Virus record (IMG/VR): IMGVR_UViG_3300031997_000001
Span: 124,001-188,000 of that record
Length of the DNA stretch: 64,000 bases
Direction: 5' to 3' (one strand)
Made by a program: the position numbers and the translations under genes. Positions 1-64,000 of this stretch are shown piece after piece (positions within the stretch are counted from its first letter, which is position 1; the number at the start of each line of letters is the position of its first letter). The notes under the pieces are model-generated. The model was not told where the DNA came from. It ran no database searches and saw only the letters and a list, made by a program, of their open reading frames with translations.

Positions 1-34
1 CAAGAGCGACATCATCACGATCAACGCCTACCTC

Positions 35-2548
35 GTGGCAGACGGCTCTCCTGCGGATGCGACGCTCTCCGCGGCGATTAACGGCCTGGAAGGGAGTCCT
101 GACGCGCTCAACGAGCCCGTTTGCATGCGCGTGGGCGGAAGCATCGTCCCGCACAGCCTGCAGGTCCAGCTGGCCGGGGAGACGCTTCTGGGACACGCGT
201 CGGTGACGATCGACGCAAAGACGGGCCAGCCCCTTTCCGAGAATAAGGACAAGGGACTTCCTACGATCGGCAAGCGGAGCATCGGATACGATCCGCGGAC
301 GAACGTCATGATCGTCGGCTTTGACGGGTCGGTCGACTTCTCCGGCGGCGAGAAGATGTACGTCTTCGCCTCGTACGAGAGAGTCGCCCTTACGTTCAAT
401 CCGCCGTCTCTTCAGTGGCGCCAGTCCAACAGGTTCGATGTGGACTTCACGTCCAAGGTCGACCAGAACGTCGATCCCAAGGTCCTGGACTATCTGATTA
501 ACTTCCTGTTCAAGCTCAAGGCCTTCCACTCGCTCCTTAGGAAGATCATTTTCCCTGTCAACCTGACGGAAGTCTACGACGTTACCGACTTCACGGCCGG
601 CGGGGCTAACAGGCAGAAACCGGGGACTGACGCCGGCGACCTCCAGGTCCCGCCACCCATCATCCCAACGGGGACGTATGGAAGCAACATCCCGTGCGCC
701 GACACCAACCTCAACTACAAGCAGAGCGACCTCGATCTCAGGAAGGCGATTCTCGACGGGCTCGAGGAAGAACATGCGGCGTGGAAGGCTTTCGATTCGC
801 GTTCGATTCCTCCCAGCCTGAAGCCGATCATCGACAGCCTGACCCGGGTGCCTTATTATGAGCCGACCCGGGCTGAATGCAAGTATAACCCCTACGGTCA
901 GGACAGGGTAGTCACTGATAAGACAGTGGACCTGGATCATCAGCCTGACAACCGGGCGAGCGTGTGCGACCTGGCCCAGAAACCGGTACCGGACTATTCT
1001 TACGTCGGTCGCGTCAAGGCGTTCGTCGACGCCGAAGACGTCCTGGACCTTACGGAGCTCGTGAGGTGCCGGCCCTGCAGGCTCATGGGCGGCAAGGGCA
1101 TCTACATCATCACGCCCAATCCCTGGCAGGTGGACTGGGGAAACACCCTCAGGCAGCGCGGCCAGCAAGGTAGCCGATACTTGGGCAATCTCTATAGGGC
1201 GTACAACGCGCCGAGTGAGCTAATCCACTACACTCACAGCCCGTTCAACCATCTGGACGACTTCAAGAAGCTGTCCTATCTCGCCATCCAGCGGCCGTCG
1301 CTGGACATCGACAAGGACAACTGGTTCATGCCGGGGCACAGGCACCCGTACGCCTACGCCCTCGAGCACGACTTCACGCACCCCGACTATACGGCCAGGC
1401 CGTGGGACGATGCTTATTCGCTGATCACCTGCCAGGAAAACAAGTTAGACCAGAATTTGCTCAATGCCAGGATCGAGATCATCCACGGCGAAGAATTCCT
1501 CGTCTTCGATTCCGTTCAACTGGGATACCAGGGGAACGGTTTGGTCCCGGACATTTCATCCTACGGTGACCAGGAGGCAAGACCCTTCAAGATCACGCAC
1601 TCAATCTATGTCGAACAGGAAACCAGGCCCTGGGTCTCGTTCACTGGGGTGACTGAGACGACCGTCGCCTGCATCAAGCCGACGGATTCCATGTGGGTGG
1701 CCGGCCTCTTCAAGTCGGCCACGGGCGTAGGCGACTACATCGGTGGCTATCCGGCGGACCAGTCCGTCATGAGCATCGAGACGTCAGCCGGATCAGGCCC
1801 GTTCACGATCCGGTTCACGTACGGATCGGGCATCCTGCTGGATCCGTCCGATCCGGAGTATCGATACCAGGAAGGATTCCGGTACGACTGCGACTGCAAT
1901 CAGTTTGACGAGTCTTGCGGGTCTGGATCCAGCGGATCTGGATCCGGCTCGGCCATAAACGCAAGGCTCGGCTGCCTGCTAGAGAAATACAGGCTGCCGA
2001 ACGGCGGATTCGACTTCAACTGCGACCAGATCACGGTAGACCAGACGCTAGTACTGAACGAGAAGGTCGGCACCTGCTCGACTCTCTACGATGGGACGAT
2101 CCAGACCAGCTTCTGCATGCTAGGCAATCCAGCCGTGCAAGATGGAAAGTATCCGCCTTTCGGGACCTACAGGTACAGGGACGACTATGGCGTCATCTAC
2201 GACGGGATGTTCGAATATTATGACGACGTCATTGACATAACGACAGCCATCTTCTCACCGCGCGTACCAGGGCAGGCGGATCAGGGCTACCTGACAAAGG
2301 ACGAGCAAGGCCGGATCCTCTATATGAAGCGCGGCGTGCTGGTGGTGACCCGGCAGGTCATCGCGCTGATCCCTGGCGGCTACCGGATCGTCGCAGAGGG
2401 CACCACTACGGAGATTAAGTTCGAACGGATCAATGACATCTGCGGTGAGACGCCCTGCGTCGACAACTTCTGTTACCACTTCGACTGCCAGGTCGTCGAC
2501 GACCTGGAGATCCTGGTGAACGGAAGCGGCGGGTCCACTTACAGCTAG
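35..2548 (+). CDS. Large putative virion structural protein (5' end probably outside window)
   Basis: 837-aa ORF, frame open from window edge; beta-rich, Cys/Gly-Ser-linker composition; ends TAG TAG. Confidence 0.6.
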   Translation: MADGSPADATLSAAINGLEGSPDALNEPVCMRVGGSIVPHSLQVQLAGETLLGHASVTIDAKTGQPLSENKDKGLPTIGKRSIGYDPRTNVMIVGFDGSVDFSGGEKMYVFASYERVALTFNPPSLQWRQSNRFDVDFTSKVDQNVDPKVLDYLINFLFKLKAFHSLLRKIIFPVNLTEVYDVTDFTAGGANRQKPGTDAGDLQVPPPIIPTGTYGSNIPCADTNLNYKQSDLDLRKAILDGLEEEHAAWKAFDSRSIPPSLKPIIDSLTRVPYYEPTRAECKYNPYGQDRVVTDKTVDLDHQPDNRASVCDLAQKPVPDYSYVGRVKAFVDAEDVLDLTELVRCRPCRLMGGKGIYIITPNPWQVDWGNTLRQRGQQGSRYLGNLYRAYNAPSELIHYTHSPFNHLDDFKKLSYLAIQRPSLDIDKDNWFMPGHRHPYAYALEHDFTHPDYTARPWDDAYSLITCQENKLDQNLLNARIEIIHGEEFLVFDSVQLGYQGNGLVPDISSYGDQEARPFKITHSIYVEQETRPWVSFTGVTETTVACIKPTDSMWVAGLFKSATGVGDYIGGYPADQSVMSIETSAGSGPFTIRFTYGSGILLDPSDPEYRYQEGFRYDCDCNQFDESCGSGSSGSGSGSAINARLGCLLEKYRLPNGGFDFNCDQITVDQTLVLNEKVGTCSTLYDGTIQTSFCMLGNPAVQDGKYPPFGTYRYRDDYGVIYDGMFEYYDDVIDITTAIFSPRVPGQADQGYLTKDEQGRILYMKRGVLVVTRQVIALIPGGYRIVAEGTTTEIKFERINDICGETPCVDNFCYHFDCQVVDDLEILVNGSGGSTYS

Positions 2549-2563
2549 TAGAAGGGGAATCAT

Positions 2564-2872
2564 ATGTCGTTGGAAACTGAACTGGCAACGCTTACCGAAG
2601 CGTCCAGGAATCTTGCGTCGACAGTTAACTCCGTCGCAGCGTCGACGCGTGCCGATCACGATGAGCTTGTGACCTATAAAGAGAGGTTCAACACCCTTGA
2701 AAACAAAGTTAAAGAAATAGTCCGGCATCATGAAGACGAACAGACTGCTAAATCGCAACGTCGCCTTGATGCCGTAAGGGAAAAGCGCTCCGCATCGTTG
2801 CAAATAAACTTAGCCGCCGTTGGTATCATCGTTTCCATTGTATTAGCTCTTTTGGCCTTGTTTTGGAAGTGA
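2564..2872 (+). CDS. Coiled-coil protein with C-terminal TM helix (holin/XhlA-like)
   Basis: SD AGGGG; heptad N-terminus; LAAVGIIVSIVLALLALFWK tail. Confidence 0.6.
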   Translation: MSLETELATLTEASRNLASTVNSVAASTRADHDELVTYKERFNTLENKVKEIVRHHEDEQTAKSQRRLDAVREKRSASLQINLAAVGIIVSIVLALLALFWK

Positions 2873-2879
2873 GTTCACC

Positions 2880-3338
2880 ATGTGCCAGGTCCTCATTCTC
2901 TCGCAGGACATTGACTTCAGCTCTACAGCCTTCTCGAGGCTGAGAGGAGCTGGCCACACCGTGAAGATCGTAGGCGCCGACCTGGATGTCCTGTTCGAAC
3001 TAGGTGCCCTGGACTCGCCTTTCGAATGCGTCATCATCGACGAGAAGGCAGGCGGACTAAAGGTAGTGCAGAGCATCCGGAGCCACGATAGTACGACAGG
3101 GATCATAATTGCATCGGAAGACGACTCTGAAGCTGCTGCAAAGCCGTACGCCGGCCTGGACGTCTGGAGCGTCGTCCATCGTAAGGAGTACGGCCTTCTG
3201 GTCGAGAAGGTTCAAAAGGCCTGCTCCATGGCGTCCATGAGCGCCACGCACTTCTTTAAGGTCAAGACGGCGGTCTCTGAAGCGGCGAAGTCTATCATGG
3301 ATGCGCAGGCCAAATTCTGCCAACACCACGCCACATGA
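2880..3338 (+). CDS. Response-regulator receiver-like protein
   Basis: VLILSQD...FECVIIDE..GGLKVVQSIR...IIIAS CheY-like pattern. Confidence 0.55.
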   Translation: MCQVLILSQDIDFSSTAFSRLRGAGHTVKIVGADLDVLFELGALDSPFECVIIDEKAGGLKVVQSIRSHDSTTGIIIASEDDSEAAAKPYAGLDVWSVVHRKEYGLLVEKVQKACSMASMSATHFFKVKTAVSEAAKSIMDAQAKFCQHHAT

Positions 3339-3577
3339 GCTATCCGATTTACGAACTGATGATCCGCCGCGGTCGGGAAGTGGGCGTATTCGGCGTCGGG
3401 CTGGTGCCGATGCAGAATGCGGACCCAGATCCCCAGACGTTTAGGCATCAATACTATTACAACACGCGCGAGAACATCCTCTACAAGAAGACGCAAGGTA
3501 ACGGAGGCGTTCCGTTCTGGAAGCGAACTTCGACTCCGGCATGCGCTCCGCCAGCCAGGTCCATTCCGCCGAGGTAA
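3335..3577 (+). CDS. Hypothetical protein
   Basis: ATGA overlap with upstream gene. Confidence 0.6.
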   Translation: MSYPIYELMIRRGREVGVFGVGLVPMQNADPDPQTFRHQYYYNTRENILYKKTQGNGGVPFWKRTSTPACAPPARSIPPR

Positions 3578-3579
3578 CC

Positions 3580-3813
3580 GTGCCCAGCGTATTCGTGTAC
3601 TGCCGCGGAGACATAAAAGAGTTCCAGTGGCCAGCGAGCAAGACAATTGGCGAAGCAGCTGTGGAGGCATCGAAAGCGTTTGATTATGCGCGTCCGCCGG
3701 ACATTCCACATTTTCAAGATCTCGAAGATCTCGTCCTCCAGCAATCCGATACCTTTACAAAGCTAGGGACCAGGGATGGGGATAGCTTCTTGCTCATAGC
3801 ACTTTTCTCATAG
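3580..3813 (+). CDS. Ubiquitin-like (beta-grasp) protein
   Basis: GTG after GAGGT; KTIGE...LVLQQSDTFTKLGTRDGDSFLLI resembles the Ubl TLxxxGIxDGxxLxL pattern; no terminal GG. Confidence 0.5.
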   Translation: MPSVFVYCRGDIKEFQWPASKTIGEAAVEASKAFDYARPPDIPHFQDLEDLVLQQSDTFTKLGTRDGDSFLLIALFS

Positions 3814-3837
3814 CAATTGGCGGCAGTATCTAAATAC

Positions 3838-3866
3838 TTGACAAACCGGATACCCTGTGGTATAAT
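3838..3866 (+). promoter_or_regulatory. Consensus sigma70 promoter with extended -10
   Basis: TTGACA(3838-43)-17 nt-TATAAT(3861-66), TGG before -10. Confidence 0.9.
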
Positions 3867-3892
3867 TGCGTGTGAAAGGAGGGAAAGAGGGA

Positions 3893-4092
3893 GTAGGGAA
3901 ATGCCGGTCCTGACGATTCCTCACAGACGTGTCCCGTATGTGAGGGGAGAAAAGCGAAGATTAAGTATCTGCACGTTCAGTGCAGTAGTTCCGGCGGGTG
4001 TCCGGCAAGTAGCCCGTGCAAGCGGGAACTCTCAGCGTGAGAGAACACCACTCCGTCGTCGTCTGTCATCGTCAGGATCGACATCTCCCTAC
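3893..4092 (+). ncRNA. Putative structured RNA / 5' leader (~200 nt)
   Basis: 25-bp closing stem 3893-3917/4068-4092 enclosing several hairpins including a GCAA tetraloop; directly downstream of promoter. Confidence 0.6.
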
Positions 4093-4140
4093 ACGCCGTC
4101 CAAAGCAGGCAAGCGTTCAACCACCAGAAGGGAGGGGCGT

Positions 4141-4539
4141 ATGACCTAGGTTGCCACCCATTTCTACGTCATCGTCCGGACCGACATCTCACTCCCTCAG
4201 CAGATCGTCCAGGCTGTCCACGCCGCCCATGACGCAGGCCGTGTAGTATCCTCTGATGGACGCTTTTCCACCGTCGTCTGCCAGGTCCCTTCCGAACAAC
4301 ACCTGCTCCACGAGTACGATCGTATCACCTCCAGGGGTATTCGGTGCTTCCTGTTCAGGGAGCCAGACATGGGCGGTCAGGCAACGGCCCTGGCTACCGA
4401 ACCCACCGCCAATAGGAAGTTCTTTTCCCGGTTTCACCTTTGGAAAGGAGACAACCATGTTGTAGGCAAGAGGACCGCCGTTGCTTGTCCCGACAACTTG
4501 TCCGTTTCCACGTCCTCAGTTATTGGAGACAAGCAATGA
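4141..4539 (+). CDS. pth2: Peptidyl-tRNA hydrolase, Pth2 family, with in-frame TAG at codon 3
   Basis: SD GGAGGGG, ATG ACC TAG, then 129 open codons: FYVIVRTDISLPQQIVQAVHAA...CFLFREPDMGGQATALAT; absent from ORF track. Confidence 0.8.
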
Positions 4540-4817
4540 TTCTCACCACCGAGCAGTGGGATGCCGTCCAGGCGATGAAGGCGGAGATCAAGGGCCTGGC
4601 CGAGACCCAGAAGAAGGAGAAGGCCATCCTGCGGACCCCGCATTTGAACATCCGCGTGCCTGATGGAAAGGGTGGCTTTTACGGTCCCTGGCACTTCCAG
4701 TGGGAGACCCACAAGAGGGCCAGGCTGATCACGGAGCACCTGATTGAGTACAATAAGGCACGCGGGAAGGACTTCTCCATGTACCTGGGGAAGCAGAAGG
4801 CGGAGGCAAATGGTTGA
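4536..4817 (+). CDS. Hypothetical protein
   Basis: SD GGAG; ATGA overlap with pth2 stop; MILTTEQWDAVQAMKAEIKGLA. Confidence 0.75.
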   Translation: MILTTEQWDAVQAMKAEIKGLAETQKKEKAILRTPHLNIRVPDGKGGFYGPWHFQWETHKRARLITEHLIEYNKARGKDFSMYLGKQKAEANG

Positions 4818-4843
4818 CCCCGATAGTACCTCCGTAGTATAAT
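4814..4843 (+). promoter_or_regulatory. sigma70-like promoter for tRNA
   Basis: TTGACC-18 nt-TATAAT. Confidence 0.75.
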
Positions 4844-4849
4844 GTGGTT

Positions 4850-4870
4850 GCGGGACCGGCGTCCCGCTTT
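4850..4870 (+). terminator. GC hairpin + TTT immediately 5' of tRNA
   Basis: GCGGGAC-CGGC-GTCCCGC-TTT. Confidence 0.45.
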
Positions 4871-4944
4871 GCACCCATAGCACAATGGTAGTGCTGCGAA
4901 CTCTAAATTCGCGAATGAGGGTTCAATTCCCTCTGGGTGCACCA
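4871..4944 (+). tRNA. Amber suppressor tRNA (anticodon CUA)
   Basis: Cloverleaf GCACCCA/TGGGTGC, D GCAC/GTGC, anticodon arm GCGAA-CT CTA AA-TTCGC, T arm GAGGG-TTCAATT-CCCTC, encoded ACCA. Confidence 0.95.
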
Positions 4945-4968
4945 CTTTGAGGATACCTTGGAGGCCCG

Positions 4969-6891
4969 ATGTCTGATCTGATCCCGAAGGACAAAAAGCA
5001 AGCGGAACAACTGCCCCCGGACGGGCCGCTGATCGAACTTGGCCAGTGGTATTGGATCGATGACAATGACGACAAGGGAATCCTGCGCAAGAAGAGCTTC
5101 TTCGCTTGCGTGACCAAGATCGGGTCCAACTTCATCGAATGTCATAATCCCTTTGGTTCGTATACCCGCATCCATCTGGACAAGCTTTTGGATGAGTGTA
5201 GGTTGGAGCCTGAGCCCGAGAAGATCATCCGCGAACAGATGATGAAGTACCGAAGGGAAGTCCAGGAGAAGCTCGGCGAGATCAAGAACATCATGGCCAG
5301 GCTCGGACTTACGGAACTCCCCAAGCTCGGACACAATGCCCAGCCCCAGGAAACGAGCAAGGCTCTCTCCGTCATCGCGGCCTCAGAGGACGTGAACCAG
5401 TACAAGAAGAAGCTTATCGAGGCCAAGGAGAAGGATCTCCCCGCGCTGTTCGAGGAAGTGAAGGAGGCCAACGAGAAACTGGCCACTTGGATGCAGGCCC
5501 AGGCGCTTCCCATGGAGGCGGCGTCCGAAGAGCTGGAAGAGCGCCTGGGCCAGATCGACGACCGCATCTTCAACGTCTCGCTCTATGCCGGACTGACCGA
5601 GGACGTCAAGCAGGTCTCGGACGGGAAGCCGGCAGACAGCACGGATAGGCTTCACATCCTCCAGCGCCTCCTCTACATGGACGAGGAGTGCCTGCTGGAT
5701 TACAAGCACGGCGGCATGGAATTCAGCAATATCAAGAAATTCGATGCCTGGCTGGCCAAGCCCGGCAACCGCGACCGTGTCCTACCGTTCCCCAGGTCCA
5801 TCGTCGCCTTCCGCGTGCGCCGCGACGAGAAGGAACGCGATTATGATGGAAGCCTTGCCCAGGCCATGATCATCTTCGATCTGAAGGAGCTTGACAAGCT
5901 GACGTTCCTTTACATCCGGAATGGCGAGCGGCTCTACCGGATGAACTGCGACCTGGAATTCGGCAATCTGATCTTCCCCGGCCAGCACGAGCTCAATCTT
6001 TCCGAGCCCATGATGGCGAAGATGTTTTGCAGCCGGGTCAATGAAATCATCCCCAAGAGGGAGTTCGAAGACCTCGTCGTGAGGGAAAAGGAAAGGGTCG
6101 TCAAGGAGAAGGAGTGGAGGAAAGTAAATCCTGGTAAGAGCTGGATAGAGAATCCGTTTCACGAGTGGAGCGATAAGACCAGAGACTTTGAGCCCTTTGA
6201 CAAGACGAGCGTCTATTTCGATGAGATGAGCGCGGAGGTAGCCAAACGGATCAAGCAGTACAACCGGATCGCCGTCATCGTCCAGGGCCTGTTCGACCGT
6301 TCTGAGGTCCTGCATCCGCACCCGCCCGTCCAGCTATGGTCGCCGGGTGGCTTCGCTGCTGCCGTCGAGCTCGTTTATGACGGATCCAACACCCTGCATT
6401 ATGGAGACGCTCCGGACTTCGAGGCCTATCGTCTCGAGTGCAATAAGACCTTAAAGGAAGGCTCGATCGTCGTCGGCCAGCATGGCTATTGGCTGAATAA
6501 GGAAGTGGAGAGGGAACAGAATAGGCAGGAGAATAACTGGCGGTATAAGAACCCGCACGTGTCCGCGGCGTGGTATAAGCCCCCGGGGAATCCGGGTCCT
6601 GGCTATGTGGCTAAGGTGGCTTACTGGTTCCCCAAGAAGCGTCTCGCCGTGTTCAGGTGGATGCGCGAGCGGCAGGCGTTTGGGCGATATAATGATGGCG
6701 AGCTGATCCCCACTTCTGTTGCGGTGCCGGACACTCACCTGTTCAATGTGAGCGCCTATAAGCCCGGAGACTATAAGCAGTTCTTCATCGATCCGAGGAC
6801 ACGCGCTCAATACCTGAAATGGGCACGCATGCTGCTGGCTGCTGAGGATTACTTCTCAGGGCACATTAAAGTCGGGGAAGCTCCAGAATGA
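4969..6891 (+). CDS. Large hypothetical phage protein with N-terminal coiled coil
   Basis: 640 aa, SD GGAGG. Confidence 0.8.
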   Translation: MSDLIPKDKKQAEQLPPDGPLIELGQWYWIDDNDDKGILRKKSFFACVTKIGSNFIECHNPFGSYTRIHLDKLLDECRLEPEPEKIIREQMMKYRREVQEKLGEIKNIMARLGLTELPKLGHNAQPQETSKALSVIAASEDVNQYKKKLIEAKEKDLPALFEEVKEANEKLATWMQAQALPMEAASEELEERLGQIDDRIFNVSLYAGLTEDVKQVSDGKPADSTDRLHILQRLLYMDEECLLDYKHGGMEFSNIKKFDAWLAKPGNRDRVLPFPRSIVAFRVRRDEKERDYDGSLAQAMIIFDLKELDKLTFLYIRNGERLYRMNCDLEFGNLIFPGQHELNLSEPMMAKMFCSRVNEIIPKREFEDLVVREKERVVKEKEWRKVNPGKSWIENPFHEWSDKTRDFEPFDKTSVYFDEMSAEVAKRIKQYNRIAVIVQGLFDRSEVLHPHPPVQLWSPGGFAAAVELVYDGSNTLHYGDAPDFEAYRLECNKTLKEGSIVVGQHGYWLNKEVEREQNRQENNWRYKNPHVSAAWYKPPGNPGPGYVAKVAYWFPKKRLAVFRWMRERQAFGRYNDGELIPTSVAVPDTHLFNVSAYKPGDYKQFFIDPRTRAQYLKWARMLLAAEDYFSGHIKVGEAPE

Positions 6892-7586
6892 ATACAAGAC
6901 TCCCGCCGAACGACAAGTTCCCGCGGATCCGCCACTTACCATGGAGCCCCGGCGTCTCGAAGGACGACCTGGTCGGGGATTCGTTCTTCTTCCTCGACTC
7001 CCCAATAGCCTGTACCATCAGTGAGAAGATGGACGGCAGTAACGTAGCGCTCACGCGTGATGCCGTCTTCGCACGGACACACGCCCATCCGCCGACTCAT
7101 TCGTCTTTCAATGCACTCAAGGCGCTCCATGTCTCCATCAGACACTGCATACCAGAGGGGTTCACCGTCTTTGCCGAATGGTGTTGGGCGGTGCATTCCC
7201 TGGTCTACAAGAAGCTGCCCAATCCGCCTCTCTTTCTGATAGGCGTACGATCAGAGGTGGCGTCCTGGTCGAGCCAGCTCGAGCCCGGCACCTGGTTGGA
7301 TGTGCCTCGCTGCAAAGAAGTTGCTGAGCAGATCGGCATTCCGATGGTGCCTATTATCTGGCAGGGCCAGCTTCTCGCGCCGCGCGACACGATGGACGGA
7401 CTTCAGAACACGCTCAATTATCCGCCAGCTTATGGGCCGGAGCGCGAGGGATTCGTCATTCGGTACAGCGGGACCATACGGGATGCCGACTGGGACAAGC
7501 TCGTCGCCAAGTGGGTCCGTGCAGGTCACGTCACCACGGACGAACATTGGACAGTCAATGCAGTCAAGAGGCAGAGGACAGCATGA
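6888..7586 (+). CDS. ATP-dependent RNA ligase family protein
   Basis: Motifs SEKMDGSN, FAEW, REGFVIR, AKWVRAGH. Confidence 0.8.
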   Translation: MNTRLPPNDKFPRIRHLPWSPGVSKDDLVGDSFFFLDSPIACTISEKMDGSNVALTRDAVFARTHAHPPTHSSFNALKALHVSIRHCIPEGFTVFAEWCWAVHSLVYKKLPNPPLFLIGVRSEVASWSSQLEPGTWLDVPRCKEVAEQIGIPMVPIIWQGQLLAPRDTMDGLQNTLNYPPAYGPEREGFVIRYSGTIRDADWDKLVAKWVRAGHVTTDEHWTVNAVKRQRTA

Positions 7587-7882
7587 AGCCCTGCTCCCTT
7601 TGCGGTCGCCCCGCACCCACCACGCGACACCACGTCGTACCGAAATGCCGCAGGCGGAACAAGATGCCTGCGGAAGCCAAGGAGAACATCGGCACCACGA
7701 AGAACTTCTGCCGCGACTGTCATAGGGCGGTCCATGTCATCTTCACGGAGAAGGAACTTGCCGCCCAGTATTTCACGGTAGATAGACTAATGGCTGATCC
7801 GCGGGTCCAGAAGTTCGTCGCCTGGATCAGGAAGAAGCCGCCGACGACGTTCTTCGGCTCCACTTATCAGAGGCCAAGATGA
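7583..7882 (+). CDS. Small HNH endonuclease-like protein
   Basis: CSLC..TRHHVVP..CRDCHRAVH; SD GAGGA. Confidence 0.75.
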   Translation: MKPCSLCGRPAPTTRHHVVPKCRRRNKMPAEAKENIGTTKNFCRDCHRAVHVIFTEKELAAQYFTVDRLMADPRVQKFVAWIRKKPPTTFFGSTYQRPR

Positions 7883-8148
7883 GTTATACGAAACGCATGA
7901 AGATCGATTTTAGGCTGGAGGTCTTTCTTACGAGGGCGACCAAGATAGACCAACAAGACAAGGAGGAGCTCAAGGATCTTCCGCCTGAGATTTGGAAGGC
8001 CGAGTGCCCCAAATTGGACAAGACTGGTTACGGCAGAACTGAGAACCTCGCGATTGACAGCTTGAAGCTGGCTATCGCGGACGTGTTTCCTAATCCATCG
8101 TTGGAACGCGGCGGCGGCGGCAGAGGCGACAAACTCATAAAGGGATAA
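7879..8148 (+). CDS. Hypothetical protein
   Basis: Coupled ORF in operon. Confidence 0.55.
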   Translation: MSYTKRMKIDFRLEVFLTRATKIDQQDKEELKDLPPEIWKAECPKLDKTGYGRTENLAIDSLKLAIADVFPNPSLERGGGGRGDKLIKG

Positions 8149-8149
8149 C

Positions 8150-8665
8150 ATGAAGATTATTACGTCGCTCGAGGAATACTTCAAGATTATCAAGACCTTG
8201 GCCCGCCCGAAGGCCGAGATCCGCATCGCCACCTACAACCTCTGGGCGGGCGTACTTCAGGACGGGCGGTTCACGAATGACTGGGGCAAGAAGGACTGGC
8301 ACAGCAGCGTGGGTGAGCTTTTCGATTATCTCCACGGTCTCGATGTCAAGGTCGAGATCAAGATTGGCAAGCCTCTTTTTGGCAAATGCAAGCTCCAGGA
8401 TAACGTAGAATGTTGCATGCACAAGAAGGAGGAGAAGTGGGATGATCGGCTGGACCAGATGGACAAGCGCTGGCCCAAGTTCACGTTTCAGATCCTAGGC
8501 ATCTCGCACGCGAAGCTCATCTTGTTCAAGCTCGAGGACGGAAAGCACTTCAGCATCTACGGCGGGCGCAACCTGTCGGATGCGCCGCTGATGGACTTGA
8601 GCTTCGTGGATGCCGACCCAAAGATATATCAGAAGTTGCTCAAGGTCTACGAGACGCTTCAATAG
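8150..8665 (+). CDS. Phospholipase D/nuclease-like protein (single degenerate HKD)
   Basis: IATYNL...SHAKLILF...GGRNLS. Confidence 0.6.
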   Translation: MKIITSLEEYFKIIKTLARPKAEIRIATYNLWAGVLQDGRFTNDWGKKDWHSSVGELFDYLHGLDVKVEIKIGKPLFGKCKLQDNVECCMHKKEEKWDDRLDQMDKRWPKFTFQILGISHAKLILFKLEDGKHFSIYGGRNLSDAPLMDLSFVDADPKIYQKLLKVYETLQ

Positions 8666-9587
8666 TCTTTCCCCCAGTAGCTGGCGGCGCCGGGTCCCCC
8701 CACCCATCTGTGGCGCCGCCGGCGTATCCGCAACACTTCAGAATGAGCTCCGCCCTGTTCTCCCAGGCATGGTTCGTCAGGATGTGGTGTCTTACCTTGC
8801 TTGCAATGAACTCCCGCTCGACGAAATGACGCAGGTAGAATTCGATCTTGGCATCCAGGTCCGCATCGTTCTTCCAGAGCATCTCGTCCAGTTCTGGCAG
8901 GTTGATGAGCGCGCGCAGGTCGTCATTCCAGTTCGCCAGCATGAATGCCCCGCAGCCTAGGATCTCGAAGTATTTGGCATTGATGTCGTAGCTCTTGGTC
9001 TTGTTAAAGCAGATCTTGGCCGACTGCATGGCCCTCACGTAGTCGGGGCCATAAGCCACGACGTGCTTCATCCTATATCTGTTGACGTAAGGCACCCTGT
9101 CCGGCGTCAGGCTTCCAGCTAGGATGATAGGGTCGATCCTCTCGGTCTCCAGGTCTACGCCATGATGCTTGCGAGAAGCGGCATAGGGCAGCCAGAACGA
9201 GTTCTTGAACTTGCTGGTATCCTTGGGGTTGTTGCAAGCTACCCAGTCGAAATTGCCTCTCTGGGTGAGATCGACGTAGTTGTGGGCGATGCCGCAGTCC
9301 GTCAGGTGGGTGTCGATCGCCCAGAAGACCTTAGGCGTCTTAACGTACTTCCAGTCGTTCCACCAGTCGAAGCCGGCCCAGTCCTTATCCGGATAGTTCT
9401 CTGTCGCTATGATTAAGTCGAAGCCGGGGGCTAATAGAAGAATGTCCTTGGGTGGAAACGGGCAACCAGGGCCTGCTATGGCGGCAGTATGGCCTAGGTT
9501 TTCGAATGCATAGAGAAGCTCCCACCCTTCCTTCCAATTGGCGTGCGGCTGACCTGTAAGCGTGCGGTCAACGAGCAGGATGCGCAT
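8640..9587 (-). CDS. Glycosyltransferase (CgeB/GT1-2-like)
   Basis: WAIDTH, WLPYAA, KICFN...INAKYFEILGCGAFML, HAWENRAE. Confidence 0.8.
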   Translation of the reverse strand: MRILLVDRTLTGQPHANWKEGWELLYAFENLGHTAAIAGPGCPFPPKDILLLAPGFDLIIATENYPDKDWAGFDWWNDWKYVKTPKVFWAIDTHLTDCGIAHNYVDLTQRGNFDWVACNNPKDTSKFKNSFWLPYAASRKHHGVDLETERIDPIILAGSLTPDRVPYVNRYRMKHVVAYGPDYVRAMQSAKICFNKTKSYDINAKYFEILGCGAFMLANWNDDLRALINLPELDEMLWKNDADLDAKIEFYLRHFVEREFIASKVRHHILTNHAWENRAELILKCCGYAGGATDGWGDPAPPATGGKTIEASRRP

Positions 9588-9601
9588 GGACGTGAAATAC
9601 T

Positions 9602-10045
9602 CTATTCCATACTCTGGTCGACGAGCTTCTTCCACACGTTGCGGGCGATGTTCGGATCCATCAGGAAGTCCAGGATGTGCTTCTCATCCCTGTTGTCTAT
9701 GTCCTGGACCCTGAATGCCTTCTTGATGGCGAGCATGTCGAAGCGGTCTATCATCTCCTGCGTCTTTATCTTGCCGTTCGGGAGGACGATCTGGACGAAC
9801 TTCTTGATGCCGATCTTTCCTTCCTGCTCGTCCACTTTCATGCCGATCTTGAGCGTGCGCCTGCTTCCATCCAGACCCTGAAAGGCCAGCGTCGCGAACG
9901 GACTCCCGTCCTCGTCCTTCGAGTACTGCCAGTCAGGCCCGCGCCAGTCACCCTGTCCCTGGGTTTCTGGCTCAGTCTCTATCTGAGCTGCGATCTCTTC
10001 CGGGGTGGGCATTTTTTCTGCCATGGGTCCCTCGTGTTCTGTCAT
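9602..10045 (-). CDS. Hypothetical protein
   Basis: ORF with phage-like codon use. Confidence 0.65.
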   Translation of the reverse strand: MTEHEGPMAEKMPTPEEIAAQIETEPETQGQGDWRGPDWQYSKDEDGSPFATLAFQGLDGSRRTLKIGMKVDEQEGKIGIKKFVQIVLPNGKIKTQEMIDRFDMLAIKKAFRVQDIDNRDEKHILDFLMDPNIARNVWKKLVDQSME

Positions 10046-10138
10046 AGATTTGATCGTGCAAATCTACTATAAGATGAGCATAGGCCAGCAAATAGGGGCG
10101 ATTGGGGCGCTAGTATTTATAGCGATAGCGCTGTTTTT

Positions 10139-13100
10139 GTGGCGGTGGTGGAGGGGTGGGGAATGAGCCAAGACATGTCCGATAACCTGTGGCCTTCCCC
10201 AGAAGCCATTGCTTCCATTCTAGAAGCAGACCAGCTTACGACGAGCATAAAAGACGTACCGACTCCGGAAGTCATAAAGCCGGAGAGTCAGAAAACTGGT
10301 CAAGGTGAACAGAACCTTGCGCAAGCATGGCTTCTCGCCTGGCGAGAGCTCCTCTGGCAGCAATTCCAGGAAAACGCCAGGATCGGCAAAATGCCCCTGG
10401 AGAAGGCGATAAAAGACTATTCGGATGCCGTCTCGACTGCCCAAAAGAAGGCTACCGTACATTTCTTCGCTGGCGTGACATATGATGCCATTTCGAATGA
10501 AATCACGAAAGCAAGAGTTAGCGGCGACACGGAGAGGGTCAAGAAGTTCGAAGGCGAGCTTCAGAAATATCAGGATACGGTCAAGAAGCTAGTGAAGGAA
10601 GAACTGCCAGACTGGGATGCCAAGGCGATCAGCATCATTGAGAAACTGCCAGACATAAGGACTCTGATTAGTCAGGTCGTAATCGACGACATCAACCGGC
10701 TCAGGGACGAGCTTGGCAAGCAGGAGGACGAAATCGGCGCGATCATCGTACAACTCATGTCCGGGGACACCTTAGAAAAGAAGTTCGGCGACTTCGTAAA
10801 GAGGCTGGAAGAGAAGCTCAAGGCTGACGACAGGATCAAGAACTACGTCCAAGCCATAAACTGGGAGGAGCTTCGGAAGAAGGCCATCAAGCACACTATG
10901 CCGCAGGTGACCCTGACGAAGACTGGAGAATATGCGCCAGGCTCCAAGGAAGCAGAGGATCTTGCAAAGGCTAATGCAGATTTTGACAAGCTGACGCAAA
11001 GCCTGGGCGGGAGAGGCTTAGGTTCCGATCCAGGCTTAGGTTCCGACCCAGTGAGAGTCTTCGCAATCGACGACCAAGGCAACCAGAATAATCGCAGTTA
11101 TGCTACGAGCCATCGCGATAAGATCCACACACAAGCCATAAGGGACATCGTCGCAGAGATCATCGACGGCGTGGGAACCGATAAGTCGCTCATACCTGGC
11201 GACGTCAGGGCGAAGACGGAAGCGGGGAAGCCGGTTAAGACTACGGAGCCGGGGTCCCGGTTTTCCATCGACGCAAAGCCGGAGGAGATCGCCAGCCGCG
11301 CCGTCCGGACTATTGACTACGGCAGGGAAGGGGCGGAGGCTCGCAGGCGCGAGGAGAGAGAGGGGAAGCCGCTTGAAGGCGACAAGTTCGCCAAGGATCT
11401 CACCGGCGCCGTCTATCGCGTCTCGATACCGTTCACGCAGGACGGCAGGGCCAGGACGCTCCGGGCTTATGTATGCCTCGCCCAGCCCAGGAAAGAACTG
11501 AGCCCGGAGGCGAAGGCGAAGATCGACCCTTACGCCATAATCCGGGACAGGCTTGCCCCAGGTGAAGCATCGGCCCTTCAGGTCTACGTCTATTACGACG
11601 GCAAGATGGTCAGCAACGACTCGACGACCGGCATGGATCTCGGAGAGCCTCTGAAGAAAGTAAGCGGGTCCCTAGCCTTTAAGGACCCCAAAGAAGTCAT
11701 GGCAGACGTTGCCATGAAGCTCCTCGTCGGAAAGCGACACGAGGTTACGCCGGACATCTCCAAGGAAGAGATCAAGAAGCAAGCACGGGAGATAAGCGCG
11801 AAGGACGAAAGCGGTGCCCCGGGTAAGGGTGGATATGGCATCTGGCGCGTGGACGTCCCTTATTCGTGGATCGACTTCGACGACCCCAACGTCCTGGCCA
11901 TGAAGAGGCCAGAATCCAGTGGCAGAAAGAGGACTGCCCCACAGGCCTTGCAGCCCAAAGGTCGCGCTGAGACAGTCGGAAGGCATGCCGTCTCCAAGAA
12001 GACGCCGACTGACGAGCTGCCGGGCGAAGACAGCGGGTTAGCCGCGGCCAGAAAGACGGAAACGGTCCAGCTCTACATCAACTTCGGCAAGCTTTCTGAT
12101 CAGGAAGCTCGGAAACTCATTGACCGCGACGCAGGCAAGAAGGACATCCCCGGCGTCTCTACGTCGACATACGTGCAAGCGCAGGGGATGACCAACGCCT
12201 GGTACTGGCAGCAGAAGGTGGGCGGCCACGTCCAGGAAGTCGTCTGGGATGCCGGCGAAGAGTCGGATCCCAAGCTATCGGGATCGAAATCAAGAAAGGC
12301 GGTCCAAGCGAATGCGGTGCCAATCCCGGAGAAGATCTTCACCACACATAAGGACAATCCGAAGAAGATCGTCCAGCTCGTTGCCTTGCAAGTCTCCCAT
12401 ACGCTTGGTATCGACGATGGCGAGATCATCCTAGATAAGGGACTGCCTGGAAAGGTCTGGCAGGGTCCAACAAAAACGCCACGAGAGCCAGAGCCCAACG
12501 TCATCCGGATCGGCATCCGGCACTCTGCTAGAAGCGGTAAGACTGAAACCAAGGCAGCCCAGGCGCCATACAGGCTGTCGGACGACGAACGGAAGATCCT
12601 TCAGGCTGGTGAGGAGGCCGCGGAAAGGCTGCGCGCGAGATGGGATGCTGGCAAGTCCAAAATGTCCGAGGAGGAGAGGAACGAAGCGCTCCACCTCCTC
12701 AGGCGCGCCCTCGAGGTTGGCAAGAAGACAAAGGGCGACATGGCGTCTGTTGAAGGCGGTCTTGACCTTCCGGAAGAGTTTGCCTGGACCATGGTCTACG
12801 TGGCTAAGGATCCTGGAGATCCCGCGAGCGTCCAAGCTGCCCGCGATCTGGCCAAGAAGGACTATGCCGCAGAACGAAAAGAATGGGAAGCGGGAGAAGA
12901 AGAAAGCAGGTGGAAGTCAAAATCCGCCGAAGAGAAACACGCCCAGAAACTCGCCAAGATGGGCGATGCGTTGAAGCGGGCGGAAGATGAGGAATTGAGG
13001 GGAGGAGATCCTGATGAACTTGACGCGTCTGATGATAGTGGGGTTGACGTACCGGATGCCGGTGGTGCCGAAGTCCCTGCCAAGGCGCTTCCTGGCTTCC

Positions 13101-13213
13101 TAAGCGCCCCATCCAAGGGCGTTGGTGAAAGCAAGGCGTTCCTTGAGGCTTCCCGCCTTATCTCTGAATCCAAGGAGCTGATCCGAAGGCTTAGAGGGCG
13201 TGTCCGGAGGTAG
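10139..13213 (+). CDS. Very large charged protein, possibly head-internal/virion (true start may be 10163 or 10175)
   Basis: 1024-aa K/E/D-rich ORF opposite to flanking genes. Confidence 0.7.
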   Translation: MAVVEGWGMSQDMSDNLWPSPEAIASILEADQLTTSIKDVPTPEVIKPESQKTGQGEQNLAQAWLLAWRELLWQQFQENARIGKMPLEKAIKDYSDAVSTAQKKATVHFFAGVTYDAISNEITKARVSGDTERVKKFEGELQKYQDTVKKLVKEELPDWDAKAISIIEKLPDIRTLISQVVIDDINRLRDELGKQEDEIGAIIVQLMSGDTLEKKFGDFVKRLEEKLKADDRIKNYVQAINWEELRKKAIKHTMPQVTLTKTGEYAPGSKEAEDLAKANADFDKLTQSLGGRGLGSDPGLGSDPVRVFAIDDQGNQNNRSYATSHRDKIHTQAIRDIVAEIIDGVGTDKSLIPGDVRAKTEAGKPVKTTEPGSRFSIDAKPEEIASRAVRTIDYGREGAEARRREEREGKPLEGDKFAKDLTGAVYRVSIPFTQDGRARTLRAYVCLAQPRKELSPEAKAKIDPYAIIRDRLAPGEASALQVYVYYDGKMVSNDSTTGMDLGEPLKKVSGSLAFKDPKEVMADVAMKLLVGKRHEVTPDISKEEIKKQAREISAKDESGAPGKGGYGIWRVDVPYSWIDFDDPNVLAMKRPESSGRKRTAPQALQPKGRAETVGRHAVSKKTPTDELPGEDSGLAAARKTETVQLYINFGKLSDQEARKLIDRDAGKKDIPGVSTSTYVQAQGMTNAWYWQQKVGGHVQEVVWDAGEESDPKLSGSKSRKAVQANAVPIPEKIFTTHKDNPKKIVQLVALQVSHTLGIDDGEIILDKGLPGKVWQGPTKTPREPEPNVIRIGIRHSARSGKTETKAAQAPYRLSDDERKILQAGEEAAERLRARWDAGKSKMSEEERNEALHLLRRALEVGKKTKGDMASVEGGLDLPEEFAWTMVYVAKDPGDPASVQAARDLAKKDYAAERKEWEAGEEESRWKSKSAEEKHAQKLAKMGDALKRAEDEELRGGDPDELDASDDSGVDVPDAGGAEVPAKALPGFLSAPSKGVGESKAFLEASRLISESKELIRRLRGRVRR
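11014..11049 (+). repeat. 18-bp tandem repeat (GLGSDP x2)
   Basis: AGGCTTAGGTTCCGA(T/C)CC twice. Confidence 0.85.
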
Positions 13214-13290
13214 TTCGGAGGGTCCCGAGGCCTCGATTATCTGATAGTATCTGAAATGCGCGTGGAGGGCAACGAGGGTGTCAGGGCGTG

Positions 13291-13857
13291 TCAGGGAAGG
13301 CCGAAAGCGCCGTCCAACTTGTCTTCGAACGGGTCGATAGTCTTGCCGAAGAGTTTCTGCTTCCCCTTCTCCTCTTTACCTTGCTCCTTGCACAGGTCGC
13401 ACCCCGGATAGGTTCTCTTGTTCTGAATGTGGTACCAGTGGGCGGCTTTCATCTGCTCTTGCGCCATATCAGCGTCGTATGCCTGCCTGGCCTTGCTAGG
13501 TGCGTCTGGCTTCCTGATGGCGTTCTTGCCGAGCGGAACGAAGATTCTCCATTCCTTCAGGCCGAGCTTCACCGGCCAACTGATGCGTACCAACCAGATG
13601 CCATTGGCGTCTTCGGATAGCTCTACGTCGTCGGAAGCCTTAATTTCCCTGCGCGCGAATTCCATCATGATCAGATTAGCTACCTTCCGCACGAACTGTT
13701 CTACATTGCCGTCGTCGATGCCCTCTATGTCCTTTTCGCTCAGGTTCTTTATGCGGACGTCTCGGCCGATGGTCGTATTGCCAAAGGGAATCTCGGTCTT
13801 CTGGAGCTCGTAGGCGTAGACCTTGAACCAATCCGCGGGTGGCCTTGCTTCTGGCAT
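13291..13857 (-). CDS. Hypothetical protein
   Basis: 188-aa ORF, HxxH..CxxC. Confidence 0.65.
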   Translation of the reverse strand: MPEARPPADWFKVYAYELQKTEIPFGNTTIGRDVRIKNLSEKDIEGIDDGNVEQFVRKVANLIMMEFARREIKASDDVELSEDANGIWLVRISWPVKLGLKEWRIFVPLGKNAIRKPDAPSKARQAYDADMAQEQMKAAHWYHIQNKRTYPGCDLCKEQGKEEKGKQKLFGKTIDPFEDKLDGAFGLP

Positions 13858-13877
13858 GCTGTATATTTTACTGCGGA

Positions 13878-14513
13878 CTAAATTAGGATGACTCCGGAGG
13901 GCGGCTTCTTGAAGTGTACGATGGTGTCCCTGACTTCCGGGACCAGGTCTACGAAGTCCATGAATCCGGCGTCAAGTATGGCTTGCTTGACCAGTTCGAG
14001 GTCCTGGTAGAACCAGGGACACTGATCCGGAGGAAAGACTGCCCCTTTATCCACTTGGATGAGATTAGGATGCTTCTGCCAGTTGCCGAACATGCATACC
14101 AGATTGGCGCCTCTCTTCGTAACCCTAAACAGACTCTTCAAATATTCACGCACCGCATCCATTGTCAAATGACAGAAGCACCCGAAGCTCCACACGAAAT
14201 CGACGCTGTTATCCGCCACACCTAGGCAGGAGAAATTCCTGTCCGGGAGCTCAATATACTCAACGTTCGGGAGTTGGGCAATCCAGTCAGATTTAGGTAT
14301 TACATCCAGACAGATGACCTTCTTGAAGTTCGGACTTAAGCAGTTCTGAGTCCAGACACCACGACCGCATCCGACTTCCAAGGCGACGTGTTGCTTGTTG
14401 CAGAACGGCGTAACGGTCGTCTTTATGAAGTCGCTTACGGGCATCGTATACGGCCACTGCTCGACGTAGCCGATGCCCCAGGCCTTTATGAAGCAATCTT
14501 TTGGCGTGTCCAT
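13878..14513 (-). CDS. Class I SAM-dependent methyltransferase
   Basis: ALEVGCGRG; SVDFVWSFGCFCHL. Confidence 0.85.
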   Translation of the reverse strand: MDTPKDCFIKAWGIGYVEQWPYTMPVSDFIKTTVTPFCNKQHVALEVGCGRGVWTQNCLSPNFKKVICLDVIPKSDWIAQLPNVEYIELPDRNFSCLGVADNSVDFVWSFGCFCHLTMDAVREYLKSLFRVTKRGANLVCMFGNWQKHPNLIQVDKGAVFPPDQCPWFYQDLELVKQAILDAGFMDFVDLVPEVRDTIVHFKKPPSGVILI

Positions 14514-15304
14514 TAGAATGGCGTCAAGACAGAGGGTGCCGCGTCATATTTCTTCTTAAGCTCTATCCAGGTCGGCGACAGGAGCCACTCCGTAGACTCC
14601 TTAAATGGCAGGCCTGTGTAGAACTTATACTCGCCGCAGTATTTGCAGAAATTTTGAAGTTGGATGTCCTTCCTGGCCTTGAAATCTTGAAGGTTCTTAA
14701 CGCCAAGGTCCAGGCCTAGCACCTTGTCGATCGTAGCCGCCGGCGGGCAGACGTAAAAGCCGTACTTGTTGACGCAAATCGGGCAGTCCCGAATGATGCC
14801 ACACCCTTCTGAGAAATCGCGACCTGCGAGTTCCGGCACGTCCACGGGCGCTATATACATCGTCTTATGTGCCGGGATCGCCTTATACTTCTCGGAATCT
14901 ATGACGTAATCGAATGCCGGGTCAGTCATGTCCAGTGGCCCGCAATTGCAGACTCTCCAGTTTCCAGTAGCGAAGATGGCTTGCTGGAGAGCCGGGTCGA
15001 CTCGGATGCCGTTGGATTGCATACAAATCTGAAAGCCTATCCTGCTTTTGTATCCCTGGACTAGTTTGATGGCTTCTACGAGGCGCGGGTGTAGGGTCGG
15101 TTCGCCGCCAGTCAAGAATATCCGCTTGAGCTCCCATTTCTCCGTAACGAACTGGTTGAGGATCCTATCAAGCTGTTCCAAGGTCATGTTGCAGTCGTCG
15201 TACGTGAACTTGCTGACGCCGGCAAGACAGTTCCCACAGGCAAGGTTGCACCTGTAGGTGAGCATGACGCTGAGTTCCCACCACTTAACCGTATAGGATA
15301 TCAT
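14513..15304 (-). CDS. Radical SAM protein
   Basis: CNLACGNC; LTGGEPTLHP. Confidence 0.9.
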   Translation of the reverse strand: MISYTVKWWELSVMLTYRCNLACGNCLAGVSKFTYDDCNMTLEQLDRILNQFVTEKWELKRIFLTGGEPTLHPRLVEAIKLVQGYKSRIGFQICMQSNGIRVDPALQQAIFATGNWRVCNCGPLDMTDPAFDYVIDSEKYKAIPAHKTMYIAPVDVPELAGRDFSEGCGIIRDCPICVNKYGFYVCPPAATIDKVLGLDLGVKNLQDFKARKDIQLQNFCKYCGEYKFYTGLPFKESTEWLLSPTWIELKKKYDAAPSVLTPF

Positions 15305-15308
15305 GGAT

Positions 15309-16103
15309 TTAGAATAATGTCAGGGCTGGAGGCGCAGTGTCGTACTTCTTCTTGAGCTCTACCCAAGTCGGCGACATAAGCCATTGTCTTGATTCGGAGA
15401 ATGGTAACTTGGTGTAAAACTTGTATTCCCCACAATATTTACAAAATTGTTGAAGTTGTGCTTTTGCTTTATCGCCTTGTATAAACTCTTTGAGATCCTT
15501 GATGCCAGCGTCTAATCCTAGAATTCTATCAACCGTTTGGAGGCCCACGCATATATAATAGCCGTATTTATTCAACACGACTGGGCATTCGGTTAGTATG
15601 GGGCATCCAGCCGAAAAATCTTTATTGGCGAGCTCAGGGACGTCCATGGGCGCAACGTACATCGTTTTTAGCGCAGGTACGCCAGCACTTTTGTTAGAAT
15701 TCACTATCAAATCAGTCTTGACCCTAAGGTGCGTCCCGTCCACGCCGCATGTACCCCAATTTCCAAGGTTCATGATGGCCTTCTGCATCGCCAGGTTGTT
15801 TACCCCGTTTGTTGCTATGAGGATTTGGTGCCCCAAAGCAGGCTGGTATTTTCTAAATAGGTTTAGGATCTCAAGAAACTGTGGGTGGAGAGTACACTCT
15901 CCGCCGCATAGCCATATCTTGTTCCATTTCCAACTATTGTCTTTTGTCTGCTGAAAAAGCTTCTCTATTTGTTCCAACGACATGTCGTCTGCGCCGCCAC
16001 GTGTGAATCTGCCGCAGCCGGCTATACAATTTCCACATGAGAGATTACATCGATACGTAAGCATTATCATTAGATCCCGCCAGTTTATGGGGTATGTATC
16101 CAT
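15309..16103 (-). CDS. Radical SAM protein (paralog of neighbour)
   Basis: CNLSCGNC; GGECTLHP; shared FCKYCGEYKFYT..SPTW.ELKKKYD. Confidence 0.9.
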   Translation of the reverse strand: MDTYPINWRDLMIMLTYRCNLSCGNCIAGCGRFTRGGADDMSLEQIEKLFQQTKDNSWKWNKIWLCGGECTLHPQFLEILNLFRKYQPALGHQILIATNGVNNLAMQKAIMNLGNWGTCGVDGTHLRVKTDLIVNSNKSAGVPALKTMYVAPMDVPELANKDFSAGCPILTECPVVLNKYGYYICVGLQTVDRILGLDAGIKDLKEFIQGDKAKAQLQQFCKYCGEYKFYTKLPFSESRQWLMSPTWVELKKKYDTAPPALTLF

Positions 16104-16105
16104 AT

Positions 16106-16240
16106 CTAATCGTCTCCTGTCAGATCAACAATAGTTAAGTAATCCGGTGTCCATAGGATTACTGATCCAGAGATTACTTCCATACTGTTCGGCTTTAGGG
16201 AAAGCAAAGCCATCAACCATAGAAATCCACGCCGGGTCAT
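16106..16240 (-). CDS. Small protein with twin-arginine-like N-terminus
   Basis: MTRRGFLWLMALL; ATGA coupling. Confidence 0.45.
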   Translation of the reverse strand: MTRRGFLWLMALLSLKPNSMEVISGSVILWTPDYLTIVDLTGDD

Positions 16241-16644
16241 AAAACAGGCCTTGCTTTTATGAGTTTGATGATCTTGGCAGGATTCCCCACAACGACAACA
16301 AATGGCGGCACATCCTTTGTGATCACTGAGCCAGCACCTACAACGGAATGCTTTCCGATACGGCAAGGTCCAACGATGATGCATCCACTAGCAATCCAAA
16401 CGCCTTCCTCGATGATGATGTTTCTGTTCTTCTTTATGGCTAATTGTCTAGCCGCCCCAAACTGTTCGTAATCATGCGCGCCAGTCAACAACATGGTGTT
16501 ATGAGCAATAGAAGCATAGGCATCAATTTGAACGTAGCCAGAAGAAACGTTTATGAGAACATCGGCTAAAGCTGCTGTTGGGTGTATTTTGACGTCCGCA
16601 GCAGAACCCCCCATAATCTTCCATATTCTAGGGATGCAAACCAT
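16237..16644 (-). CDS. Hexapeptide-repeat acyltransferase
   Basis: IEEGVWIASGCII...IGKHSVVGAGSVITKDVPP...GNPAK. Confidence 0.9.
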   Translation of the reverse strand: MVCIPRIWKIMGGSAADVKIHPTAALADVLINVSSGYVQIDAYASIAHNTMLLTGAHDYEQFGAARQLAIKKNRNIIIEEGVWIASGCIIVGPCRIGKHSVVGAGSVITKDVPPFVVVVGNPAKIIKLIKARPVL

Positions 16645-16652
16645 AGGTACCC

Positions 16653-17273
16653 CTACAATTTCGTGAACTCGAACTTATGATCCTCTCCGCTCCCGGTGTG
16701 ACCCAGGCACTTGAAATCGAAGTCTGGACAGAATTGCTTCAGGTCATCGGGCTTGCGGGCCAGCCAGACGTGGCGTTCATTTGGCGGCGCCTGGGTGACT
16801 GGCGTGATGGCGAAGATCTTGCCGCCCTTCGGGATTAACCTCGCCGCGTGTTTGAAGATCGTCACGATGTCGTTGGGCATTAAATGCTCTATGACGTCGA
16901 AGGCGACAATATGATTGATCTCGGTATCTTTCAGAAGACGAAGAAACTGGCTTGCGTCAGTGATAATGACGTCGATCTTGTCCAGTACCGCCTTTGCGTC
17001 TCGCATAAGTGATAGAAGGAAGTGGCCGGCTGCCAGGCTGTAATCTATGGCGAGGACCTTCTTGACGTTCGGATGCCGAGATAGGACGATCGAAATCTCA
17101 CCGCGTCCGAATCCCAGATCTATGACGGTCTGGCCCGGAGCCTTATCAAGCTCCTTATCCACCCAGCCTTCATAGGACTTTAGGCGCTTGCTGAGCTGGC
17201 CAGGCGGAAGCTCCCAGCCCTCGCAGTTCGTCTTGTAGTACGCCTCGTCATAGAGGCTTCTGGGCACTGTCAT
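16653..17273 (-). CDS. Class I SAM methyltransferase
   Basis: VIDLGFGRGE; FDVIEHL. Confidence 0.85.
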   Translation of the reverse strand: MTVPRSLYDEAYYKTNCEGWELPPGQLSKRLKSYEGWVDKELDKAPGQTVIDLGFGRGEISIVLSRHPNVKKVLAIDYSLAAGHFLLSLMRDAKAVLDKIDVIITDASQFLRLLKDTEINHIVAFDVIEHLMPNDIVTIFKHAARLIPKGGKIFAITPVTQAPPNERHVWLARKPDDLKQFCPDFDFKCLGHTGSGEDHKFEFTKL

Positions 17274-17851
17274 AGGCGGACTGCCTTAACGAAGCCCACG
17301 CTCTCCGGAGGATTAATGACCTTGATGATCTTCCAGTCCTTGGAATTTTCTATGATGGGCCGGAGCAACCGCATCTTCTCCGTGTTCCAGTCATGGGCCA
17401 TGAAGATGGACCCAGGATGTAAGAAGGGCTCGAACATGGTGAGTTCCGCTACGGATTCTTCCGCGTTCTCCGCTCCGTCCAGGAACACGATATCCACAGA
17501 CTTGCCAGCTAGTACTGGAGGGAAGACCTGGAGGCTGTTACCCAGATAGAACTTGACAAGGGGGAGCAACTCCGGAAATTCCCGTTGATAATTCTTGACT
17601 GCCTGCCCGTGCATGGCCGCATCGGTTTCTGACGTATGGAGCTCGCCGGAACCGTTCTTCTGGAGACCCTTAGCCAGGAAGAAGGTGCTTCCGCCGCCCA
17701 GCCAAGTCCCGACTTCGAAGATGACCTTTGGTTTGGATTCCAGCACTGTCTCGTACAGGCAGGTCCGATCCGCGTTATAGAGCTGGCCGATCCAGCCCAC
17801 GGCACCTGGAGTCGTGCACATGACGCCATTTGGACAGATCTCGATGGTCAT
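17270..17851 (-). CDS. Class I SAM methyltransferase (Methyltransf_24-like)
   Basis: FEVGTWLGGGST; VDIVFLDG; HD. Confidence 0.85.
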   Translation of the reverse strand: MTIEICPNGVMCTTPGAVGWIGQLYNADRTCLYETVLESKPKVIFEVGTWLGGGSTFFLAKGLQKNGSGELHTSETDAAMHGQAVKNYQREFPELLPLVKFYLGNSLQVFPPVLAGKSVDIVFLDGAENAEESVAELTMFEPFLHPGSIFMAHDWNTEKMRLLRPIIENSKDWKIIKVINPPESVGFVKAVRL

Positions 17852-18501
17852 CTGTTCCTCGTCATGAAGTAGACGACGTAGTTCGTGAGCTTCCCGCCGA
17901 TTGACGTCGGCTCGAGCGTGAAGCCCTGTCGCCGGATGATCTCCGCAAGCTTAGCCGAGCTGAGGGTACTTGCGAAGGCCCCTGCGTGGGCAAGCCCGTC
18001 TGTCGGTATCCAGCGTAGATACTCGTCACCAGGAGTAAGGAACCAGGACACGACCGACAGGAGCTTCGTGCGCTTGAGTAAGTTCTCGAAGGCTTCATAA
18101 CACTTGTCGGCTGCCTGGTGCTCTAGGACTCCTCGCACGTAAGTTATCTCAAACTGTGGATGATCATTGGCGAAGAAATCCTCGGTCTTGAAGTCATATC
18201 CAGGGTAAGTCTTGATCGCGTAATCCACAAACTGTTTCGTAACGTCAAACCCGTGATACTCTATAATCCCATCGTCATGCTTCTCTTTGAAGAAGGCTTC
18301 GAAGTCCCGACACTGACCAAACCCGGCCTCCGCAAGGGACAAGGGGCTAAACCGCGGACTTTTATTGATCCACTGCTTTATCTTCTCGTAGGCGAGGGTC
18401 CTATCTGGCTCTTCGAACGAATAAGCCAGGAAACCTTTCCAATCCTGCTCGCTGATGGGCGCCTGCCAAGCTACCTTGAAGTCCTTGCTCATTTTATCCA
18501 C
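17848..18501 (-). CDS. Class I SAM methyltransferase-like
   Basis: LAEAGFGQ; YHGFDVT; RGVLEHQ. Confidence 0.75.
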   Translation of the reverse strand: MDKMSKDFKVAWQAPISEQDWKGFLAYSFEEPDRTLAYEKIKQWINKSPRFSPLSLAEAGFGQCRDFEAFFKEKHDDGIIEYHGFDVTKQFVDYAIKTYPGYDFKTEDFFANDHPQFEITYVRGVLEHQAADKCYEAFENLLKRTKLLSVVSWFLTPGDEYLRWIPTDGLAHAGAFASTLSSAKLAEIIRRQGFTLEPTSIGGKLTNYVVYFMTRNR

Positions 18502-19561
18502 CTATGGTCTTTAAGGCCTCAGCCCAGGAACCTCTGATGGTAATCTTTCTGAGCGCATTAAATTCTGCCATCTGTCGGCTTATGGTCTGACGATCCACGG
18601 TCTCAAATTTGCTCTTCAGATCCGCAAACGATGAGAACTGCTGGACGTGAGGGAGCTGATAATAGTCATAATACTTCATCCAGGTCCTGATGCCCTTGAG
18701 ATTCGAGTAGTCGTTCGGGTCTGGCAAGTCCTGCCTGACGCCCTTGATGCGGGAGCCAGGTCCGAGCTTGAAGTATCCGTTCCACGTGAGCTCCGTCAGG
18801 ACGCCATGTCTCAGGGCTAGATCGAGCAGGAAATCTGGGGTCGGCACGTACAGCGGCACGTTCATCGAATAGTGCTCAAAGAACGACATGAGGGAACAGT
18901 TGTAAGGGATGTGTATCATGCCCGGATGCTTCACGAGATCCGACCACTGATACTTTCCGTAGGCTGACCGGACTGGCACAGCCCCCGTTGCCGCAGCGCA
19001 TTCTGCCACGGCCCCCGGGCCTCTGCAGTCCATAATGAGATTGCCTGCGCGTTCCGGCTTCCAGGTCACCCCGCAGTAATCGCACATGCTGGGGATGTAC
19101 AGCGGCCTGATCCCCGTAAAATAGTGGAAGTATTCCTGGTCATAAACGCTATTGGAGACGACCAGAAGCTTCCCGGCCGCATGCATCCTCTGGTAGAAGG
19201 CATTCAGGCGCTGCCAGCCAGCCGGATTATCATGGTAGGGATACTCGTACCGGATCGGCATGTATACGATGATGGGCTTGTTGAAGCGCTCGTAGATCTG
19301 GGCAAGAGATGGTGGGTAGGTAACGATGAAGCCATCAAAGCTGGCAAGCTGGTCCTTGCAGGCATTATAGAACTGATCCGCCGATACATCCCGCCAGGTC
19401 TGCGTGTTGACGGGGCCGAACCCAGCCGCCGGCGTCCTCCCCAGGACCCAGCTATGGCCGGACATATTGACAGAGACGACCTGATGCCCCAGGCTTTGGA
19501 GGGTCCTGGAAAGGTCCTCGATGACGGAGACGTGCATGTCGATGTTGAAGAACTTCATCAT
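18494..19561 (-). CDS. Glycosyltransferase-like protein
   Basis: HIPYNCSLMSFFEHYSMNVPLYVP GT-B-like C-domain; cluster context. Confidence 0.6.
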   Translation of the reverse strand: MMKFFNIDMHVSVIEDLSRTLQSLGHQVVSVNMSGHSWVLGRTPAAGFGPVNTQTWRDVSADQFYNACKDQLASFDGFIVTYPPSLAQIYERFNKPIIVYMPIRYEYPYHDNPAGWQRLNAFYQRMHAAGKLLVVSNSVYDQEYFHYFTGIRPLYIPSMCDYCGVTWKPERAGNLIMDCRGPGAVAECAAATGAVPVRSAYGKYQWSDLVKHPGMIHIPYNCSLMSFFEHYSMNVPLYVPTPDFLLDLALRHGVLTELTWNGYFKLGPGSRIKGVRQDLPDPNDYSNLKGIRTWMKYYDYYQLPHVQQFSSFADLKSKFETVDRQTISRQMAEFNALRKITIRGSWAEALKTIGG

Positions 19562-20247
19562 TTGAGCTTTTCTGCAAGGGGAAGTCCGCGCCGCCTATAA
19601 TATGTACCTCTATCCACGTCCGCAAGGGCCTTTGTCCGTTCGTCAAAGCCGTCTGCCGGACGCTTATTGGCAGCCCAATGGACGTGCTCGAACGTCGGCT
19701 GGTCCAGCCTTCTCAGGTTCTTCAAGAGGCCGAGCTCTGCCAGGACGTCATAGAGCTCTGTGTCCGAGAACATGTGGTGGTAGGCAGGATGGTAAATGAT
19801 CCGGTTCAGCCTTAACAGGCAGTTATATGTCATGATGGGGAGGGTCACGCTCGGTTCCGTCTGGTAGCCGTCGTTGACCAGCAGGCAGCCGTCGAATCCA
19901 TCAAAGTGCTTAGCCATCCAGGTGTTCCACGACTTGATCGGCCTGAAGTCGTCAGAAGCGAGGATGACGATGTCCTCCGGCTTAGCCTGGAAGGATTTTG
20001 CTAGGATGGAAGTCGGATACGTCGCACCCGATCGCGTGTTCCCGACGACTAGGACCTCGACGTTCGGCACGCCGACCAGCATGGAGAGAACTTCTGCCTT
20101 CTGCACGTCGACGTTTACGGCTATCTTGACGACGACGTTTTGGGGCTGGTCTGCCAGGTTTAGCCAGGAGCCAGGCGCCCGTTTCAGTGCATTGGCGCAC
20201 CAGTTTGGTCGGATCGTGGGCCAGAGGATGTACGCGTCCCTTGCCAT
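19558..20247 (-). CDS. GT-A-type glycosyltransferase-like protein
   Basis: WPTIRP; ASDDF; YHPAYHHMFSDTEL. Confidence 0.7.
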   Translation of the reverse strand: MARDAYILWPTIRPNWCANALKRAPGSWLNLADQPQNVVVKIAVNVDVQKAEVLSMLVGVPNVEVLVVGNTRSGATYPTSILAKSFQAKPEDIVILASDDFRPIKSWNTWMAKHFDGFDGCLLVNDGYQTEPSVTLPIMTYNCLLRLNRIIYHPAYHHMFSDTELYDVLAELGLLKNLRRLDQPTFEHVHWAANKRPADGFDERTKALADVDRGTYYRRRGLPLAEKLK

Positions 20248-20822
20248 TAGAATGCAGCCCCCGCGCATCGCAGGCCGCCCTGGGGGTTGCTGCGTGCCGT
20301 TACCAGGACCGCATTGAGCGTAGTGATCTGGTTCCCTTCCCGCCACCTGTTCGCGACTGCGATCTTGTCGAAGTACATCTGGTCGTGGCAATTGCAAGGG
20401 AGCCAGGTGGGAGTCACGAATTGACTGCGGACCATGACCTCAGGCGTCGCGAATGAGAAGTTCGTCTCTGCACCCGTCTGCATCCCGCAGTGTGCCATCA
20501 TGATGCCTGGATTCTGAAAGATTGCGTTGAACATCTCGAGGTACTTGGGGTGCATCACGTCGTCATCGTCGAAGAAGCAGGTCAGCTCACCTTTTATGTG
20601 CTGGACGCCGAAGTTTCGGGCATGGCTAGCGCCGCGCTTCTCGTTGTAGACGAAGTACTTGATTCTGGGATAAGGCTTTACGGCCTCATGGTAGTCGCTA
20701 CCAAAGTTGTCGACCAGGATGAGTTCCCAGTCCGCAAACGTCTGATTATGGATGTGGCATATGGTGTCGCCTATGATATGCTTGCGCTGGAACGTGGGCA
20801 TTATGATGGAAAACCGGGGCAT
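20247..20822 (-). CDS. Glycosyltransferase family 2
   Basis: SIIMPTFQR; ELILVDN; ARNFG; FFDDDD. Confidence 0.9.
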   Translation of the reverse strand: MPRFSIIMPTFQRKHIIGDTICHIHNQTFADWELILVDNFGSDYHEAVKPYPRIKYFVYNEKRGASHARNFGVQHIKGELTCFFDDDDVMHPKYLEMFNAIFQNPGIMMAHCGMQTGAETNFSFATPEVMVRSQFVTPTWLPCNCHDQMYFDKIAVANRWREGNQITTLNAVLVTARSNPQGGLRCAGAAF

Positions 20823-21481
20823 TTGAGTCTCTCGCTTATGGGGAGTTTCATTCTGGCCTGGAACGTCATGAGATCCCGGTCCATGAGAGCAATACCGACG
20901 GCGTCGTACTGATCCTGTGGCCGTAAACCGTGCGAAGGGTGCTTATGAATAAATTTGGGTCCAGCCGTGATCTTGAGGAGTTGTAGGGCTATGAGGTTCT
21001 GGTAGAGTTCCGCATCCGAGTACTGCCAATGGTAAGCAGGGTGGTAGATTGCTTTGTTGAGCTTCTTGAGGCAGTTGTAGGACATGACGGGGAGCGCGAT
21101 GATTCCGGGGTCTGATTCCAGGCGGAGAATGTCCGCAACCATGAGCCCGCCATCAAAAGACTGGAACATGCTGACCAGCCATTCGTCCCAACCCTCCGGT
21201 GGATAAAAGTCGTCGGAGATGAGCAAGACGATCGGGTTGTCTGGACACTCCAGGGCCTGTGTGATGCAGAAGGCGGCGTGTACGGGGCCAGGTTTGTTCG
21301 TTCCGACGATGATCACGTCCTGGAAGTCATTGAGCTCTGCCCTCTGGATAGGCGTGTTGACCGCGATATGCGTGGTAATGGGGTACTTCTTGCTGGAATT
21401 ATGTATCCAGCACCGATGCGTCTCCCGCATCATCTGGGGGCGGATCGTGGGCCAGACAAAGATGAATCGCGCGTCGGCCAT
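20801..21481 (-). CDS. GT-A-type glycosyltransferase-like protein (paralog of 19558-20247)
   Basis: WPTIRP; ISDDF; YHPAYHWQYSDAEL. Confidence 0.7.
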   Translation of the reverse strand: MADARFIFVWPTIRPQMMRETHRCWIHNSSKKYPITTHIAVNTPIQRAELNDFQDVIIVGTNKPGPVHAAFCITQALECPDNPIVLLISDDFYPPEGWDEWLVSMFQSFDGGLMVADILRLESDPGIIALPVMSYNCLKKLNKAIYHPAYHWQYSDAELYQNLIALQLLKITAGPKFIHKHPSHGLRPQDQYDAVGIALMDRDLMTFQARMKLPISERLKCPGFPS

Positions 21482-21660
21482 TCTTTAGTTACTATAAGGG
21501 ATTCTCTATTTTATTTTCGCGTGTGCAATACGGAGCCTTATTTCGAGATACTTTTCCCTCCTGGCCGGAGGTGGTACGTCTCCATCCCACAAGACTGAAG
21601 TGGGAAAGGCTACATCAGGATAGACTAAGCCTGGATGCGTAGGCTACGGATACGATCCGG

Positions 21661-22101
21661 CTACTTCCTGGTAGGATCTGGCGTGGTGCTCTCGGCGCGG
21701 ATAGGAGCTTGCTCTTCGATGATAATTACGTCTTTAACAGCAGGCGGCGGATAGAGCTGGTTCCGGATCGGATAATTCTGGAGGCGCACGAGCTTGTAAG
21801 TCTCAGGGGCTTCACCGGGCCGCATGTCGCGCGTAAGATAGGACAGTCCAGGATCAGGAATTCCGTGGTTCGTAGACTTGTATGTGAGTTCGTACTGGAC
21901 TAGCTTCTGGCCCGGCGGCAGTCGGACGGTCGCTGACGGCCGGACGACCAGATTCTGATCTGTAACAACCTGCTGGACTCGAGCAGACTCGGGCCGCAGG
22001 GGCCGCAGATACTCTAAAATTCCACCAAGAATAAAGATCACGAAGATCGCGACCATGCCGATGATGACGGAGGCGGTATATGGTATCTTAACGCTTGGCA
22101 T
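21661..22101 (-). CDS. Membrane-anchored hypothetical protein
   Basis: N-terminal TM helix. Confidence 0.65.
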   Translation of the reverse strand: MPSVKIPYTASVIIGMVAIFVIFILGGILEYLRPLRPESARVQQVVTDQNLVVRPSATVRLPPGQKLVQYELTYKSTNHGIPDPGLSYLTRDMRPGEAPETYKLVRLQNYPIRNQLYPPPAVKDVIIIEEQAPIRAESTTPDPTRK

Positions 22102-22394
22102 TACGCGCCTCCTTCAAGCTTTACCTGATGCAGGACCTTCCCGTGATGCGTACAGCAGATCTCTCGGATCGTCAATCCCGTCATCTTGAACGATAGCGAG
22201 GCCTCGCACAGCGTGCAGATGCGAAGGGCCTCAAGGCCGAGAATTCGCGTATTCCACCAGCCTTCGGCACCGCAGCAGTGGCAGGGGTGCGTGGGTGCTA
22301 GCTTACGCGTCTTCTTCCTCCGCCAGACCATGATCACCATGACGATGAAGACGATTGCGAAGAGCCCGCCGATCCCCAGCAGGAACTTCATCAT
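22101..22394 (-). CDS. Membrane-anchored Cys-rich protein
   Basis: MMKFLLGIGGLFAIVFIV; CHCC, CTLC. Confidence 0.6.
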   Translation of the reverse strand: MMKFLLGIGGLFAIVFIVMVIMVWRRKKTRKLAPTHPCHCCGAEGWWNTRILGLEALRICTLCEASLSFKMTGLTIREICCTHHGKVLHQVKLEGGA

Positions 22395-23016
22395 GTCGCA
22401 ATTTCCTTTGCCCACTTGACGCAAGCGGGCTTGTCCCAGAAGGCAGCCTTCTGAGCTTTGAGGTCCATGCCTTCCAGCTTGAGAACTTCGCTGGTCCGGT
22501 CGCCGGGACGCATTTGGCAAAGCAGTCCTGTGCAGCTGTGCGCGTGATCTTGATGTATGCGAAACCTTCCAGGTCCAAATGGGCTGCAATGATCTGGAGC
22601 TGGTCCTCCAGCTTCATGCGGACCAGCTCAGGATCGATGTGTCCGTCCCGATCGGTTTTTGGCATGTTATGGTTCCAGTTTGCGGACGGTGCCCCCGAGC
22701 GGTTGCTTTGGTTTCGGTTCCCGGCTGCCAATTGCTTCCTTGGTAAGCATAAAAATGCCCCAGCCATCCAGAAGACCAAAGACAATAATAATGGCTATTC
22801 CTATGATCTCGACGACTGCAGGGCTCATGTTTGCTTGTTTATGTGCAGCGCGTTTTCTTCAAGGCCCTTAGAGACACTCCGGGCCGGGTGTCTGCTACTG
22901 GCCGGTGCGGCGGGACCGGCGGTACCTGTTCCGGCGATTCTGGCGATTTGTCGACTCTAACCCTGCAACGCCTACCGCACCGTGGGCATATCACGGTCAC
23001 TTCCATGGCCAATCCC

Positions 23017-23265
23017 TCACTTGAATCTCCTCACGGTCAGGGCTACGACCGTCTCGTGTCCTGTCTCCTTCAGGTGCTTCTCGGCGGCATCGAAGGCGCA
23101 GGCTGGGATGTCCATGTTCCTTTCCAGTGAGGCTTCACCTGCCTCGTCGATTGTTCTCTTGCACGTGACCTCTTCAGCGGGAAAGACATTGAGCGCTCTT
23201 CCGCTGATCACGTCGACGACCAGGATTAGCGGCATTTCCCTTTTCACGACTTGCGGGTCGGCCAT
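23017..23265 (-). CDS. Hypothetical protein
   Basis: ORF with SD. Confidence 0.6.
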   Translation of the reverse strand: MADPQVVKREMPLILVVDVISGRALNVFPAEEVTCKRTIDEAGEASLERNMDIPACAFDAAEKHLKETGHETVVALTVRRFK

Positions 23266-23825
23266 TTTTCACCCCCATGCAGATCCGCACGAGCAGACCC
23301 GCATTGTCTCCCATCAGCTTGTCCTTGTCGATCTTCTTGGCACAGTAGAATATTTCCCGCCCCATGTTTTCTGTGTTGTCCTGGTTGCGGCCGGCGCAGA
23401 ACCCCTGGCGCGATCAGATCGTCCACGAGTACATCCGGCACCTCCCGGAGAAGAAGCGGCAGGACTGGATCTGGGACAAGATCATCTATGCCGTCGAGCC
23501 TCGCCTGAAAGCGAGACAGCGCGTCCTTCCGCTCCTGCGGATTCCTCCATCCCTTGAGCTTTCCTTCCGTACGCTCCCCCCTGAGTGCCCTGTCGATGAT
23601 CGGCCTGACGGCCATGAGGTTCTTGGCGGGCACGCGGTCCAAGATCCAGTCGGCGATTCCCAACACGGCCCAGTTCTTGTCATGGGAGCCGCATAGTTCC
23701 GCGTTGCGGAAGATGCGCGCGAGAGCGAGACCCGCCTTGAACGTCTTCAGCGACCTGTTCTCAAGCGGACTAATAAAGTCGAGTGCCGTGTCGTTCGCCT
23801 GCATTCCGCATCCCCAGGACCCCAT
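23244..23825 (-). CDS. DUF4259-like protein, 3' part possibly disrupted
   Basis: MGSWGCGMQANDTALDFI N-terminus. Confidence 0.55.
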   Translation of the reverse strand: MGSWGCGMQANDTALDFISPLENRSLKTFKAGLALARIFRNAELCGSHDKNWAVLGIADWILDRVPAKNLMAVRPIIDRALRGERTEGKLKGWRNPQERKDALSRFQARLDGIDDLVPDPVLPLLLREVPDVLVDDLIAPGVLRRPQPGQHRKHGAGNILLCQEDRQGQADGRQCGSARADLHGGEKWPTRKS

Positions 23826-23827
23826 AT

Positions 23828-24022
23828 TCAGCCTCCTATCTTCTCAACGGGCTCGATCTCGTCGAAGCCCACTGGCATCCAGTGACGATATCCGTTGAGC
23901 AAGACCTCTACGGGATACCGGAGACTCACGTCGACCTTCATGACCTCACCAATGCGAGGTTCCTTGCTCGCGCCCACGATGACCTTGACGGCCATCCCGA
24001 CTTTGACGTCTTCGATTTTCAT
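23828..24022 (-). CDS. Small KOW/SH3-like hypothetical protein
   Basis: MKIEDVKVGMAVKV. Confidence 0.6.
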   Translation of the reverse strand: MKIEDVKVGMAVKVIVGASKEPRIGEVMKVDVSLRYPVEVLLNGYRHWMPVGFDEIEPVEKIGG

Positions 24023-24030
24023 TTCTACCC

Positions 24031-24070
24031 TTACTACGGCTTGTGGAAGATTACTACGGCTTGTGGAAGA
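24031..24070. repeat. Perfect 20-bp tandem duplication spanning a stop codon
   Basis: TTACTACGGCTTGTGGAAGA x2. Confidence 0.95.
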
Positions 24071-24449
24071 AGAAGTTGCCACACCGGCAACACATCTCGA
24101 AGTCGGCCCTCACGCCGACGACGAAGGGGATCCCTTCCACTTTGAGGACTTGTCCCTTCTCCACCCGGACAATGTCGCAGGGCAGAGGCTTCTTGCATTT
24201 CTTGCAGGGCTGGCCCGCGCCGGTCGCCAGCGTGCGCTTCTCGATCTGCGCCAGGGGCGTCAGCAGCGCGGTCTTGGCCTCGGCCTCGGTGGCTGACTTC
24301 CGCTTCGCGCTCTGATCCGCAACGGGGGGCGCCGCCCTCTCCGCGGGCGAGAGGACACCGAAACCATGAGCCTCGGCGGCCGATTTCCGCTCCGCGTTCT
24401 TGTTCGCATCGGACGACCACGCCTTCGTCTTCGCCTTCGGCTCGCTCAT
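24054..24449 (-). CDS. Zn-ribbon hypothetical protein
   Basis: CKKC...CCRC; SD AGGAGGAG. Confidence 0.7.
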   Translation of the reverse strand: MSEPKAKTKAWSSDANKNAERKSAAEAHGFGVLSPAERAAPPVADQSAKRKSATEAEAKTALLTPLAQIEKRTLATGAGQPCKKCKKPLPCDIVRVEKGQVLKVEGIPFVVGVRADFEMCCRCGNFFFHKP

Positions 24450-24485
24450 CTCTCCTCCTGTTTGGGTATTCTGCCCACCTACAAG

Positions 24486-24520
24486 ATTGTACCAGATTGA
24501 AATACTTGGTGGGAAGAATT
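24486..24520 (-). promoter_or_regulatory. Extended -10 promoter with AATTCTTCCC box
   Basis: AATTCTTCCC-15-CTGGTACAAT; similar at 32152-32187. Confidence 0.6.
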
Positions 24521-25017
24521 TAGACCTGCTGCTTTACTTGTGGCGTCGGATGCGGAAGCTGAATGGGTGCCGGCTTCTCTTCCGGTTCAGGTTCTAGGTG
24601 CATCGGAACTGGGTGCTCCTTCGCGTACTGCTTGGCGAGCTCGATGTCGGCCGCTTCGTCGTCCGAAGGCTTTGGCGCGTCTGCGTAAACCTCTTTGGCC
24701 GCATGGCCAAGCCTTCTACTCATCCACATATCCCGGCCGCCGTAGTGATGTGGACCCAGCTTCTCGGCACCAGCGATCTTGACGAGCTTGTGTTTCCCTG
24801 CGGGGAGCGCTGCGGGCGAGCCTTCGGGCTGCCACTCTCCGGAGATGACATGCCGCTTCTCGCCGCCCAGACCTAAGGTTGCCGGCGCGACGTAGGAAAC
24901 CGTGGCGGAGCCGTCGTTATGCCTGACCACGCCGACGGGATGCTTGCCTGCGCCTTTGATGACGCGGAAGGTCTTGGTGTCGTGGACTTCCATTAGGTAG
25001 AGGGCCTTGAGCAGCAT
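24520..25017 (-). CDS. Hypothetical protein
   Basis: 165-aa ORF. Confidence 0.65.
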   Translation of the reverse strand: MLLKALYLMEVHDTKTFRVIKGAGKHPVGVVRHNDGSATVSYVAPATLGLGGEKRHVISGEWQPEGSPAALPAGKHKLVKIAGAEKLGPHHYGGRDMWMSRRLGHAAKEVYADAPKPSDDEAADIELAKQYAKEHPVPMHLEPEPEEKPAPIQLPHPTPQVKQQV

Positions 25018-25034
25018 AAGATACCTTTGCGCGA

Positions 25035-25385
25035 CTAGCAGTTGAGCGCGTCCTCGACGGCCTCCTTCGCGCTATCCAGCTCCGGCAGCCGGTCAGACAG
25101 GAACTTGCGAGCCTGTTTGACGACCTTCTTGCCGACCTTGGGGTCGCGCAGGTCGTGCTCGTCGTGGCGCGGCGCGGCTTTGTGCCAGGCCCAGATCAGG
25201 CGGCCGATCGCAGCCCTCTGGGACATTTTGGGTGCGGGCTTAGCCAGGAAGCCGGCCACGTCAAGCTCCATCAGAGCGTCATCTACCTTGTCCAGGTCGT
25301 CGTCGATGCTCTGGCACGCGATGTCGCGCCTGCTCGCAAAGAGCGTCGTGCCGTTACGGCTGTCGAGCTCTACTCGGTTCCTCAT
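25035..25385 (-). CDS. Hypothetical protein
   Basis: Coupled ORF. Confidence 0.65.
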   Translation of the reverse strand: MRNRVELDSRNGTTLFASRRDIACQSIDDDLDKVDDALMELDVAGFLAKPAPKMSQRAAIGRLIWAWHKAAPRHDEHDLRDPKVGKKVVKQARKFLSDRLPELDSAKEAVEDALNC

Positions 25386-25699
25386 GTCGGAATTCCTTTC
25401 ACAAACGGGAGTGGGCTCGCTGTCTGCATCGCCTGTTCAGCCACTTTGTTTGCCTGCTCTGCACTCTTGCATATGATGACGACGGTCGAATTCACGATAA
25501 CGTGGAATTTGGCATGTGAGAGGTTTTCAAAATTTGGCATCGAGACGATGGTGACATCCCGACGCGTCTCGAAGGCGGGCATATCCTTGTCCAGCGGGAC
25601 CAGGGTACCGGCAATCCTGATGGCAGGAGGTCCACCCGGCTCTAACTCGATGGGTCTGCCTTCTAGGTTCCTGCCTCCCAGATCGCCAAAAGTCGGCAT
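25382..25699 (-). CDS. Hypothetical protein with N-terminal FGDLGGR motif
   Basis: SD GGAGG. Confidence 0.65.
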   Translation of the reverse strand: MPTFGDLGGRNLEGRPIELEPGGPPAIRIAGTLVPLDKDMPAFETRRDVTIVSMPNFENLSHAKFHVIVNSTVVIICKSAEQANKVAEQAMQTASPLPFVKGIPT

Positions 25700-25708
25700 G
25701 CGGCCTCC

Positions 25709-26491
25709 CTAGAAAGCTGCCTTCAGCTTCTCGTAGTCCGCGTTCCGCGCCTTGTTGGCCATCATCTGGGCCAGCATCTTGCCCCAATCCTCTGCCTGCT
25801 TCAGGGCCTCCGCCATGTTGCATTTCCGTTCCTTCAGGACGAAGGGCGCAAAGCACTTGGCATCCCAAAGCCACGGCCACTGCTTGAAATACGAAATGAA
25901 GGCGAGCCACTTGTCGTCGCACCAGCTGGGCGTCCAGCAGGACGACCGGCAGATGAAGACGATGTCATAGGCGTCCTTGGGCGGGAGCTCCGTGGAAAGC
26001 TCGAATCTGCACGATTTCGGCACCTTCGGCCTGGGATCATCCTCCGGGTTCTCTTCCCGCCAGGGAGGATAGATCACGCGATATGACTGGATCAGGCCTT
26101 CATCCATCCCGAGCCTTGCCCAGTTCCCGCAGTCGAGCTGCTTGGACCGCCCATATCCGAAGTCGTGATGGGCATCGAAATTGACGACGTCGGCTTGGGT
26201 GGCCTTGTTCGCCTTGAGCCACTCATAGAGGCCCTTGTGGCTGTCAACGATGGCCAGGAACATCGGATGGCCATCCAGCGTCCGCTTCCAGAAGCCGTTC
26301 AACCGCTCCTCGGGGAGGACGTGGTCGATGGCCCGCTTCTTGTTGGTCATCCCTACGCTACCAGCACGGGTAGCCCAGAGCATGTCGTAGAAGAAGGCTT
26401 TGTCTTCCGAGTGCCCCCAGTCGTACTCGTCAGTCGACGGAAACGTCCAGTCCCAGTCGACAGAAAGGACGCGAAGGTGGGAAAGTTTCAT
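25709..26491 (-). CDS. UPF0489/arginase-fold metallohydrolase-like protein
   Basis: LSVDWDW; VDSH; VNFDAHHD; ICRSSCWTP. Confidence 0.7.
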   Translation of the reverse strand: MKLSHLRVLSVDWDWTFPSTDEYDWGHSEDKAFFYDMLWATRAGSVGMTNKKRAIDHVLPEERLNGFWKRTLDGHPMFLAIVDSHKGLYEWLKANKATQADVVNFDAHHDFGYGRSKQLDCGNWARLGMDEGLIQSYRVIYPPWREENPEDDPRPKVPKSCRFELSTELPPKDAYDIVFICRSSCWTPSWCDDKWLAFISYFKQWPWLWDAKCFAPFVLKERKCNMAEALKQAEDWGKMLAQMMANKARNADYEKLKAAF

Positions 26492-26510
26492 GATTCACCA
26501 AAGATAGCTT

Positions 26511-26873
26511 ATGAGTGGAAACGCTCCATGGCCGCAGGCGAAGTCAGCGGCCTTCTTTGTCCAGGCGCAAGTCTGCCGGTCAGCACAGGATCCCCTGCCT
26601 CAAACGGCAGAAGATGACGTAGCTCGTATTGCGTCGGTGATGGACAAGGCGCCTGCACAGCAGAAGAAGACGGCAGACGTCCGCTTGAATCCCGTCGCCA
26701 AGGAGAGGTTGCGGATGGCGGCCTTGTGCCCGAACGGGAAAGCGGCGACCCTGCTGGACCCGAATGCGACGGACGCGGCCACGGTCATCCAGCAGATGCT
26801 GGACAAGGGTTACAAGGTCATTGACCGGACCGGCCGCCCGAACGTCGCACCCCCGCCACCCAGGCTGCTTTAG
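26511..26873 (+). CDS. Hypothetical protein (lone + strand gene)
   Basis: Fills gap between - strand genes. Confidence 0.55.
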   Translation: MSGNAPWPQAKSAAFFVQAQVCRSAQDPLPQTAEDDVARIASVMDKAPAQQKKTADVRLNPVAKERLRMAALCPNGKAATLLDPNATDAATVIQQMLDKGYKVIDRTGRPNVAPPPPRLL

Positions 26874-26883
26874 CCGTCACGGA

Positions 26884-27177
26884 TTACGGCCAGCTCTCCC
26901 ATGTCTTCTTCCCCTTGGCGGTGAACTTGTAATCCCAGATCTTCCGCTCTATGATCTCCACCTGGATGCCGCGCCGGCCCAGTTCGTCCTCGATCAGCTG
27001 GGCTTGCAGGTAATCCTTCTGGCTGATGGCGTAATCCTTCTGGCTGATGGCCCTGCCCGTCTCTGCTGCGTCGATGGCGCGATGGTGCTCAACGAACTTG
27101 GCTTTGAGCCAATCGGTTGTCTGTTTGGTCAGCTTGACGGACCCATCCTTTTCCTGCTTCGGCAGCTTGATCTTCAT
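26884..27177 (-). CDS. Hypothetical protein
   Basis: SD GGAGGAG; contains AISQKDY x2. Confidence 0.65.
   Translation of the reverse strand: MKIKLPKQEKDGSVKLTKQTTDWLKAKFVEHHRAIDAAETGRAISQKDYAISQKDYLQAQLIEDELGRRGIQVEIIERKIWDYKFTAKGKKTWESWP
27010..27051. repeat. Perfect 21-bp in-frame tandem duplication
   Basis: GTAATCCTTCTGGCTGATGGC x2. Confidence 0.95.
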
Positions 27178-27196
27178 CACTCCTCCAATCCCCAGC

Positions 27197-27508
27197 TTAT
27201 GCGGCTTCGATGACGAAGGCTTGGTAATCAGGGCTGGCAGGGCCCGGTTCTTTCTGTGTAGCGCTGGCTTCGACGTTGCCGGTCTTCTTGTCCTGGACCA
27301 GCGTCCAGTCGCCGTAGGACATGACCCACTTGAGCGACCAGTCCTCGGCTTGAGCCTCGATGCACTTGCCCCATTCAGCCTTGGGCGCATATTTCTCGAT
27401 GAGCTCAATCGCCCAGGCGAGGGCCTCCTGACACGGAAGCTTGAAGACGTCCCGCTTCTCGCAGAGGTTGCCTTGACTGAGCTTCGCGCGCAGGGTGAGC
27501 TGTTTCAT
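27197..27508 (-). CDS. Hypothetical protein
   Basis: SD GAGGTG. Confidence 0.6.
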   Translation of the reverse strand: MKQLTLRAKLSQGNLCEKRDVFKLPCQEALAWAIELIEKYAPKAEWGKCIEAQAEDWSLKWVMSYGDWTLVQDKKTGNVEASATQKEPGPASPDYQAFVIEAA

Positions 27509-27899
27509 TCGATGAGCACCTCTCCATACTGGGCTTTGGGATGTCATGATAGTGGTAGATGATCTTAACATTCATCTCGTCTAGAAATCTCAGCTTAATC
27601 GCCTTTAGGAACGGGACCGAGAAGTAGGGCGTGTCAGCCACGGACATAGCCAGCTTTCTGCCCCGGTAGCCAGACGTCGTCGTCTTGCCGACGAACTGCA
27701 TGTCGTCCTGTCCGCATCCGTGTTCTGCGGTACAGCTGACGCACGTGATCTCCGCGACCTTGCCGTCCTCCATCTCGTAGAGGGCGACCTCGCCGCAATC
27801 CGCCACGCACATCTTCTTGGAGAACCAGGCGTAGCGCATCTCCGCAGGATCTACGTCCTGAACTACGCGTCTGTTGCCTGGGTCTCCGAAGGTCGGCAT
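27405..27899 (-). CDS. Hypothetical protein with N-terminal FGDPGNR motif
   Basis: SD GGAGG. Confidence 0.6.
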   Translation of the reverse strand: MPTFGDPGNRRVVQDVDPAEMRYAWFSKKMCVADCGEVALYEMEDGKVAEITCVSCTAEHGCGQDDMQFVGKTTTSGYRGRKLAMSVADTPYFSVPFLKAIKLRFLDEMNVKIIYHYHDIPKPSMERCSSNETAHPAREAQSRQPLREAGRLQASVSGGPRLGD

Positions 27900-27908
27900 A
27901 GCAGCCTC

Positions 27909-28136
27909 CTATCCAAGTCGGATCTTTCCCTCATCGAAGTCCTGGTGGAGCTTGTTTAGCTCCGCCCAGGCCTCGTCCACCTCGCGGAAAATGTCGGGGA
28001 TGGGGACTTCACGGTTCTGGGCACCGACTACGTCATAGATCGTGAGCTTCGCGATGGCGGTCGCCAGATTTGCACGGACGGAAGCCAGGGCGTTCCTGAC
28101 TACGTGCCTTTGCTGTGTCATGGTCTTGGGTATCAC
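27909..28136 (-). CDS. Hypothetical protein
   Basis: SD GGAGGA, GTG start. Confidence 0.6.
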   Translation of the reverse strand: MIPKTMTQQRHVVRNALASVRANLATAIAKLTIYDVVGAQNREVPIPDIFREVDEAWAELNKLHQDFDEGKIRLG

Positions 28137-28154
28137 GCTTTTCCTCCTCCCTCG

Positions 28155-28358
28155 TTAACCGGCCCGTCGCTCGTTGCACTCCAGCCACCCCAGCAGAAAG
28201 ATCATGCATTCGCGCTTCGATGCGACCGGACATATCCCGGCGTTCGGGAACACGTCGCGACCATCTTTCATGATGCGGTATCCACCGCACTCCGCCTGGA
28301 TTCTGAATCCCGCTCTGGTGGCCGTCGAGTCGAGTTCTTCCCTGCGGATTGTTTTCAG
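28155..28358 (-). CDS. Hypothetical protein, probable CTG start
   Basis: 67-codon ORF fills gap; CTGA overlaps upstream stop; GAGG 5 nt upstream. Confidence 0.5.
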   Translation of the reverse strand: MKTIRREELDSTATRAGFRIQAECGGYRIMKDGRDVFPNAGICPVASKRECMIFLLGWLECNERRAG

Positions 28359-28549
28359 AGGAGCCTCGTGAGCTGGTTCCCGCTCCGGCCGACGATCTTC
28401 CCGCCGCGGTCCCGGGTCAGGTCCGTCTTCGCGTCGTACGTGCCCCTGACCGTGCCGCCCCGGTCGATCAGCTGCTGGCGACCGTCGCTGCCCTGGTGGA
28501 TCCGACCGAGCCGGACGTTGCTGGAATCCTTGATGACCTGGTCTTCCAT
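28355..28549 (-). CDS. Hypothetical protein
   Basis: SD AAGGAG; first gene after promoter. Confidence 0.7.
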   Translation of the reverse strand: MEDQVIKDSSNVRLGRIHQGSDGRQQLIDRGGTVRGTYDAKTDLTRDRGGKIVGRSGNQLTRLL

Positions 28550-28579
28550 GACTGTCTCCTTGAGAGGTGCCGAACCCCT

Positions 28580-28609
28580 AGTAAAACAGGAGGGAATAAT
28601 TCCTGTCAA
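28580..28609 (-). promoter_or_regulatory. sigma70-like promoter
   Basis: TTGACA-18-TTTACT with TG extension. Confidence 0.65.
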
Positions 28610-30612
28610 TCACTTCACGGAGAGCCCCAGGACCTTCTCGACGGCCGTCTCGCGGACGAACTTGCTCCAGGAGAGCTTGGACTTCTGGCCGGGGCCAGGG
28701 CACTGATCATAGGCGGCCACGACGAATGCCACGCCATTCAATGGCCTGCTCTGGCAGGAATAAAGGCCCGGAAGCCCTTCGATCCGCCAGAAGGTGGAAA
28801 GCACCCCGTAGGTAGCCCCACTCATCTTGGCGTCCTGGTTCAGGAACAGATTCTTGCCGTTTGTGATGCGGGCAGCAAGCGGTAGCGACTTGGGGTCGAT
28901 CTTCTCTTTCATGACTTGACCTCCGGATCGTCGAAGCTCTTCCAGATTCCGGAGTACCCGCAAGTACAGCAACCTGCCGTACTCGTCGGCCCGTAGTCTA
29001 GCTCACTGAACCCGCGGTCTCCGGAGTCGGACATCTTGACGACTGTTTTGACGCAGATGTTGAACGGTCCATAACTCCCACATTTGGGACACTTCTTGGC
29101 CTTGAGACAATTCGCATTGGGATTGCTCAATGTTTCCCCCTGAAATGCATCATGACGCGATCCTCGACGAACCGGACGACCTTGTCCAGCTTGTTCACGT
29201 ACTGCCGAGCCACCTTGATCTGCTTCGCGACGGCCTTGTTCGGGTCCCTGTACGTGTAATCCTCCGTAAAGGCAGGGAGCCCTCCGCTGTCGCCGTGGGT
29301 ATCATTCATGAGACAGAAGTATTTGCCGTCGAAGTATTTGCCGGAGTCTGTGGGGTAGAGGTTCAACGAGCCCATACGAAGCGCGTAGCACCATCCGCCG
29401 TGATTATACCATACGCTGATTCTCCAGGGTCCGCCGCGCATTCGCTTCTGGAGAGCCCGCGCCTTGGCGAAAGCTTCTGCCTTGCCTGGCTTCATTCGGT
29501 CTCCTCGTCCTTGATGCCGTAATGCTCGTTGAAGGCTTTGCGCGCCTCGTTATTCAGGCTCTCAAGATCTTCGTCGCTCACGCCAGGGATGCCGGTAAGA
29601 TACGGCATGTCGTGCTCGCCCTCGCAGTGGATAACCGACCCGTCCTCGAGCACGATCTTGGAGAGTTGAAATGTGGGATCGCCAAATTCCGTGGTCAGGT
29701 GACCCACGACGTCCTTGACCTTCTTGCCGGTGAGCTTAACCAGGCTAATGCTGCTCCCCGGTTCATCGGATGCCTTGACGTCCTTGAAGTTCATTACTGA
29801 CCTCCTACTTCAGTTCGGGTCCGCCGATCGCCCGCCAGGCGGATTCGGGGGAACTCTGAAAGATCTCGTCGATGTCGTCCTGCTCCTGCTCTTCCCCCTC
29901 GTCCTCGGCCTCACCATCGACGTTCGCAGACGTCTCCCAGATCTTCTTGGCCTTCGACTTCGCCGGATTGGCCACATGACCCTCCAGGAGCCAGGCGTCG
30001 TACCCGTAGTCGCAACCGCCGATGTAGGTGCAGATGTACGCGGTCACCGGCTTGCCCTTGTGCGTGGCCCTGCAGATGGCCGTCCCGCCGTCGCCGGAAA
30101 GATCGCCCTCCCATTCGGGCTTGCTCATCGCTTGTCCTTTCTACCAAGCCGCCTTTGGATGAATTGCTGCACCTTCTTCTGGAAGCGCTTCTCGTCCCAG
30201 GGATGGTCCAGCTCCCACTTGAGCTTCTTAGCCGCCTCGATCTCTTCCAGGTTCTTCCGCCCCTTTGAGCCCTTCTTCAGGAGCGCTGACAAAGGCCCGA
30301 AGCCGAAAGCTGCTCGAATGGTCTTGATCGTCCGCTGACTTCTGGCGTGGCACTTGTGGCACATTAGCCCGCCACCACGGTCCGGTGCAGGCTTCCGCCT
30401 CTTGCAGATCAGGCACCGCTTGGGCATGTCTGGTTCCTTGATTACGGCTTCTCCAGCCCGTTCTCGGTTGCGGTCATTTGCTTCCCGTTGTCGATGCGCT
30501 CGACCGTGAACATCGCCTGTCCGTAGTACTTGTCCTTGAGGCGCTCGATGATCCGCACCTTGCGCATGGACTTGGTGAACCAGACGACGTCGCCGGGCTT
30601 GAATTTCTTCAT
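28610..30612 (-). other. Seven small coupled hypothetical genes (28610-28912, 28909-29130, 29127-29495, 29492-29794, 29805-30128, 30125-30427, 30442-30612)
   Basis: Tiled ORFs with SD/overlaps; two carry Zn-ribbon Cys pairs. Confidence 0.65.
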
Positions 30613-30613
30613 G

Positions 30614-31783
30614 TCAGTCCTTGTAGGGGTCCTCTTCGTCCTCGCCTGCCATCGCTACGCCGATCGGCGAGAGCTTGTGCAGGATGCGGATCGAAGCCTC
30701 ATGGTGAGCGAGGACCTCGGACAGCCGCTTGTAGCAGTGGGGCGACTCGTCGGTCCCGGCCCCGCGGAGCTCCACGTTCTCCCTCTTCACCCACTCCGTC
30801 ATCATCTCCTTGGAGATCTTCCCGCCCACGCGGGGCTGTCCCCACTTCTTGCGCTTGCCCGCAGCCTCGTTGCGACCCATGACGCGGCCCGCGCCGTGGA
30901 CGGTGGAGTAGAGGGCGACCTTGCTCTCGTCGGAGTCTACGCCTTCCACGATGACGGAGCCGTCCCCCATGCTGCCACCGATGAAGCTCCTCTGGCCAGG
31001 GAACGCAGGCGTCGCGCCCTTGCGCACTACCCAAAGCGGTGCGCCGTCGTGCGTCTCCAGCCAGCTGAAGTTATGGTGGTTGTGGACCTCATCGATGATG
31101 TTGGCACCAAGGAGCGCAGCCACCTTGCCGCAGACCCAATCCCGGCCGGCGTAAGCGTAGCGGCCGGCGAGGCTCATGCAGACAAGATAGTCCTTGCCAA
31201 GCGCGGACTCGGCATCGAAGGTGACAGGCTCGACGTTGACGCCGTCCTTGCCGCCGCCTGCCTTGATGAAGTAGGTGGCGATCTTGTGGCCCAGGCCCCG
31301 TGAGCCGAAGTGGACGCCGATCCAGACGCGCCCCGCCTCGTCCTCGAAGAGGTCCACGAAGTGATTCCCCGAGCCGATCGTGCCGAGCTGTTCGCGGGCC
31401 AGGACCTTTAGGGTACTGACGGCTCCGACGTCCCAGGCTGGACTGTTAAAGAGCGGATGCTCGACCTCTTCCTTGTTCTTCCGGCCGATGCCGAAGGAAA
31501 GGCTGTGCCAGATGTCGTCCATAATCTTGGCGATGTTCTTCCGCACTTCCGCCACGGGGGCGTCGGTAAGAACAGCCTTGTTCCCGCAGGCGATGTCGTA
31601 CCCGACCCCGGACGGGCTGATGCGCCCGTGGTAGGCGACGACGCCGCCGATAGGCACGGCGTAGCCGAGATGATGGTCGGCCATAAGAGCCACGCGGGCA
31701 GCCGTGCGCTTGCACGTCCGCATCTGCTCCACCGCGTTGTCCTGCGGGACGCCCCAGACCGGAATGCCGTCGATCATCTGCAT
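30614..31783 (-). CDS. rtcB: RtcB family RNA ligase
   Basis: MADHHLGYAVPIGGV; GYDIACGN; GTIGSGNHF; HFGSRG; HNHHNF; HGAGR; DESPHCYK. Confidence 0.95.
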   Translation of the reverse strand: MQMIDGIPVWGVPQDNAVEQMRTCKRTAARVALMADHHLGYAVPIGGVVAYHGRISPSGVGYDIACGNKAVLTDAPVAEVRKNIAKIMDDIWHSLSFGIGRKNKEEVEHPLFNSPAWDVGAVSTLKVLAREQLGTIGSGNHFVDLFEDEAGRVWIGVHFGSRGLGHKIATYFIKAGGGKDGVNVEPVTFDAESALGKDYLVCMSLAGRYAYAGRDWVCGKVAALLGANIIDEVHNHHNFSWLETHDGAPLWVVRKGATPAFPGQRSFIGGSMGDGSVIVEGVDSDESKVALYSTVHGAGRVMGRNEAAGKRKKWGQPRVGGKISKEMMTEWVKRENVELRGAGTDESPHCYKRLSEVLAHHEASIRILHKLSPIGVAMAGEDEEDPYKD

Positions 31784-31793
31784 CTGGCTTCTC

Positions 31794-32129
31794 CTAGAGC
31801 TCTCTGCTCAGCGCATCCTTGAGGTGGAATTCGGTCTCCAGCAGGGCGCGCTCATTGAAGCCTGTATATGCCGAGACACGCTGGACCTCGATCGGAGCCT
31901 TGGCGACCTCAGACAGAAGAAGGAGTCCGTCCGGGCTCATCTCCAGCACCTTGCAGAGGAGGATCGTCATCTTGGCGAACGGGGGATTGCATTTCCCGTT
32001 CTCGATGCCAGACAGGTATCCCTTGCACGTTCCAGATCGCTCAGCAAGTCGCTCGAGCGTCATGCCCCTATGCTTCCTGATCTCATGGAGCACCTGGCCG
32101 AACCGCTTTCTGGCGCTGTTTTTCATCAC
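31794..32129 (-). CDS. XRE-family HTH regulator
   Basis: RGMTLERLAERSGTCKGYLSGIENGK. Confidence 0.85.
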   Translation of the reverse strand: MMKNSARKRFGQVLHEIRKHRGMTLERLAERSGTCKGYLSGIENGKCNPPFAKMTILLCKVLEMSPDGLLLLSEVAKAPIEVQRVSAYTGFNERALLETEFHLKDALSREL

Positions 32130-32151
32130 ATTGCCTCCTTGCTCATGTCGT

Positions 32152-32187
32152 ATTGTACCAGAAAGGGGGAATTAGGAGGGAAGAATT
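32152..32187 (-). promoter_or_regulatory. Extended -10 promoter for XRE-rtcB unit
   Basis: AATTCTTCCC-16-CTGGTACAAT. Confidence 0.6.
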
Positions 32188-32194
32188 AAAGAGT

Positions 32195-32659
32195 CCTCGG
32201 CGACGGACGACGGCTCGCTTGAACGGTTCCTTGTAGCCTAGCCGCTTTTGGCTTGTCCACGGTGCAGGCGGTGTGATCATTCCCAGCGGCGTGCGGGTCG
32301 AGTAAAGCTCCGCCATGCGCGGATCTCGACACGCCCCTGCTAGGCCCAATCACATACCAGGATTTGCACCCGGCTGAACTCTCACTCTCTTTGAGGAGAG
32401 ACCATCTACTGTTTTCACCTGCTTGTGTCCGATCCCATTACTCTGGCTGGGACTTGCCGCCCAGCGTGGTACGGGGGAAGTGTCCAGAGCTGGAGGCCAC
32501 CGGGCGTCCTCCTAAGGGCAGACCCGCGCTGGATAACTCGTCATGCGATCCGCTGTTGATCAGACAACGAAACGCATCTGGTATGGACCGAGTTTCTCCA
32601 CCACGCAACGGCAACGATGGGCCGTGCCAAGAGGAACCAATGCGCGTCCGCCACCGAGG
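32195..32659 (-). ncRNA. Large structured non-coding RNA (~465 nt), family unknown
   Basis: 15-bp closing stem pairs fully (with G-U) only on - strand; about 10 nested helices; T-loop-like hairpin; no credible ORF. Confidence 0.75.
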
Positions 32660-32673
32660 CTATGTCCTCCTGA

Positions 32674-33272
32674 TTATGTCTCCTCGAAACAGAAGTAATA
32701 GCGGGGCCTGTGCTGGAAGCTCACGAGTCCACTCTTCCCGTCGGCCTTGCGGACGACGCGAGCGAACGGGGCCAGGAATCCGAGCACGTTGAAGTCGCGG
32801 GTCAGCTCCTCCGTGTTCCACACCTGTCCGTACTGCGCTTCCAGCGTCTCCCTCTCGGTGGGATGGGAATTGATCTCGCCGACCAGATGACGGCGCAGAG
32901 CTTCCGTCTCGTCCACTTTCTCGGTCATGAAGCCTCCTACTTGGCTACGGAGTCGTATGGGACCCAGACCCAGGCCAGCACATAAGCGCCCTCACTGCTG
33001 CGAGAGACCCGGGCGGTCGGCAGGGGCGCGGATGCCTCATCGACCTCCAGTGCGCCCTCATCCTCGTGAAGCCGCTTGGCGGCTTTGACGATCGCTTCGT
33101 CCGTGATGTTCTTGCTATTCTCGGTCATTTAGCCCTCCTTATTCGTCGTGGGAGGCTTGCCCGCAGTCAGCCGCAGGACCAGGAGTTGGAAGCAGAGGTC
33201 CATGATCTTCAGGCAGATGATCGTGCCAGAAGCGATCAAGGCGATGTAGATGATCGTCGTGTTGACGTCCAT
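32674..33272 (-). other. Three small hypothetical genes (32674-32928, 32937-33128, 33129-33272 TM peptide)
   Basis: Tiled ORFs with SD. Confidence 0.6.
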
Positions 33273-33300
33273 CTTATTCCCCTAAGAATTAGCCACCCTC

Positions 33301-34431
33301 TTACCTGTCTTTCGGTTCCAACCATGAGATACCCAGCGCGTCCAGAATCTGCTTTTCGCTGTCCCTGGCAATTATGTTGCCCGCGACATCCGTGAGGCCG
33401 TAGCGCGTGAGATGAAGCCCCATCGTCTTGGCCTTGACCCGGCACTTGATGTTGAACTCGGCGCTTCCCGTAAAGAAGAGCAGCCCCGCTCCGTAGGCCA
33501 CCTTCGGGACGATCCGCAGGTCGACCTGGATGCCCTCCTTCACGATCGACGTAGCCTTCTCCCCGAGGTCCAGGTTCTTACCGAGCGTCCGACAGAACCG
33601 GGAATAAGCCACCTCGCCGTCGTCCCCGGCGATCAGGATGTCGATGTCCTTCGGATCCCTGCCGCGTCGAAGCGACCCGGCCACATCGATCCGTGCGTCG
33701 GGGAACTGCTTGCGCAGGGCCTCCACGATGGCGGTCGCCACGGACATTGCCTCGGCGTGCGGGAACCTCTTCTTGAGCTGGGTCTTCCCGCGCAGCTCCT
33801 CGAGCAGCGTCGTGGTCCCGGTCGCCCGCAGCTCGCCGATCGCCTTGGCGATCCCTTCCCCGATGCCGGAGACCTGAAGCAGCATGTTGCCGTCGTACTG
33901 CTCGAAACTGTCGAGCTCCTCGATCGCCTTGGCCGCGTTCTTGTAGGCCACGGCCTTGTACTGGTTCTCCCCTGCGATCTTCAGCCGCTCCGCCGTCTCC
34001 ACCAGCGCGGCTATGATCCCGGACCGCGGGAGCACGCTCTCGACGGTCGCCCCGGACGGAGGAACGTAAGGCTGGATGACCCAGCGGCTGCCGGATGCGA
34101 TGCTGGCCCGCTTGAGCGTCCACTGACCAGCAACCTTCCCCGAATCGACGCGGAAGCGGACCAGATCCGGCGTCCGCTCCTCGATCTCTAGCTCGCCCTT
34201 CTCCCAGATCTCTACGGTCCCCGCCCCGTAGCCCGCTGCGATCTCTCCCTCGAATCCCATCCAGGAGACGGGATGGTCTTCGGTCTGGATGGCCAGGCGG
34301 GATTTCTTGCTCTTGGCAGAGAAGCCCTTGGGGATCGCCCAAGACGGAGCCACCTCGCCCTCGACGAAGCGGAAGTCGTAATGCAGCCCGGCCTTCTTGG
34401 CCAGGTGCTTCTGAATCACAAATGGGGTCAT
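33301..34431 (-). CDS. LigD-type 3'-phosphoesterase fused to family X DNA polymerase
   Basis: FVIQKH..LHYDFRF..SWAIPKG..TEDHP..GYGAGTVEIWEKG, then HhH VSGIGEGIA, AGSLRR..DIDIL, QVDLR, FTGS..FN. Confidence 0.9.
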   Translation of the reverse strand: MTPFVIQKHLAKKAGLHYDFRFVEGEVAPSWAIPKGFSAKSKKSRLAIQTEDHPVSWMGFEGEIAAGYGAGTVEIWEKGELEIEERTPDLVRFRVDSGKVAGQWTLKRASIASGSRWVIQPYVPPSGATVESVLPRSGIIAALVETAERLKIAGENQYKAVAYKNAAKAIEELDSFEQYDGNMLLQVSGIGEGIAKAIGELRATGTTTLLEELRGKTQLKKRFPHAEAMSVATAIVEALRKQFPDARIDVAGSLRRGRDPKDIDILIAGDDGEVAYSRFCRTLGKNLDLGEKATSIVKEGIQVDLRIVPKVAYGAGLLFFTGSAEFNIKCRVKAKTMGLHLTRYGLTDVAGNIIARDSEKQILDALGISWLEPKDR

Positions 34432-37400
34432 GCCTCCTCCCCGTCGACCCTGATCTTGAGCGAGACCGGAGCGTCTTCAGATGCCAGGAAGGCCTGATAG
34501 TTCTGAAGCGTGGCCGTCGGCTCGAGCTCCTCCCGCAGCGAATCCCGGATCTCCTCGTACTTCTGCTTCTTGGCGATGGCATCCTGAATCCGGGGCAGGA
34601 ACGTCTCCTCGTAGAACTTCTGTCCCAGCCGCCTGATGATCTCCCGGTCGTACATCGCGTCCGTTTGCGGGATGCCGGAGAGCTCCTTCCATGCGAAGAG
34701 GCCCGGGATCATCTCACCCTTTGGCGCGGCCTTCTTGCACGCGCAGTGCTTGGCCGCCTCGACGGCAGGGGAGGGCTTGTTCTCCAGGGCTCCCCCTCCC
34801 ACCTTCAAACGCCTACCGCCGGCGACGTGCTTGGCCAGCCAGAGGGCGTCGCCCTTGGCGCGCGAGACGGGCATCCCCTTGCTGACGTTCTTGACGAAGT
34901 TGTACACCGCGAAGACGTCAAATCGGCGAAGCATGGGAACCTCCTAGATTTCGGCGTCCCGCTCGTCCTTCTTGGTGAAGAGCTTCCGCTTCTTGCGGGG
35001 AAGCTCCGCAGCGGGAAGGTTTTCCTCCTGCGGGAAATCCTTGGTATTGATCGCACCGGACGCATCCAGGGGATGCAAGCTCGAAGTGGCCTCGTGGGAG
35101 CACGAAGCCTCCGGCTTCTTGTCCAGATCGCCGGGCGTCTTGGCTCCGGGCCGGTCGACCAGCTTCTTGTGCTGGGCGTTCCACAGCATGCTGCCTGCAG
35201 CAGGGTGGGCCTTCATGGTCTTGATCTGCTCTTCCGCCCACTCGGTGGCGGAGACCGCACAGTTGTCTCTGTCCAGCAACGGGTAGAAGGTCCCGGCGTA
35301 AAGGTTGCCTTCCCAGTAGAGGGCCCATTTCTGTCCCTCGTACTGGACCAGCAGGCTGCCATCCTTGGAATGGCAGGCCGTCAGCTGAGGTTGCGTCCAG
35401 CTGGGCCAGTTGGCGTGCTCGACCGCGGGCCACGCAGTGATTTCAGGCATATGACCTCCTTGGGTGCTTTGTCGGCCTCACGCCAAAATCCGCACCGCTT
35501 GCAGGCATAGTATCCATCGGCGTTGATCTTGAGCTTCCGGCCGCAGTTGAAACAGCTTGCCTGCTTCTGCTCGGTCATAGGCTCATCTTCTTGACCCAGG
35601 CCTCAGCAGCCCGCCGGTTGGGGAACGACGCGTGCAATTCCCCGTCGGCCATGACGACAGCGGGCATCTCCGAACGGCCGCTGACTCGGATGGTGAACTT
35701 CGGGTGCCGGTACTTCGGGTGCGAGTACAGGACCTTGTGCGTCTTGGTATCGATGATCCTGACGATGCACTCGTCCATGATGGCTTGACCGCCTGTCGAC
35801 TTGGAATTGTGGATCATCAGCGGAACCTTGACCGGCCCCATGCTCCGTCCGACGGTCCCTTCGACATCATGCTCCTCCAGCCAGTCAAGCCCGGCCTTCT
35901 TGGTGTGGCCGTACCGGACACGGATGCGACGAGCGTGCGGCCAGACTCTGCAGTTTTCAAGGATCCTCACGACTTCGGGCGGCGTCCGGGGATCGTAGCT
36001 GGTTTCGATGGGTTTCATTTCAGGTTCCTGACTTTCCTCTTGGAAATGGCCATCTGGGCCACTAGCCTGCGACGTGCCTTGATATACCACCGATCAAGCG
36101 CCTTGAGCTTTTTCGCGTAGGTTGCCTGGAGCTCGCACTCAGCCCTGTTGAAGTGGCGCTCGATCGACCGCAACATCTCGGCCTTCGTGTTGTCCTTGGT
36201 CTTATCGAGCCTGTGCAGTTCCCAGCCGACCTTGTGGCACGGACACATGCAAGCCCACTCTTCGTGAGACGCCCAGAGCTTGAAGATCTGGTGTCCGCAC
36301 TCTAGGCATCTCTTTTGCCAGGCCTTCTTCATTTGGCCTCCTGAACCGCGACGCAGGCGACATAGACGACGTCGCGGTCCCGTTTCTTGAGACTGGTGAT
36401 GACCTCTTTGCAGGCCTGCGGGAACGCGCCGTCGCGATCTGCCTCCACGACCACCGCGCCCTTCTCGAGGACCGAGTCGTCGTCCTCGAGGCGGACCTCG
36501 TAGAGCACCTTGAACTTGCCCATGGTCTTCCTCCCCAGCTTGCACATGCGCTTGTACCAGTGCCACTCTTTCTCCAGCTGGATCAGTACGACGCCTAGCA
36601 CGACGCCCAGAAGGATGTCGAGTAAGTGTTCCATGGTGTCGGTGTCTCCTAGAAGTAATCGTCGAGTGTTGGAACGACCGAGAATCCCTTCTTCCGCAGC
36701 GTTGAGCAGACCCTCCCATACATGACGCAGGTCGCCTCGTCGTCGGTGTTGAGGCCTCCCCGCGAGTCCTGTCCGTCCTTGACTTCGACGTTCTCGACAT
36801 CCGTGTCGGCCGGGTCCTTGACCGGATCACGATCGGCAGTCCGGAACCCGCAGACCCACAGATGGTTGTCCCGCTTGGCCCCCTTCGCGGTCAATATCAG
36901 GTTCTCCGTGTCGACGTCCCCTCCCGGTTCCGAGACTTCGACCTTGGCGGCTAGAGGCTTTAGCAATTCGACGACGTCTTTCGTCTTCCAGTGCGTCACG
37001 TTCGCTCTCCTAGAAGTCCTCGATGCTGAGAATCCTGCTGCCCATGCTGCCAATGGCGTTGGGCGACTTGGCCAGCTTGTCTTCCGCGATCTTCCTGATG
37101 ATGGTCTGGCGCATCTCAGAGGAGAGCTTCACCAGTTTCACGGCAGCGGCGATTCCCACGTCGACGACGGTGAATTCCTCCACCCATGCGTCGCGAAGCG
37201 TCTCCCACTTCTTGTAGGCTTCCTTGTACTTGGCGCGACGCACCACCTTCGTGCCCTGGCTGACTCCCTGGAGGCTGATTATGTCCAGCGCAAAGTCCAT
37301 CTCCCTGGGTCGGTCGCCAGCGAAGGTGCACGCCAGTTGGACGACAGCGCTTTGCGCGGAAATCCTGCTGTCGTAGGGCCGCGCCTGCTCTATGTCGACG

Positions 37401-37771
37401 GGCCAGTTCAGCGGCGGCTTTCCTCTGATCTGGCCATAGAATGTGTTGGTGGATGCGTGTCGGATGAAAAAGGCCATAGGCACCTCCTGACTGATCAGCT
37501 TCCGGGCTGATCAGCCCGGAAGCTAGTTCCATCCCAGGACGCGCTGGAAGACGACCTTGACGTGGTCGTGCTTGAGCTCGTCACCGAACGCCTGGAGCTC
37601 CGCCATGGTGACGCTCTTCTGTCCGGGCTCGTGGTTCAGGGGAGGCAGCCAGCCGTCCTCGACGGGAAGCGAACGCTGGCTGTCGGCGATGAGGGCGTCG
37701 AACTTCCCCGGTTCCACTTCCTTGTGAAAGATGATGACCTGCGTCGGCGCAGCGGACGGCGTGTTCGACAT
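34428..37771 (-). other. Nine small hypothetical genes (34428-34934, 34944-35450, 35381-35578, 35575-36018, 36015-36332, 36329-36634, 36649-36999, 37010-37477, 37523-37771)
   Basis: Tiled ORFs with SD/overlaps. Confidence 0.65.
37497..37524. repeat. Perfect 28-bp palindrome
   Basis: AGCTTCCGGGCTGA|TCAGCCCGGAAGCT. Confidence 0.9.
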
Positions 37772-37787
37772 GGGTTTCCCTCCGACA

Positions 37788-37821
37788 CCCTGCCGCCTGC
37801 TTTATGGGCAGGCGGCAGGGA
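37788..37821 (-). terminator. Strong hairpin after 37832-39094 gene
   Basis: CCCTGCCGCCTGC...GCAGGCGGCAGGG; no U-tract. Confidence 0.55.
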
Positions 37822-37831
37822 AGGATCGGGC

Positions 37832-39094
37832 CTAGTTGTTGAGGACGGAGCTCCCGTCACCCGACAGGACGTCCTTGTTCTTGAGCTTCGTCTTGGCCTT
37901 CTCGACGACCTGGCCAGTCCGGGCGATGAAGAAGTCCTTGAACTCCTTGCACTGCTCCTGGCTGCCCTCGAGATCGAACTCCCGGCAGAGCATCGAGCCC
38001 ACCCACGTCTGGAGGTCGGTCCGCGCCTTGGGGTCCTTGATCTGGTGCGTCGCGATCTCGGTCGCGAAGTTGATCAGGTCATTGACCGTGGTCTGGACCG
38101 GGAGGGTGGACGCCCTGCGGTCGCTGAGCCCTTCCACCTGGGAAAGGCCGTACACCTTCACGAGGTCGCCGACGATCCCGCCGAACCGTGCGTGGATGCG
38201 CATGTTCGAGTCGCGCTGGTCCTTCGACTCCGGCACCTTCGCTTCCGGATTCGTCGAGGAGGTCGCGAACGGACAGGACCGGTTGAGCACCTGATAGAGA
38301 GAGCGAGCCTCACGGATGGAGGCCCACGACTTGGCCGCGTTGTTGATCCGCTCGGCCACGGCGGCGAAGCCCTCGTCGTTGGAGTAGGTCTGGATCATGC
38401 GGACCAGCGCGTCCGACACGTCCCCCTTGTTGTCCTTCCCCAGAGGGATCTCCGTGCGGAAGGCGGACGAGAGGACGGTCGCACCGTTGGAGCACACCAG
38501 GCGCATCAGCTCCAGGTAGATCGAGGGATTGCCGTAGCCGTCGATCGGCGTCTTGAGGCAGAACCGGGGCTCGTACTTCTCGCCGGCGATCTCCAGGTCT
38601 CCCGCGCTGGAGAGCTTGTGCTTGCTGGTGACCTCGCCGTCGGAGTACTCCGCCTCGATCGCCTCGTGCTCGCCCAGGATGTTCATCAGCCCGTAGTAGT
38701 CCACGTAGGGCTTGTTCGGGCCGGTGAGACCCAGGAAGCGGACGTCAGGACCCTTGACCTCGGTGAGGATGCGGACGCCATCCCCGCCCGAAGCGATCAG
38801 GCCGCTGCGCTTCTCGCTGATCCGGTCGAAGACCTCCTTGTGGTCGAACAGGTTGAAGATGTTCGGGCTGATCCCGAACCGGGCGCACAGCGACGACCAG
38901 AACCGCTGGCTGGTCCCGTACGACTTGCCGTCCACCGTGATGGTCGAACCCTCCAGGATGCGGCGGCTCCCGAGCTGGAGCTGGGAGAGCGAGGCCACGC
39001 GGGGAGGAGCGACCACCGTCATGTCACCGACGTTGGTTGCGACGGTCTCGAACTTCACACCGGGAGCGGCGTTGAGAGGTGCCTTCACGCTCAT
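37832..39094 (-). CDS. DUF932-like phage protein
   Basis: SD AGGAG; YLELMRLVCSNG motif; strongly biased codons. Confidence 0.6.
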   Translation of the reverse strand: MSVKAPLNAAPGVKFETVATNVGDMTVVAPPRVASLSQLQLGSRRILEGSTITVDGKSYGTSQRFWSSLCARFGISPNIFNLFDHKEVFDRISEKRSGLIASGGDGVRILTEVKGPDVRFLGLTGPNKPYVDYYGLMNILGEHEAIEAEYSDGEVTSKHKLSSAGDLEIAGEKYEPRFCLKTPIDGYGNPSIYLELMRLVCSNGATVLSSAFRTEIPLGKDNKGDVSDALVRMIQTYSNDEGFAAVAERINNAAKSWASIREARSLYQVLNRSCPFATSSTNPEAKVPESKDQRDSNMRIHARFGGIVGDLVKVYGLSQVEGLSDRRASTLPVQTTVNDLINFATEIATHQIKDPKARTDLQTWVGSMLCREFDLEGSQEQCKEFKDFFIARTGQVVEKAKTKLKNKDVLSGDGSSVLNN

Positions 39095-39223
39095 CTTGTG
39101 TCTCCTGACCTGCGTGGACGGTGCTGGCAGGTTGCCCTGCTTTTGCGCCCCACGTGGTCGGGCCACGAAAAACGACACGCGCACAGATCTCTCTGATCGG
39201 CCCTCCTAACTGGAGCCACCGGT

Positions 39224-39253
39224 ATTAAATACGGAAGGGGAATCCCCTGTCAA
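39224..39253 (-). promoter_or_regulatory. sigma70-like promoter
   Basis: TTGACA-18-TTTAAT; GGGGATTCCCC in spacer. Confidence 0.65.
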
Positions 39254-39256
39254 GGA

Positions 39257-39586
39257 TTAGGATGTGCTCCAAACGACCCAGGCACCGATCGGGGGCATGA
39301 TCCGCTTGATCTCCTTCGGAAGCGCCGCGATCTTGGCTATGGCCTTCGCCTTTTCTGCCTTTGTCGGCGTCTTGGTGATCTTGGACAAGAGGAAGTTGGA
39401 GCTCTCGTCGAAGGAGGCCAGCTCGACGCCACAGAAGCCGGGCGTCGTGTCCCCGCTCCCCGAATAGAACGTCTTGAAGAAGCCTCCGTCGTGCTCACCG
39501 GCTTCCACGTTGAGCACCTTGTTGCAGACCTTCTCGATCTCCTTGGTGAGCGGAATCCCGTAGATGACGTGCCCGATGGCGTACAT
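39257..39586 (-). CDS. Hypothetical protein
   Basis: SD AAGGAG. Confidence 0.7.
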   Translation of the reverse strand: MYAIGHVIYGIPLTKEIEKVCNKVLNVEAGEHDGGFFKTFYSGSGDTTPGFCGVELASFDESSNFLLSKITKTPTKAEKAKAIAKIAALPKEIKRIMPPIGAWVVWSTS

Positions 39587-39595
39587 GTCTTCTCC

Positions 39596-40702
39596 TTATT
39601 GTGAGCTGAGCCACCCACCCAGGGACTCTCCCCGGTTGCGGCGACGGCGAGAACTCAGGGACTTCTGGATCATCTGAGGCAGCTTCACGGACGCGGAATT
39701 GGCGATGATCCGAAGCGACGTCGCCTGGGCCAGCGCCACGTTCTCGTTGCCCACGACGCTACGCCACTGTCCTTCCTCTGATCCTTGCACCCAGACCCAC
39801 TCAGCCAGCGCCTTCACCTTGTGGGGGAAGGCGAAGCGCGTCTGCTTGCACTGGACGATCTGGGCGTACTCCTTTGACGGGTGCTTGCGGAAGACGCGGC
39901 CTCCCATCTGAATGGAAGGACCGCGGCCAGACGGACGAACGAACACGGTCTTGAGCGACGGGCAGTCGAAGCCTTCCGTCAGGATGAACACGTTGATGAG
40001 CACCGGGATCTCGCCCTTCTCGAACATCTCGAGCTGCGCATCCCGGTCCGTGTTGGCAGTGACCACTTCGGAGGCGACGCCCTTCTCCCACAGGAGGTTC
40101 TTCATCTGGTAGCACTCGTCCACCGAGAGGAAGAACACGAGCGTCTTGCCCCACTTCTCCTTCTCGCGCAGGTAGAAGTTGGAGACCGTCACCGGGTTGT
40201 ACTCGGGCATGACGAAGTGCTGGTAAGGCGCGAGGTAGCCCTGCTGGATCAGCACGTGAATGCCCGCGTCCTTGATGACCTTCTGGAAAGACAACTGCAT
40301 CCGGTCGGTCCGGAAGGGCGTGGCTGACAGGCCCAGGAACTTCTTGGGCTTCATCCGGTTCAGCAGGCTCACGCACGTTCCGCAGGCACTATGTTGGCAT
40401 TCGTCAAGAACGAGGAAGTCGCACGACGGGACTTCGTTCTGGAACAGCGAGATGTACTCGATGTCCTTGAGGCCGAAGAACTCCTCGTTCATGCCAGCGA
40501 CCTGCTTGAGCAGATTGCGACGCAGGGAAACCCAGCCGACCTTGAATCCCTGCTTCTGCATCTGGCGGGCAACTTCTAACCCGATGACACTTTTGCCGCT
40601 CCCCGTGGCCGACTCGACGAGCACCGATATGAGACCGCGGTCGTAAGCCTGGAGCGTCTTGCCGACGATCCGGCTCTGGTACGGCCTCTGTTCAAGGGGC
40701 AT
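39596..40702 (-). CDS. SF2 DEAD/DEAH-box helicase
   Basis: RPYQ; SATGSGKS; LDECQH; GLSATP; TEGFDCP; QMGGRVFR. Confidence 0.9.
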   Translation of the reverse strand: MPLEQRPYQSRIVGKTLQAYDRGLISVLVESATGSGKSVIGLEVARQMQKQGFKVGWVSLRRNLLKQVAGMNEEFFGLKDIEYISLFQNEVPSCDFLVLDECQHSACGTCVSLLNRMKPKKFLGLSATPFRTDRMQLSFQKVIKDAGIHVLIQQGYLAPYQHFVMPEYNPVTVSNFYLREKEKWGKTLVFFLSVDECYQMKNLLWEKGVASEVVTANTDRDAQLEMFEKGEIPVLINVFILTEGFDCPSLKTVFVRPSGRGPSIQMGGRVFRKHPSKEYAQIVQCKQTRFAFPHKVKALAEWVWVQGSEEGQWRSVVGNENVALAQATSLRIIANSASVKLPQMIQKSLSSRRRRNRGESLGGWLSSQ

Positions 40703-40729
40703 AGATTTCCTCCGCCTCCTCATCGGGGG

Positions 40730-40759
40730 ATGGTAGCATGTGGAGGGATTGAACGTCAA
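40730..40759 (-). promoter_or_regulatory. sigma70-like promoter for helicase
   Basis: TTGACG-18-TACCAT with TG extension. Confidence 0.6.
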
Positions 40760-40763
40760 GCAT

Positions 40764-43700
40764 TCACATGATCCCGCAGTCCAGGTACGCGAGGATCTTG
40801 TTGGCGATGACGTTGGCCTGCCTGTACGCTTCCTTGCCCTTGTCCTCGCTCTCCAGGACGAAAAGGACCGGACTCATGGCGCAGTCGGTCCTCACCCTGC
40901 AGATCCACCGGAAACTCACATGGCAGGGAACCAAGTAGTAGAGCAGGATCGGCAGCTTCTTCAAGCTCTTGACTTCGAACCAGATCCTGAACTCGTCCTT
41001 CCCGTGGCCGCAGCAGGACTCTGTCGTCTGGAGGCCGGGAATCTTGTTGATGGCGTTGCAGAGCTTGACGCACTCCGGGTCCATCTTGTTGGGGTTGCGC
41101 TTCACTTCTTCCCCTCCTTCTTCGCGTTCTCCCGGAGGCGCTTGGGAACGTCACCGTACATCCAGCCGCCATTGTTGTCCTTGTGGTTGAAGACCTCGAG
41201 AGCCTTTGACCAGGACTTGCAGACGCCGAAGATCGCGTCGAGGACCTGCTCCTCGTAGGCCTTGGGGGCCAGATCCTCGAGCCGCATCTCCTCTCCCATC
41301 CCCTCGTAGTAGTCGTTCCACTCGGCGACCAGCTGCTCGATCGTTTTGCTGGAATCCATCACTTGACCTCCTTGATGGTGATCTCAAAGTCGCTGGCCTG
41401 GGTGACCACGAGACCGCGGCTGCTGGTGGGGCACGAGCGGGTCTCCACCTTCCGCACGACGAGAGTGGTGGAAAGGGCAGAGACCTCGTGATAATCCACG
41501 TGGAAGCCGCGCCTCGAAAGAAGCGTGGCAACTTCCTTGGTCAGGTCGTCCTTGGTCATCTTCCCTCCTAGGCATCCAGCAACTCGCCGCACTCCTCACA
41601 CTCGTAGCCGTCCAGATCGATCTCCCCGCCGTTCGTCCATGGGCCCAGCTTCCCTTTCTCGGTGATCTCCCGGTGGCGGCACATAGAGAAGGATGCCAGT
41701 AGCTTACCGCCGCATTTGCAGTGGGTCGGATGGCGGAATTCCGGAAGCTTGGTCCTCTTGGCGCTGGTGAAGATCGTCCCGCTCTCGCAGAACTCGTAGA
41801 TCTTGCCGTAGATCCGCGCCAGATAGACCTTCTTGTTCCATCGCCTGCCGTACGTGATGAAGGCGGACCCGCAGTTCTCGCCGCCGTACAAGGTCACGGC
41901 CTCGTCCCGGCGTAGCATCGCCGCCTTCTGTGCTTCTGTCATCTTCATCGCCCGCCTCCTATCTTGTGTCCCATGGCTCGGGCCAGGATGAGCATCCGCT
42001 TGGACGGCCTGTTGCAGTCTTCGCAGAGCTTGATGGCCGGACATTCCCGCGCCTTGCAGATCTTGTCCTCGGGGACGGATCGGCCACAAGCCATACAGCG
42101 GCGCATGAGTGGGGTGTCCATTACCAGGAAACTCGGATCAGGTAATTGCCGGGCTGGAGGATGCCCTTCTCGACCAGCAGATTGAATAGCGGCCAGGACC
42201 GGTACTGGAGGTTTCCGTTCGCCAGCTCCTTCCGATCGTACGGGTCCAGCTTCCCGTCCACGCCCACGTAAGCCTTGTCGATGTCGTTGCCGCATTCCTC
42301 ACATGCGGCGTACTCATACTTCCCCTTCGCCTCTGGCACGTTCTTGTTGACCAGCTCCTCAAACTCGTGGTAGCCCATGACGGTAAAGGTCAGCGTCTTC
42401 ATTTCACCTCCTATTTCAGCTGGACCACGGCTTCGGTGCTGACGTCGAGCGTGAACAGGCCCGTGTCGTCCGAGGCGTTCTTCTCCCAAGACGGTCGCGT
42501 TGCCGTGTGCAGCCTTGTGGCTGATGCATCCACGATCCAGTGCCGCCGCGTTTTCCGCGTCCGGAGCATCGAGCGCAGCTGCGCATCCGTAGACCGGGAT
42601 GTGGAATCAAAGGGGAACAAGACCTCCGACACGCGGATCAGCACCTCGTCGTGCGTCATCTTTCCCGTCTTGTCCACGAAGATGCGGTAACTCTCGCCAT
42701 CCTCGATGATCCAGGCGTTCATGTGGCCTCCTAGTTTGGTCGGACCGTAAGCTCCAGCAGGCCCGGACCAGCCTCGGTCTTCCAGCAGACCGCGTTGGCG
42801 ATCCGGTCCGGATCGATCTTCTTGTCCTGCGCCATGTAGAGGATGCCGAAGATTCGGTCGAACCGCTCATAGAACGCGTGGTCCGGCTGACGGATGGCAG
42901 GGATTTCTGACGGAGGGACCGAGGCGAGCCACTTAAGCTCTGATTGGATCTTCCCGGCAGACATCTGCCACTTCATCTGGCGGCTCATTCGTCCTCCTGA
43001 TCTCCGTCCTCGATCCCCCACTCCCGAGTGAGCTTGGACTTGGGCAGCTTCTTGAAGGCCTTCCTGACGGCCTCGTATCCCTTGGGGAACGCCAGGAACA
43101 GGGAATTGCCGGAACCCAGATCGATCTCGATGTCTCCCCAGGAAGAACGCGGGTCGATGGAGATCTCCCCACTCTCTTCGCCTCCGTCCTTCAGGTCGTG
43201 CTCCTCCTGGTCCAGGATCGCCTTGGCGAGATTCTCGGCGATCTGCTTGACCGGGAGAGAGCGGTTCCAGACATCAGCCTCGTAGAAGAAGGGAGTCTGC
43301 GGCTCGTGGATTTCCGGGTCGTACTCGACCGCCGCGAACGCGATCTTCATGTGGCCTCCTATGTCTCCAGTTTCTTGATGATTGGGGCAGCTGCCCACAG
43401 AGCCGATGAGAGCCTGGCGTAATAACGGACGTCGGGCGGTCCAGCCTCCGGATCGTTAACGGTGAGCCTGTATCCTTCCTGCTTGACCCAGTCGATCTCG
43501 ACCTCGACCTGATCGCCCGGTCGTTTGACTTTGACCTGGAGGATCTTGTAGGTCATGTGGCCTCCTAGTCGGTGAAGGTGGTCTCGCCGAGGCGGATCAG
43601 CTTGGGCTGGTGGCGGACGAACTTGAGGGCGACGACGGTGCCCACCGGCTGTTCCCGAGCCAGATCAATCAACTTGATTGCTGACTTCGTGGACCAGTCA

Positions 43701-44527
43701 GAGTCGGAGACGCCTGGATAAGCGGCGTTATTGCTTCGGATACAGGCGTCGATCAGCTCCTGGAGAGCGACCGGGACTTCCACGACGACCGCTCGAGTCG
43801 TCGCCTTGCGAGACGAGATGCCAGAAAAGGCGCGGTCGCACCCGCAGTTTTTGTTGTCGCACTGGAACGCGGACAGGATGACCGGTTCCAGGAAGTTGGT
43901 CCAGTTGAAGTGCGCGCCGCACCTCCCGTGATCTCCGTAAGAAACCAGGATCTTCATGTGGCCTCCTTGTCTTCTGCGTCCACGTCCAGCTTCCGGACCT
44001 CCGCAGCTCCGAACTCCGGCTTCTGGATGTCGGACTGCTCGACCTTCTTCATGATCTCGCAGTCTTCTATGTGGCAGAAGTCGTCGGTGCGGCAGTCGAA
44101 GCAGCAGGTCAGATTGGGACACGCCTCCTGCACGATCTTGTAGAACTCGTCGCCGAACTTGTTGAAGGCCTTGTTGAGGATGAACGTGAGCAACCGGTTG
44201 TTGGGGTCGCCGATGATCGGACAGCGATTGCAGTCCTCGTTGCACAGACCCTTGCGGTCCATAGGATCTCCTAGACGGCCTGACACAGGAACCAGCGATG
44301 AGTCCCGTTCACGCGAGACAGCTTGTCCGGCTTGCTGACCGGCTCGAAACAGGCCTCGTCCTTGAACTCTTCGACTTCATCTGACGTAAGTTTATACTTC
44401 TTGATGATGTCTCCTACTTGAACTCGATCCGGGCATCAGGCGGGCGGTTATACCGCTCGCATTCGGGATCCTTGACCGTGGTCCACCACGGACGCTTGGT
44501 CTTCTGTCGCCGCTGTGGCTTCTTCAC
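40764..44527 (-). other. About 14 small hypothetical genes (e.g. 40764-41105, 41102-41362, 42411-42722, 42731-42988, 42985-43350, 43359-43556, 43565-43957, 43954-44262)
   Basis: Tiled ORFs, several preceded by GGAGGCCAC-ATG. Confidence 0.65.
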
Positions 44528-44535
44528 ATCCCCTC

Positions 44536-45300
44536 CTAGATGTCCAGAACCCTGGACCCGAGGTTGCCGAACTTCTGCAGGACCTGCTTGGACGCGCCGG
44601 TCTCGGCTTCCAGCGAACCCCAGTCGAAGTTGCTGGACGTCGTCGACGGACCGTCGTCGTCTCCCAGCCTGCGCCCACCCAGGTCGCCGAACTTCTTGAG
44701 GGCGGCGATGACGGAAGCGGCGATCCGCTTGAGCACCATCCGCACGCCGGCGACCAGCTTGTTCTCCACGTCCCATCGGCGGTCGAAGGCCATCGTTCCG
44801 CCGGCCTTGCTCTCGGCGATGGACTTGAGCTGCCAGGCCTGGTCCTTGTTGATGACCAGGTGGGTGACGTCCTTGGACCAGGAGTTCATGACCTCGGCGT
44901 AGACGAACTTGTTGGCGTCGTAGTTCTGCAGGATCTTGAGGGTGCCCGCGTCCACCTGGGGACCGAAGGGCTTCTTCTTCGACAGCTGCAGGTCGACGAA
45001 CTCGAAGCGGGCGATCTTGTACTGGTGGCCCAGCGTCTTAGCCACCTCTTCCTCCTGACGGAGCTCGCCGATCTGGGTCTCGACGTACTGACCCTCCTTA
45101 CGCGGCCGGAGCTTGTCCTTGAGCTTCTTGGCCAGGAACTCATCCAGCTCGGACTCCGTGGCGAAGTCCAGGACCTGTTCCGCGGACGATCCGCCGACGC
45201 GTCCCCATGAGAGGGTCAGCTTGAGCCCGTCCCTCTCGGTTTTGTAAAACTTGTTGTGTTGTGCGCTTTTGCACAGGTAGTACTTCACTTCTTTCGCCAT
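44536..45300 (-). CDS. WGR-domain protein
   Basis: HNKFY...LSWGRVG..Q; C-terminal FGxLGxR repeats. Confidence 0.8.
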   Translation of the reverse strand: MAKEVKYYLCKSAQHNKFYKTERDGLKLTLSWGRVGGSSAEQVLDFATESELDEFLAKKLKDKLRPRKEGQYVETQIGELRQEEEVAKTLGHQYKIARFEFVDLQLSKKKPFGPQVDAGTLKILQNYDANKFVYAEVMNSWSKDVTHLVINKDQAWQLKSIAESKAGGTMAFDRRWDVENKLVAGVRMVLKRIAASVIAALKKFGDLGGRRLGDDDGPSTTSSNFDWGSLEAETGASKQVLQKFGNLGSRVLDI

Positions 45301-45375
45301 GGGTTGCACTCCAGAGGAGGCTGAAGAAGTAGACAGTCATAGCTGCGGTCAGGGCCAGAGCGAACTCGGGAGCCA

Positions 45376-46568
45376 TCAGTGGATGGCGACCTCGACTGCG
45401 CGATTGCCGATGAGCTGCTTGTCGACTAGCATGGCGAAGACCTTCCCGGCTGCCTTCCCTTCCGTCTTGCCGTAGTGACGCTGCATCCCCTCGACCCCGA
45501 CCGTGGGATGGATGTGCAACCAGGCTACCCATTTGCCCGGCTTGTCCATGGACTCCTGCACCCGGATGAGGATTCTGTCTTTCTCTTTCTTCATCCCTCG
45601 TTCTCCTTGTTGAACTTCTCGATCGCCTTGGCCAGCTGCTCGGCGGCGGGGCCGAAGACGTACTCGTGGGACGCGTTCTCCTCGTCGACGAAATAGCCAG
45701 CGATGTAGGGTGCGATGGACAGGAGACCGAAGCTCATCGGAGCGATCCAGATTTCCCCATGGGCGTCGTAGCCCTTGGGCTTGCGGAACTTCTCGCCCTC
45801 GCCGGAGTAGAGCGTGCTGCCGTCCAGCTGCTTCCAGCCGTGCTTGATCAGCCATTCGCTGAGCGTCTCGCCCATATCAAGCCTCCTAGGTAAGGAACTT
45901 CTTGAGATCCGGCCGGAGCGTCTTAGCCTCCCTGATCTGGTTCCAGATGAACAGCCTCCGGAGCGGGACCGTGAATCCTCCCTTGCGGATCCTGTAGCGC
46001 TTGTCCAGCCAGGCCTTGAGCGTGGGATACTTCCCCTTTTCCCCGCGCCATGAGACGCCGCAGATCCCGTCGTCCGTGATGATCCCGTTGAACTTGAACG
46101 CCAGGTCGTTGATGAAGCAACCCTCGACCCAGGAGTCCAGATCTCCCATAGAGCCGTGCCGGATCTCGATCTTGTGCGAGCTCCCGAGCCAGATGGGGTG
46201 GGCGTGATCCTTCCACATGATGATCCCGCACCCGCCAGGACCCCAGCCGTCCCATCCCTTCTCGACCTTGACCTGGCCGCCGAATCGAGCCTTGCTGATC
46301 TCCGTCAGGGCGTCAAACAACTTGTCGCCTGTCAGCTTGTGGTGGGTCGTGATGTAGCCGTGGTTGGCCATCAAGCCTCCTAGTTGCAGACCGTGAAGTC
46401 CTTGACCTTCTTGTTCTTGCGCAGGGCCTCGCGGACGGCATCGATCACAAGGGGTCGAAGCTCGTCCTTCGGGAGGCCCTCGACGTCGATGATGAAGTCG
46501 TCCTTCGGGCCTTCGCCCAGCGAAATAGAGACGGAATTCATGAAGCCGCGATGGGGTTTCTTGCTCAT
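45376..46568 (-). other. Four small hypothetical genes (45376-45594, 45591-45875, 45886-46374, 46380-46568)
   Basis: Tiled ORFs with SD. Confidence 0.6.
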
Positions 46569-47413
46569 TTCAGCCACTCCTTGAACTGGTCGTAGGTGAC
46601 CACGTCCAGCCCGAGTTCCATGGCAGCCATTGCCTTGTTACTGCCGGTGCCGAGCGCCTTGACGATCAGGTGCGTGCAGTTCTTGGACACGCTGCTCCTG
46701 ACGACGCCGCCCAGGGACTCGAACTTCTCCTGCTCGGCTCCCGTGGGCCGGACCCCCGTAAAGACGATGGCCCGACCGGCCAGCTTGCCGCCCGTTGCCA
46801 CGGGCTTCGCCTTCTCGGCCTTCGCAATCTTGACGACCTTGAGCAGCTTCTTGATGAGCGGCAGGTTGGCCTCCACGCCGGCGGCCACGCCCTCCCGGAT
46901 GGCAGGTCCGAGAGTTTGGCACTTGCGGATGAATGCCGGATCCGAGAACTTCTCGGTCGTGTCCAGCCCGTTGTCCTCCACCATGTGCTTCGCGGCCCGG
47001 GTGCCCAGAAAGCGAACACCCAAAGATCCAAAAAATTCGTGAAGCTGGAGTTCCTGGGTCTTTCCGATCTCGTCCAGGATCTGCTTGGCGCGATCCTCGC
47101 CGAGTCGACCATTGCCCACTTTGAGATCTGCCAACTGCTTTTGGGTGAGCGCGTAAAGATCAGCGGGATCGCGGACCAATTCGCTATCCCACAGGGCGAG
47201 CTCAACCTCATCTCCCAAGAATTTGATATTCAGCGATTTTCTCCAGCGACGGACCTTCCTGATCAGACGCCCTTCGCATTCCTCATTCTGACAGAAGAGG
47301 GCTGGCCCGACACGCACAAGCTTGGACTTGCAAGCGGGGCATGAAGTAGGGATGGCGATGGGCTTGTCAAGCCGCTCGAGCTCGACCATCTTACCCTTGC
47401 ATTTGATTTGCAT
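46565..47413 (-). CDS. ligA: NAD-dependent DNA ligase C-terminal half (Zn finger, HhH, BRCT)
   Basis: PTSCPAC..FCQNEEC; LNIKFLG; DPADLY; LGVRFLG; IVFTG..GGVVRSSVSKNCTHLI; own GGAG SD. Confidence 0.85.
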   Translation of the reverse strand: MQIKCKGKMVELERLDKPIAIPTSCPACKSKLVRVGPALFCQNEECEGRLIRKVRRWRKSLNIKFLGDEVELALWDSELVRDPADLYALTQKQLADLKVGNGRLGEDRAKQILDEIGKTQELQLHEFFGSLGVRFLGTRAAKHMVEDNGLDTTEKFSDPAFIRKCQTLGPAIREGVAAGVEANLPLIKKLLKVVKIAKAEKAKPVATGGKLAGRAIVFTGVRPTGAEQEKFESLGGVVRSSVSKNCTHLIVKALGTGSNKAMAAMELGLDVVTYDQFKEWLK

Positions 47414-47451
47414 GAGGAATTGCTCCAGTATGTTAAAGGCAAACATAAAAC

Positions 47452-48312
47452 ATGAACATAATAACAGAATACAAGCAGGGATTGTCCAGTCTTATGCTTG
47501 CGCGCAAATATGGCATTCCAAAGTGCGCAGTTCTGCGGATTCTTGCAAAAGCTGGCGTTGAACGGCGCTCGCTTTCTGTCGCACTTAGAAAGTATGCCAT
47601 AGATGAGACTTTCTTCGATCGGATCGACAACGAACGGAAAGCGTATTGGCTCGGGTTCTTATTAGCTGATGGACACATACGCCATTCGGGTCGTTTCAAC
47701 AGGAGCGGGTCTGTAAGGGTGGCACTACAAGGGCGAGATGTGGCGCACCTTGAAATGCTCAAATCACACATAGGCAGCCAAAAGCCGATCAAGCTCACCA
47801 CCACAAATGCGGGGCACCCGTGTTGCATGCTTGATCTTCACTCTACGAGACTCGCGAACGTCCTGCTGTCTGCTGGCTGGACTGAGTTTAAAGAGAAAGG
47901 CGACTGCCGCATTTTAAGCACAGTACCGTTACGGTTGCGGCGACATCTCGTACGCGGCCTTGTAGACGGCGATGGTCACTTTCGGAGTTCTCCGGCTTAC
48001 AGGTGGAGAAACGGCAGGGTGTCGTACCAGCTCCATTTTGAGTTTGTCGACCTCCACCTTCCTATCGTTCAATGGGTCCAGCAGTACCTCGTGCGGCATT
48101 GTGCCATGCACCGCACAAAGGTATATCATCCATCAAAAGCTTACACGATCCGTTACGGTGGTAAGCAGGTCACGCGTATTTTGCGCCACCTCTACGCTAG
48201 CGCACACGTCGCACTTGAGCGGAAGGTAATTAAAGCACATGCTTTGCTTTCTGCTGCGTCTCCGTCCCCACAAATCCGCAGCCGGAGCACCGATAAGTCG
48301 GCTCCGCTTTGA
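47452..48312 (+). mobile_element. LAGLIDADG homing endonuclease gene, antisense inside ligA
   Basis: N-terminal HTH; KAYWLGFLLADGH and HLVRGLVDGDG motifs; LERK; atypical codon use. Confidence 0.85.
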
Positions 48313-49381
48313 TGCACTTCGGCACAACATCCCCAGCCCTGATGATGGCCACAGTCGATCCGAGCCTGGCCCCGAGGCGTTCGATCTCCTCCACGTTGTT
48401 GAGGAGTACGTTCGAGATGATCACGCCTCCGATTCCGACGGGCTTGACCTTTCCGGTCGGAATTATGGCCCCTGTATGTCCAATGGTGAAGATCACGTCC
48501 TCGAGAACGGTCTCCGCCCCGAGCGCCTCCCACTTGTACGCCCGCTGTCCCTTCGGCCGGTCGTCCGAGACGCCCATCGCCTCGGAAGCCGCGCAGTCGT
48601 TGAGCTTGACGACGATCCCGTCGACCTCGAAGGGCAGCTTCTCCCGCGCCTGGCCCATCGCCTCGTGCGCCTTCTCGACGTTCTCCAGCTTGGTCAGCTT
48701 CTGCATCAGGTGGACCTGGAACCCGCAGCTCTCCAGGAACTGGAGCTTCTGGAGCTCGGTGCCCACGATCAGCAGGTCAGACTCCGTGCCGACGACGTCG
48801 TACGGCAGGACGCGCAGATGCTCGCATCCGGCCCCGTCCTTGGACCGCATGACCCCGTTGCCCTGGTTGCGCGGGTTGGAGCCATCCGGCCAGTACTTCT
48901 TGAAGTCCTCCTTGTACAGCAGACACTCCCCGCGGATGAACCCGGTGAACGGGGTAGGGAGCTGCTTGATGATATGCGTGGACCTGAGGATGTTGACCGT
49001 CACGTCCTCCCCGACCTTCCCGTCGCCTCGGGAGACCGCCCGGACCAGCTTCCCCTTCTTGTACTCCAGGGAGAGCGAGCAGCCATCATACTTCCACTGG
49101 ACCACGACTTCCTTGACGGGGAGCTTGTCCCACCACTTCCCCAGCTCCTCGAGCGTCTTGACCTTCTCCTGGGAGCCCATCGCTATGGCGTGCTTGACCG
49201 GCTTGAAGAGGGAGCCAGCCGGCGGGGCGCCGACCGTCTTGAGGAAGTCGTTCTTGGGGTCCAGCTCCCGAAGCTGGTCGACCAGCGCGTCGAACTCGGC
49301 GTCCGTCAAGAGAGAGACGCCGGTGTTGTAATAGGCCTCGGAGGCGGCCTTCAGCTGGGCGACGATCGCGGTGATGCTCAT
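48230..49381 (-). CDS. ligA: NAD-dependent DNA ligase N-terminal half (adenylation + OB)
   Basis: YYN..DAEFD; KYDG; RGDGKVGEDVT; RGE; NPRN; DGIVVK; AYKW; RAGDVVP. Confidence 0.9.
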   Translation of the reverse strand: MSITAIVAQLKAASEAYYNTGVSLLTDAEFDALVDQLRELDPKNDFLKTVGAPPAGSLFKPVKHAIAMGSQEKVKTLEELGKWWDKLPVKEVVVQWKYDGCSLSLEYKKGKLVRAVSRGDGKVGEDVTVNILRSTHIIKQLPTPFTGFIRGECLLYKEDFKKYWPDGSNPRNQGNGVMRSKDGAGCEHLRVLPYDVVGTESDLLIVGTELQKLQFLESCGFQVHLMQKLTKLENVEKAHEAMGQAREKLPFEVDGIVVKLNDCAASEAMGVSDDRPKGQRAYKWEALGAETVLEDVIFTIGHTGAIIPTGKVKPVGIGGVIISNVLLNNVEEIERLGARLGSTVAIIRAGDVVPKCIKAEPTYRCSGCGFVGTETQQKAKHVL

Positions 49382-49569
49382 GCCAGTGTCTCCAATTCCC
49401 GACGCAGTTCCGTCTCCCCCATGTACTGAATGTTGGAGAGGTAGGAGTACAGCTCATCGTCGCTCAGCCCATCCCTGTTCGGCTTATAGTGCTCGGTCAG
49501 GAGCTTCCGGACCTCGGTGATGTCCAGTTCCTTCTGGGCCAGAAGCTGCTTCGCCTGATCGCTGGTCAT
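49378..49569 (-). CDS. Hypothetical protein
   Basis: SD GGAGG, coupled. Confidence 0.6.
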   Translation of the reverse strand: MTSDQAKQLLAQKELDITEVRKLLTEHYKPNRDGLSDDELYSYLSNIQYMGETELRRELETLA

Positions 49570-50189
49570 CAGTCCTCCTTCGTCTTGAGATCCTCGTCCG
49601 GGACGATGGTCCGGGTCATTCCAGATAATCCATCTCTCCACTTGAGCTTGAACATGGCCGGGTTGTCGACCGACTTATGGAAATCGCCGACCAGCTTCGA
49701 GCCGAGGCGCTTGAGCACGATCCCCTCGGTCTTCATGTCGCCGATGAGGGACTTGTAGAGCGCGGCGTAGCCCGTGGTCTGACCAGGAATGAGATGGATC
49801 GGCCATCTGGCACCGTCCACTCTGATTCCGTTGTAGATCCCGAACACCTTCGCGTACCGCTCCTCGACGGGGAGATGACCGACCCACTCGCCCCTCTCGT
49901 ACATCATGTCGAAGAGCCACATTCCCTCTTCCTTCCACGCCTCACGCCGGCAGGTCCACTCGGCGTTCAGGACCGTGCCATCCTCGAGCGGCAGGAGTTT
50001 GAGGGCATCTCTCATGTCGTCCGAGATGGCGAGCGGCTTCATCACGCGGGAGAGGACGACCAGTTCGCCCTTCTCTCGGAAGATCAGGGAGTTGTGTCCA
50101 TCGAGCTTCGGCTGGGCGACGTATTCGCCCTCCTTGATCATCTTCAAGGAATAGATGTGAGACGGTTTGTCAGGAAATCTGGGCTTGAT
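49569..50189 (-). CDS. Minimal ATP-dependent ligase-like nucleotidyltransferase, probable ATC start
   Basis: QPKLDG; NAEW; LFDM; EGIVLKR; FKLK; no OB domain. Confidence 0.75.
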   Translation of the reverse strand: MKPRFPDKPSHIYSLKMIKEGEYVAQPKLDGHNSLIFREKGELVVLSRVMKPLAISDDMRDALKLLPLEDGTVLNAEWTCRREAWKEEGMWLFDMMYERGEWVGHLPVEERYAKVFGIYNGIRVDGARWPIHLIPGQTTGYAALYKSLIGDMKTEGIVLKRLGSKLVGDFHKSVDNPAMFKLKWRDGLSGMTRTIVPDEDLKTKED

Positions 50190-50759
50190 TGGGTGTCTCC
50201 TTGAGCTTGAGCCCGGCCTGGAACGCCTTGTCGAAGGCCTTCTCGACCTTCGCGTAGGCCTCCATTTCCTGCTTCGCCATCCGGTTCAGGATGGCGTCAC
50301 CGCAACCGGGACAACCGTCCTTGCTGACCAGCGCCTTGTTGAGGATCTCGATGACGGCAGCCGCCTTGCCCAGCCTGCGCCACAGGGAACCGATGACCTG
50401 ATGGTTGCAGGCGAAGCAATGGCCGTACTCCTCGATCCACTTCCTGATGCTGCCGCACTTCGGACACTTGGGGCTCATTTCGCCTCCAGGAATTCCATGC
50501 CGTAGCTCGTCGGACCCCCGTTCTCGACGGTGCTCCAGAGACGATAGACCAGGAACTTCTTCTTGAAGATCCGCCCCTTCGACGTCCGGACCGATGCGGC
50601 CCAGACCTTCCCTTCCGGGTCCTTGAACTCGACCGGAAGCCCTTCCTTCCTCGCCAGGGCGCAGAGCGCCCTGACCGTCGTCGGCGTCGTCCGCGGCTTG
50701 GTACCGCTGCGGCACCAGTGTCCGGTCATCGGAAAGCGTCTGATTGCAGCGTTGGTCAT
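50170..50759 (-). other. Two small hypothetical genes (50170-50478 Zn-ribbon, 50475-50759)
   Basis: Coupled ORFs. Confidence 0.6.
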
Positions 50760-50772
50760 AATCTTCCCTCCC

Positions 50773-51729
50773 CTAGATTTCCAGCTTCCTGACGTTCAGG
50801 ATCCGCTGGGCCAGCTCCTCGGCCGACTCGTTGAGCTCCTTGACCTTCACGTCGGGGACGATCTCCCCGTACATCTCGATCCGGTCCTTGAGCCTCTTGA
50901 CCTTCCTGAGCCGGGCTTCCATCCAGGTGATCTTGCCCTTGTCGGTGAGGTCCGGGGACAGCTGATCGACTTCCTCGGCCAGCCCCTTCACGACGGATTC
51001 CAGCTCCTCCAGCACGGACCGGCCGAGGGTCACCTTGGAGACTTCGGCATCCGGCACGGGGAGATACTCGAAGCGCGCGTCGTTGGTATTCGGAGAGAGC
51101 TTCGACACCAGAGTCGAAACCTTCTCCACGACGCCGTTGAACTGCGCCGGGACGAAGTAGACGTTGCCCTGGTCCCGCAGGGTGATCAGGTCCGCCTCCT
51201 CCTCGATGATGCGCTGGAGGTAGCGGGTTATGTCGCTCGAGTTGTACCGGACCTTCTCCTTCTCGAACAGCTCGAGGACCAGCTTGTTGATCGCGGCGTT
51301 GGCGGTGTAGCCGGGCATCTCGGAGATGAGGGCCTCGGCGAAGTTCTTCGTCTCGTAGTACTTGCTCTTGGACACGATGACCCGAGTCTCGGTCGTGTAC
51401 TTGAGCTCGCCGGACCCGACGGAGGTGCCGGTCAGCTGTTCAGCCGTGAACTGGAAGACGATGAAGTCGTCGTCCTCGCTGACCCGCCGGATGATCCGAC
51501 CTTCCTCCAGGTTGCGCAGGGCGCGGATGAAGGCACTGCGGTAATTATGTTCGCGAGCGTATTTGGTCGGGAGTCCGCTTTCCTCCAGCAGCTTGGTGAA
51601 CTCGTCCTTGGTGATCGAGACGTTCCTCACGTTCCAGAACACAACCGACCCCAAGATCGGGCAGTCCAGACCTTTCATCTTGAGGAAGAATTGTGCGCGT
51701 TTCTCCTGAGCAGTCATGTGCTCCTCCAC
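50773..51729 (-). CDS. DUF3150-like protein associated with the AAA module
   Basis: LGSVVFW; LRDQGNVYFVP; coiled C-terminus ending RKLEI. Confidence 0.6.
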   Translation of the reverse strand: MEEHMTAQEKRAQFFLKMKGLDCPILGSVVFWNVRNVSITKDEFTKLLEESGLPTKYAREHNYRSAFIRALRNLEEGRIIRRVSEDDDFIVFQFTAEQLTGTSVGSGELKYTTETRVIVSKSKYYETKNFAEALISEMPGYTANAAINKLVLELFEKEKVRYNSSDITRYLQRIIEEEADLITLRDQGNVYFVPAQFNGVVEKVSTLVSKLSPNTNDARFEYLPVPDAEVSKVTLGRSVLEELESVVKGLAEEVDQLSPDLTDKGKITWMEARLRKVKRLKDRIEMYGEIVPDVKVKELNESAEELAQRILNVRKLEI

Positions 51730-51773
51730 TTGGGATAGTCAAATATAGAACATAAGCAACATGGGGTAATGCT

Positions 51774-52439
51774 ATGAAGAAATGCGCCTGGTGCAAGACG
51801 CCAAAGCCGAATTCGAAATTTCCCCTGCATTATCCAGTTTGTTTTAAGTGCTTGGCCTATCGTGCGCGCAAAAGCAAGCCATGCAAGATTTGCGGAGTAA
51901 CCAAACCAAAGAAAAAATTCCCCCCAGCCAGTCTTAGGTGTTATGCTTGTGCTTGGGTTTGTAAGCGTAAAGACCCCAAATACCGGGAAAAATGCAACGC
52001 GTACAACAGGCGCCGGTACAAGGAAGACGCAGCTTACAGACAACACTATCTCGCCAAATGCCGGGTACGCAACAAAGAACGCTGGCGGCTGGGCTTGATA
52101 CAAGCCTACGACGAAAGCTCCCCACGCAGGTGGCTTTTTGCAAAGACGCGCAGAGGGAGAACACACGGGCGACGCAGTAACTTCAAGTGGGGCGTTAGTC
52201 TGGATTTCCTGTGTGGTCTTTGGGAAGACCAAAAAGGCAAATGTGCTCTTTCTGGTCTTCCCATGACAATGCAACGATACAGGCTTGATGGCGCATCCAT
52301 AGACCGGATCGACTCCACCAAAGGCTACGTGCCTGGGAACATCCAGCTTGTGTGCAAGGCCATCAACCTCGCGAAGAATAAGAACACGAACGAGGAGATG
52401 ATGGCATTCATTAAGGCGCTCCGGGCTATTCCTAGATAA
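51774..52439 (+). mobile_element. Free-standing HNH-type endonuclease with N-terminal Zn fingers
   Basis: QKGKCALSG...SIDRIDSTKGYVPGNIQLVC..IN..KN; antisense; lower GC. Confidence 0.75.
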
Positions 52440-52455
52440 CTCCTTTGGTACGCAG

Positions 52456-52674
52456 TCACTGCTTGACCTGCTGGCTGGCCTGTGTCATTTCTCTGATCCA
52501 GTCGACTGTCAGGTCTCCATGCTGCGCCCGCTGGGTCGGCTCGTCGCAGCCCTGCTCGACGGCAAGGCCGAGGGCGCGAATGACCTCGAATGGGACGAAG
52601 GCGCAGACGCCGCCGACCTTGTCGAAGCCGTTGACTCGGACGAACTTTCCCCCGTTCAGGTTGTTGACCATCAT
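52456..52674 (-). CDS. Hypothetical protein
   Basis: Coupled ORF MMVNNLNGG. Confidence 0.5.
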   Translation of the reverse strand: MMVNNLNGGKFVRVNGFDKVGGVCAFVPFEVIRALGLAVEQGCDEPTQRAQHGDLTVDWIREMTQASQQVKQ

Positions 52675-52859
52675 CCGTTCCCCTGCTTGACCTGGTTCTT
52701 GTCGGCCTGGACCACGTGGTCCATCCCCTTGTGCCGCTCCTCGATCTTGCCCAGGCTCTTGGCCAGATCCTCGGTGAAGGAGGCCGTACCCTGACCGTTG
52801 GCCCCCTCTGCATGGATCTTGACTTCCCCGTCGTTGATCTTGAGCACTATTTCTTTCAT
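52671..52859 (-). CDS. DUF2997-like protein
   Basis: MKEIVLKINDGEVKIHAEGANG...TEDLAKSLG. Confidence 0.7.
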   Translation of the reverse strand: MKEIVLKINDGEVKIHAEGANGQGTASFTEDLAKSLGKIEERHKGMDHVVQADKNQVKQGNG

Positions 52860-52993
52860 CTTTCCTCCCCATTCATTATGCCTGAGACACTCCTCACTAT
52901 TCGAGCTCCAACTTTCTTTCCCCGAGCTCCGCCTTGGTCGGAATGGTGACTGTCGTAAAGGAGAACATAGTGTTGTCCTTTCAGCCATAGGAT

Positions 52994-53275
52994 CTAGTAC
53001 TGCCTCAGGGTGAGTTGGATCTCGTTCCCGTTGTTCATCCGGACGACGGTGTACCCCGCCTGCTTCGCCTTCGCGGTGGCGAGGGATGCGGCGTACTCGT
53101 TCTTGAACAGCTTCTCGAACCCGGGGTATTGCTCCTTGGGCTCGACCTTGTACATCCCGTTCGGGAGCTTGGTGATCTTGGACTCCCAGCCGTGGTCCTT
53201 CTTCAGCTTCTCCGCGGCTGCCTTCGCGGCTGCCTGGTCCTTGACCTCGATGCTGACCCTCGTGAAACAGGGCAC
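52994..53275 (-). CDS. DUF1257-like protein
   Basis: FTRVSIEVKD...EYAASLATAKAKQAGYTV..NGNEIQLTLRQY; GTG start after GAGGA. Confidence 0.7.
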   Translation of the reverse strand: MPCFTRVSIEVKDQAAAKAAAEKLKKDHGWESKITKLPNGMYKVEPKEQYPGFEKLFKNEYAASLATAKAKQAGYTVVRMNNGNEIQLTLRQY

Positions 53276-53331
53276 ATCTTCCTCCCTTGATGAGCGGTGG
53301 GGGTCCCGATTTGGGACCCCCACCTTCTTGA

Positions 53332-54879
53332 CTACGCGTCCACCTTGCGGGACTTCTGCTCCTCTTCCTTGCGGTGGTTCGCGTTCTGGGCGAAGTCGCT
53401 GGCCCACTTCTTCATCGACTCCAGGTCGCCCCTCCGGGACCGGGAGAGGGGCACGGTCCGCAGGATGGCGGACAGGATGTGCATGTCGTTGAGCTCCTCC
53501 TTGCGGTAGAAGCCGGTGTAGAGGCCCGAGATCACGGCCTCCTCCAGCTCCGCCCCCGAGTACCCCTCGCTGTTGGAGGCGCACTCCTTGAGGCCCTGGG
53601 CGTCGAACTTCTTGGGATCGCGGCCCCGCTTGGTGATGTGGATCTTGAGAATCTCCTCCCGCTCCTTCTCGTCCGGGAGGTCGACGTAGAAGATCTCATC
53701 GAAGCGGCCCTTCCTGAGCAGCTCAGGCGGGAGTCCGTCGATCTTGTTGCACGTCGCCACGATGAAGACCGGCGCGGTCTTCTCCTGCATCCAGGTGATG
53801 AACGACCCGAAGACGCGGGCGCTCACTCCGGAGTCCGTCTGGCCCGAGCTGGACATCCCAGCGAAGGCCTTCTCGATCTCGTCCACCCACAACACGCAGC
53901 GGCCCACGGCCTCTGCCGTCTGGATGGCGACCCGCATGTTCGCCTCGCTCTGGCCGACCAGCCCGCCGAAGACGCGTCCCACGTCGAACTTGATGAGCGG
54001 GACCCCGAAGTTGGCGGCGCACGCCTTCGCCGCCAGGGACTTGCCCGTTCCCGGGATGCCCGTGAGCATCACGCCACGCGGGGCGGGGAGGCCGTACTTG
54101 CGGGCGTCCTCGGTGAACGCCAGCTTCCTGATGCTCAGCCACTCCTTGAGCACCACCAGCCCGCCGATGTCGTCCATCCCCTGCTTGGCAGGGTACCACT
54201 CCAGCACGCCCGACTTCTTGATGGCGTTGGCCTTCTCGGACATGACCAGCGTGGAAATCTGGACCTTGGACTTCGGGTCGTCCTTGGTGGACTTCTTCCA
54301 GTCCACCACGCCCTTGGCCATGGCGTTCTCCGCCTCGACCGTGGTCAGGCCCATGCAGGCCTCCACGATGGCGAAGACCTCGTCCTTCGCGACGTCCCCC
54401 ACGACGGTCTTGTTCTCCGTCACGAACCGGTCGATCATCGTGCCGATGATCGCCCTCTCGGGGAGGCCGAACTCCAGGAGCGTCACGTCGCGCTGCAGCC
54501 CGACGGGCAGCTCGTTGAGCGGGCTGATCATGATGAGCGTCTTCTTGGCCGTCTTGAACTCGCGGGCGATGTCCCGGATGAGCCGCGCGATCTTGGGCAC
54601 CTGGAAGAACGGGTGCAGGTCGCGGAACAGGAACACCACCTTCTCGCCGAACGTGGTCGTGCTCTCGGCGCCGCGGATCTTCGCGAGGGCGGCGACCGGG
54701 TCGTCAACCTCGTCGATGGTCTTGCCGTTGGCGTCGATGAAGCCGTCCGTGTGGCTCCACACGACCACCTTCCACTTGAGCTCCTTGAGGGTGTTGGCGA
54801 GCTCCAGCTCGACGCGCGCCTCCTCGGGGCTCACGACCATGAGTACCGGATAGCGGGCCTTGATGTAGCTGTCAAACAT
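53332..54879 (-). CDS. Ycf46-like AAA+ ATPase
   Basis: IKARYP..EEARV; GIPGTGKS; LWVDEIEK; PPELLRKGRFDEIFYVDLP. Confidence 0.9.
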   Translation of the reverse strand: MFDSYIKARYPVLMVVSPEEARVELELANTLKELKWKVVVWSHTDGFIDANGKTIDEVDDPVAALAKIRGAESTTTFGEKVVFLFRDLHPFFQVPKIARLIRDIAREFKTAKKTLIMISPLNELPVGLQRDVTLLEFGLPERAIIGTMIDRFVTENKTVVGDVAKDEVFAIVEACMGLTTVEAENAMAKGVVDWKKSTKDDPKSKVQISTLVMSEKANAIKKSGVLEWYPAKQGMDDIGGLVVLKEWLSIRKLAFTEDARKYGLPAPRGVMLTGIPGTGKSLAAKACAANFGVPLIKFDVGRVFGGLVGQSEANMRVAIQTAEAVGRCVLWVDEIEKAFAGMSSSGQTDSGVSARVFGSFITWMQEKTAPVFIVATCNKIDGLPPELLRKGRFDEIFYVDLPDEKEREEILKIHITKRGRDPKKFDAQGLKECASNSEGYSGAELEEAVISGLYTGFYRKEELNDMHILSAILRTVPLSRSRRGDLESMKKWASDFAQNANHRKEEEQKSRKVDA

Positions 54880-54900
54880 GCGAACCTCCTGTAAAGGGAA

Positions 54901-56342
54901 CTAACGCAATTCGCTCTTGTCCTTGGCTTCGAAGATCTCGAACTTGCGGCGGCTGTCCTTGTCCTCGTCTTCCGACCTGTCGCCGATGCACCACATGTTG
55001 GCATCGCCTGGGCGATCGTCTGAGGTCAGAACGTATGAGCAATCGCTCCACTTCGCGCCGAGGTTCTTGAGCGCGGACTCGGCTTCCTGTTTGGTGCCAT
55101 AGCCGACGAAGAAGGTCGGCGGCTTGTCCAGGTCGCTGAGGATGGCTGAACCGCTCCTGTTGATCTGGTACTCCACGATCACGAAGCTCATGGTCTCCTT
55201 CCTAATGGACGTGGGGAACGGAGCCTGCGTGCGCCAGGGCATGCTCTATCTGGTCGACGTGCCGGTCGTACTCGTCCTCGGTGATGTCGAAGGTCCTGTT
55301 GCACAGGCCGCAGAGGGCCGTGTGCTGGATGCCGGAGCCCGTCACGTCCTCGGCTTCGATGTGGACGGTGATGTAGGCGCCGCTGGCATGGCAGTCTTCG
55401 AACGGGCAGATGATGTGCTTTTCGTCGCTCATTAGGCCTCCAATACGCGGCCACCCACCTGACCGAACGGGGCTGACCGCGACGGCATCGAAGTAAGGGT
55501 GAAATTCACATCCACCTTCACGACCTCGCACAGGTCCACGTAGGCCTGGCGCTTGGCCTTCTTTTGCTCCCAAGTGAGACGGTAAGCCTGAATCCCGTAT
55601 GGAGTGGCGCCTGCGGCAAAGATGGCTGCACGAGCCGACTCCTCACCCTTGTATTGTCTGGCGTCCCAGAGGTCGGACACCCACCCAGATGCGTCCTGGC
55701 ACCCGACGTCGGCCGTCTTGGGAAGCCAGCGCTTGGATGGCTTGTGCCGGACCATGAATACCGTGGTCTTCACCGTCCCTCCTCCACGGACACGATCTCG
55801 ATGTCGACGCCTTGGAAGCCCAGTGCCTCGATCTGCTCGCCTGCCTGTTTCATGGCCTTCGTCTCGGCGTCCGCGCAGGACTGGGCCTTGAGGCATACGG
55901 CCTTCGTGCCGCCGGTCAGCACTAGCTCGACGTGGAATTTCTTCTCCACTTGTGGAACGCACGGCGTCTCGGGTGTGAAGTGCCGGGTCAGGATCTCCCT
56001 GATGTCGGCAACGTCCCATTCGCCGTCTCGGTGGACGGGAGCGACAAGCGCCTTGATCTCGCGGGCGGCGGCTTCATGCGGTGTCAGGCAATTGGAGCCG
56101 ATCTGTTGGTCCGCGTACAGCCATGGCCTTGATGCGCACGTCTCGATGTCGAGAGTTTCGATGATCTGCAGGGCCTCCGCCACCGCAGGGTTGAATTCCA
56201 GCTCTGGCAAGCCTCCGCCATCGGGAACCTGTACCGGCCCATCCGCCCATTCCTCTCCGGGTTTTCCTGCGACGAGCCAGACGAGGCGGAGGAGCCGTTC
56301 GTCCAGGACCTTCCGCTTGGGATTCAGGATCTTGTTTGTCAT
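54901..56342 (-). other. Four small hypothetical genes (54901-55191, 55202-55432, 55432-55773, 55770-56342)
   Basis: Tiled ORFs with SD. Confidence 0.55.
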
Positions 56343-56533
56343 CAGTGTCCCAGTTTCTGCTGGTTGTTGGCCTGCGGCTGCTGGTAGAACTCGCTGGTCT
56401 TCTGGTCGTCCTTGACCGTGCCCAGCGCGTTCTCCAGCGTCTTGGTCGCGTCCTTGCAGGCGGTGCCCTTGAGCCCGTCGACCGAGATCTTGAGGCCGCC
56501 CTTGTTGTCGATGATCAGCGTGATCGTGTGCAT
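56342..56533 (-). CDS. DUF2997 family protein
   Basis: ITLIIDNKGGLKISVDGLKGTACKDATKTLENALG...TSEFYQ. Confidence 0.8.
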   Translation of the reverse strand: MHTITLIIDNKGGLKISVDGLKGTACKDATKTLENALGTVKDDQKTSEFYQQPQANNQQKLGH

Positions 56534-56563
56534 CGGTCAGGCTCCTGTGCTGGGGGAAGTCGC

Positions 56564-57019
56564 CTAGTACTTGACGAACTGGAGCTTGACCTCGCCCGTC
56601 GGGAGCTTGGTCTGCGTGCAGGTGTAGCCCTGGGCCGTCATTTTCTTCTTGGCCACCTCGGCGACGTACCCCTTCACGATGTTGCTGCAATTGTCCCCGG
56701 CCAGCGCCTGCAGTCCGTGTCCGCCGGCGTAGAAGTCCCAGACCAGCACGTGGCCTTTCCCGTTGGGGTTCTTGCAGACGCCGATCTCGTACGCCTGCGA
56801 GTTGCCGGGGACGCCGATGGCGTGCTCGCACTTGCCGTAGTCCTCGGGCTTGATCCCGTGGTGGTAGGCGGCGTTCGCCCCGTGGTAGTCGTTGACCCAC
56901 GAACCGTACCACTTGTGATGCTTCTGGCCTTCCTTCCACTGGAGGCCCGACGCCTTGACCGCCTTCTTGAGGGCTTCCAGATCGAGCACGTCCAACTCGA
57001 GTCGAGCGACATGAGACAT
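56564..57019 (-). CDS. DUF1257 family protein
   Basis: MSHVARLELDVLDLEALKKA...YEIGV...WDFY. Confidence 0.8.
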   Translation of the reverse strand: MSHVARLELDVLDLEALKKAVKASGLQWKEGQKHHKWYGSWVNDYHGANAAYHHGIKPEDYGKCEHAIGVPGNSQAYEIGVCKNPNGKGHVLVWDFYAGGHGLQALAGDNCSNIVKGYVAEVAKKKMTAQGYTCTQTKLPTGEVKLQFVKY

Positions 57020-57280
57020 TTAGGCCTCCTTGGGGAACGGGATGTTGTGCTTGACGAGCCAGGCGTGCTCGATTGCGAGCGCCTTCGCCCGGGTCCTGAA
57101 CGGTCCGATTCGGGGGCCGCCGACCGGCTTGAGATTGACGACCCACCGGACTCCTGCCGGCTCGACGTGGCTGGCCCGCCGGATTTCGGCCTTCCCCAAG
57201 GAGAGAAGCGGGGTCAGCTCGTCGGCATAGACCATCCGCAGCGAGCCGTCGTTGCCGATGACCATCTCATGCTTGGACAC
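57020..57280 (-). CDS. Small protein typical of DUF1257/DUF2997 clusters
   Basis: IRRASHVEP..W..PVGGPRIGPF..R..AL..E..WL. Confidence 0.7.
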   Translation of the reverse strand: MSKHEMVIGNDGSLRMVYADELTPLLSLGKAEIRRASHVEPAGVRWVVNLKPVGGPRIGPFRTRAKALAIEHAWLVKHNIPFPKEA

Positions 57281-57388
57281 TATCCCTCCTTAGTTGCTGC
57301 TTCCAAGCTTCTAGGCGCAGCTTGCCCTGCACACAGACGAATTTGTCGCCAACGCGCTTGACTTGAATTGGGGGCATCCCGTGGTACT

Positions 57389-58421
57389 TCACTTGTCCCC
57401 CTCCATGGTCAGGTCGTCGGCGGAGGCCTTCGCGTCCGCCAGCGCGCTGCGGATGGGACCGTTCGGGTCGCTCGGCTCCACTGCGTCCTCTCCCAAGAGG
57501 ATCCGCTGGCCCAGGTTCCCGAGGGTCTGGAACAGCGGCAGGCCGAGGCACTTCTCGATGACCGCCTTGCCGACGTCCTTGCGCAGCTTCTCGGGAAGCG
57601 TGTCCTGTCGGATGTAGATGATCTTCTTCTTTTCCTCACCGGGGGAGGTGCTGACCTCCATGGTGATGAATTCCGGCGCTCCCGGTTCCAGGACCGAGGC
57701 GGTCTCGTTCAGGGTCGGGAGACGACGGAACTTCGGCGGAACGCGTTTGGGCATCTGGCCTCCTAGGTGGCATGAATCACGACGGACCAGGCCTTCCTTA
57801 CCTCAAGACTGGAGAAGTAGAAGCAGTCGCTTCCACCCACGCGCTCGAGGGACTTCACGACGAGCGATTTGTACAACTCCATTGAGCGGAGTGCGGCTAA
57901 CGCGTCCTCCGGGCTGGATGTCTTGGACTTGACCTGGATGGCGATATGGACCGTAGATCCAGACGCCAGTGTGATGCGCCAGATGTCGCAGTGCTTGTCT
58001 TCCATGGCTGTCCTCAATTCACGAGGGACTGGGCGCGCTTCAGGAGTTCCTCATCCTGGGCGACCTGTCCAAGCGACTGCATGATCTCCTGCGTCGGCGG
58101 GCTGCCTTCGTCCTTGGCCTTGGCGATGAGAGCCTTCGCCTCGGCGACGTGCTGGTCGAACCTCACCTTGAGCTTGGCCACGTCCTCCGGGCTGGGCGGA
58201 CACACGAGACTCGCGTACCGGGAGGGAACGAGAGAGGGGACGACGGTAGCGAAGATGTTGCCGCCGCCCAGGATCTTCCCCAGCTCCCCCAGCATGCCTT
58301 TGATCTCCAAAGGCGATGGCATTCCCTCGGGCTCCTCGCCGCCCCCGAAGGCGCCCCCGTATTCGCCGTTGGGGTCAGGCCCCTCGAACTCTTCTGGCTC
58401 GTCCGGATCTTCCATGTTCAT
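57389..58421 (-). other. Three hypothetical genes (57389-57754, 57763-58005, 58014-58421)
   Basis: ORFs with SD after promoter. Confidence 0.6.
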
Positions 58422-58439
58422 ATACGTTCTCCTAGGAAC

Positions 58440-58469
58440 AGTATATCAGGGAGGGAAATCCCCTGTCAA
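58440..58469 (-). promoter_or_regulatory. sigma70-like promoter
   Basis: TTGACA-18-TATACT with TG extension. Confidence 0.8.
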
Positions 58470-58476
58470 CTATTCC

Positions 58477-60643
58477 TCAGTACGAGCAGTATAGGACAAG
58501 CCATACCCCGAACGTCCCCTTGAGTTCCCATTCCTCGGACCTTTTCAGCATGAAGGCCCGCACGGAGTCGAGGGTGGATGGGTTGTACAGGAACGGTCCA
58601 TCACTCCTGACCTCTGCCACCTGCTTGCCGACGATCACTTCGTCGCCTTCGGAATCTCCGACCGGGTAGACGCGGTATCCCAAGTATTCGCCGTCGTCTT
58701 CATTGTAGCCCTTGACGGGGCGGGGTTCTGTTGTCCACGATTGCTTCCCGCATTCCGGACAGAACTTCGCCCCCTTCTTCGGATGGGCGCATCCGGACAC
58801 CTTCCGCTCCGGCATCAAATCGGAACGCTTGACCTTGATGCCGCAGATTAGCCAAGTCGTATAGTCCACGCTCATGGACTCTCCTTGGTCATGCTTTCAT
58901 TCCCATTTGGAATCCCATGGGCGGACGCTTGATGCTGCCTTCCTCGTCCCCCTCCCCTTCCTTGTAGAAGATCGACCGGGTGCCGAGCTTCGTGGCGATG
59001 GGCAGTTTGATGCCGTCCCCGCCGTAGGAACTGCCGAACATGAACAGCCCCTCGCCGGGCTCCGTGGCTCCCAGCTCCCGATAACACTTCCCGTCCCAGA
59101 CCAGCTCGATAGCCTCTCCCCACTCGATGCCCTTGAGCTTCTGGTCCCGGTCATAGCAATAGTCGCGGAGCCAGACATTGGCGACGTCGATGTCAAGGTC
59201 CTTGTGGCGGGCGACGACCTCAAGGCTCTGGGATTCGGTCACGACGAGTTCCGTGTTGGGGAACAGGAACGTCGGCTTCCCGCCCACGAGGCGGGCGTTC
59301 AGGAACACGATCCTCGGGTTGCGGTCGGGCTCGACGGTTTGCCCATGCCACTCCCCCGATCCATGGTCGATATTCTTCACGCGGGCCACGACTATGGTGA
59401 AAATGTCCATCAAACCCGGTCTCCTTCCACCACCTGCAGGAACTGGGCCTGCAGGTCTTTCTCGACCTGGGTCCAGTCCTTGGCGATCTCCTCGTCCGTC
59501 ATTCCCTCTCTCTTGCAGACCTCGTAGTGCGTCTCCTTCAGATCAGGACTGCGCGGGAGGGGCGGGCGGAGCGACGGGCTGAGCGGGTACGTTCGCATTC
59601 GGAGCCTCCTTCACGGGAGCGGGGGCGAGGGCCTGTGTGGGCTTCGCCTTGGGGATGACGGTGACCGGACCCTTGGCGGGCTTCACAGTGACCGGGCGGT
59701 AATTGTGGTGCTCGACCTGCTCGGGCTTGGCCTTCTTGATGGGCTTGGGACTGGCCGTCGGGCCGCCGCCGACCCGCTTGTAGCCGCGGTCCATGAGCCG
59801 GGCGACCAGCTGGGCGTAGTCCTTAAACGCGAACACGCTGCCGGTCTTCCCCTGCTTGCCCAGGGAGGCGTTGTACGTGTTGAAGGCGCGGTACTTCTTG
59901 GTGATCCGGTTGACGATCACGTGGGCCTCTGCCTTCACGCCCTTGTGGTCGAACGCCATCGGCTTCGACCAGCGCTCGCCGGCGATCGACTTGAAGTCGA
60001 ACTTCGGGGTGCCGCTCACCTTCTGCGTCGCCATCTGTTCCTCCTTCTTGGATGAGATGATCCGCGTGCAGTGGACGACCGCACGGGCGCCGCTCTTTAT
60101 GTCTTCGACCTCGACCTGACTCCGGTCCCGCCGGACCTCGCGGAACAGCTCCGGCATCGCCTTCCCGTCAGGACCGACGACGCGAAACCCTTCGCGCATG
60201 CTCCTCCCTCCTTGGCACGATGCCGATCTGGATGTCCCTTCCCACGGTGCGGACCATGTGGAGCGCGTCCTCCAGCCTCTTGACTCCGTCGAGGGTGAGG
60301 ACCGCGTGGATCGTCTCCGAGTGAGCCCTCCCGATCAGGCCGATGGTGACCATGTCGCCGACCTTCCTCGCCACGAGGTAGCGGGGCGACAGGAAGCCGT
60401 TGCGCTTGGCTTGCCTGACCTGGAGGACGACGAGCGTGTTGATCTTCAGCATGCCGTCTTCTCCTTCTCCTCCTCACTCATCTTCACCCAGGCCGAACCA
60501 TCCCAACGGTAGACCAGCCCATCTACCGTCGCATTCAAGGCATCGTCCAACGTCGGGAAAGCAAAAGCCACCACCCCCCGGCTCCTGTCCTCGATGCCGA
60601 AATCGAAACCACCCACATGCTTCTGATTGACCAAATCCATCAT
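58477..60643 (-). other. Six hypothetical genes (58477-58875, 58889-59413, 59410-59598, 59543-60199, 60168-60452, 60446-60643)
   Basis: Tiled ORFs. Confidence 0.6.
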
Positions 60644-60669
60644 TATCTCCTTGAGTTGGCTGATCCCCT

Positions 60670-60701
60670 AAAGGCCCGCCGCCCGATGCGGACGGCGGGC
60701 C
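60670..60701 (-). terminator. Intrinsic terminator
   Basis: GGCCCGCCGTCCG-CAT-CGGGCGGCGGGCC-TTT. Confidence 0.7.
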
Positions 60702-60708
60702 GTGTGGT

Positions 60709-61329
60709 TTACTTCGCCCGGAGCGAGGGCTTGGTGGGCTTGAGGATCCCCTGCTCGAGCAGGCCCTTGGCCTTCGCCTCGATCTTCTCGTCCATCACGA
60801 TCCCGTGGTGGAGAGCCTCGGTCGGCACGTAATACTGCTCGACCACGAGGTAGTCCTTGAACTTGTCGATGCCGATGGCCTCGATGATCCGCTTCAGGCC
60901 GTCCGGGTCGTTGACCGCCTTCTCGCTGAGGCTGATCTCGGTGACCTTCTTGACCAGCTTGTCCATCTCGTCGCCGAAGGCCTTCTCCAGCGCGTCCTTG
61001 GCGTCGGTGGGGACCTTGCTGTACTTGTTCTGGGTGACCAGCAGCAGGGCCTCGTTGAGCACCACGGCGCTCTCGAACCGGCCGAGGGCGCGGAGTTCCT
61101 TGATGCGGGCGGCCAGGGCCTTGGGCATGATTTCCTCTTCCGCGGTCGCCTGCGCTGCCGCGGCGTTCTTGCTGTCCTGCTTGGCCTTCAGGAAGGCGGC
61201 CACGTCCTTGTCGATGCCGGGGACGGTGATCGTCGGGGTCTTGCTCTTCGACTTCGTCGCGGGCTTGTTGGCCGCGAGCCCGGCGAGCAGGTCGTTCACG
61301 TCGATGGTCTTGTCGGAGGTCTTCGCCAT
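60709..61329 (-). CDS. Hypothetical protein, probably highly expressed
   Basis: Own promoter and terminator; extreme codon bias. Confidence 0.8.
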   Translation of the reverse strand: MAKTSDKTIDVNDLLAGLAANKPATKSKSKTPTITVPGIDKDVAAFLKAKQDSKNAAAAQATAEEEIMPKALAARIKELRALGRFESAVVLNEALLLVTQNKYSKVPTDAKDALEKAFGDEMDKLVKKVTEISLSEKAVNDPDGLKRIIEAIGIDKFKDYLVVEQYYVPTEALHHGIVMDEKIEAKAKGLLEQGILKPTKPSLRAK

Positions 61330-61374
61330 GGTCGCAACTCCTAGAAAGGGGTGGATGCTTCCGTCAACAGGCGT

Positions 61375-61404
61375 ATTCTATCAGGGAGCGTATCTTATTG
61401 TCAA
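61375..61404 (-). promoter_or_regulatory. sigma70-like promoter
   Basis: TTGACA-18-TAGAAT with TG extension, AT-rich upstream. Confidence 0.8.
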
Positions 61405-61709
61405 TTATTTGAAATACAGTCTAGAATTCTCCTCAATTGGGGAATCTTGAGAATGGAGACTACGCAGGGACGGCCTCGATGCAGTTGCGGGTCTTCTCGT
61501 CCATCCCGTACAGCTGGTCCCGCAAGGCCTTGATCATCTTCTCGACGTCCTCTTCCGAGAGCTCGTCAGGTTCGCCCATCATATGATCCCATATGTAGTC
61601 GGCCAGTGCGGGGATGAACTTCTTGTCCAGCTGCCTGACGCTCTGGACTTTGCCGGCCATCATCTTGACGTCGCTGACGAACTGGTCAACCTTGGTCATC
61701 AGGCTCCTC

Positions 61710-62132
61710 CTAGTCAGGACCCGTGGTGCTCGAGAGGAATGAGTCGCCGCCCTTCTTGTAGCTGTGCGTATGTCCCTTCCTGGAAGCCCCTCGTGCCAGA
61801 GGCTCGACCGCATCCAGCCGCTTCTGGAGTTCCTTGAGCCAGATCGCCAGCGGCAGGATCTCGCCAGGAATCCGCTCGTTCGAGGAGGCGAGAGCGTGCT
61901 TGGTCGCGGCCAGCTCGTCCCGGAGCTTGGCACACTCGGCCTTGGTGACGGTCAGCTCCTTGAGCACTTCGGGTTGCTCGGACGGCAGCGTCTTCTCCAT
62001 CTCCCGCTGCTCGCGCAGGACAGCTTGGAGCTGCGTATTGAGCTTGCTGATCTCCCGGTCCTTGCTCCCGTCATCGCAACCGAGGATCGTGAGCGGGATC
62101 AGCAGAATGACTAGAGAGAAGAGTCGGTTCAT
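61710..62132 (-). CDS. Putative lipoprotein with coiled coil
   Basis: Signal peptide and lipobox ILGC. Confidence 0.7.
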   Translation of the reverse strand: MNRLFSLVILLIPLTILGCDDGSKDREISKLNTQLQAVLREQREMEKTLPSEQPEVLKELTVTKAECAKLRDELAATKHALASSNERIPGEILPLAIWLKELQKRLDAVEPLARGASRKGHTHSYKKGGDSFLSSTTGPD

Positions 62133-62145
62133 GATGCCTCCTGTG

Positions 62146-63932
62146 TTAGAGTTCCTGAAGGCCCAGATCCGGACCGCGACGGCTGGTCTCCTCCACGAGG
62201 ACGGGCTTGGGCCGCGCCTTCTCCTCTTCCTGCTTGATCAGCTGCTTGAGCCCGTAGTTCACCTGCCGGAGCTCGTACTCGCTCTTGAGCTCGCCGTCCT
62301 TCACGGTGAGCCGGCGGGTCTCTGCGGCGATCGCCTTCCCCTTCCCGAGCCTGGCCAGGTTATCCATGACCTGGGTGATCAGCTCAAGTTGCTGATCCGT
62401 CGGGGCCTTGGTTGTCGCGTTCATGATTTCATCTCCCTGTGTTGCTTGCAGTGCTCGGCGCAGCAATACCCGCCATTGTGCGTGGTGAGCTTGTCGCATC
62501 CGGGCAGCGCACATTTCCTCGCTTCCCGCTCCTTCTTACGCAGGAAGGATGGGAGGCCGAAGATACCGGTGAGCCCGGCAAAGACCATCTTCGATTCGTG
62601 GCTCAAGAACCGCCATGTGCCACGGCACAGGCGCTCCACCAGATCTTCCTCATCCGAGGATCTCCTTGGCGAGGGCCTCGATGTTCTTGGTCTTCTGCTC
62701 CGTGGATACCGTCTGCTTGGTCGACTTCGCGCCTCTGCAGGCTACGCACAGCTTGACCTGGAAGAGGTCTGAGGTATGTACCAATCGCGCCGCCTTGCAC
62801 TTGGCGCAGGTGATCTCGATGGTCCACTTCTTGGCGGCGGGCTGGTAGTAGAGCGTGCCCGCTTTCGCGTGCGGGTACTTCTTGAGCAGGGCTGCCTCGT
62901 CCGGCCCCTTGGTCTTGAGCGTCGGGATTCTGGGCTTCTTCGTCCCGTCCGGATTCCTGCTCTTCATCGCCCTCGCCGAGGCCGCATTGGTCTCCGACTT
63001 GGGCTTGAGCTTCTTGTTCTTGTCGACGATCGCCTTGACGATGGCGAGTCCCGGAGTCTTGACCGGCTTGGCTTGAGTCTGGCCCTCGGCGACGACCAGC
63101 ACCGGCACGTCGGCCTTCGGCGGCTTCGGCTTGACCGGCTTGTCGATCAGCCTCTGGCCGAGGCCCAGGTTCTTCTCGAGCTGGCTCTGCAACGCTTCCA
63201 TCTCGTCCATATTTGGCTCCTTGCCAGATTTATGCCGCCTGAATGTTGGCCTTCCAGCCGAAGCGGGACAGCTCCGCCCACGCGTCGAGCACGTCCTCGA
63301 TGCCGGCGGTCATCACCAGGTCCGCGGCCAGCAGGTTCTCACGGTGCTCACCCCCGCGGGAGGCGAACAGGTTCGAGCCCTTGCCCGAGACGGGGGAGAT
63401 GGACGCGTAGTCCGCCTTCTTGGGAAGGGATCCCTCTTCCATCTGGCCGTCCGAGAGGCCGAGGTGCTTCCAGAGCTCCCACATCGCGTGGAAGCTGCCG
63501 GTGGCCACGAAGGGCCGCGTGCTCCCGTTCCGCACCGTGAGCTTGTAGAAGCGGGGGACGGACAGGTCGATGGCGACGATCGCGTCCGGCTTGAAGATCG
63601 TGTTGCTCCCGCGGACGCCGCGCCGGGTCGTGTAGTGGTCGGTCCAGCCGATCGGGCCGTCCACGCCGAGAAGGGTCTGCGACATGGTAGGTCTCCTAGA
63701 GGGGGACGACGGTGGCCGTGCCCACTTCCGTGTCGAACTCGACGGTGATCTGCTCACCCCACCTCACGAACTTCGACAGGGCCTCCTCGATCTGCTCGCG
63801 CATCTCCGTCAGTTCGTCCGTGCCTGAGCCGATCGCCTCCTGTATGGCCATGTCCACGACGTCCGGGGTCTTGAACATGACCCTGATCTTGTTATCCTTC
63901 GGGTCGGGGTCTTGGGCTTCGGATGCCTTCAT
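62146..63932 (-). other. Five hypothetical genes (62146-62430, 62421-62639, 62650-63210, 63230-63685, 63696 to window end)
   Basis: Tiled ORFs with SD. Confidence 0.6.
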
Positions 63933-64000
63933 CGCCAGGGCCGCTTTCGGTCCGATCTCGGTGGGCTTGAGCCTCTTGAAGAAGGCGTCGCACTTGTCCA

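What the first reader, a model, noticed from the sequence alone, without database searches (positions are those of the whole stretch)
33301..34431. LigD phosphoesterase fused to a trimmed PolX
Seen: a complete PE motif set, then the PolX lyase/HhH domain joined almost directly to palm and thumb; the second HhH (fingers) and the PHP domain are missing. Established: PE normally occurs in LigD or alone, and bacterial PolX usually carries a PHP domain for 3' end processing. Inference: PE replaces PHP, giving one enzyme that heals 3'-phosphate ends and fills gaps, e.g. after restriction or CRISPR cuts.
Basis: partly seen in the sequence, partly recalled or inferred. Interest (0 to 1): 0.65.

Follow-up and report, generated by a model that had tools for sequence, protein, structure and literature searches.

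The report
Phage 3'-end-healing enzyme fused to mini-PolX
A 235-kb phage encodes one protein that joins a LigD-type 3'-phosphoesterase to a shortened family-X DNA polymerase. It is a rare, undescribed fusion that probably cleans blocked 3' DNA ends and then fills the gap.

Summary
The ORF at 33301-34431 (minus strand, 376 aa) is real. It reads LigD_N phosphoesterase (PE, aa 7-108), PolX 8-kDa HhH domain (138-206), palm (222-286) and C-terminal nucleotide-binding subdomain (317-376). [quoted passage not shown] The AlphaFold model is confident (pLDDT 93).

- The PE site keeps five of six essential residues. The Tyr88 position is Trp57 here and Tyr in relatives.
- The 8-kDa domain lacks the Pol beta Lys72 lyase nucleophile (Ala197) and most pocket lysines.

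The polymerase motifs are intact.

The window lies in a 97%-complete IMG/VR virus record. The fusion recurs in independent contigs at 98%, 57% and 55% identity, so it is not a misassembly. Other PE+PolX fusions with different layouts fall in separate PolX clades (AU test p=0.003), which indicates recurrent fusion. The architecture is rare and I found no paper on it.

Most likely it is a bifunctional enzyme for 3'-end healing and gap filling, sealed in trans by phage ligases. It is a functional analogue of PolX-PHP and of the PE+POL modules of LigD. Repair of restriction or CRISPR cuts is unsupported.

The parts
33301..34431 (-). Whole PE-PolX gene, 376 aa plus a TAA stop. Its start ATG overlaps the stop of the upstream gene (ATGA).
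34069..34431 (-). LigD-type 3'-phosphoesterase (PE) beta-barrel, aa 1-121. Active-site positions are Q7, H9, H17, D19, R21, K35, R45, E51 and H53, with W57 in place of the canonical Tyr.
   Evidence: Pfam PF13298 E 4e-25. TIGR02777 E 2.5e-28, below its cut-off. PDB sequence matches 3P4H, 3P43 and 3N9B with residue mapping. All-beta model for residues 2-121.
34027..34068 (-). Linker, aa 122-135, between PE and the 8-kDa domain.
   Evidence: No secondary structure and a dip in pLDDT to 82-84 in the model.
33781..34026 (-). PolX 8-kDa N-terminal domain with HhH1 (G189-I-G191), aa 136-217. The K159 and Y163 positions are kept; the Lys72 position is A197.
   Evidence: Pfam HHH_8 E 1e-10. Alignments to rat Pol beta 13-90 and D. 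radiodurans PolX. Column table.
33760..33780 (-). Junction, aa 218-224, where canonical PolX has the ~60-65-aa DNA-binding subdomain with HhH2. Pfam calls that subdomain 'fingers' (PF10391); the Beard-Wilson nomenclature calls it 'thumb' or D-subdomain.
   Evidence: 5 residues here against 56-69 in full-core PolX
33508..33759 (-). Palm, aa 225-308. It carries G252-S-L-R-R256 and the catalytic residues D262, D264 and D304.
   Evidence: Pfam palm and NTP_transf_2. Alignment to ttPolX. Invariant columns.
33304..33507 (-). C-terminal nucleotide-binding subdomain (Pfam 'thumb'), aa 309-376. It carries F319-F-T-G-S-A-E-F-N327 and R331.
   Evidence: Pfam PF14791 E 4e-16. Alignment to Pol beta 254-333.
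34428..34934 (-). Upstream 168-aa ORF of unknown function. It is the only neighbour conserved with PE-PolX in the 55%-identical phages. A role as a partner is only a hypothesis.
   Evidence: tblastn synteny. Alignment A3. No Pfam, PHROG, NCBIfam, PADLOC or Atlas match.
48230..49381 (-). NAD+-dependent DNA ligase, N-terminal piece (Ia, adenylation and OB domains). Inferred candidate for sealing in trans.
46565..47446 (-). NAD+-dependent DNA ligase, C-terminal piece (ends in BRCT). It is separated from the N-terminal piece by about 780 bp.
   Evidence: The ligase is an intact 654-aa frame in relative G001.
49569..50147 (-). ATP-dependent-ligase-like nucleotidyltransferase domain standing alone, with motif I KLDG and no OB domain. 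Inferred second candidate for sealing.
   Evidence: A homologue sits upstream of LigA in G001.

Best explanation
The gene encodes a bifunctional phage DNA-repair enzyme.

The proposed mechanism has three steps:
1. The N-terminal LigD-type PE domain, a Mn2+-dependent 3'-phosphomonoesterase/3'-phosphodiesterase, converts a blocked 3' end into a 3'-OH. The blocked end would be a 3'-phosphate, or possibly a 3'-terminal ribonucleotide.
2. The tethered minimal PolX (8-kDa domain, palm and nucleotide-binding subdomain) extends that 3'-OH by template-directed filling of a short gap.
3. A separate ligase seals the nick. The candidates are the phage's NAD+-dependent LigA and the adjacent ATP-ligase-like NTase-only protein.

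The enzyme works like bacterial PolX-PHP, with PE doing the 3'-cleaning job of PHP. It also works like the PE+POL modules of LigD, with PolX in place of the AEP polymerase. Because the Pol beta Lys72 position is not conserved, it probably has no canonical dRP-lyase activity. It would therefore suit gaps whose 5' side is already a clean phosphate.

What is shown: domain identity, the intact polymerase motifs, five of six PE catalytic residues, the deletion, and the recurrence of the fusion. What is inferred: all enzymatic activities, the order of steps, the ligase partner and the natural substrate.
For: - Domain calls and E-values, PDB sequence matches to ttPolX, Pol beta and three PE structures, and a confident model whose best structural matches are PolX enzymes.
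- The polymerase catalytic set is intact and invariant across the clade: GSLRR, D262/D264/D304, FFTGS..N327 and R331. Inactive 'noncanonical' PolX have lost these residues (PMC9226535).
- PE metal ligands H9/H17/D19 and phosphate ligands R21/H53 are conserved in every fused homologue.
- The fusion is under selection. It is kept at 98%, 57% and 55% identity in independent assemblies, including 234-kb and 253-kb contigs.
- PE and PolX are fused in at least three PolX lineages with different layouts: P0006 (PE + full core), P0130/P0129 (PE + palm + C-terminal subdomain, with no 8-kDa domain detected) and P0132 (PolX upstream, PE at the C-terminus). See; the AU test rejects a single clade, p=0.003.
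- Ligases are present and syntenic in both diverged phages.
- PHP of bacterial PolX has 3'-phosphatase/3'-phosphodiesterase activity (PMC6616362 abstract). PE activities and essential residues are given in PMC3300020 and PMC8656161.
Against: - No activity has been measured.
- The Tyr88 position, whose mutation inactivates P. aeruginosa PE (PMC8656161), is Trp57 here. Trp also occurs in a stand-alone PE (P0250), and relatives keep Tyr.
- The lysine-rich 5'-phosphate/dRP pocket of the 8-kDa domain is largely lost, so gap recognition may differ from that of Pol beta.
- The HhH2 DNA-binding subdomain is absent, and DNA binding is untested.
- The phage encodes no recognisable ExoIII, EndoIV, UDG, Fpg/Nei or HhH-GPD glycosylase. 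The source of the 3'-blocked gaps is therefore unknown.
- RtcB lies four genes downstream, which could point to RNA ends rather than DNA ends. RtcB is absent from the 55% relative, which is an 89%-complete record.
Confidence: 0.6

Rival explanations
1. LigD-style 'ribo-patch' repair. The PolX domain preferentially adds ribonucleotides at breaks or gaps, for example when dNTPs are scarce. PE then acts mainly as the 3'-ribonuclease that trims the tract to one ribonucleotide before sealing, as the PE and POL domains of LigD do.
For: - PE's best-known partner is an rNTP-using polymerase in LigD (PMC3300020 introduction).
- The steric-gate motif is FF here rather than the usual YF or HF (frequencies in PMC9226535).
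- An ATP-ligase-like NTase with weak NHEJ-ligase similarity is encoded nearby.
Against: - Phe keeps the bulk of Tyr at the gate position.
- Nothing in the sequence shows rNTP preference.
- There is no Ku.
- The NTase-only protein lacks an OB domain, and its activity is unknown.
Confidence: 0.15
2. The PE domain is catalytically impaired in this phage (Trp at the Tyr88 position). It would serve mainly as a primer-end or DNA-binding module for a PolX that lost its HhH2 subdomain.
For: - The Tyr88 position is Trp57, and Tyr88 mutants of PaePE are inactive.
- PE binds primer-template 3' ends (PMC3300020).
- The subdomain that normally holds the primer strand is missing.
Against: - All other catalytic residues are strictly kept, and relatives keep Tyr.
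- Stand-alone PolX with the same deletion exist without PE and branch around the fused clade. PE is therefore not needed to compensate for the deletion.
Confidence: 0.1
3. RNA repair. PE heals 2',3'-cyclic or 3'-phosphate RNA ends, for example on tRNAs cut by host anticodon nucleases, in concert with the neighbouring RtcB. The PolX part would act as a nucleotidyltransferase on RNA.
For: - RtcB is at 30614-31783 on the same strand, four genes downstream.
- PE acts on ribonucleotide 3' ends.
- An RNA-ligase-like Pfam hit to the NTase-only protein, below the cut-off.
Against: - RtcB ligates 3'-P/2',3'-cyclic-P ends directly (textbook knowledge), so removing the phosphate would work against it.
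- RtcB is absent from the 55% relative that keeps PE-PolX.
- The PolX part has the full DNA-polymerase motif set and an 8-kDa HhH domain.
Confidence: 0.08
4. The junction is an assembly or gene-calling artefact that joins two separate genes.
For: None found. The only related observation is that gene callers truncated the PE part in P0004 and P0005.
Against: - The same continuous frame is found in the window, L009, L010, L001/L002, the P0003 cluster and, more distantly, P0006. These come from different samples and sources.
- The model is confident across the linker.
Confidence: 0.01

Closest known systems
Bacterial/archaeal PolX with C-terminal PHP domain (T. thermophilus PolX, PDB 3AU2/3B0X; B. 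subtilis PolX)
   Same: This is the best sequence match for the polymerase part (E 2.5e-27). It has the 8-kDa domain, palm, nucleotide-binding subdomain and the same catalytic motifs. Both join a gap-filling polymerase in one chain to a 3'-end-cleaning phosphoesterase.
   Different: The 3'-cleaning module here is an N-terminal PE beta-barrel, not a C-terminal PHP. The HhH2 DNA-binding subdomain (ttPolX ~89-153) is deleted. No 3'-5' exonuclease or AP-endonuclease activity is expected from PE.
LigD and stand-alone PE enzymes (P. aeruginosa PE 3N9B; Ca. Korarchaeum PE 3P4H; M. barkeri PE 3P43)
   Same: PE domain homology (E 1e-19 to 1e-24), with five of six essential residues. As in LigD, PE is paired with a repair polymerase.
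   Different: The polymerase is family X rather than an archaeo-eukaryotic primase-type POL. There is no ligase domain in cis and no Ku in the genome. The Tyr88 position is Trp. A 2-residue insert lies between the two His ligands, shared with other metagenomic and viral PEs.
African swine fever virus Pol X (174 aa minimal PolX)
   Same: A viral PolX trimmed of the HhH2 DNA-binding subdomain. From the literature as I recall it, palm plus the C-terminal subdomain suffice for gap filling. It appears as a weak structural match (rank 28).
   Different: ASFV Pol X also lacks the 8-kDa domain and has no PE. Here the 8-kDa domain is kept and PE is added.
Stand-alone PolX without the HhH2 subdomain, ~233-274 aa (e.g. 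P0123; Vibrio phage 2.275.O NVP2275O_117, annotated 'hypothetical protein')
   Same: [quoted passage not shown] End-to-end alignment with aa 143-376.
   Different: No PE domain. Most keep the Lys72 position, which the window protein has lost.
Phaeocystis globosa virus PolX-ligase fusion ('Swiss army knife', PMC5537341)
   Same: A viral PolX fused to another repair activity to compress a repair pathway into one protein (abstract).
   Different: The partner there is a C-terminal ligase-like domain and the core is Pol beta-like. Here the partner is an N-terminal PE and the ligases are separate genes.
Mammalian PNKP 3'-phosphatase + Pol beta in NEIL-initiated, APE1-independent BER (functional analogy, from general knowledge)
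   Same: The same proposed chemistry: remove a 3'-phosphate, fill a 1-nt gap, and need no dRP lyase.
   Different: The phosphatase fold is unrelated (HAD in PNKP against the PE barrel). These are separate proteins. No phage glycosylase was found.

Membership tests
LigD 3'-phosphoesterase (PE) superfamily, PF13298 | Sequence and fold: an eight-stranded beta-barrel matching the family profile | tested here: met
   PF13298 88.4 bits against a cut-off of 31.1. PDB matches to 3P4H, 3P43, 5DMP and 3N9B. All-beta model for aa 2-121, pLDDT ~90+.
LigD 3'-phosphoesterase (PE) superfamily, PF13298 | Mn2+ ligands His42, His48 and Asp50 (PaePE numbering) | tested here: met
   H9, H17 and D19 by alignment to 3N9B. 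Conserved in all fused homologues.
LigD 3'-phosphoesterase (PE) superfamily, PF13298 | Phosphate ligands Arg52, His84 and Tyr88 | tested here: not met
   R21 and H53 are present, but the Tyr88 position is W57. It is Tyr in P0003, L001 and P0006, and Trp also in stand-alone PE P0250. This is one substitution, not loss of the site.
LigD 3'-phosphoesterase (PE) superfamily, PF13298 | Mn2+-dependent 3'-phosphatase and 3'-ribonucleoside resection activity | not testable with these tools
   Needs a biochemical assay.
Family X DNA polymerase (PolX core) | Palm with GS-x-RR and three catalytic Asp | tested here: met
   G252-S-L-R-R256 and D262/D264/D304 aligned to ttPolX. Invariant in A1 and A2.
Family X DNA polymerase (PolX core) | C-terminal dNTP-binding subdomain with the YFTGS...N...R motif | tested here: met
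   PF14791 59 bits against a cut-off of 25. F319-FTGSAEFN327 and R331. The first residue is Phe instead of Tyr or His.
Family X DNA polymerase (PolX core) | 8-kDa N-terminal domain with HhH1 | tested here: met
   PF14716 42.3 bits against a cut-off of 30. Alignment to Pol beta 13-90 and DrPolX 10-91.
Family X DNA polymerase (PolX core) | DNA-binding subdomain with HhH2 (PF10391; Pol beta ~91-148) | tested here: not met
   No PF10391 hit. 5 residues here against 56-69 in canonical cores. A gap of about 64 columns.
Family X DNA polymerase (PolX core) | dRP-lyase nucleophile (Pol beta Lys72) and lysine pocket (Lys35/60/68/84) | tested here: not met
   K72->A197, K60->L185, K68->G193, K84->L209. 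Only the K35 position (K159) and the Y39 position (Y163) are kept. Most other PolX in the set keep Lys at the K72 position.
Bacterial/archaeal PolX (PolX1: core + PHP) | C-terminal PHP phosphoesterase domain | tested here: not met
   The protein ends at the polymerase C-terminus (aa 376) and has no PF02811 hit. NF006375 scores 99.9 bits against a cut-off of 426.
LigD (multidomain NHEJ ligase) | ATP-dependent ligase domain and AEP-type POL domain in the same protein, with Ku in the genome | tested here: not met
   No PF01068 or PF21686 in the protein. No Ku in the 97%-complete genome. No PF01068 match reached threshold in the genome.

The most novel reading that the evidence does not exclude
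PE-PolX would be the core of a Ku-independent, phage-encoded break-healing kit. The other members would be the conserved upstream 168-aa protein, the NTase-only ATP-ligase-like protein and LigA. The kit would restore phage DNA carrying 3'-phosphate or ribonucleotide-terminated ends, such as those produced by host defence nucleases or by synthesis under dNTP-depletion defences. It would then be a counter-defence repair pathway assembled convergently with LigD, with PolX in place of the AEP polymerase.
Probability: 0.12. Interest if true: 0.75.

Novelty: new variant of a known kind. Interest (0 to 1): 0.5.

Why it matters
Both domains are well known, but the combination is not described in the papers I could search. 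It is also very rare among PE and PolX proteins.

Evolution has joined PE to PolX at least three times, in different domain orders. That is strong comparative evidence that 3'-end healing by PE and gap filling by PolX work together. It parallels the PE+POL pairing in LigD and the PolX+PHP pairing in bacteria.

It offers enzymologists several things:
- A compact (376 aa) two-activity repair enzyme to test.
- A natural experiment on what PolX can do without its HhH2 subdomain and without the lyase lysine.
- A pointer to an unstudied repair capacity in jumbo phages.

It also flags a family of ~250-aa PolX proteins lacking the HhH2 subdomain. One sits in a cultured jumbo phage and is currently annotated as hypothetical.

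Tried and rejected
- Complex prediction of PE-PolX with the conserved upstream 168-aa protein gave no answer (score 0.02; the partner's fold was uncertain). This is neither for nor against binding.
- The ESM Atlas look-up of the 168-aa protein gave no usable hit.
- PHROGs has no family for PE-PolX. PADLOC has no hit for it or its neighbours.
- I looked for a complete phage BER pathway. ExoIII, EndoIV, UDG, Fpg/Nei and HhH-GPD are all absent.
- I looked for NHEJ partners. There is no Ku and no canonical ATP ligase.
- I tested whether RtcB is an obligate partner. It is absent from the 55% relative.
- I tested TAG recoding by comparing ORF totals. The apparent gain is confounded by antisense frames of GC3-rich genes, so I draw no conclusion and used only table 11.
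I could not examine docking between the PE and PolX active sites.
Full report
**1. What is there**

The finding's coordinates match an intact ORF on the minus strand, 33301-34431, 376 aa. It has the GC3-rich codon pattern of the real genes of this region (GC3 0.85) and a TAA stop. Its ATG overlaps the stop of the upstream gene (ATGA).

| Pfam domain | Residues | E-value |
|---|---|---|
| LigD_N (PE) | 7-108 | 4e-25 |
| HHH_8 (PolX 8-kDa domain) | 138-206 | 1e-10 |
| DNA_pol_B_palm | 222-286 | 4.5e-6 |
| DNA_pol_B_thumb | 317-376 | 4e-16 |

There is no PF10391 ('fingers') and no PHP hit. NCBIfam agrees: the LigD PE domain model and the PolX model both match, each far below its full-length cut-off. 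The overlapping ORFs on the other strand and in other frames have no family hits and the antisense composition pattern.

**2. The deletion**

Nomenclature first. The missing piece is the DNA-binding subdomain with the second HhH, Pol beta ~91-148. Pfam and older papers call it 'fingers'. The Beard-Wilson convention calls it 'thumb' or D-subdomain. I call it the HhH2 subdomain.

- Against T. thermophilus PolX, aa 151-217 align to residues 18-88 and aa 219-374 to 154-312, so about 65 residues are skipped.
- Against rat Pol beta, aa 137-215 align to 13-90 and aa 302-376 to 254-333.
- MAFFT with two full-core relatives shows one clean gap of about 64 columns.
- In a 46-sequence alignment the window protein has 5 residues where canonical cores have 56-69.
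- An AlphaFold2 model built on that alignment is confident: mean pLDDT 93.1, pTM 0.73. It shows a beta-barrel (aa 2-121), a short linker, then the 8-kDa helices (136-216) leading directly into the first palm helix (225-242).
- Its best structural matches are ttPolX, Pol lambda and Pol beta.

**3. Active sites**

*Polymerase.* G252-S-L-R-R256, D262, D264, D304, F319-FTGSAEFN327 and R331 are all present. They are invariant or nearly so across homologues. This is unlike the inactive 'noncanonical' PolX described in PMC9226535.

*PE.* The table maps residues through the HMMER alignment to P. aeruginosa PE (3N9B; chain index plus 16 gives the published numbering).

| Window residue | PaePE residue |
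|---|---|
| Q7 | Gln40 |
| H9 | His42 |
| H17 | His48 |
| D19 | Asp50 |
| R21 | Arg52 |
| K35 | Lys66 |
| R45 | Arg76 |
| E51 | Glu82 |
| H53 | His84 |
| W57 | Tyr88 |

His42, His48, Asp50, Arg52, His84 and Tyr88 are the residues needed for both PE activities (PMC3300020). Tyr88 mutants are inactive (PMC8656161). The site is therefore five-sixths canonical in this phage. The 55-57% relatives and P0006 keep Tyr, and Trp also occurs in a stand-alone PE.

*8-kDa domain.* The Lys35 and Tyr39 positions are kept (K159, Y163). The Lys60, Lys68, Lys72 and Lys84 positions are L185, G193, A197 and L209. Most other PolX in my set keep Lys at the Lys72 position, including most stand-alone forms with the same deletion. 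In the fused clade it is A, T or K, with K or R at the preceding position. Canonical dRP-lyase chemistry is therefore unlikely here.

**4. Where it lives**

The window is bases 124001-188000 of a 235,458-bp IMG/VR virus record that CheckV rates 97% complete.

Neighbours on the same strand:
- RtcB (30614-31783) and an HTH protein.
- An SF2 helicase (39596-40759).
- A WGR-domain protein (44536-45309).
- An AAA ATPase.
- A NAD+-dependent DNA ligase in two pieces.
- A 192-aa protein that is an ATP-ligase nucleotidyltransferase domain on its own. It has KLDG motif I and an AF2 model at pLDDT 89.8. Foldseek matches to the ASFV, archaeal and human ligase NTase domains give TM by query of 0.6-0.67.

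The genome has no Ku, ExoIII, EndoIV, UDG, Fpg/Nei or HhH-GPD, and no ATP-ligase family match at threshold.

**5. Relatives**

The same fused frame occurs in:
- a 46.5-kb contig (98% identity);
- a 234-kb IMG/VR contig and a 253-kb ENA contig (55%);
- a cluster of short contigs (57%).

In two database entries the gene caller started at an internal Met and lost most of the PE. The upstream frame in L001 is open and encodes the full PE. Misassembly is therefore excluded.

Only the upstream 168-aa ORF is syntenic across the 55% divergence. The LigA and NTase-only pair is also conserved about 15 kb away in the 234-kb relative. RtcB is not.

**6. How common is the architecture**

- The exhaustive HMMER search of 1.84 billion representatives gave 11,636 hits. 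Among the 150 best, five cluster representatives combine PE and PolX:
  - P0005, the window's own clade;
  - P0006 (PE + full PolX core, 421 aa);
  - P0130 and P0129 (PE + palm + C-terminal subdomain, no 8-kDa domain detected);
  - P0132 (1326 aa, PolX upstream, PE near the C-terminus, 23 members from marine samples).
- Among the best 120 PE proteins of similar length, only the window's twin has PolX domains.
- In IMG/VR, only two of the 80 PolX-encoding loci kept (of 238 found) carry the fusion. None of the other fetched loci has a separate PE.
- Fold searches of BFVD and of the ESM Atlas's large clusters found no full-length match.
- Three literature searches found no description. Two recent surveys of prokaryotic PolX do not mention it in the passages I searched.

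**7. Order of events**

I built a quick IQ-TREE tree of 66 palm + C-terminal cores.
- PolX lacking the HhH2 subdomain form a starred clade (SH-aLRT 96).
- The fused clade (95) is nested inside it, next to the stand-alone P0123 (97).
- P0006 pairs with a PE-less full core (98).
- P0130, P0129 and P0132 form a third clade (99).
- An AU test rejects a tree that holds all PE-fused cores together (p=0.003).

Loss of the HhH2 subdomain most likely came before PE was added in this lineage, and PE has been joined to PolX, or lost from it, several times. Two caveats apply. The tree is unrooted and from a quick search. I also named the group after seeing the tree, although it is defined by architecture.

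A stand-alone example of the same deletion exists in a cultured jumbo phage, Vibrio phage 2.275.O NVP2275O_117. It is 254 aa, annotated hypothetical, and aligns end to end with aa 143-376.

**8. Mechanism**

The most economical reading is a two-step healer-filler. PE turns a blocked 3' end into 3'-OH, the tethered PolX fills the short gap, and a separate ligase seals. This is what PolX-PHP does in bacteria: PHP has 3'-phosphatase and 3'-phosphodiesterase activities (PMC6616362 abstract). It is also what the PE and POL modules do within LigD.

The missing lyase lysine fits substrates with a clean 5'-phosphate. Examples are gaps left by beta,delta-elimination or by oxidative strand breaks. That is general knowledge applied by inference, not shown here.

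ASFV Pol X is the literature precedent, as I recall it, that palm plus the C-terminal subdomain can fill gaps without the HhH2 subdomain.

The rivals are ribonucleotide-patch repair, a catalytically weakened PE that serves as a DNA-end clamp, and RNA repair with RtcB. They are weighed in their own sections, and none is excluded by sequence alone.

There is no Ku and no link to defence systems. By general knowledge such cuts do not need a 3'-phosphatase.

**9. Verdict**

This is a real, intact, selected gene. It is a new variant of known kinds, rare and apparently undescribed, with a clear and testable function. The two corrections are Trp at the Tyr88 position and the absence of the lyase lysine.

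**Limits**
- No access to model coordinates.
- The complex prediction gave no answer.
- The amber-suppressor tRNA raises a genetic-code question that I did not resolve. I used only table 11, under which this ORF is open and ends at TAA.

Noticed in passing
window 4871-4944 (+): A tRNA with a CUA anticodon (amber suppressor; ARAGORN labels it tRNA-Pyl). It matches Rfam tRNA at 70 bits. My ORF-length test for TAG recoding was confounded by antisense frames, so whether TAG is read through in some genes remains open.
   Followed up: partly
window 46565-47446 (-) and 48230-49381 (-), with the insert at 47447-48229: The NAD+-dependent DNA ligase is split into an N-terminal piece (Ia, adenylation, OB; 383 aa) and a C-terminal piece (ends in BRCT; 293 aa) by about 780 bp. 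The insert holds small ORFs (131 and 66 aa); the 131-aa one, which I scanned, has no Pfam hit. The 55% relative has one intact 654-aa frame. This could be an intron, a homing element or a truly split ligase.
   Followed up: partly
window 49569-50147 (-); the frame stays open upstream to at least 50270: A ~190-210-aa protein that is only the nucleotidyltransferase domain of an ATP-dependent DNA ligase. It has motif I KLDG and lacks an OB domain. It lies directly upstream of LigA, and a homologue holds the same position in the 234-kb relative. Homologues start about 17 residues earlier than the first ATG/GTG/TTG here, so the start codon is unclear.
   Followed up: yes
window 30614-31783 (-) and 31794-32129 (-): An RtcB RNA ligase (Pfam E 1.6e-63; phrog_1075) follows an HTH-domain gene, four genes downstream of PE-PolX. 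It is present in the 98% relative and absent from the 55% relative.
   Followed up: partly
window 34428-35450 (-): Two 168-aa ORFs of unknown function lie in the same frame, separated only by a TAG and three codons. Read-through of TAG would give one 341-aa product. Only the downstream one is conserved next to PE-PolX in the 55% relatives.
   Followed up: partly
window 44536-45309 (-): A 257-aa protein with an N-terminal WGR domain (E 2.6e-7). WGR is the domain found in PARP-type DNA-break sensors. The rest of the protein is unassigned.
   Followed up: no
L096 2710-3474 (Vibrio phage 2.275.O, NVP2275O_117); also P0123, P0125, P0127, P0128, P0133, P0142 and P0261: A family of ~233-274-aa stand-alone PolX proteins (8-kDa domain, palm and C-terminal subdomain) lacking the HhH2 subdomain. 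They have the same deletion boundary as the window protein. One sits in a cultured 349-kb phage, annotated 'hypothetical protein'.
   Followed up: yes
P0132 (1326 aa, 23 cluster members, contigs up to 142 kb) and P0224 (369 aa): Other unusual PE fusions in metagenomes. One is a very large marine protein with a PolX palm and C-terminal subdomain at 454-606, DUF5872 at 800-873 and PE at 1148-1247. The other joins PE to a 2H/LigT-type phosphoesterase.
   Followed up: partly
L001 9662-10963 against called gene 10001-10963: Gene callers started the relative's PE-PolX at an internal Met, cutting off most of the PE domain. P0126 looks like the detached PE of the P0004 lineage followed by out-of-frame sequence. 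Precomputed domain architectures therefore under-count this fusion.
   Followed up: yes
window 8640-9635 (-) and 19558-20397 (-); L001 6705-7574 and 8378-9091: Glycosyltransferase-like genes in the window and two radical-SAM genes just upstream of PE-PolX in the 55% relative. These may hint at DNA or surface modification functions.
   Followed up: no

Follow-up and report, generated by a model that had tools for sequence, protein, structure and literature searches.

The locus lies in a 64,000-nt stretch (the window) of the genome of a giant phage from sediment, and it encodes an NAD-dependent DNA ligase (LigA) as two separate genes on the minus strand, with a LAGLIDADG endonuclease gene on the plus strand between them. 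The features are as follows.

48230-49381, minus strand: ligA N half, 383 amino acids (aa), with Ia, nucleotidyltransferase (K97-x-D99-G100) and OB domains plus a 21-aa tail.
48233-48295, minus strand: tail of the N half, Y363-L383, YRCSGCGFVGTETQQKAKHVL, read as the first three quarters of a predicted beta-beta-alpha zinc finger; proposed ligands are C365 (48287-48289), C368 (48278-48280) and H381 (48239-48241).
47452-48312, plus strand: free-standing LAGLIDADG homing endonuclease gene, 286 aa, with an N-terminal HTH and motifs at 47644-47673 and 47947-47976; the last 24 aa are only the antisense of the ligase tail.
47414-47451: 38-nt spacer between the divergent start codons, holding the GGAG (47423-47426) that serves the C half.
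46565-47413, minus strand: ligA C half, 282 aa, with a 17-aa head, native C4 zinc finger (CPAC...CQNEEC), HhH region and BRCT.
47363-47413, minus strand: head of the C half, MQIKCKGKMVELERLDK, in which Cys5 (47399-47401) is the proposed fourth zinc ligand.
46912-48509: recombination block that distinguishes this genome from a co-occurring uninterrupted allele, comprising the OB end, tail, endonuclease gene, head, Zn finger and part of HhH.

To verify the arrangement, the reading frames were examined directly. A preliminary description, made from the sequence alone, had reported a ligase split by an antisense endonuclease without an intron or intein, and this observation was confirmed, with open reading frame (ORF) coordinates as given there. 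The N half ends in RAGDVVPKCIKAEPTYRCSGCGFVGTETQQKAKHVL followed by a stop codon, and the endonuclease ORF overlaps it by 83 nt (48230-48312). The ATG of the C half at 47413 is preceded by GGAG at 47426-47423 with a 9-nt spacer; this start is the one used by all homologous C halves, and a longer ORF from 47446 is probably not used. An independent sediment sample contained a 1,666-nt contig covering both junctions (46871-48536) with no differences, and the arrangement is therefore not an assembly artefact.

Pfam searches identified the adenylation domain (PF01653, E 6e-41), the OB domain (PF03120, 5e-19) and a weak Ia match (PF22745, 2.6e-4) in the N half, and BRCT (1.6e-7) with a weak Zn-finger match in the C half. 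Both halves aligned to solved LigA structures end to end, the N half to 1V9P and 2OWO over aa 16 to 359 and the C half to 1DGS residues 397 to 659. K97, D99 and G100 of the N half and C25, C28, C41 and C46 of the C4 finger are invariant, and an AlphaFold2 (AF2) model of the N half had a mean pLDDT of 89.9. The genome, which is 97% complete, contains one LigA adenylation domain and no ATP-type ligase above threshold. The endonuclease ORF carries two LAGLIDADG motifs, YWLGFLLADG (aa 65-74) and LVRGLVDGDG (aa 166-175), and matched phrog_4645 "endonuclease" (E 1.7e-41, aa 2-262), while Pfam LAGLIDADG_3 scored just under its cut-off (21.3 against 22.5 bits). GC content falls to 0.44 to 0.56 over this gene, against 0.58 to 0.69 in the flanks.

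To determine whether the split is private to this phage, related loci were collected from metagenomes. More than 20 metagenomic phage loci carry LigA cut at the same place, and close and distant relatives of 33 to 92% identity have N halves of about 380 aa and separate C halves. All of these N halves end in Y-x-C-x2-C-x-F-x-G-x4-Q-x3-H, and all C halves begin M-x(1-4)-I/V-x-C-x-G-K-x-V-x-L. The tail and head are extra to a complete set of native ligase residues and are conserved in protein but not in DNA; synonymous differences are 0.91 (tails) and 0.80 (heads), against nonsynonymous differences of 0.36 and 0.38, and the Cys and His codons vary synonymously. The slot between the halves holds LAGLIDADG genes of two families, on either strand, or only small ORFs, or nothing: locus L004 has a 33-nt gap, L125 has overlapping ATGA, and L095 and L096 have gaps under 300 nt. 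This endonuclease did not make the split: the same split, with the same tail and head, occurs with a different LAGLIDADG family, with same-strand endonuclease genes and with nothing in between.

A broken gene on its way to decay, in a phage relying on the host ligase, was considered, because the endonuclease gene is foreign by GC content and the phage cannot be cultured to show function. However, both halves keep all motifs, both whole halves are under purifying selection (omega against the split allele L002 is 0.25 for the N half and 0.22 for the C half), the same split is kept across lineages and after loss of the endonuclease, and this is the only LigA of the genome. Decay is thus very unlikely, and the two halves behave as a conserved, selected two-gene ligase.

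A hidden splicing step (group I or II intron, split intein or ribosomal bypass) was likewise considered, as homing endonuclease genes usually live in introns or inteins, and "fractured" phage genes with split inteins include a DNA ligase (PMC2677866). An Rfam search of 46000-50000 at E values up to 10 found no intron and gave only a chance frameshift-element hit, and only 38 nt are spare. Split alleles with a 33-nt gap or a 4-nt overlap of stop and start stay split, and endonuclease genes occur on either strand. The tail (21 aa) and head (17 aa) are far too short for a HINT fold, or for intein blocks of about 100 + 35 aa; they gave no intein or Hint hit in Pfam and lack the Cys1 and TxxH blocks, the terminal HN and the +1 Cys/Ser/Thr. 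No RNA runs could be found, and on this sequence evidence rejoining of the halves by splicing appears highly unlikely.

To evaluate the possibility that tail and head form one metal site, as the preliminary description had guessed for CSGC..H of the N half and the Cys of KCKG in the C half, we compared these peptides across loci. The four positions are invariant in more than 20 split loci, with the first three ligands on the N chain and the fourth on the C chain. In one relative (L058), tail and head are fused in a single 724-aa ORF, YACPRCGFVGNLQEQEKHHRICNSELVEL, giving the canonical C2HC spacing C-x2-C-x12-H-x3-C with a conserved aromatic core. Split counterparts of L058 exist at 97% and 83% identity (P0135 and P0137), and a finger-less intact relative exists at 69% (P0136). 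AF2 predicted a beta-beta-alpha fold for the fused finger (pLDDT 87 to 88 over residues 11 to 30) and, for the window's own tail, strands at 363-364 and 371-372 and a helix at 374-382. Two alignments put the tails or heads on the wrong cysteines, and the finger was therefore folded with tails only as its alignment; its second half had no alignment support (pLDDT 58 and lower). The nearest PDB folds were C2H2 and UBZ fingers, such as RAD18 UBZ (rmsd 1.4 Å over 32 residues), although these Foldseek matches are not statistically significant (E > 1). The spacing Y-x-C-x2-C-x-F-x-G...H-x3-C resembles classical beta-beta-alpha fingers of the C2H2/C2HC (UBZ, NEMO-type) kind, and a DNA pattern for the tail also hit eukaryotic C2H2 proteins (L052, L062 and L140); here, however, the finger is cut between the His and the last Cys with its two parts on different polypeptides, and Pfam searches with isolated tails gave nothing significant. 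The metal-site proposal is thus strongly backed by comparative evidence.

To trace how the allele arose, the window was compared with uninterrupted and split relatives. It is 100% identical in DNA to the intact allele L001 over codons 1 to 180 and 225 to 285, then drops to about 50%, whereas it is 83 to 88% (OB and tail) and 95 to 100% (first 75 codons of the C half) identical to the split allele L002; sliding identity to these two alleles delimits the recombination block. An intact allele co-occurs in the same habitat, as a 28.9-kb contig of run X13 carries 744 other letters in place of these 1,596 nt. Phylogenetic trees agreed: the window is sister to the intact sequence P0002 in the NTase tree (node value 99) and to the split sequence P0003 in the OB tree (node value 100), and the split state needs at least 8 changes on the NTase tree. 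The window's allele is a recombinant.

Based on these data, we propose with moderate confidence that the phage makes its only recognisable DNA ligase from two separately translated chains, the N chain carrying the NAD-binding Ia, adenylation and OB domains and the C chain the native zinc finger, HhH region and BRCT. The N chain ends in C-x2-C-x12-H, a predicted beta hairpin plus the start of a helix, and the C chain begins with M-x-I-x-C followed by a strand; the two peptides would assemble around one zinc ion into a C2HC finger tying the catalytic core back to the DNA-binding half. In this view the gap is a slot, or landing pad, in which free-standing LAGLIDADG genes come and go, and the endonuclease occupies a split that already existed. 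The whole block (OB end, tail, endonuclease gene, head, Zn finger) would have entered an otherwise L001-like genome by recombination, most likely through endonuclease-triggered gene conversion with long co-conversion tracts ("intronless homing"), although ordinary phage recombination would give the same mosaic pattern. The gene order, the recurrence of the split, the conservation of tail and head and the mosaic structure are direct results of sequence comparison, while zinc binding, chain association, NAD+-dependent nick sealing, a requirement for the tails, endonuclease cleavage and homing are all inferred. The interpretation in the preliminary description was thus partly supported: the absence of a detectable intron or intein, the two-gene ligase and the inter-chain metal site are backed by comparative evidence, but creation of the split by this endonuclease is not, and the description missed that two-subunit NAD-dependent ligases are already annotated in T5-like phages and have a solved structure by name.

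Those enzymes (T5 ligA/ligB, AAU05253/AAU05254; "subunit A/B" in Demerecviridae; PDB 9HU3 and 9I5I, chains named "DNA ligase (NAD(+))" and "DNA ligase subunit B") are likewise two polypeptides cut in the linker between the OB domain and the native zinc finger, and both chains are similar in sequence to the window's halves. They have no C2H tail and no Cys head, as subunit A of the T5-like phage KIT04 ends RAGGIIPKIVEAF and subunit B starts MQIVIPTECPSC, and the chains of 9HU3 end and begin without them. No LAGLIDADG gene lies between the T5-type genes; KIT04 has an unrelated 185-aa ORF, and the genes overlap in a Salmonella T5-like phage (PMC7700153). A clasp is therefore not strictly needed for a split LigA, and the window's halves might work through native domain interfaces alone, as T5 LigA/LigB presumably do, with tail and head being an accessory finger (for example for DNA or partner binding) or a tolerated scar; the contiguous insert in L058 is compatible with this. 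We consider this alternative unlikely, as the four proposed ligands are divided three to one between the chains yet invariant under saturated synonymous change, a C2H site with no fourth ligand is, by established zinc-finger chemistry, not a stable structural finger, and the fused form has exactly H-x3-C.

Another alternative is that the finger is an old accessory domain of one LigA lineage that endonucleases later learned to target, rather than a module that travels with them. A contiguous finger exists in L058, and similar complete fingers occur in unrelated phage proteins (L019 and L099). However, the split state is scattered over the NTase tree next to finger-less intact sisters, the nearest relatives of L058 are split and its next relative is finger-less, and P0004 joins an intact-type OB directly to the tail. 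The same tail and head also flank a cut at a second site, inside the HhH region, in L007, L090 and L102. This alternative therefore seems improbable. A more far-reaching reading, which we offer only tentatively, is that the pair is a portable adaptor, a zinc finger cut in two that travels with free-standing homing endonuclease genes, such that wherever the cassette lands in frame the host protein is cut but re-joined non-covalently by the finger. This would be a third general way, besides self-splicing introns and inteins, for such elements to live inside essential coding sequence, and the two sites in LigA, the spread across unrelated LigA backbones, the turnover of endonuclease genes and the "healed" fused allele all fit it. 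So far the pair has been seen only in LigA, and a scan of the phage's own genome found only this one.

A megablast search of the region against GenBank phages and a search of the viral contig collection with the N half found nothing, and a protein search with the C half gave few relatives because of the word index. In the viral contigs, a head pattern gave no hit and a contiguous C2HC pattern gave only chance hits, and tblastn with a 28-aa tail found no LigA with the tail in GenBank phages. The Goslar and pPa_SNUABM_DT01 ligases are intact and have no finger, while the Felix O1 "DNA ligase" of similar length is an ATP-type enzyme and irrelevant here.

How selfish endonuclease genes invade essential genes without killing the host is usually explained by introns and inteins, and a further solution, assembly tails, was suggested by the single case of phage Aeh1 nrdA-a/mobE/nrdA-b (Crona et al. 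2011, PMC3045599), whose authors predicted that such tails would be hard to recognise. As here, a free-standing endonuclease gene sits between two halves of an essential DNA-metabolism gene, with extra C- and N-terminal tails at the cut; as is inferred here, there is no RNA or protein splicing and the tails were acquired with the insertion, and in Aeh1 these are needed for activity. Like the Aeh1 case, the window's ligase has a contiguous counterpart in relatives (L001). [quoted passage not shown] The tails described here would be a second, clearer case of assembly tails; they are a recognisable, conserved pair found in many lineages and at two sites, with a shared zinc site as an obvious candidate mechanism, mostly antisense LAGLIDADG occupants and natural controls in the form of intact, split, empty-slot and re-fused alleles, which makes the idea directly testable. 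The pair would be a natural, very small (about 38 aa), metal-dependent heterodimerisation device, and it offers a natural cut between the catalytic core and the DNA-clamping half of LigA.

Fractured phage genes (2009, PMC2677866) are also DNA-metabolism genes, including one DNA ligase, broken in two with an endonuclease gene in the gap and complementary peptides at the cut, but those peptides are intein halves that splice the chains covalently, whereas the peptides here can at most give a non-covalent, metal-mediated union. T4 gp39/gp60 (mobA) and Aeromonas phage 25 gp43A/43B (seg-like) (PMC2988022) are split replication genes associated with free-standing endonucleases; the enzymes differ and no conserved finger-like tails are described, but for phage 25 the endonuclease may have invaded a gene that was already split, as we argue here.

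To define the organization of the ligase locus, open reading frames were read directly from the window and assigned to domains, which placed the ligase on the minus strand as two genes with a third gene between them:
48230-49381, minus strand: ligA N half, 383 aa, carrying the Ia, adenylation and OB domains and ending in ...RAGDVVPKCIKAEPTYRCSGCGFVGTETQQKAKHVL followed by a stop codon.
47452-48312, plus strand: a 286-aa ORF with an N-terminal helix-turn-helix and two LAGLIDADG motifs.
46565-47413, minus strand: ligA C half, reading MQIKCKGKMVELERLDKPIAIPTSCPAC... from its start and continuing through a complete C4 zinc finger, the HhH region and BRCT.

The C half is best started at the ATG at 47413, as this codon has GGAG nine bases upstream and every homologous C half starts there. 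The plus-strand ORF matches phrog_4645 "endonuclease" at E 1.7e-41 over residues 2-262. Its last 24 residues lie outside the family profile and are simply the antisense of the ligase tail; the 83-nt overlap with the N half is therefore a run-on of the endonuclease frame and not a shared functional segment. GC content drops to 0.44-0.56 over the endonuclease gene, and falls in much the same way, to 0.46-0.50, at 51600-52000, just beyond the DUF6744-like gene, which may be another foreign insert. A contig from another sediment sample covers both junctions without a single difference. The arrangement set out in the preliminary description is confirmed. The genome, an IMG/VR virus record of 235 kb rated 97% complete, has one LigA adenylation domain and no ATP-type ligase above threshold.

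To test the possibility that the halves are rejoined by splicing, the locus was searched for introns and inteins. Rfam found no intron at E values up to 10, and only 38 nt are not coding. In comparison with uninterrupted relatives, the native ligase residues are complete on both sides of the cut, while the N half carries 21 extra residues (the tail) and the C half 17 extra residues (the head). These extensions are far too short for intein halves, show no intein blocks and gave no Hint match. Furthermore, related loci keep the two genes separate with only 33 nt between them (contig L004) or with the stop and start codons overlapping as ATGA (contig L125), which leaves no room for any intervening element. 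Together, these results argue against any splicing step.

To determine whether the split is confined to this phage, a protein search was conducted with the N half, and both forms of the ligase were returned. Full-length relatives included proteins P0002 at 82%, P0005 at 61% and P0006 at 57% identity, while relatives of about 380 aa included P0001 at 92%, P0003 at 73%, P0004 at 63% and P0009 at 50%, down to 37%. One further LigA N part, P0023 (398 aa), breaks off inside the native zinc finger (...PPTECIVCKSTLAKELGNQTGDQVPWGFFIDRTL) without the finger tail, and is possibly a third, different kind of interruption. The contigs of the relatives were retrieved, and viral and metagenomic contigs were scanned with a DNA pattern for the tail, giving more than 20 distinct loci in which LigA is cut at the same place. 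All N halves end in Y-x-C-x2-C-x-F/Y-x-G-x4-Q-x3-H, followed by one to nine residues, and all C halves begin M-x(1-4)-I/V-x-C-x-G-K-x-V-x-L. The split is therefore a family trait. Synonymous sites in these short stretches are saturated (0.91 for tails and 0.80 for heads), while nonsynonymous differences are 0.36 and 0.38, and the Cys and His codons themselves vary between TGC and TGT and between CAT and CAC. Selection therefore acts on the peptides and not on a DNA site. Whole-gene omega between the window and the split allele L002 is 0.25 for the N half and 0.22 for the C half. The window also carries a hypervariable indel patch in the adenylation domain (48759-48794, codons ~196-208 of the N half), where it reads GTESDL-LIVGTELQ and the intact allele L001/P0002 reads GIDTDFTGKETEEVSGSTELQ; contigs from three other sediment runs show further insert variants at this position.

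The content of the slot between the halves was then compared among the distinct loci. About twelve have a LAGLIDADG gene on the opposite strand (the window, L002, L005, L013, L021, L022, L025, L047, L073 and L092, plus L007 and L090, in which the cut lies at a second site described below), four have one on the same strand (L071, L079, L087 and L101), two have only small ORFs (L006 and L023), and four have nothing (L004, L095, L096 and L125). The endonuclease of the window belongs to a different family (phrog_4645) from all the others (phrog_11023), and shares only the helix-turn-helix with that of L002. Yet the window and L002 are 95-100% identical in DNA over the first 75 codons of the C half, and similarity begins exactly one base before the C-half start codon and ends 21 nt before the N-half stop. 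The endonuclease gene has therefore been exchanged within a constant frame; this endonuclease did not create the split but occupies it. The window's endonuclease family also sits at the 3′ end of ligases elsewhere, as a 108-aa ORF (134 aa stop to stop) at 12784-13110 on the minus strand of L013, found also in L121, lies immediately downstream of the C half on the opposite strand and is a half-size LAGLIDADG protein related to this family (E 3.9e-18).

Evidence that tail and head are two parts of one predicted zinc finger came from a metagenomic contig, L058, that encodes an uninterrupted 724-aa LigA in which the two are fused: ...NGKIYACPRCGFVGNLQEQEKHHRICNSELVELIPNTWSWPTHCPECG... This gives C-x2-C-x12-H-x3-C, the classical C2HC spacing, placed between the OB domain and the native finger. 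A search of 1.8 billion representatives with this segment found three informative relatives, namely its own split counterpart P0135, 97% identical and ending ...EQEKHHRKA; the matching C half P0137, 83% identical and starting VTITCKGERVELIPNTW; and an intact relative without any finger, P0136, at 69%. L058 therefore looks like a re-fused ("healed") allele. In agreement, AlphaFold2 predicts a hairpin plus helix for the fused finger, with pLDDT 87-88 over residues 11-30, and the same for the window's own tail (strands 363-364 and 371-372 and a helix 374-382, pLDDT about 80). The best Foldseek matches are almost all C2H2 and UBZ-type fingers, with RAD18 UBZ at an rmsd of 1.4 Å over 32 residues, although none is statistically significant for so small a domain. 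The tail DNA pattern also hits ordinary eukaryotic C2H2 fingers, and it repeatedly hit a recurrent reading frame of 49 codons between stops, ending YPCENCHFAGKLQLQPRLHRELRAY, in unrelated metagenomes (L033, L059, L068, L085 and about 10 more loci). Complete fingers of the same style, YKCDKCNFIGTTGDQAFGHTLDQPTH and YTCTWCDFIGTKSKQTRWHDDNC, occur in unrelated small phage proteins (L019 7367-7732, minus strand, and L099), and the finger type therefore exists elsewhere in phage proteomes. In the split form, the three putative ligands of the tail lie on the N chain and the fourth on the C chain, as the preliminary description had guessed from CSGC..H and KCKG.

Three lines of evidence point to movement of this module between backbones and sites. 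First, on a tree of the adenylation domain the split state is scattered, with at least 8 changes needed for 11 split rows, and split alleles pair with intact sisters (window with P0002, P0009 with P0013, P0026 with P0045, and P0061 with P0060/P0064, all starred). Second, the window is 100% identical in DNA to the intact allele L001 over codons 1-180 and 225-285 and then falls abruptly to about 50%, while its OB domain is sister to that of split P0003. Third, in sediment run X13 a 28.9-kb contig matches the window on both sides but replaces 46912-48509 by 744 other letters, which is the uninterrupted allele in a co-occurring strain. In L007, L090 and L102, the same tail (YRCPKCGFEGTEEEQRNH) and head (MKISCGGELVELEIV) flank a cut at a second site, a loop of the HhH region, and the OB/zinc-finger junction there is uninterrupted. 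In L007, a second free-standing LAGLIDADG gene (3114-3926, minus strand) lies just upstream of the ligase, and a 295-aa same-strand ORF of unknown function (5421-6308, plus strand; phrog_22215, weak) shares the slot with the endonuclease gene at the second split site. P0004 joins an intact-type OB directly to the tail. This is the pattern expected of free-standing homing endonucleases, which cut the endonuclease-free allele at a distance and spread together with flanking donor sequence ("intronless homing"; PMC2988022), although homing itself is inferred here.

Two-subunit NAD-dependent ligases are not new, as T5 has ligA and ligB (AAU05253, AAU05254; PMC3632103), and Demerecviridae records annotate subunits A and B. 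PDB entries 9HU3 and 9I5I hold chains named "DNA ligase (NAD(+))" (339 aa) and "DNA ligase subunit B" (248 aa), both of which match the halves in the window. In Vibrio phage KIT04, subunit A ends RAGGIIPKIVEAF followed by a stop codon and subunit B starts MQIVIPTECPSC, which is the same domain boundary but with no tail, no head and no LAGLIDADG gene; a 185-aa hypothetical protein that is not a LAGLIDADG protein sits between the two subunits of this T5-like phage (L161 2184-2741). No description of a split-finger LigA was found in the searchable literature, and no LigA with this tail appears among GenBank phage records. The idea that tails acquired with an endonuclease insertion reassemble a split enzyme was shown for Aeh1 NrdA (PMC3045599), where mobE is on the same strand and in the operon, and not antisense as the preliminary description had stated. 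Split-intein "fractured genes" are the other known solution (PMC2677866).

Overall, the interpretation offered in that description is partly supported: comparative evidence supports the absence of an intron or intein, a two-chain ligase and an inter-chain metal site, whereas the causal role given to this endonuclease and the Aeh1 detail are wrong, and the T5 precedent was missed. We consider the most likely mechanism, with moderate confidence, to be a two-chain LigA clasped by a split C2HC zinc finger, whose slot serves as a landing pad for homing endonuclease genes. Everything about zinc binding, chain association, ligase activity and homing is inferred.

Two neighbors of the ligase are conserved in synteny. 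A 192-aa ORF two genes upstream of ligA (49569-50147, minus strand), syntenic in L001 (202 aa) and L002 (207 aa), has a KLDGHN motif and gives weak matches to the ATP-dependent DNA ligase and RNA ligase nucleotidyltransferase domains (E 3e-4 and 1e-3, both below the cut-offs); it is a minimal nucleotidyltransferase of unknown role sitting beside the NAD ligase. A few genes downstream of the ligase lies a 257-aa ORF (44536-45309, minus strand) whose homologues in L001, L002 and L007 carry a WGR domain (PF05406).
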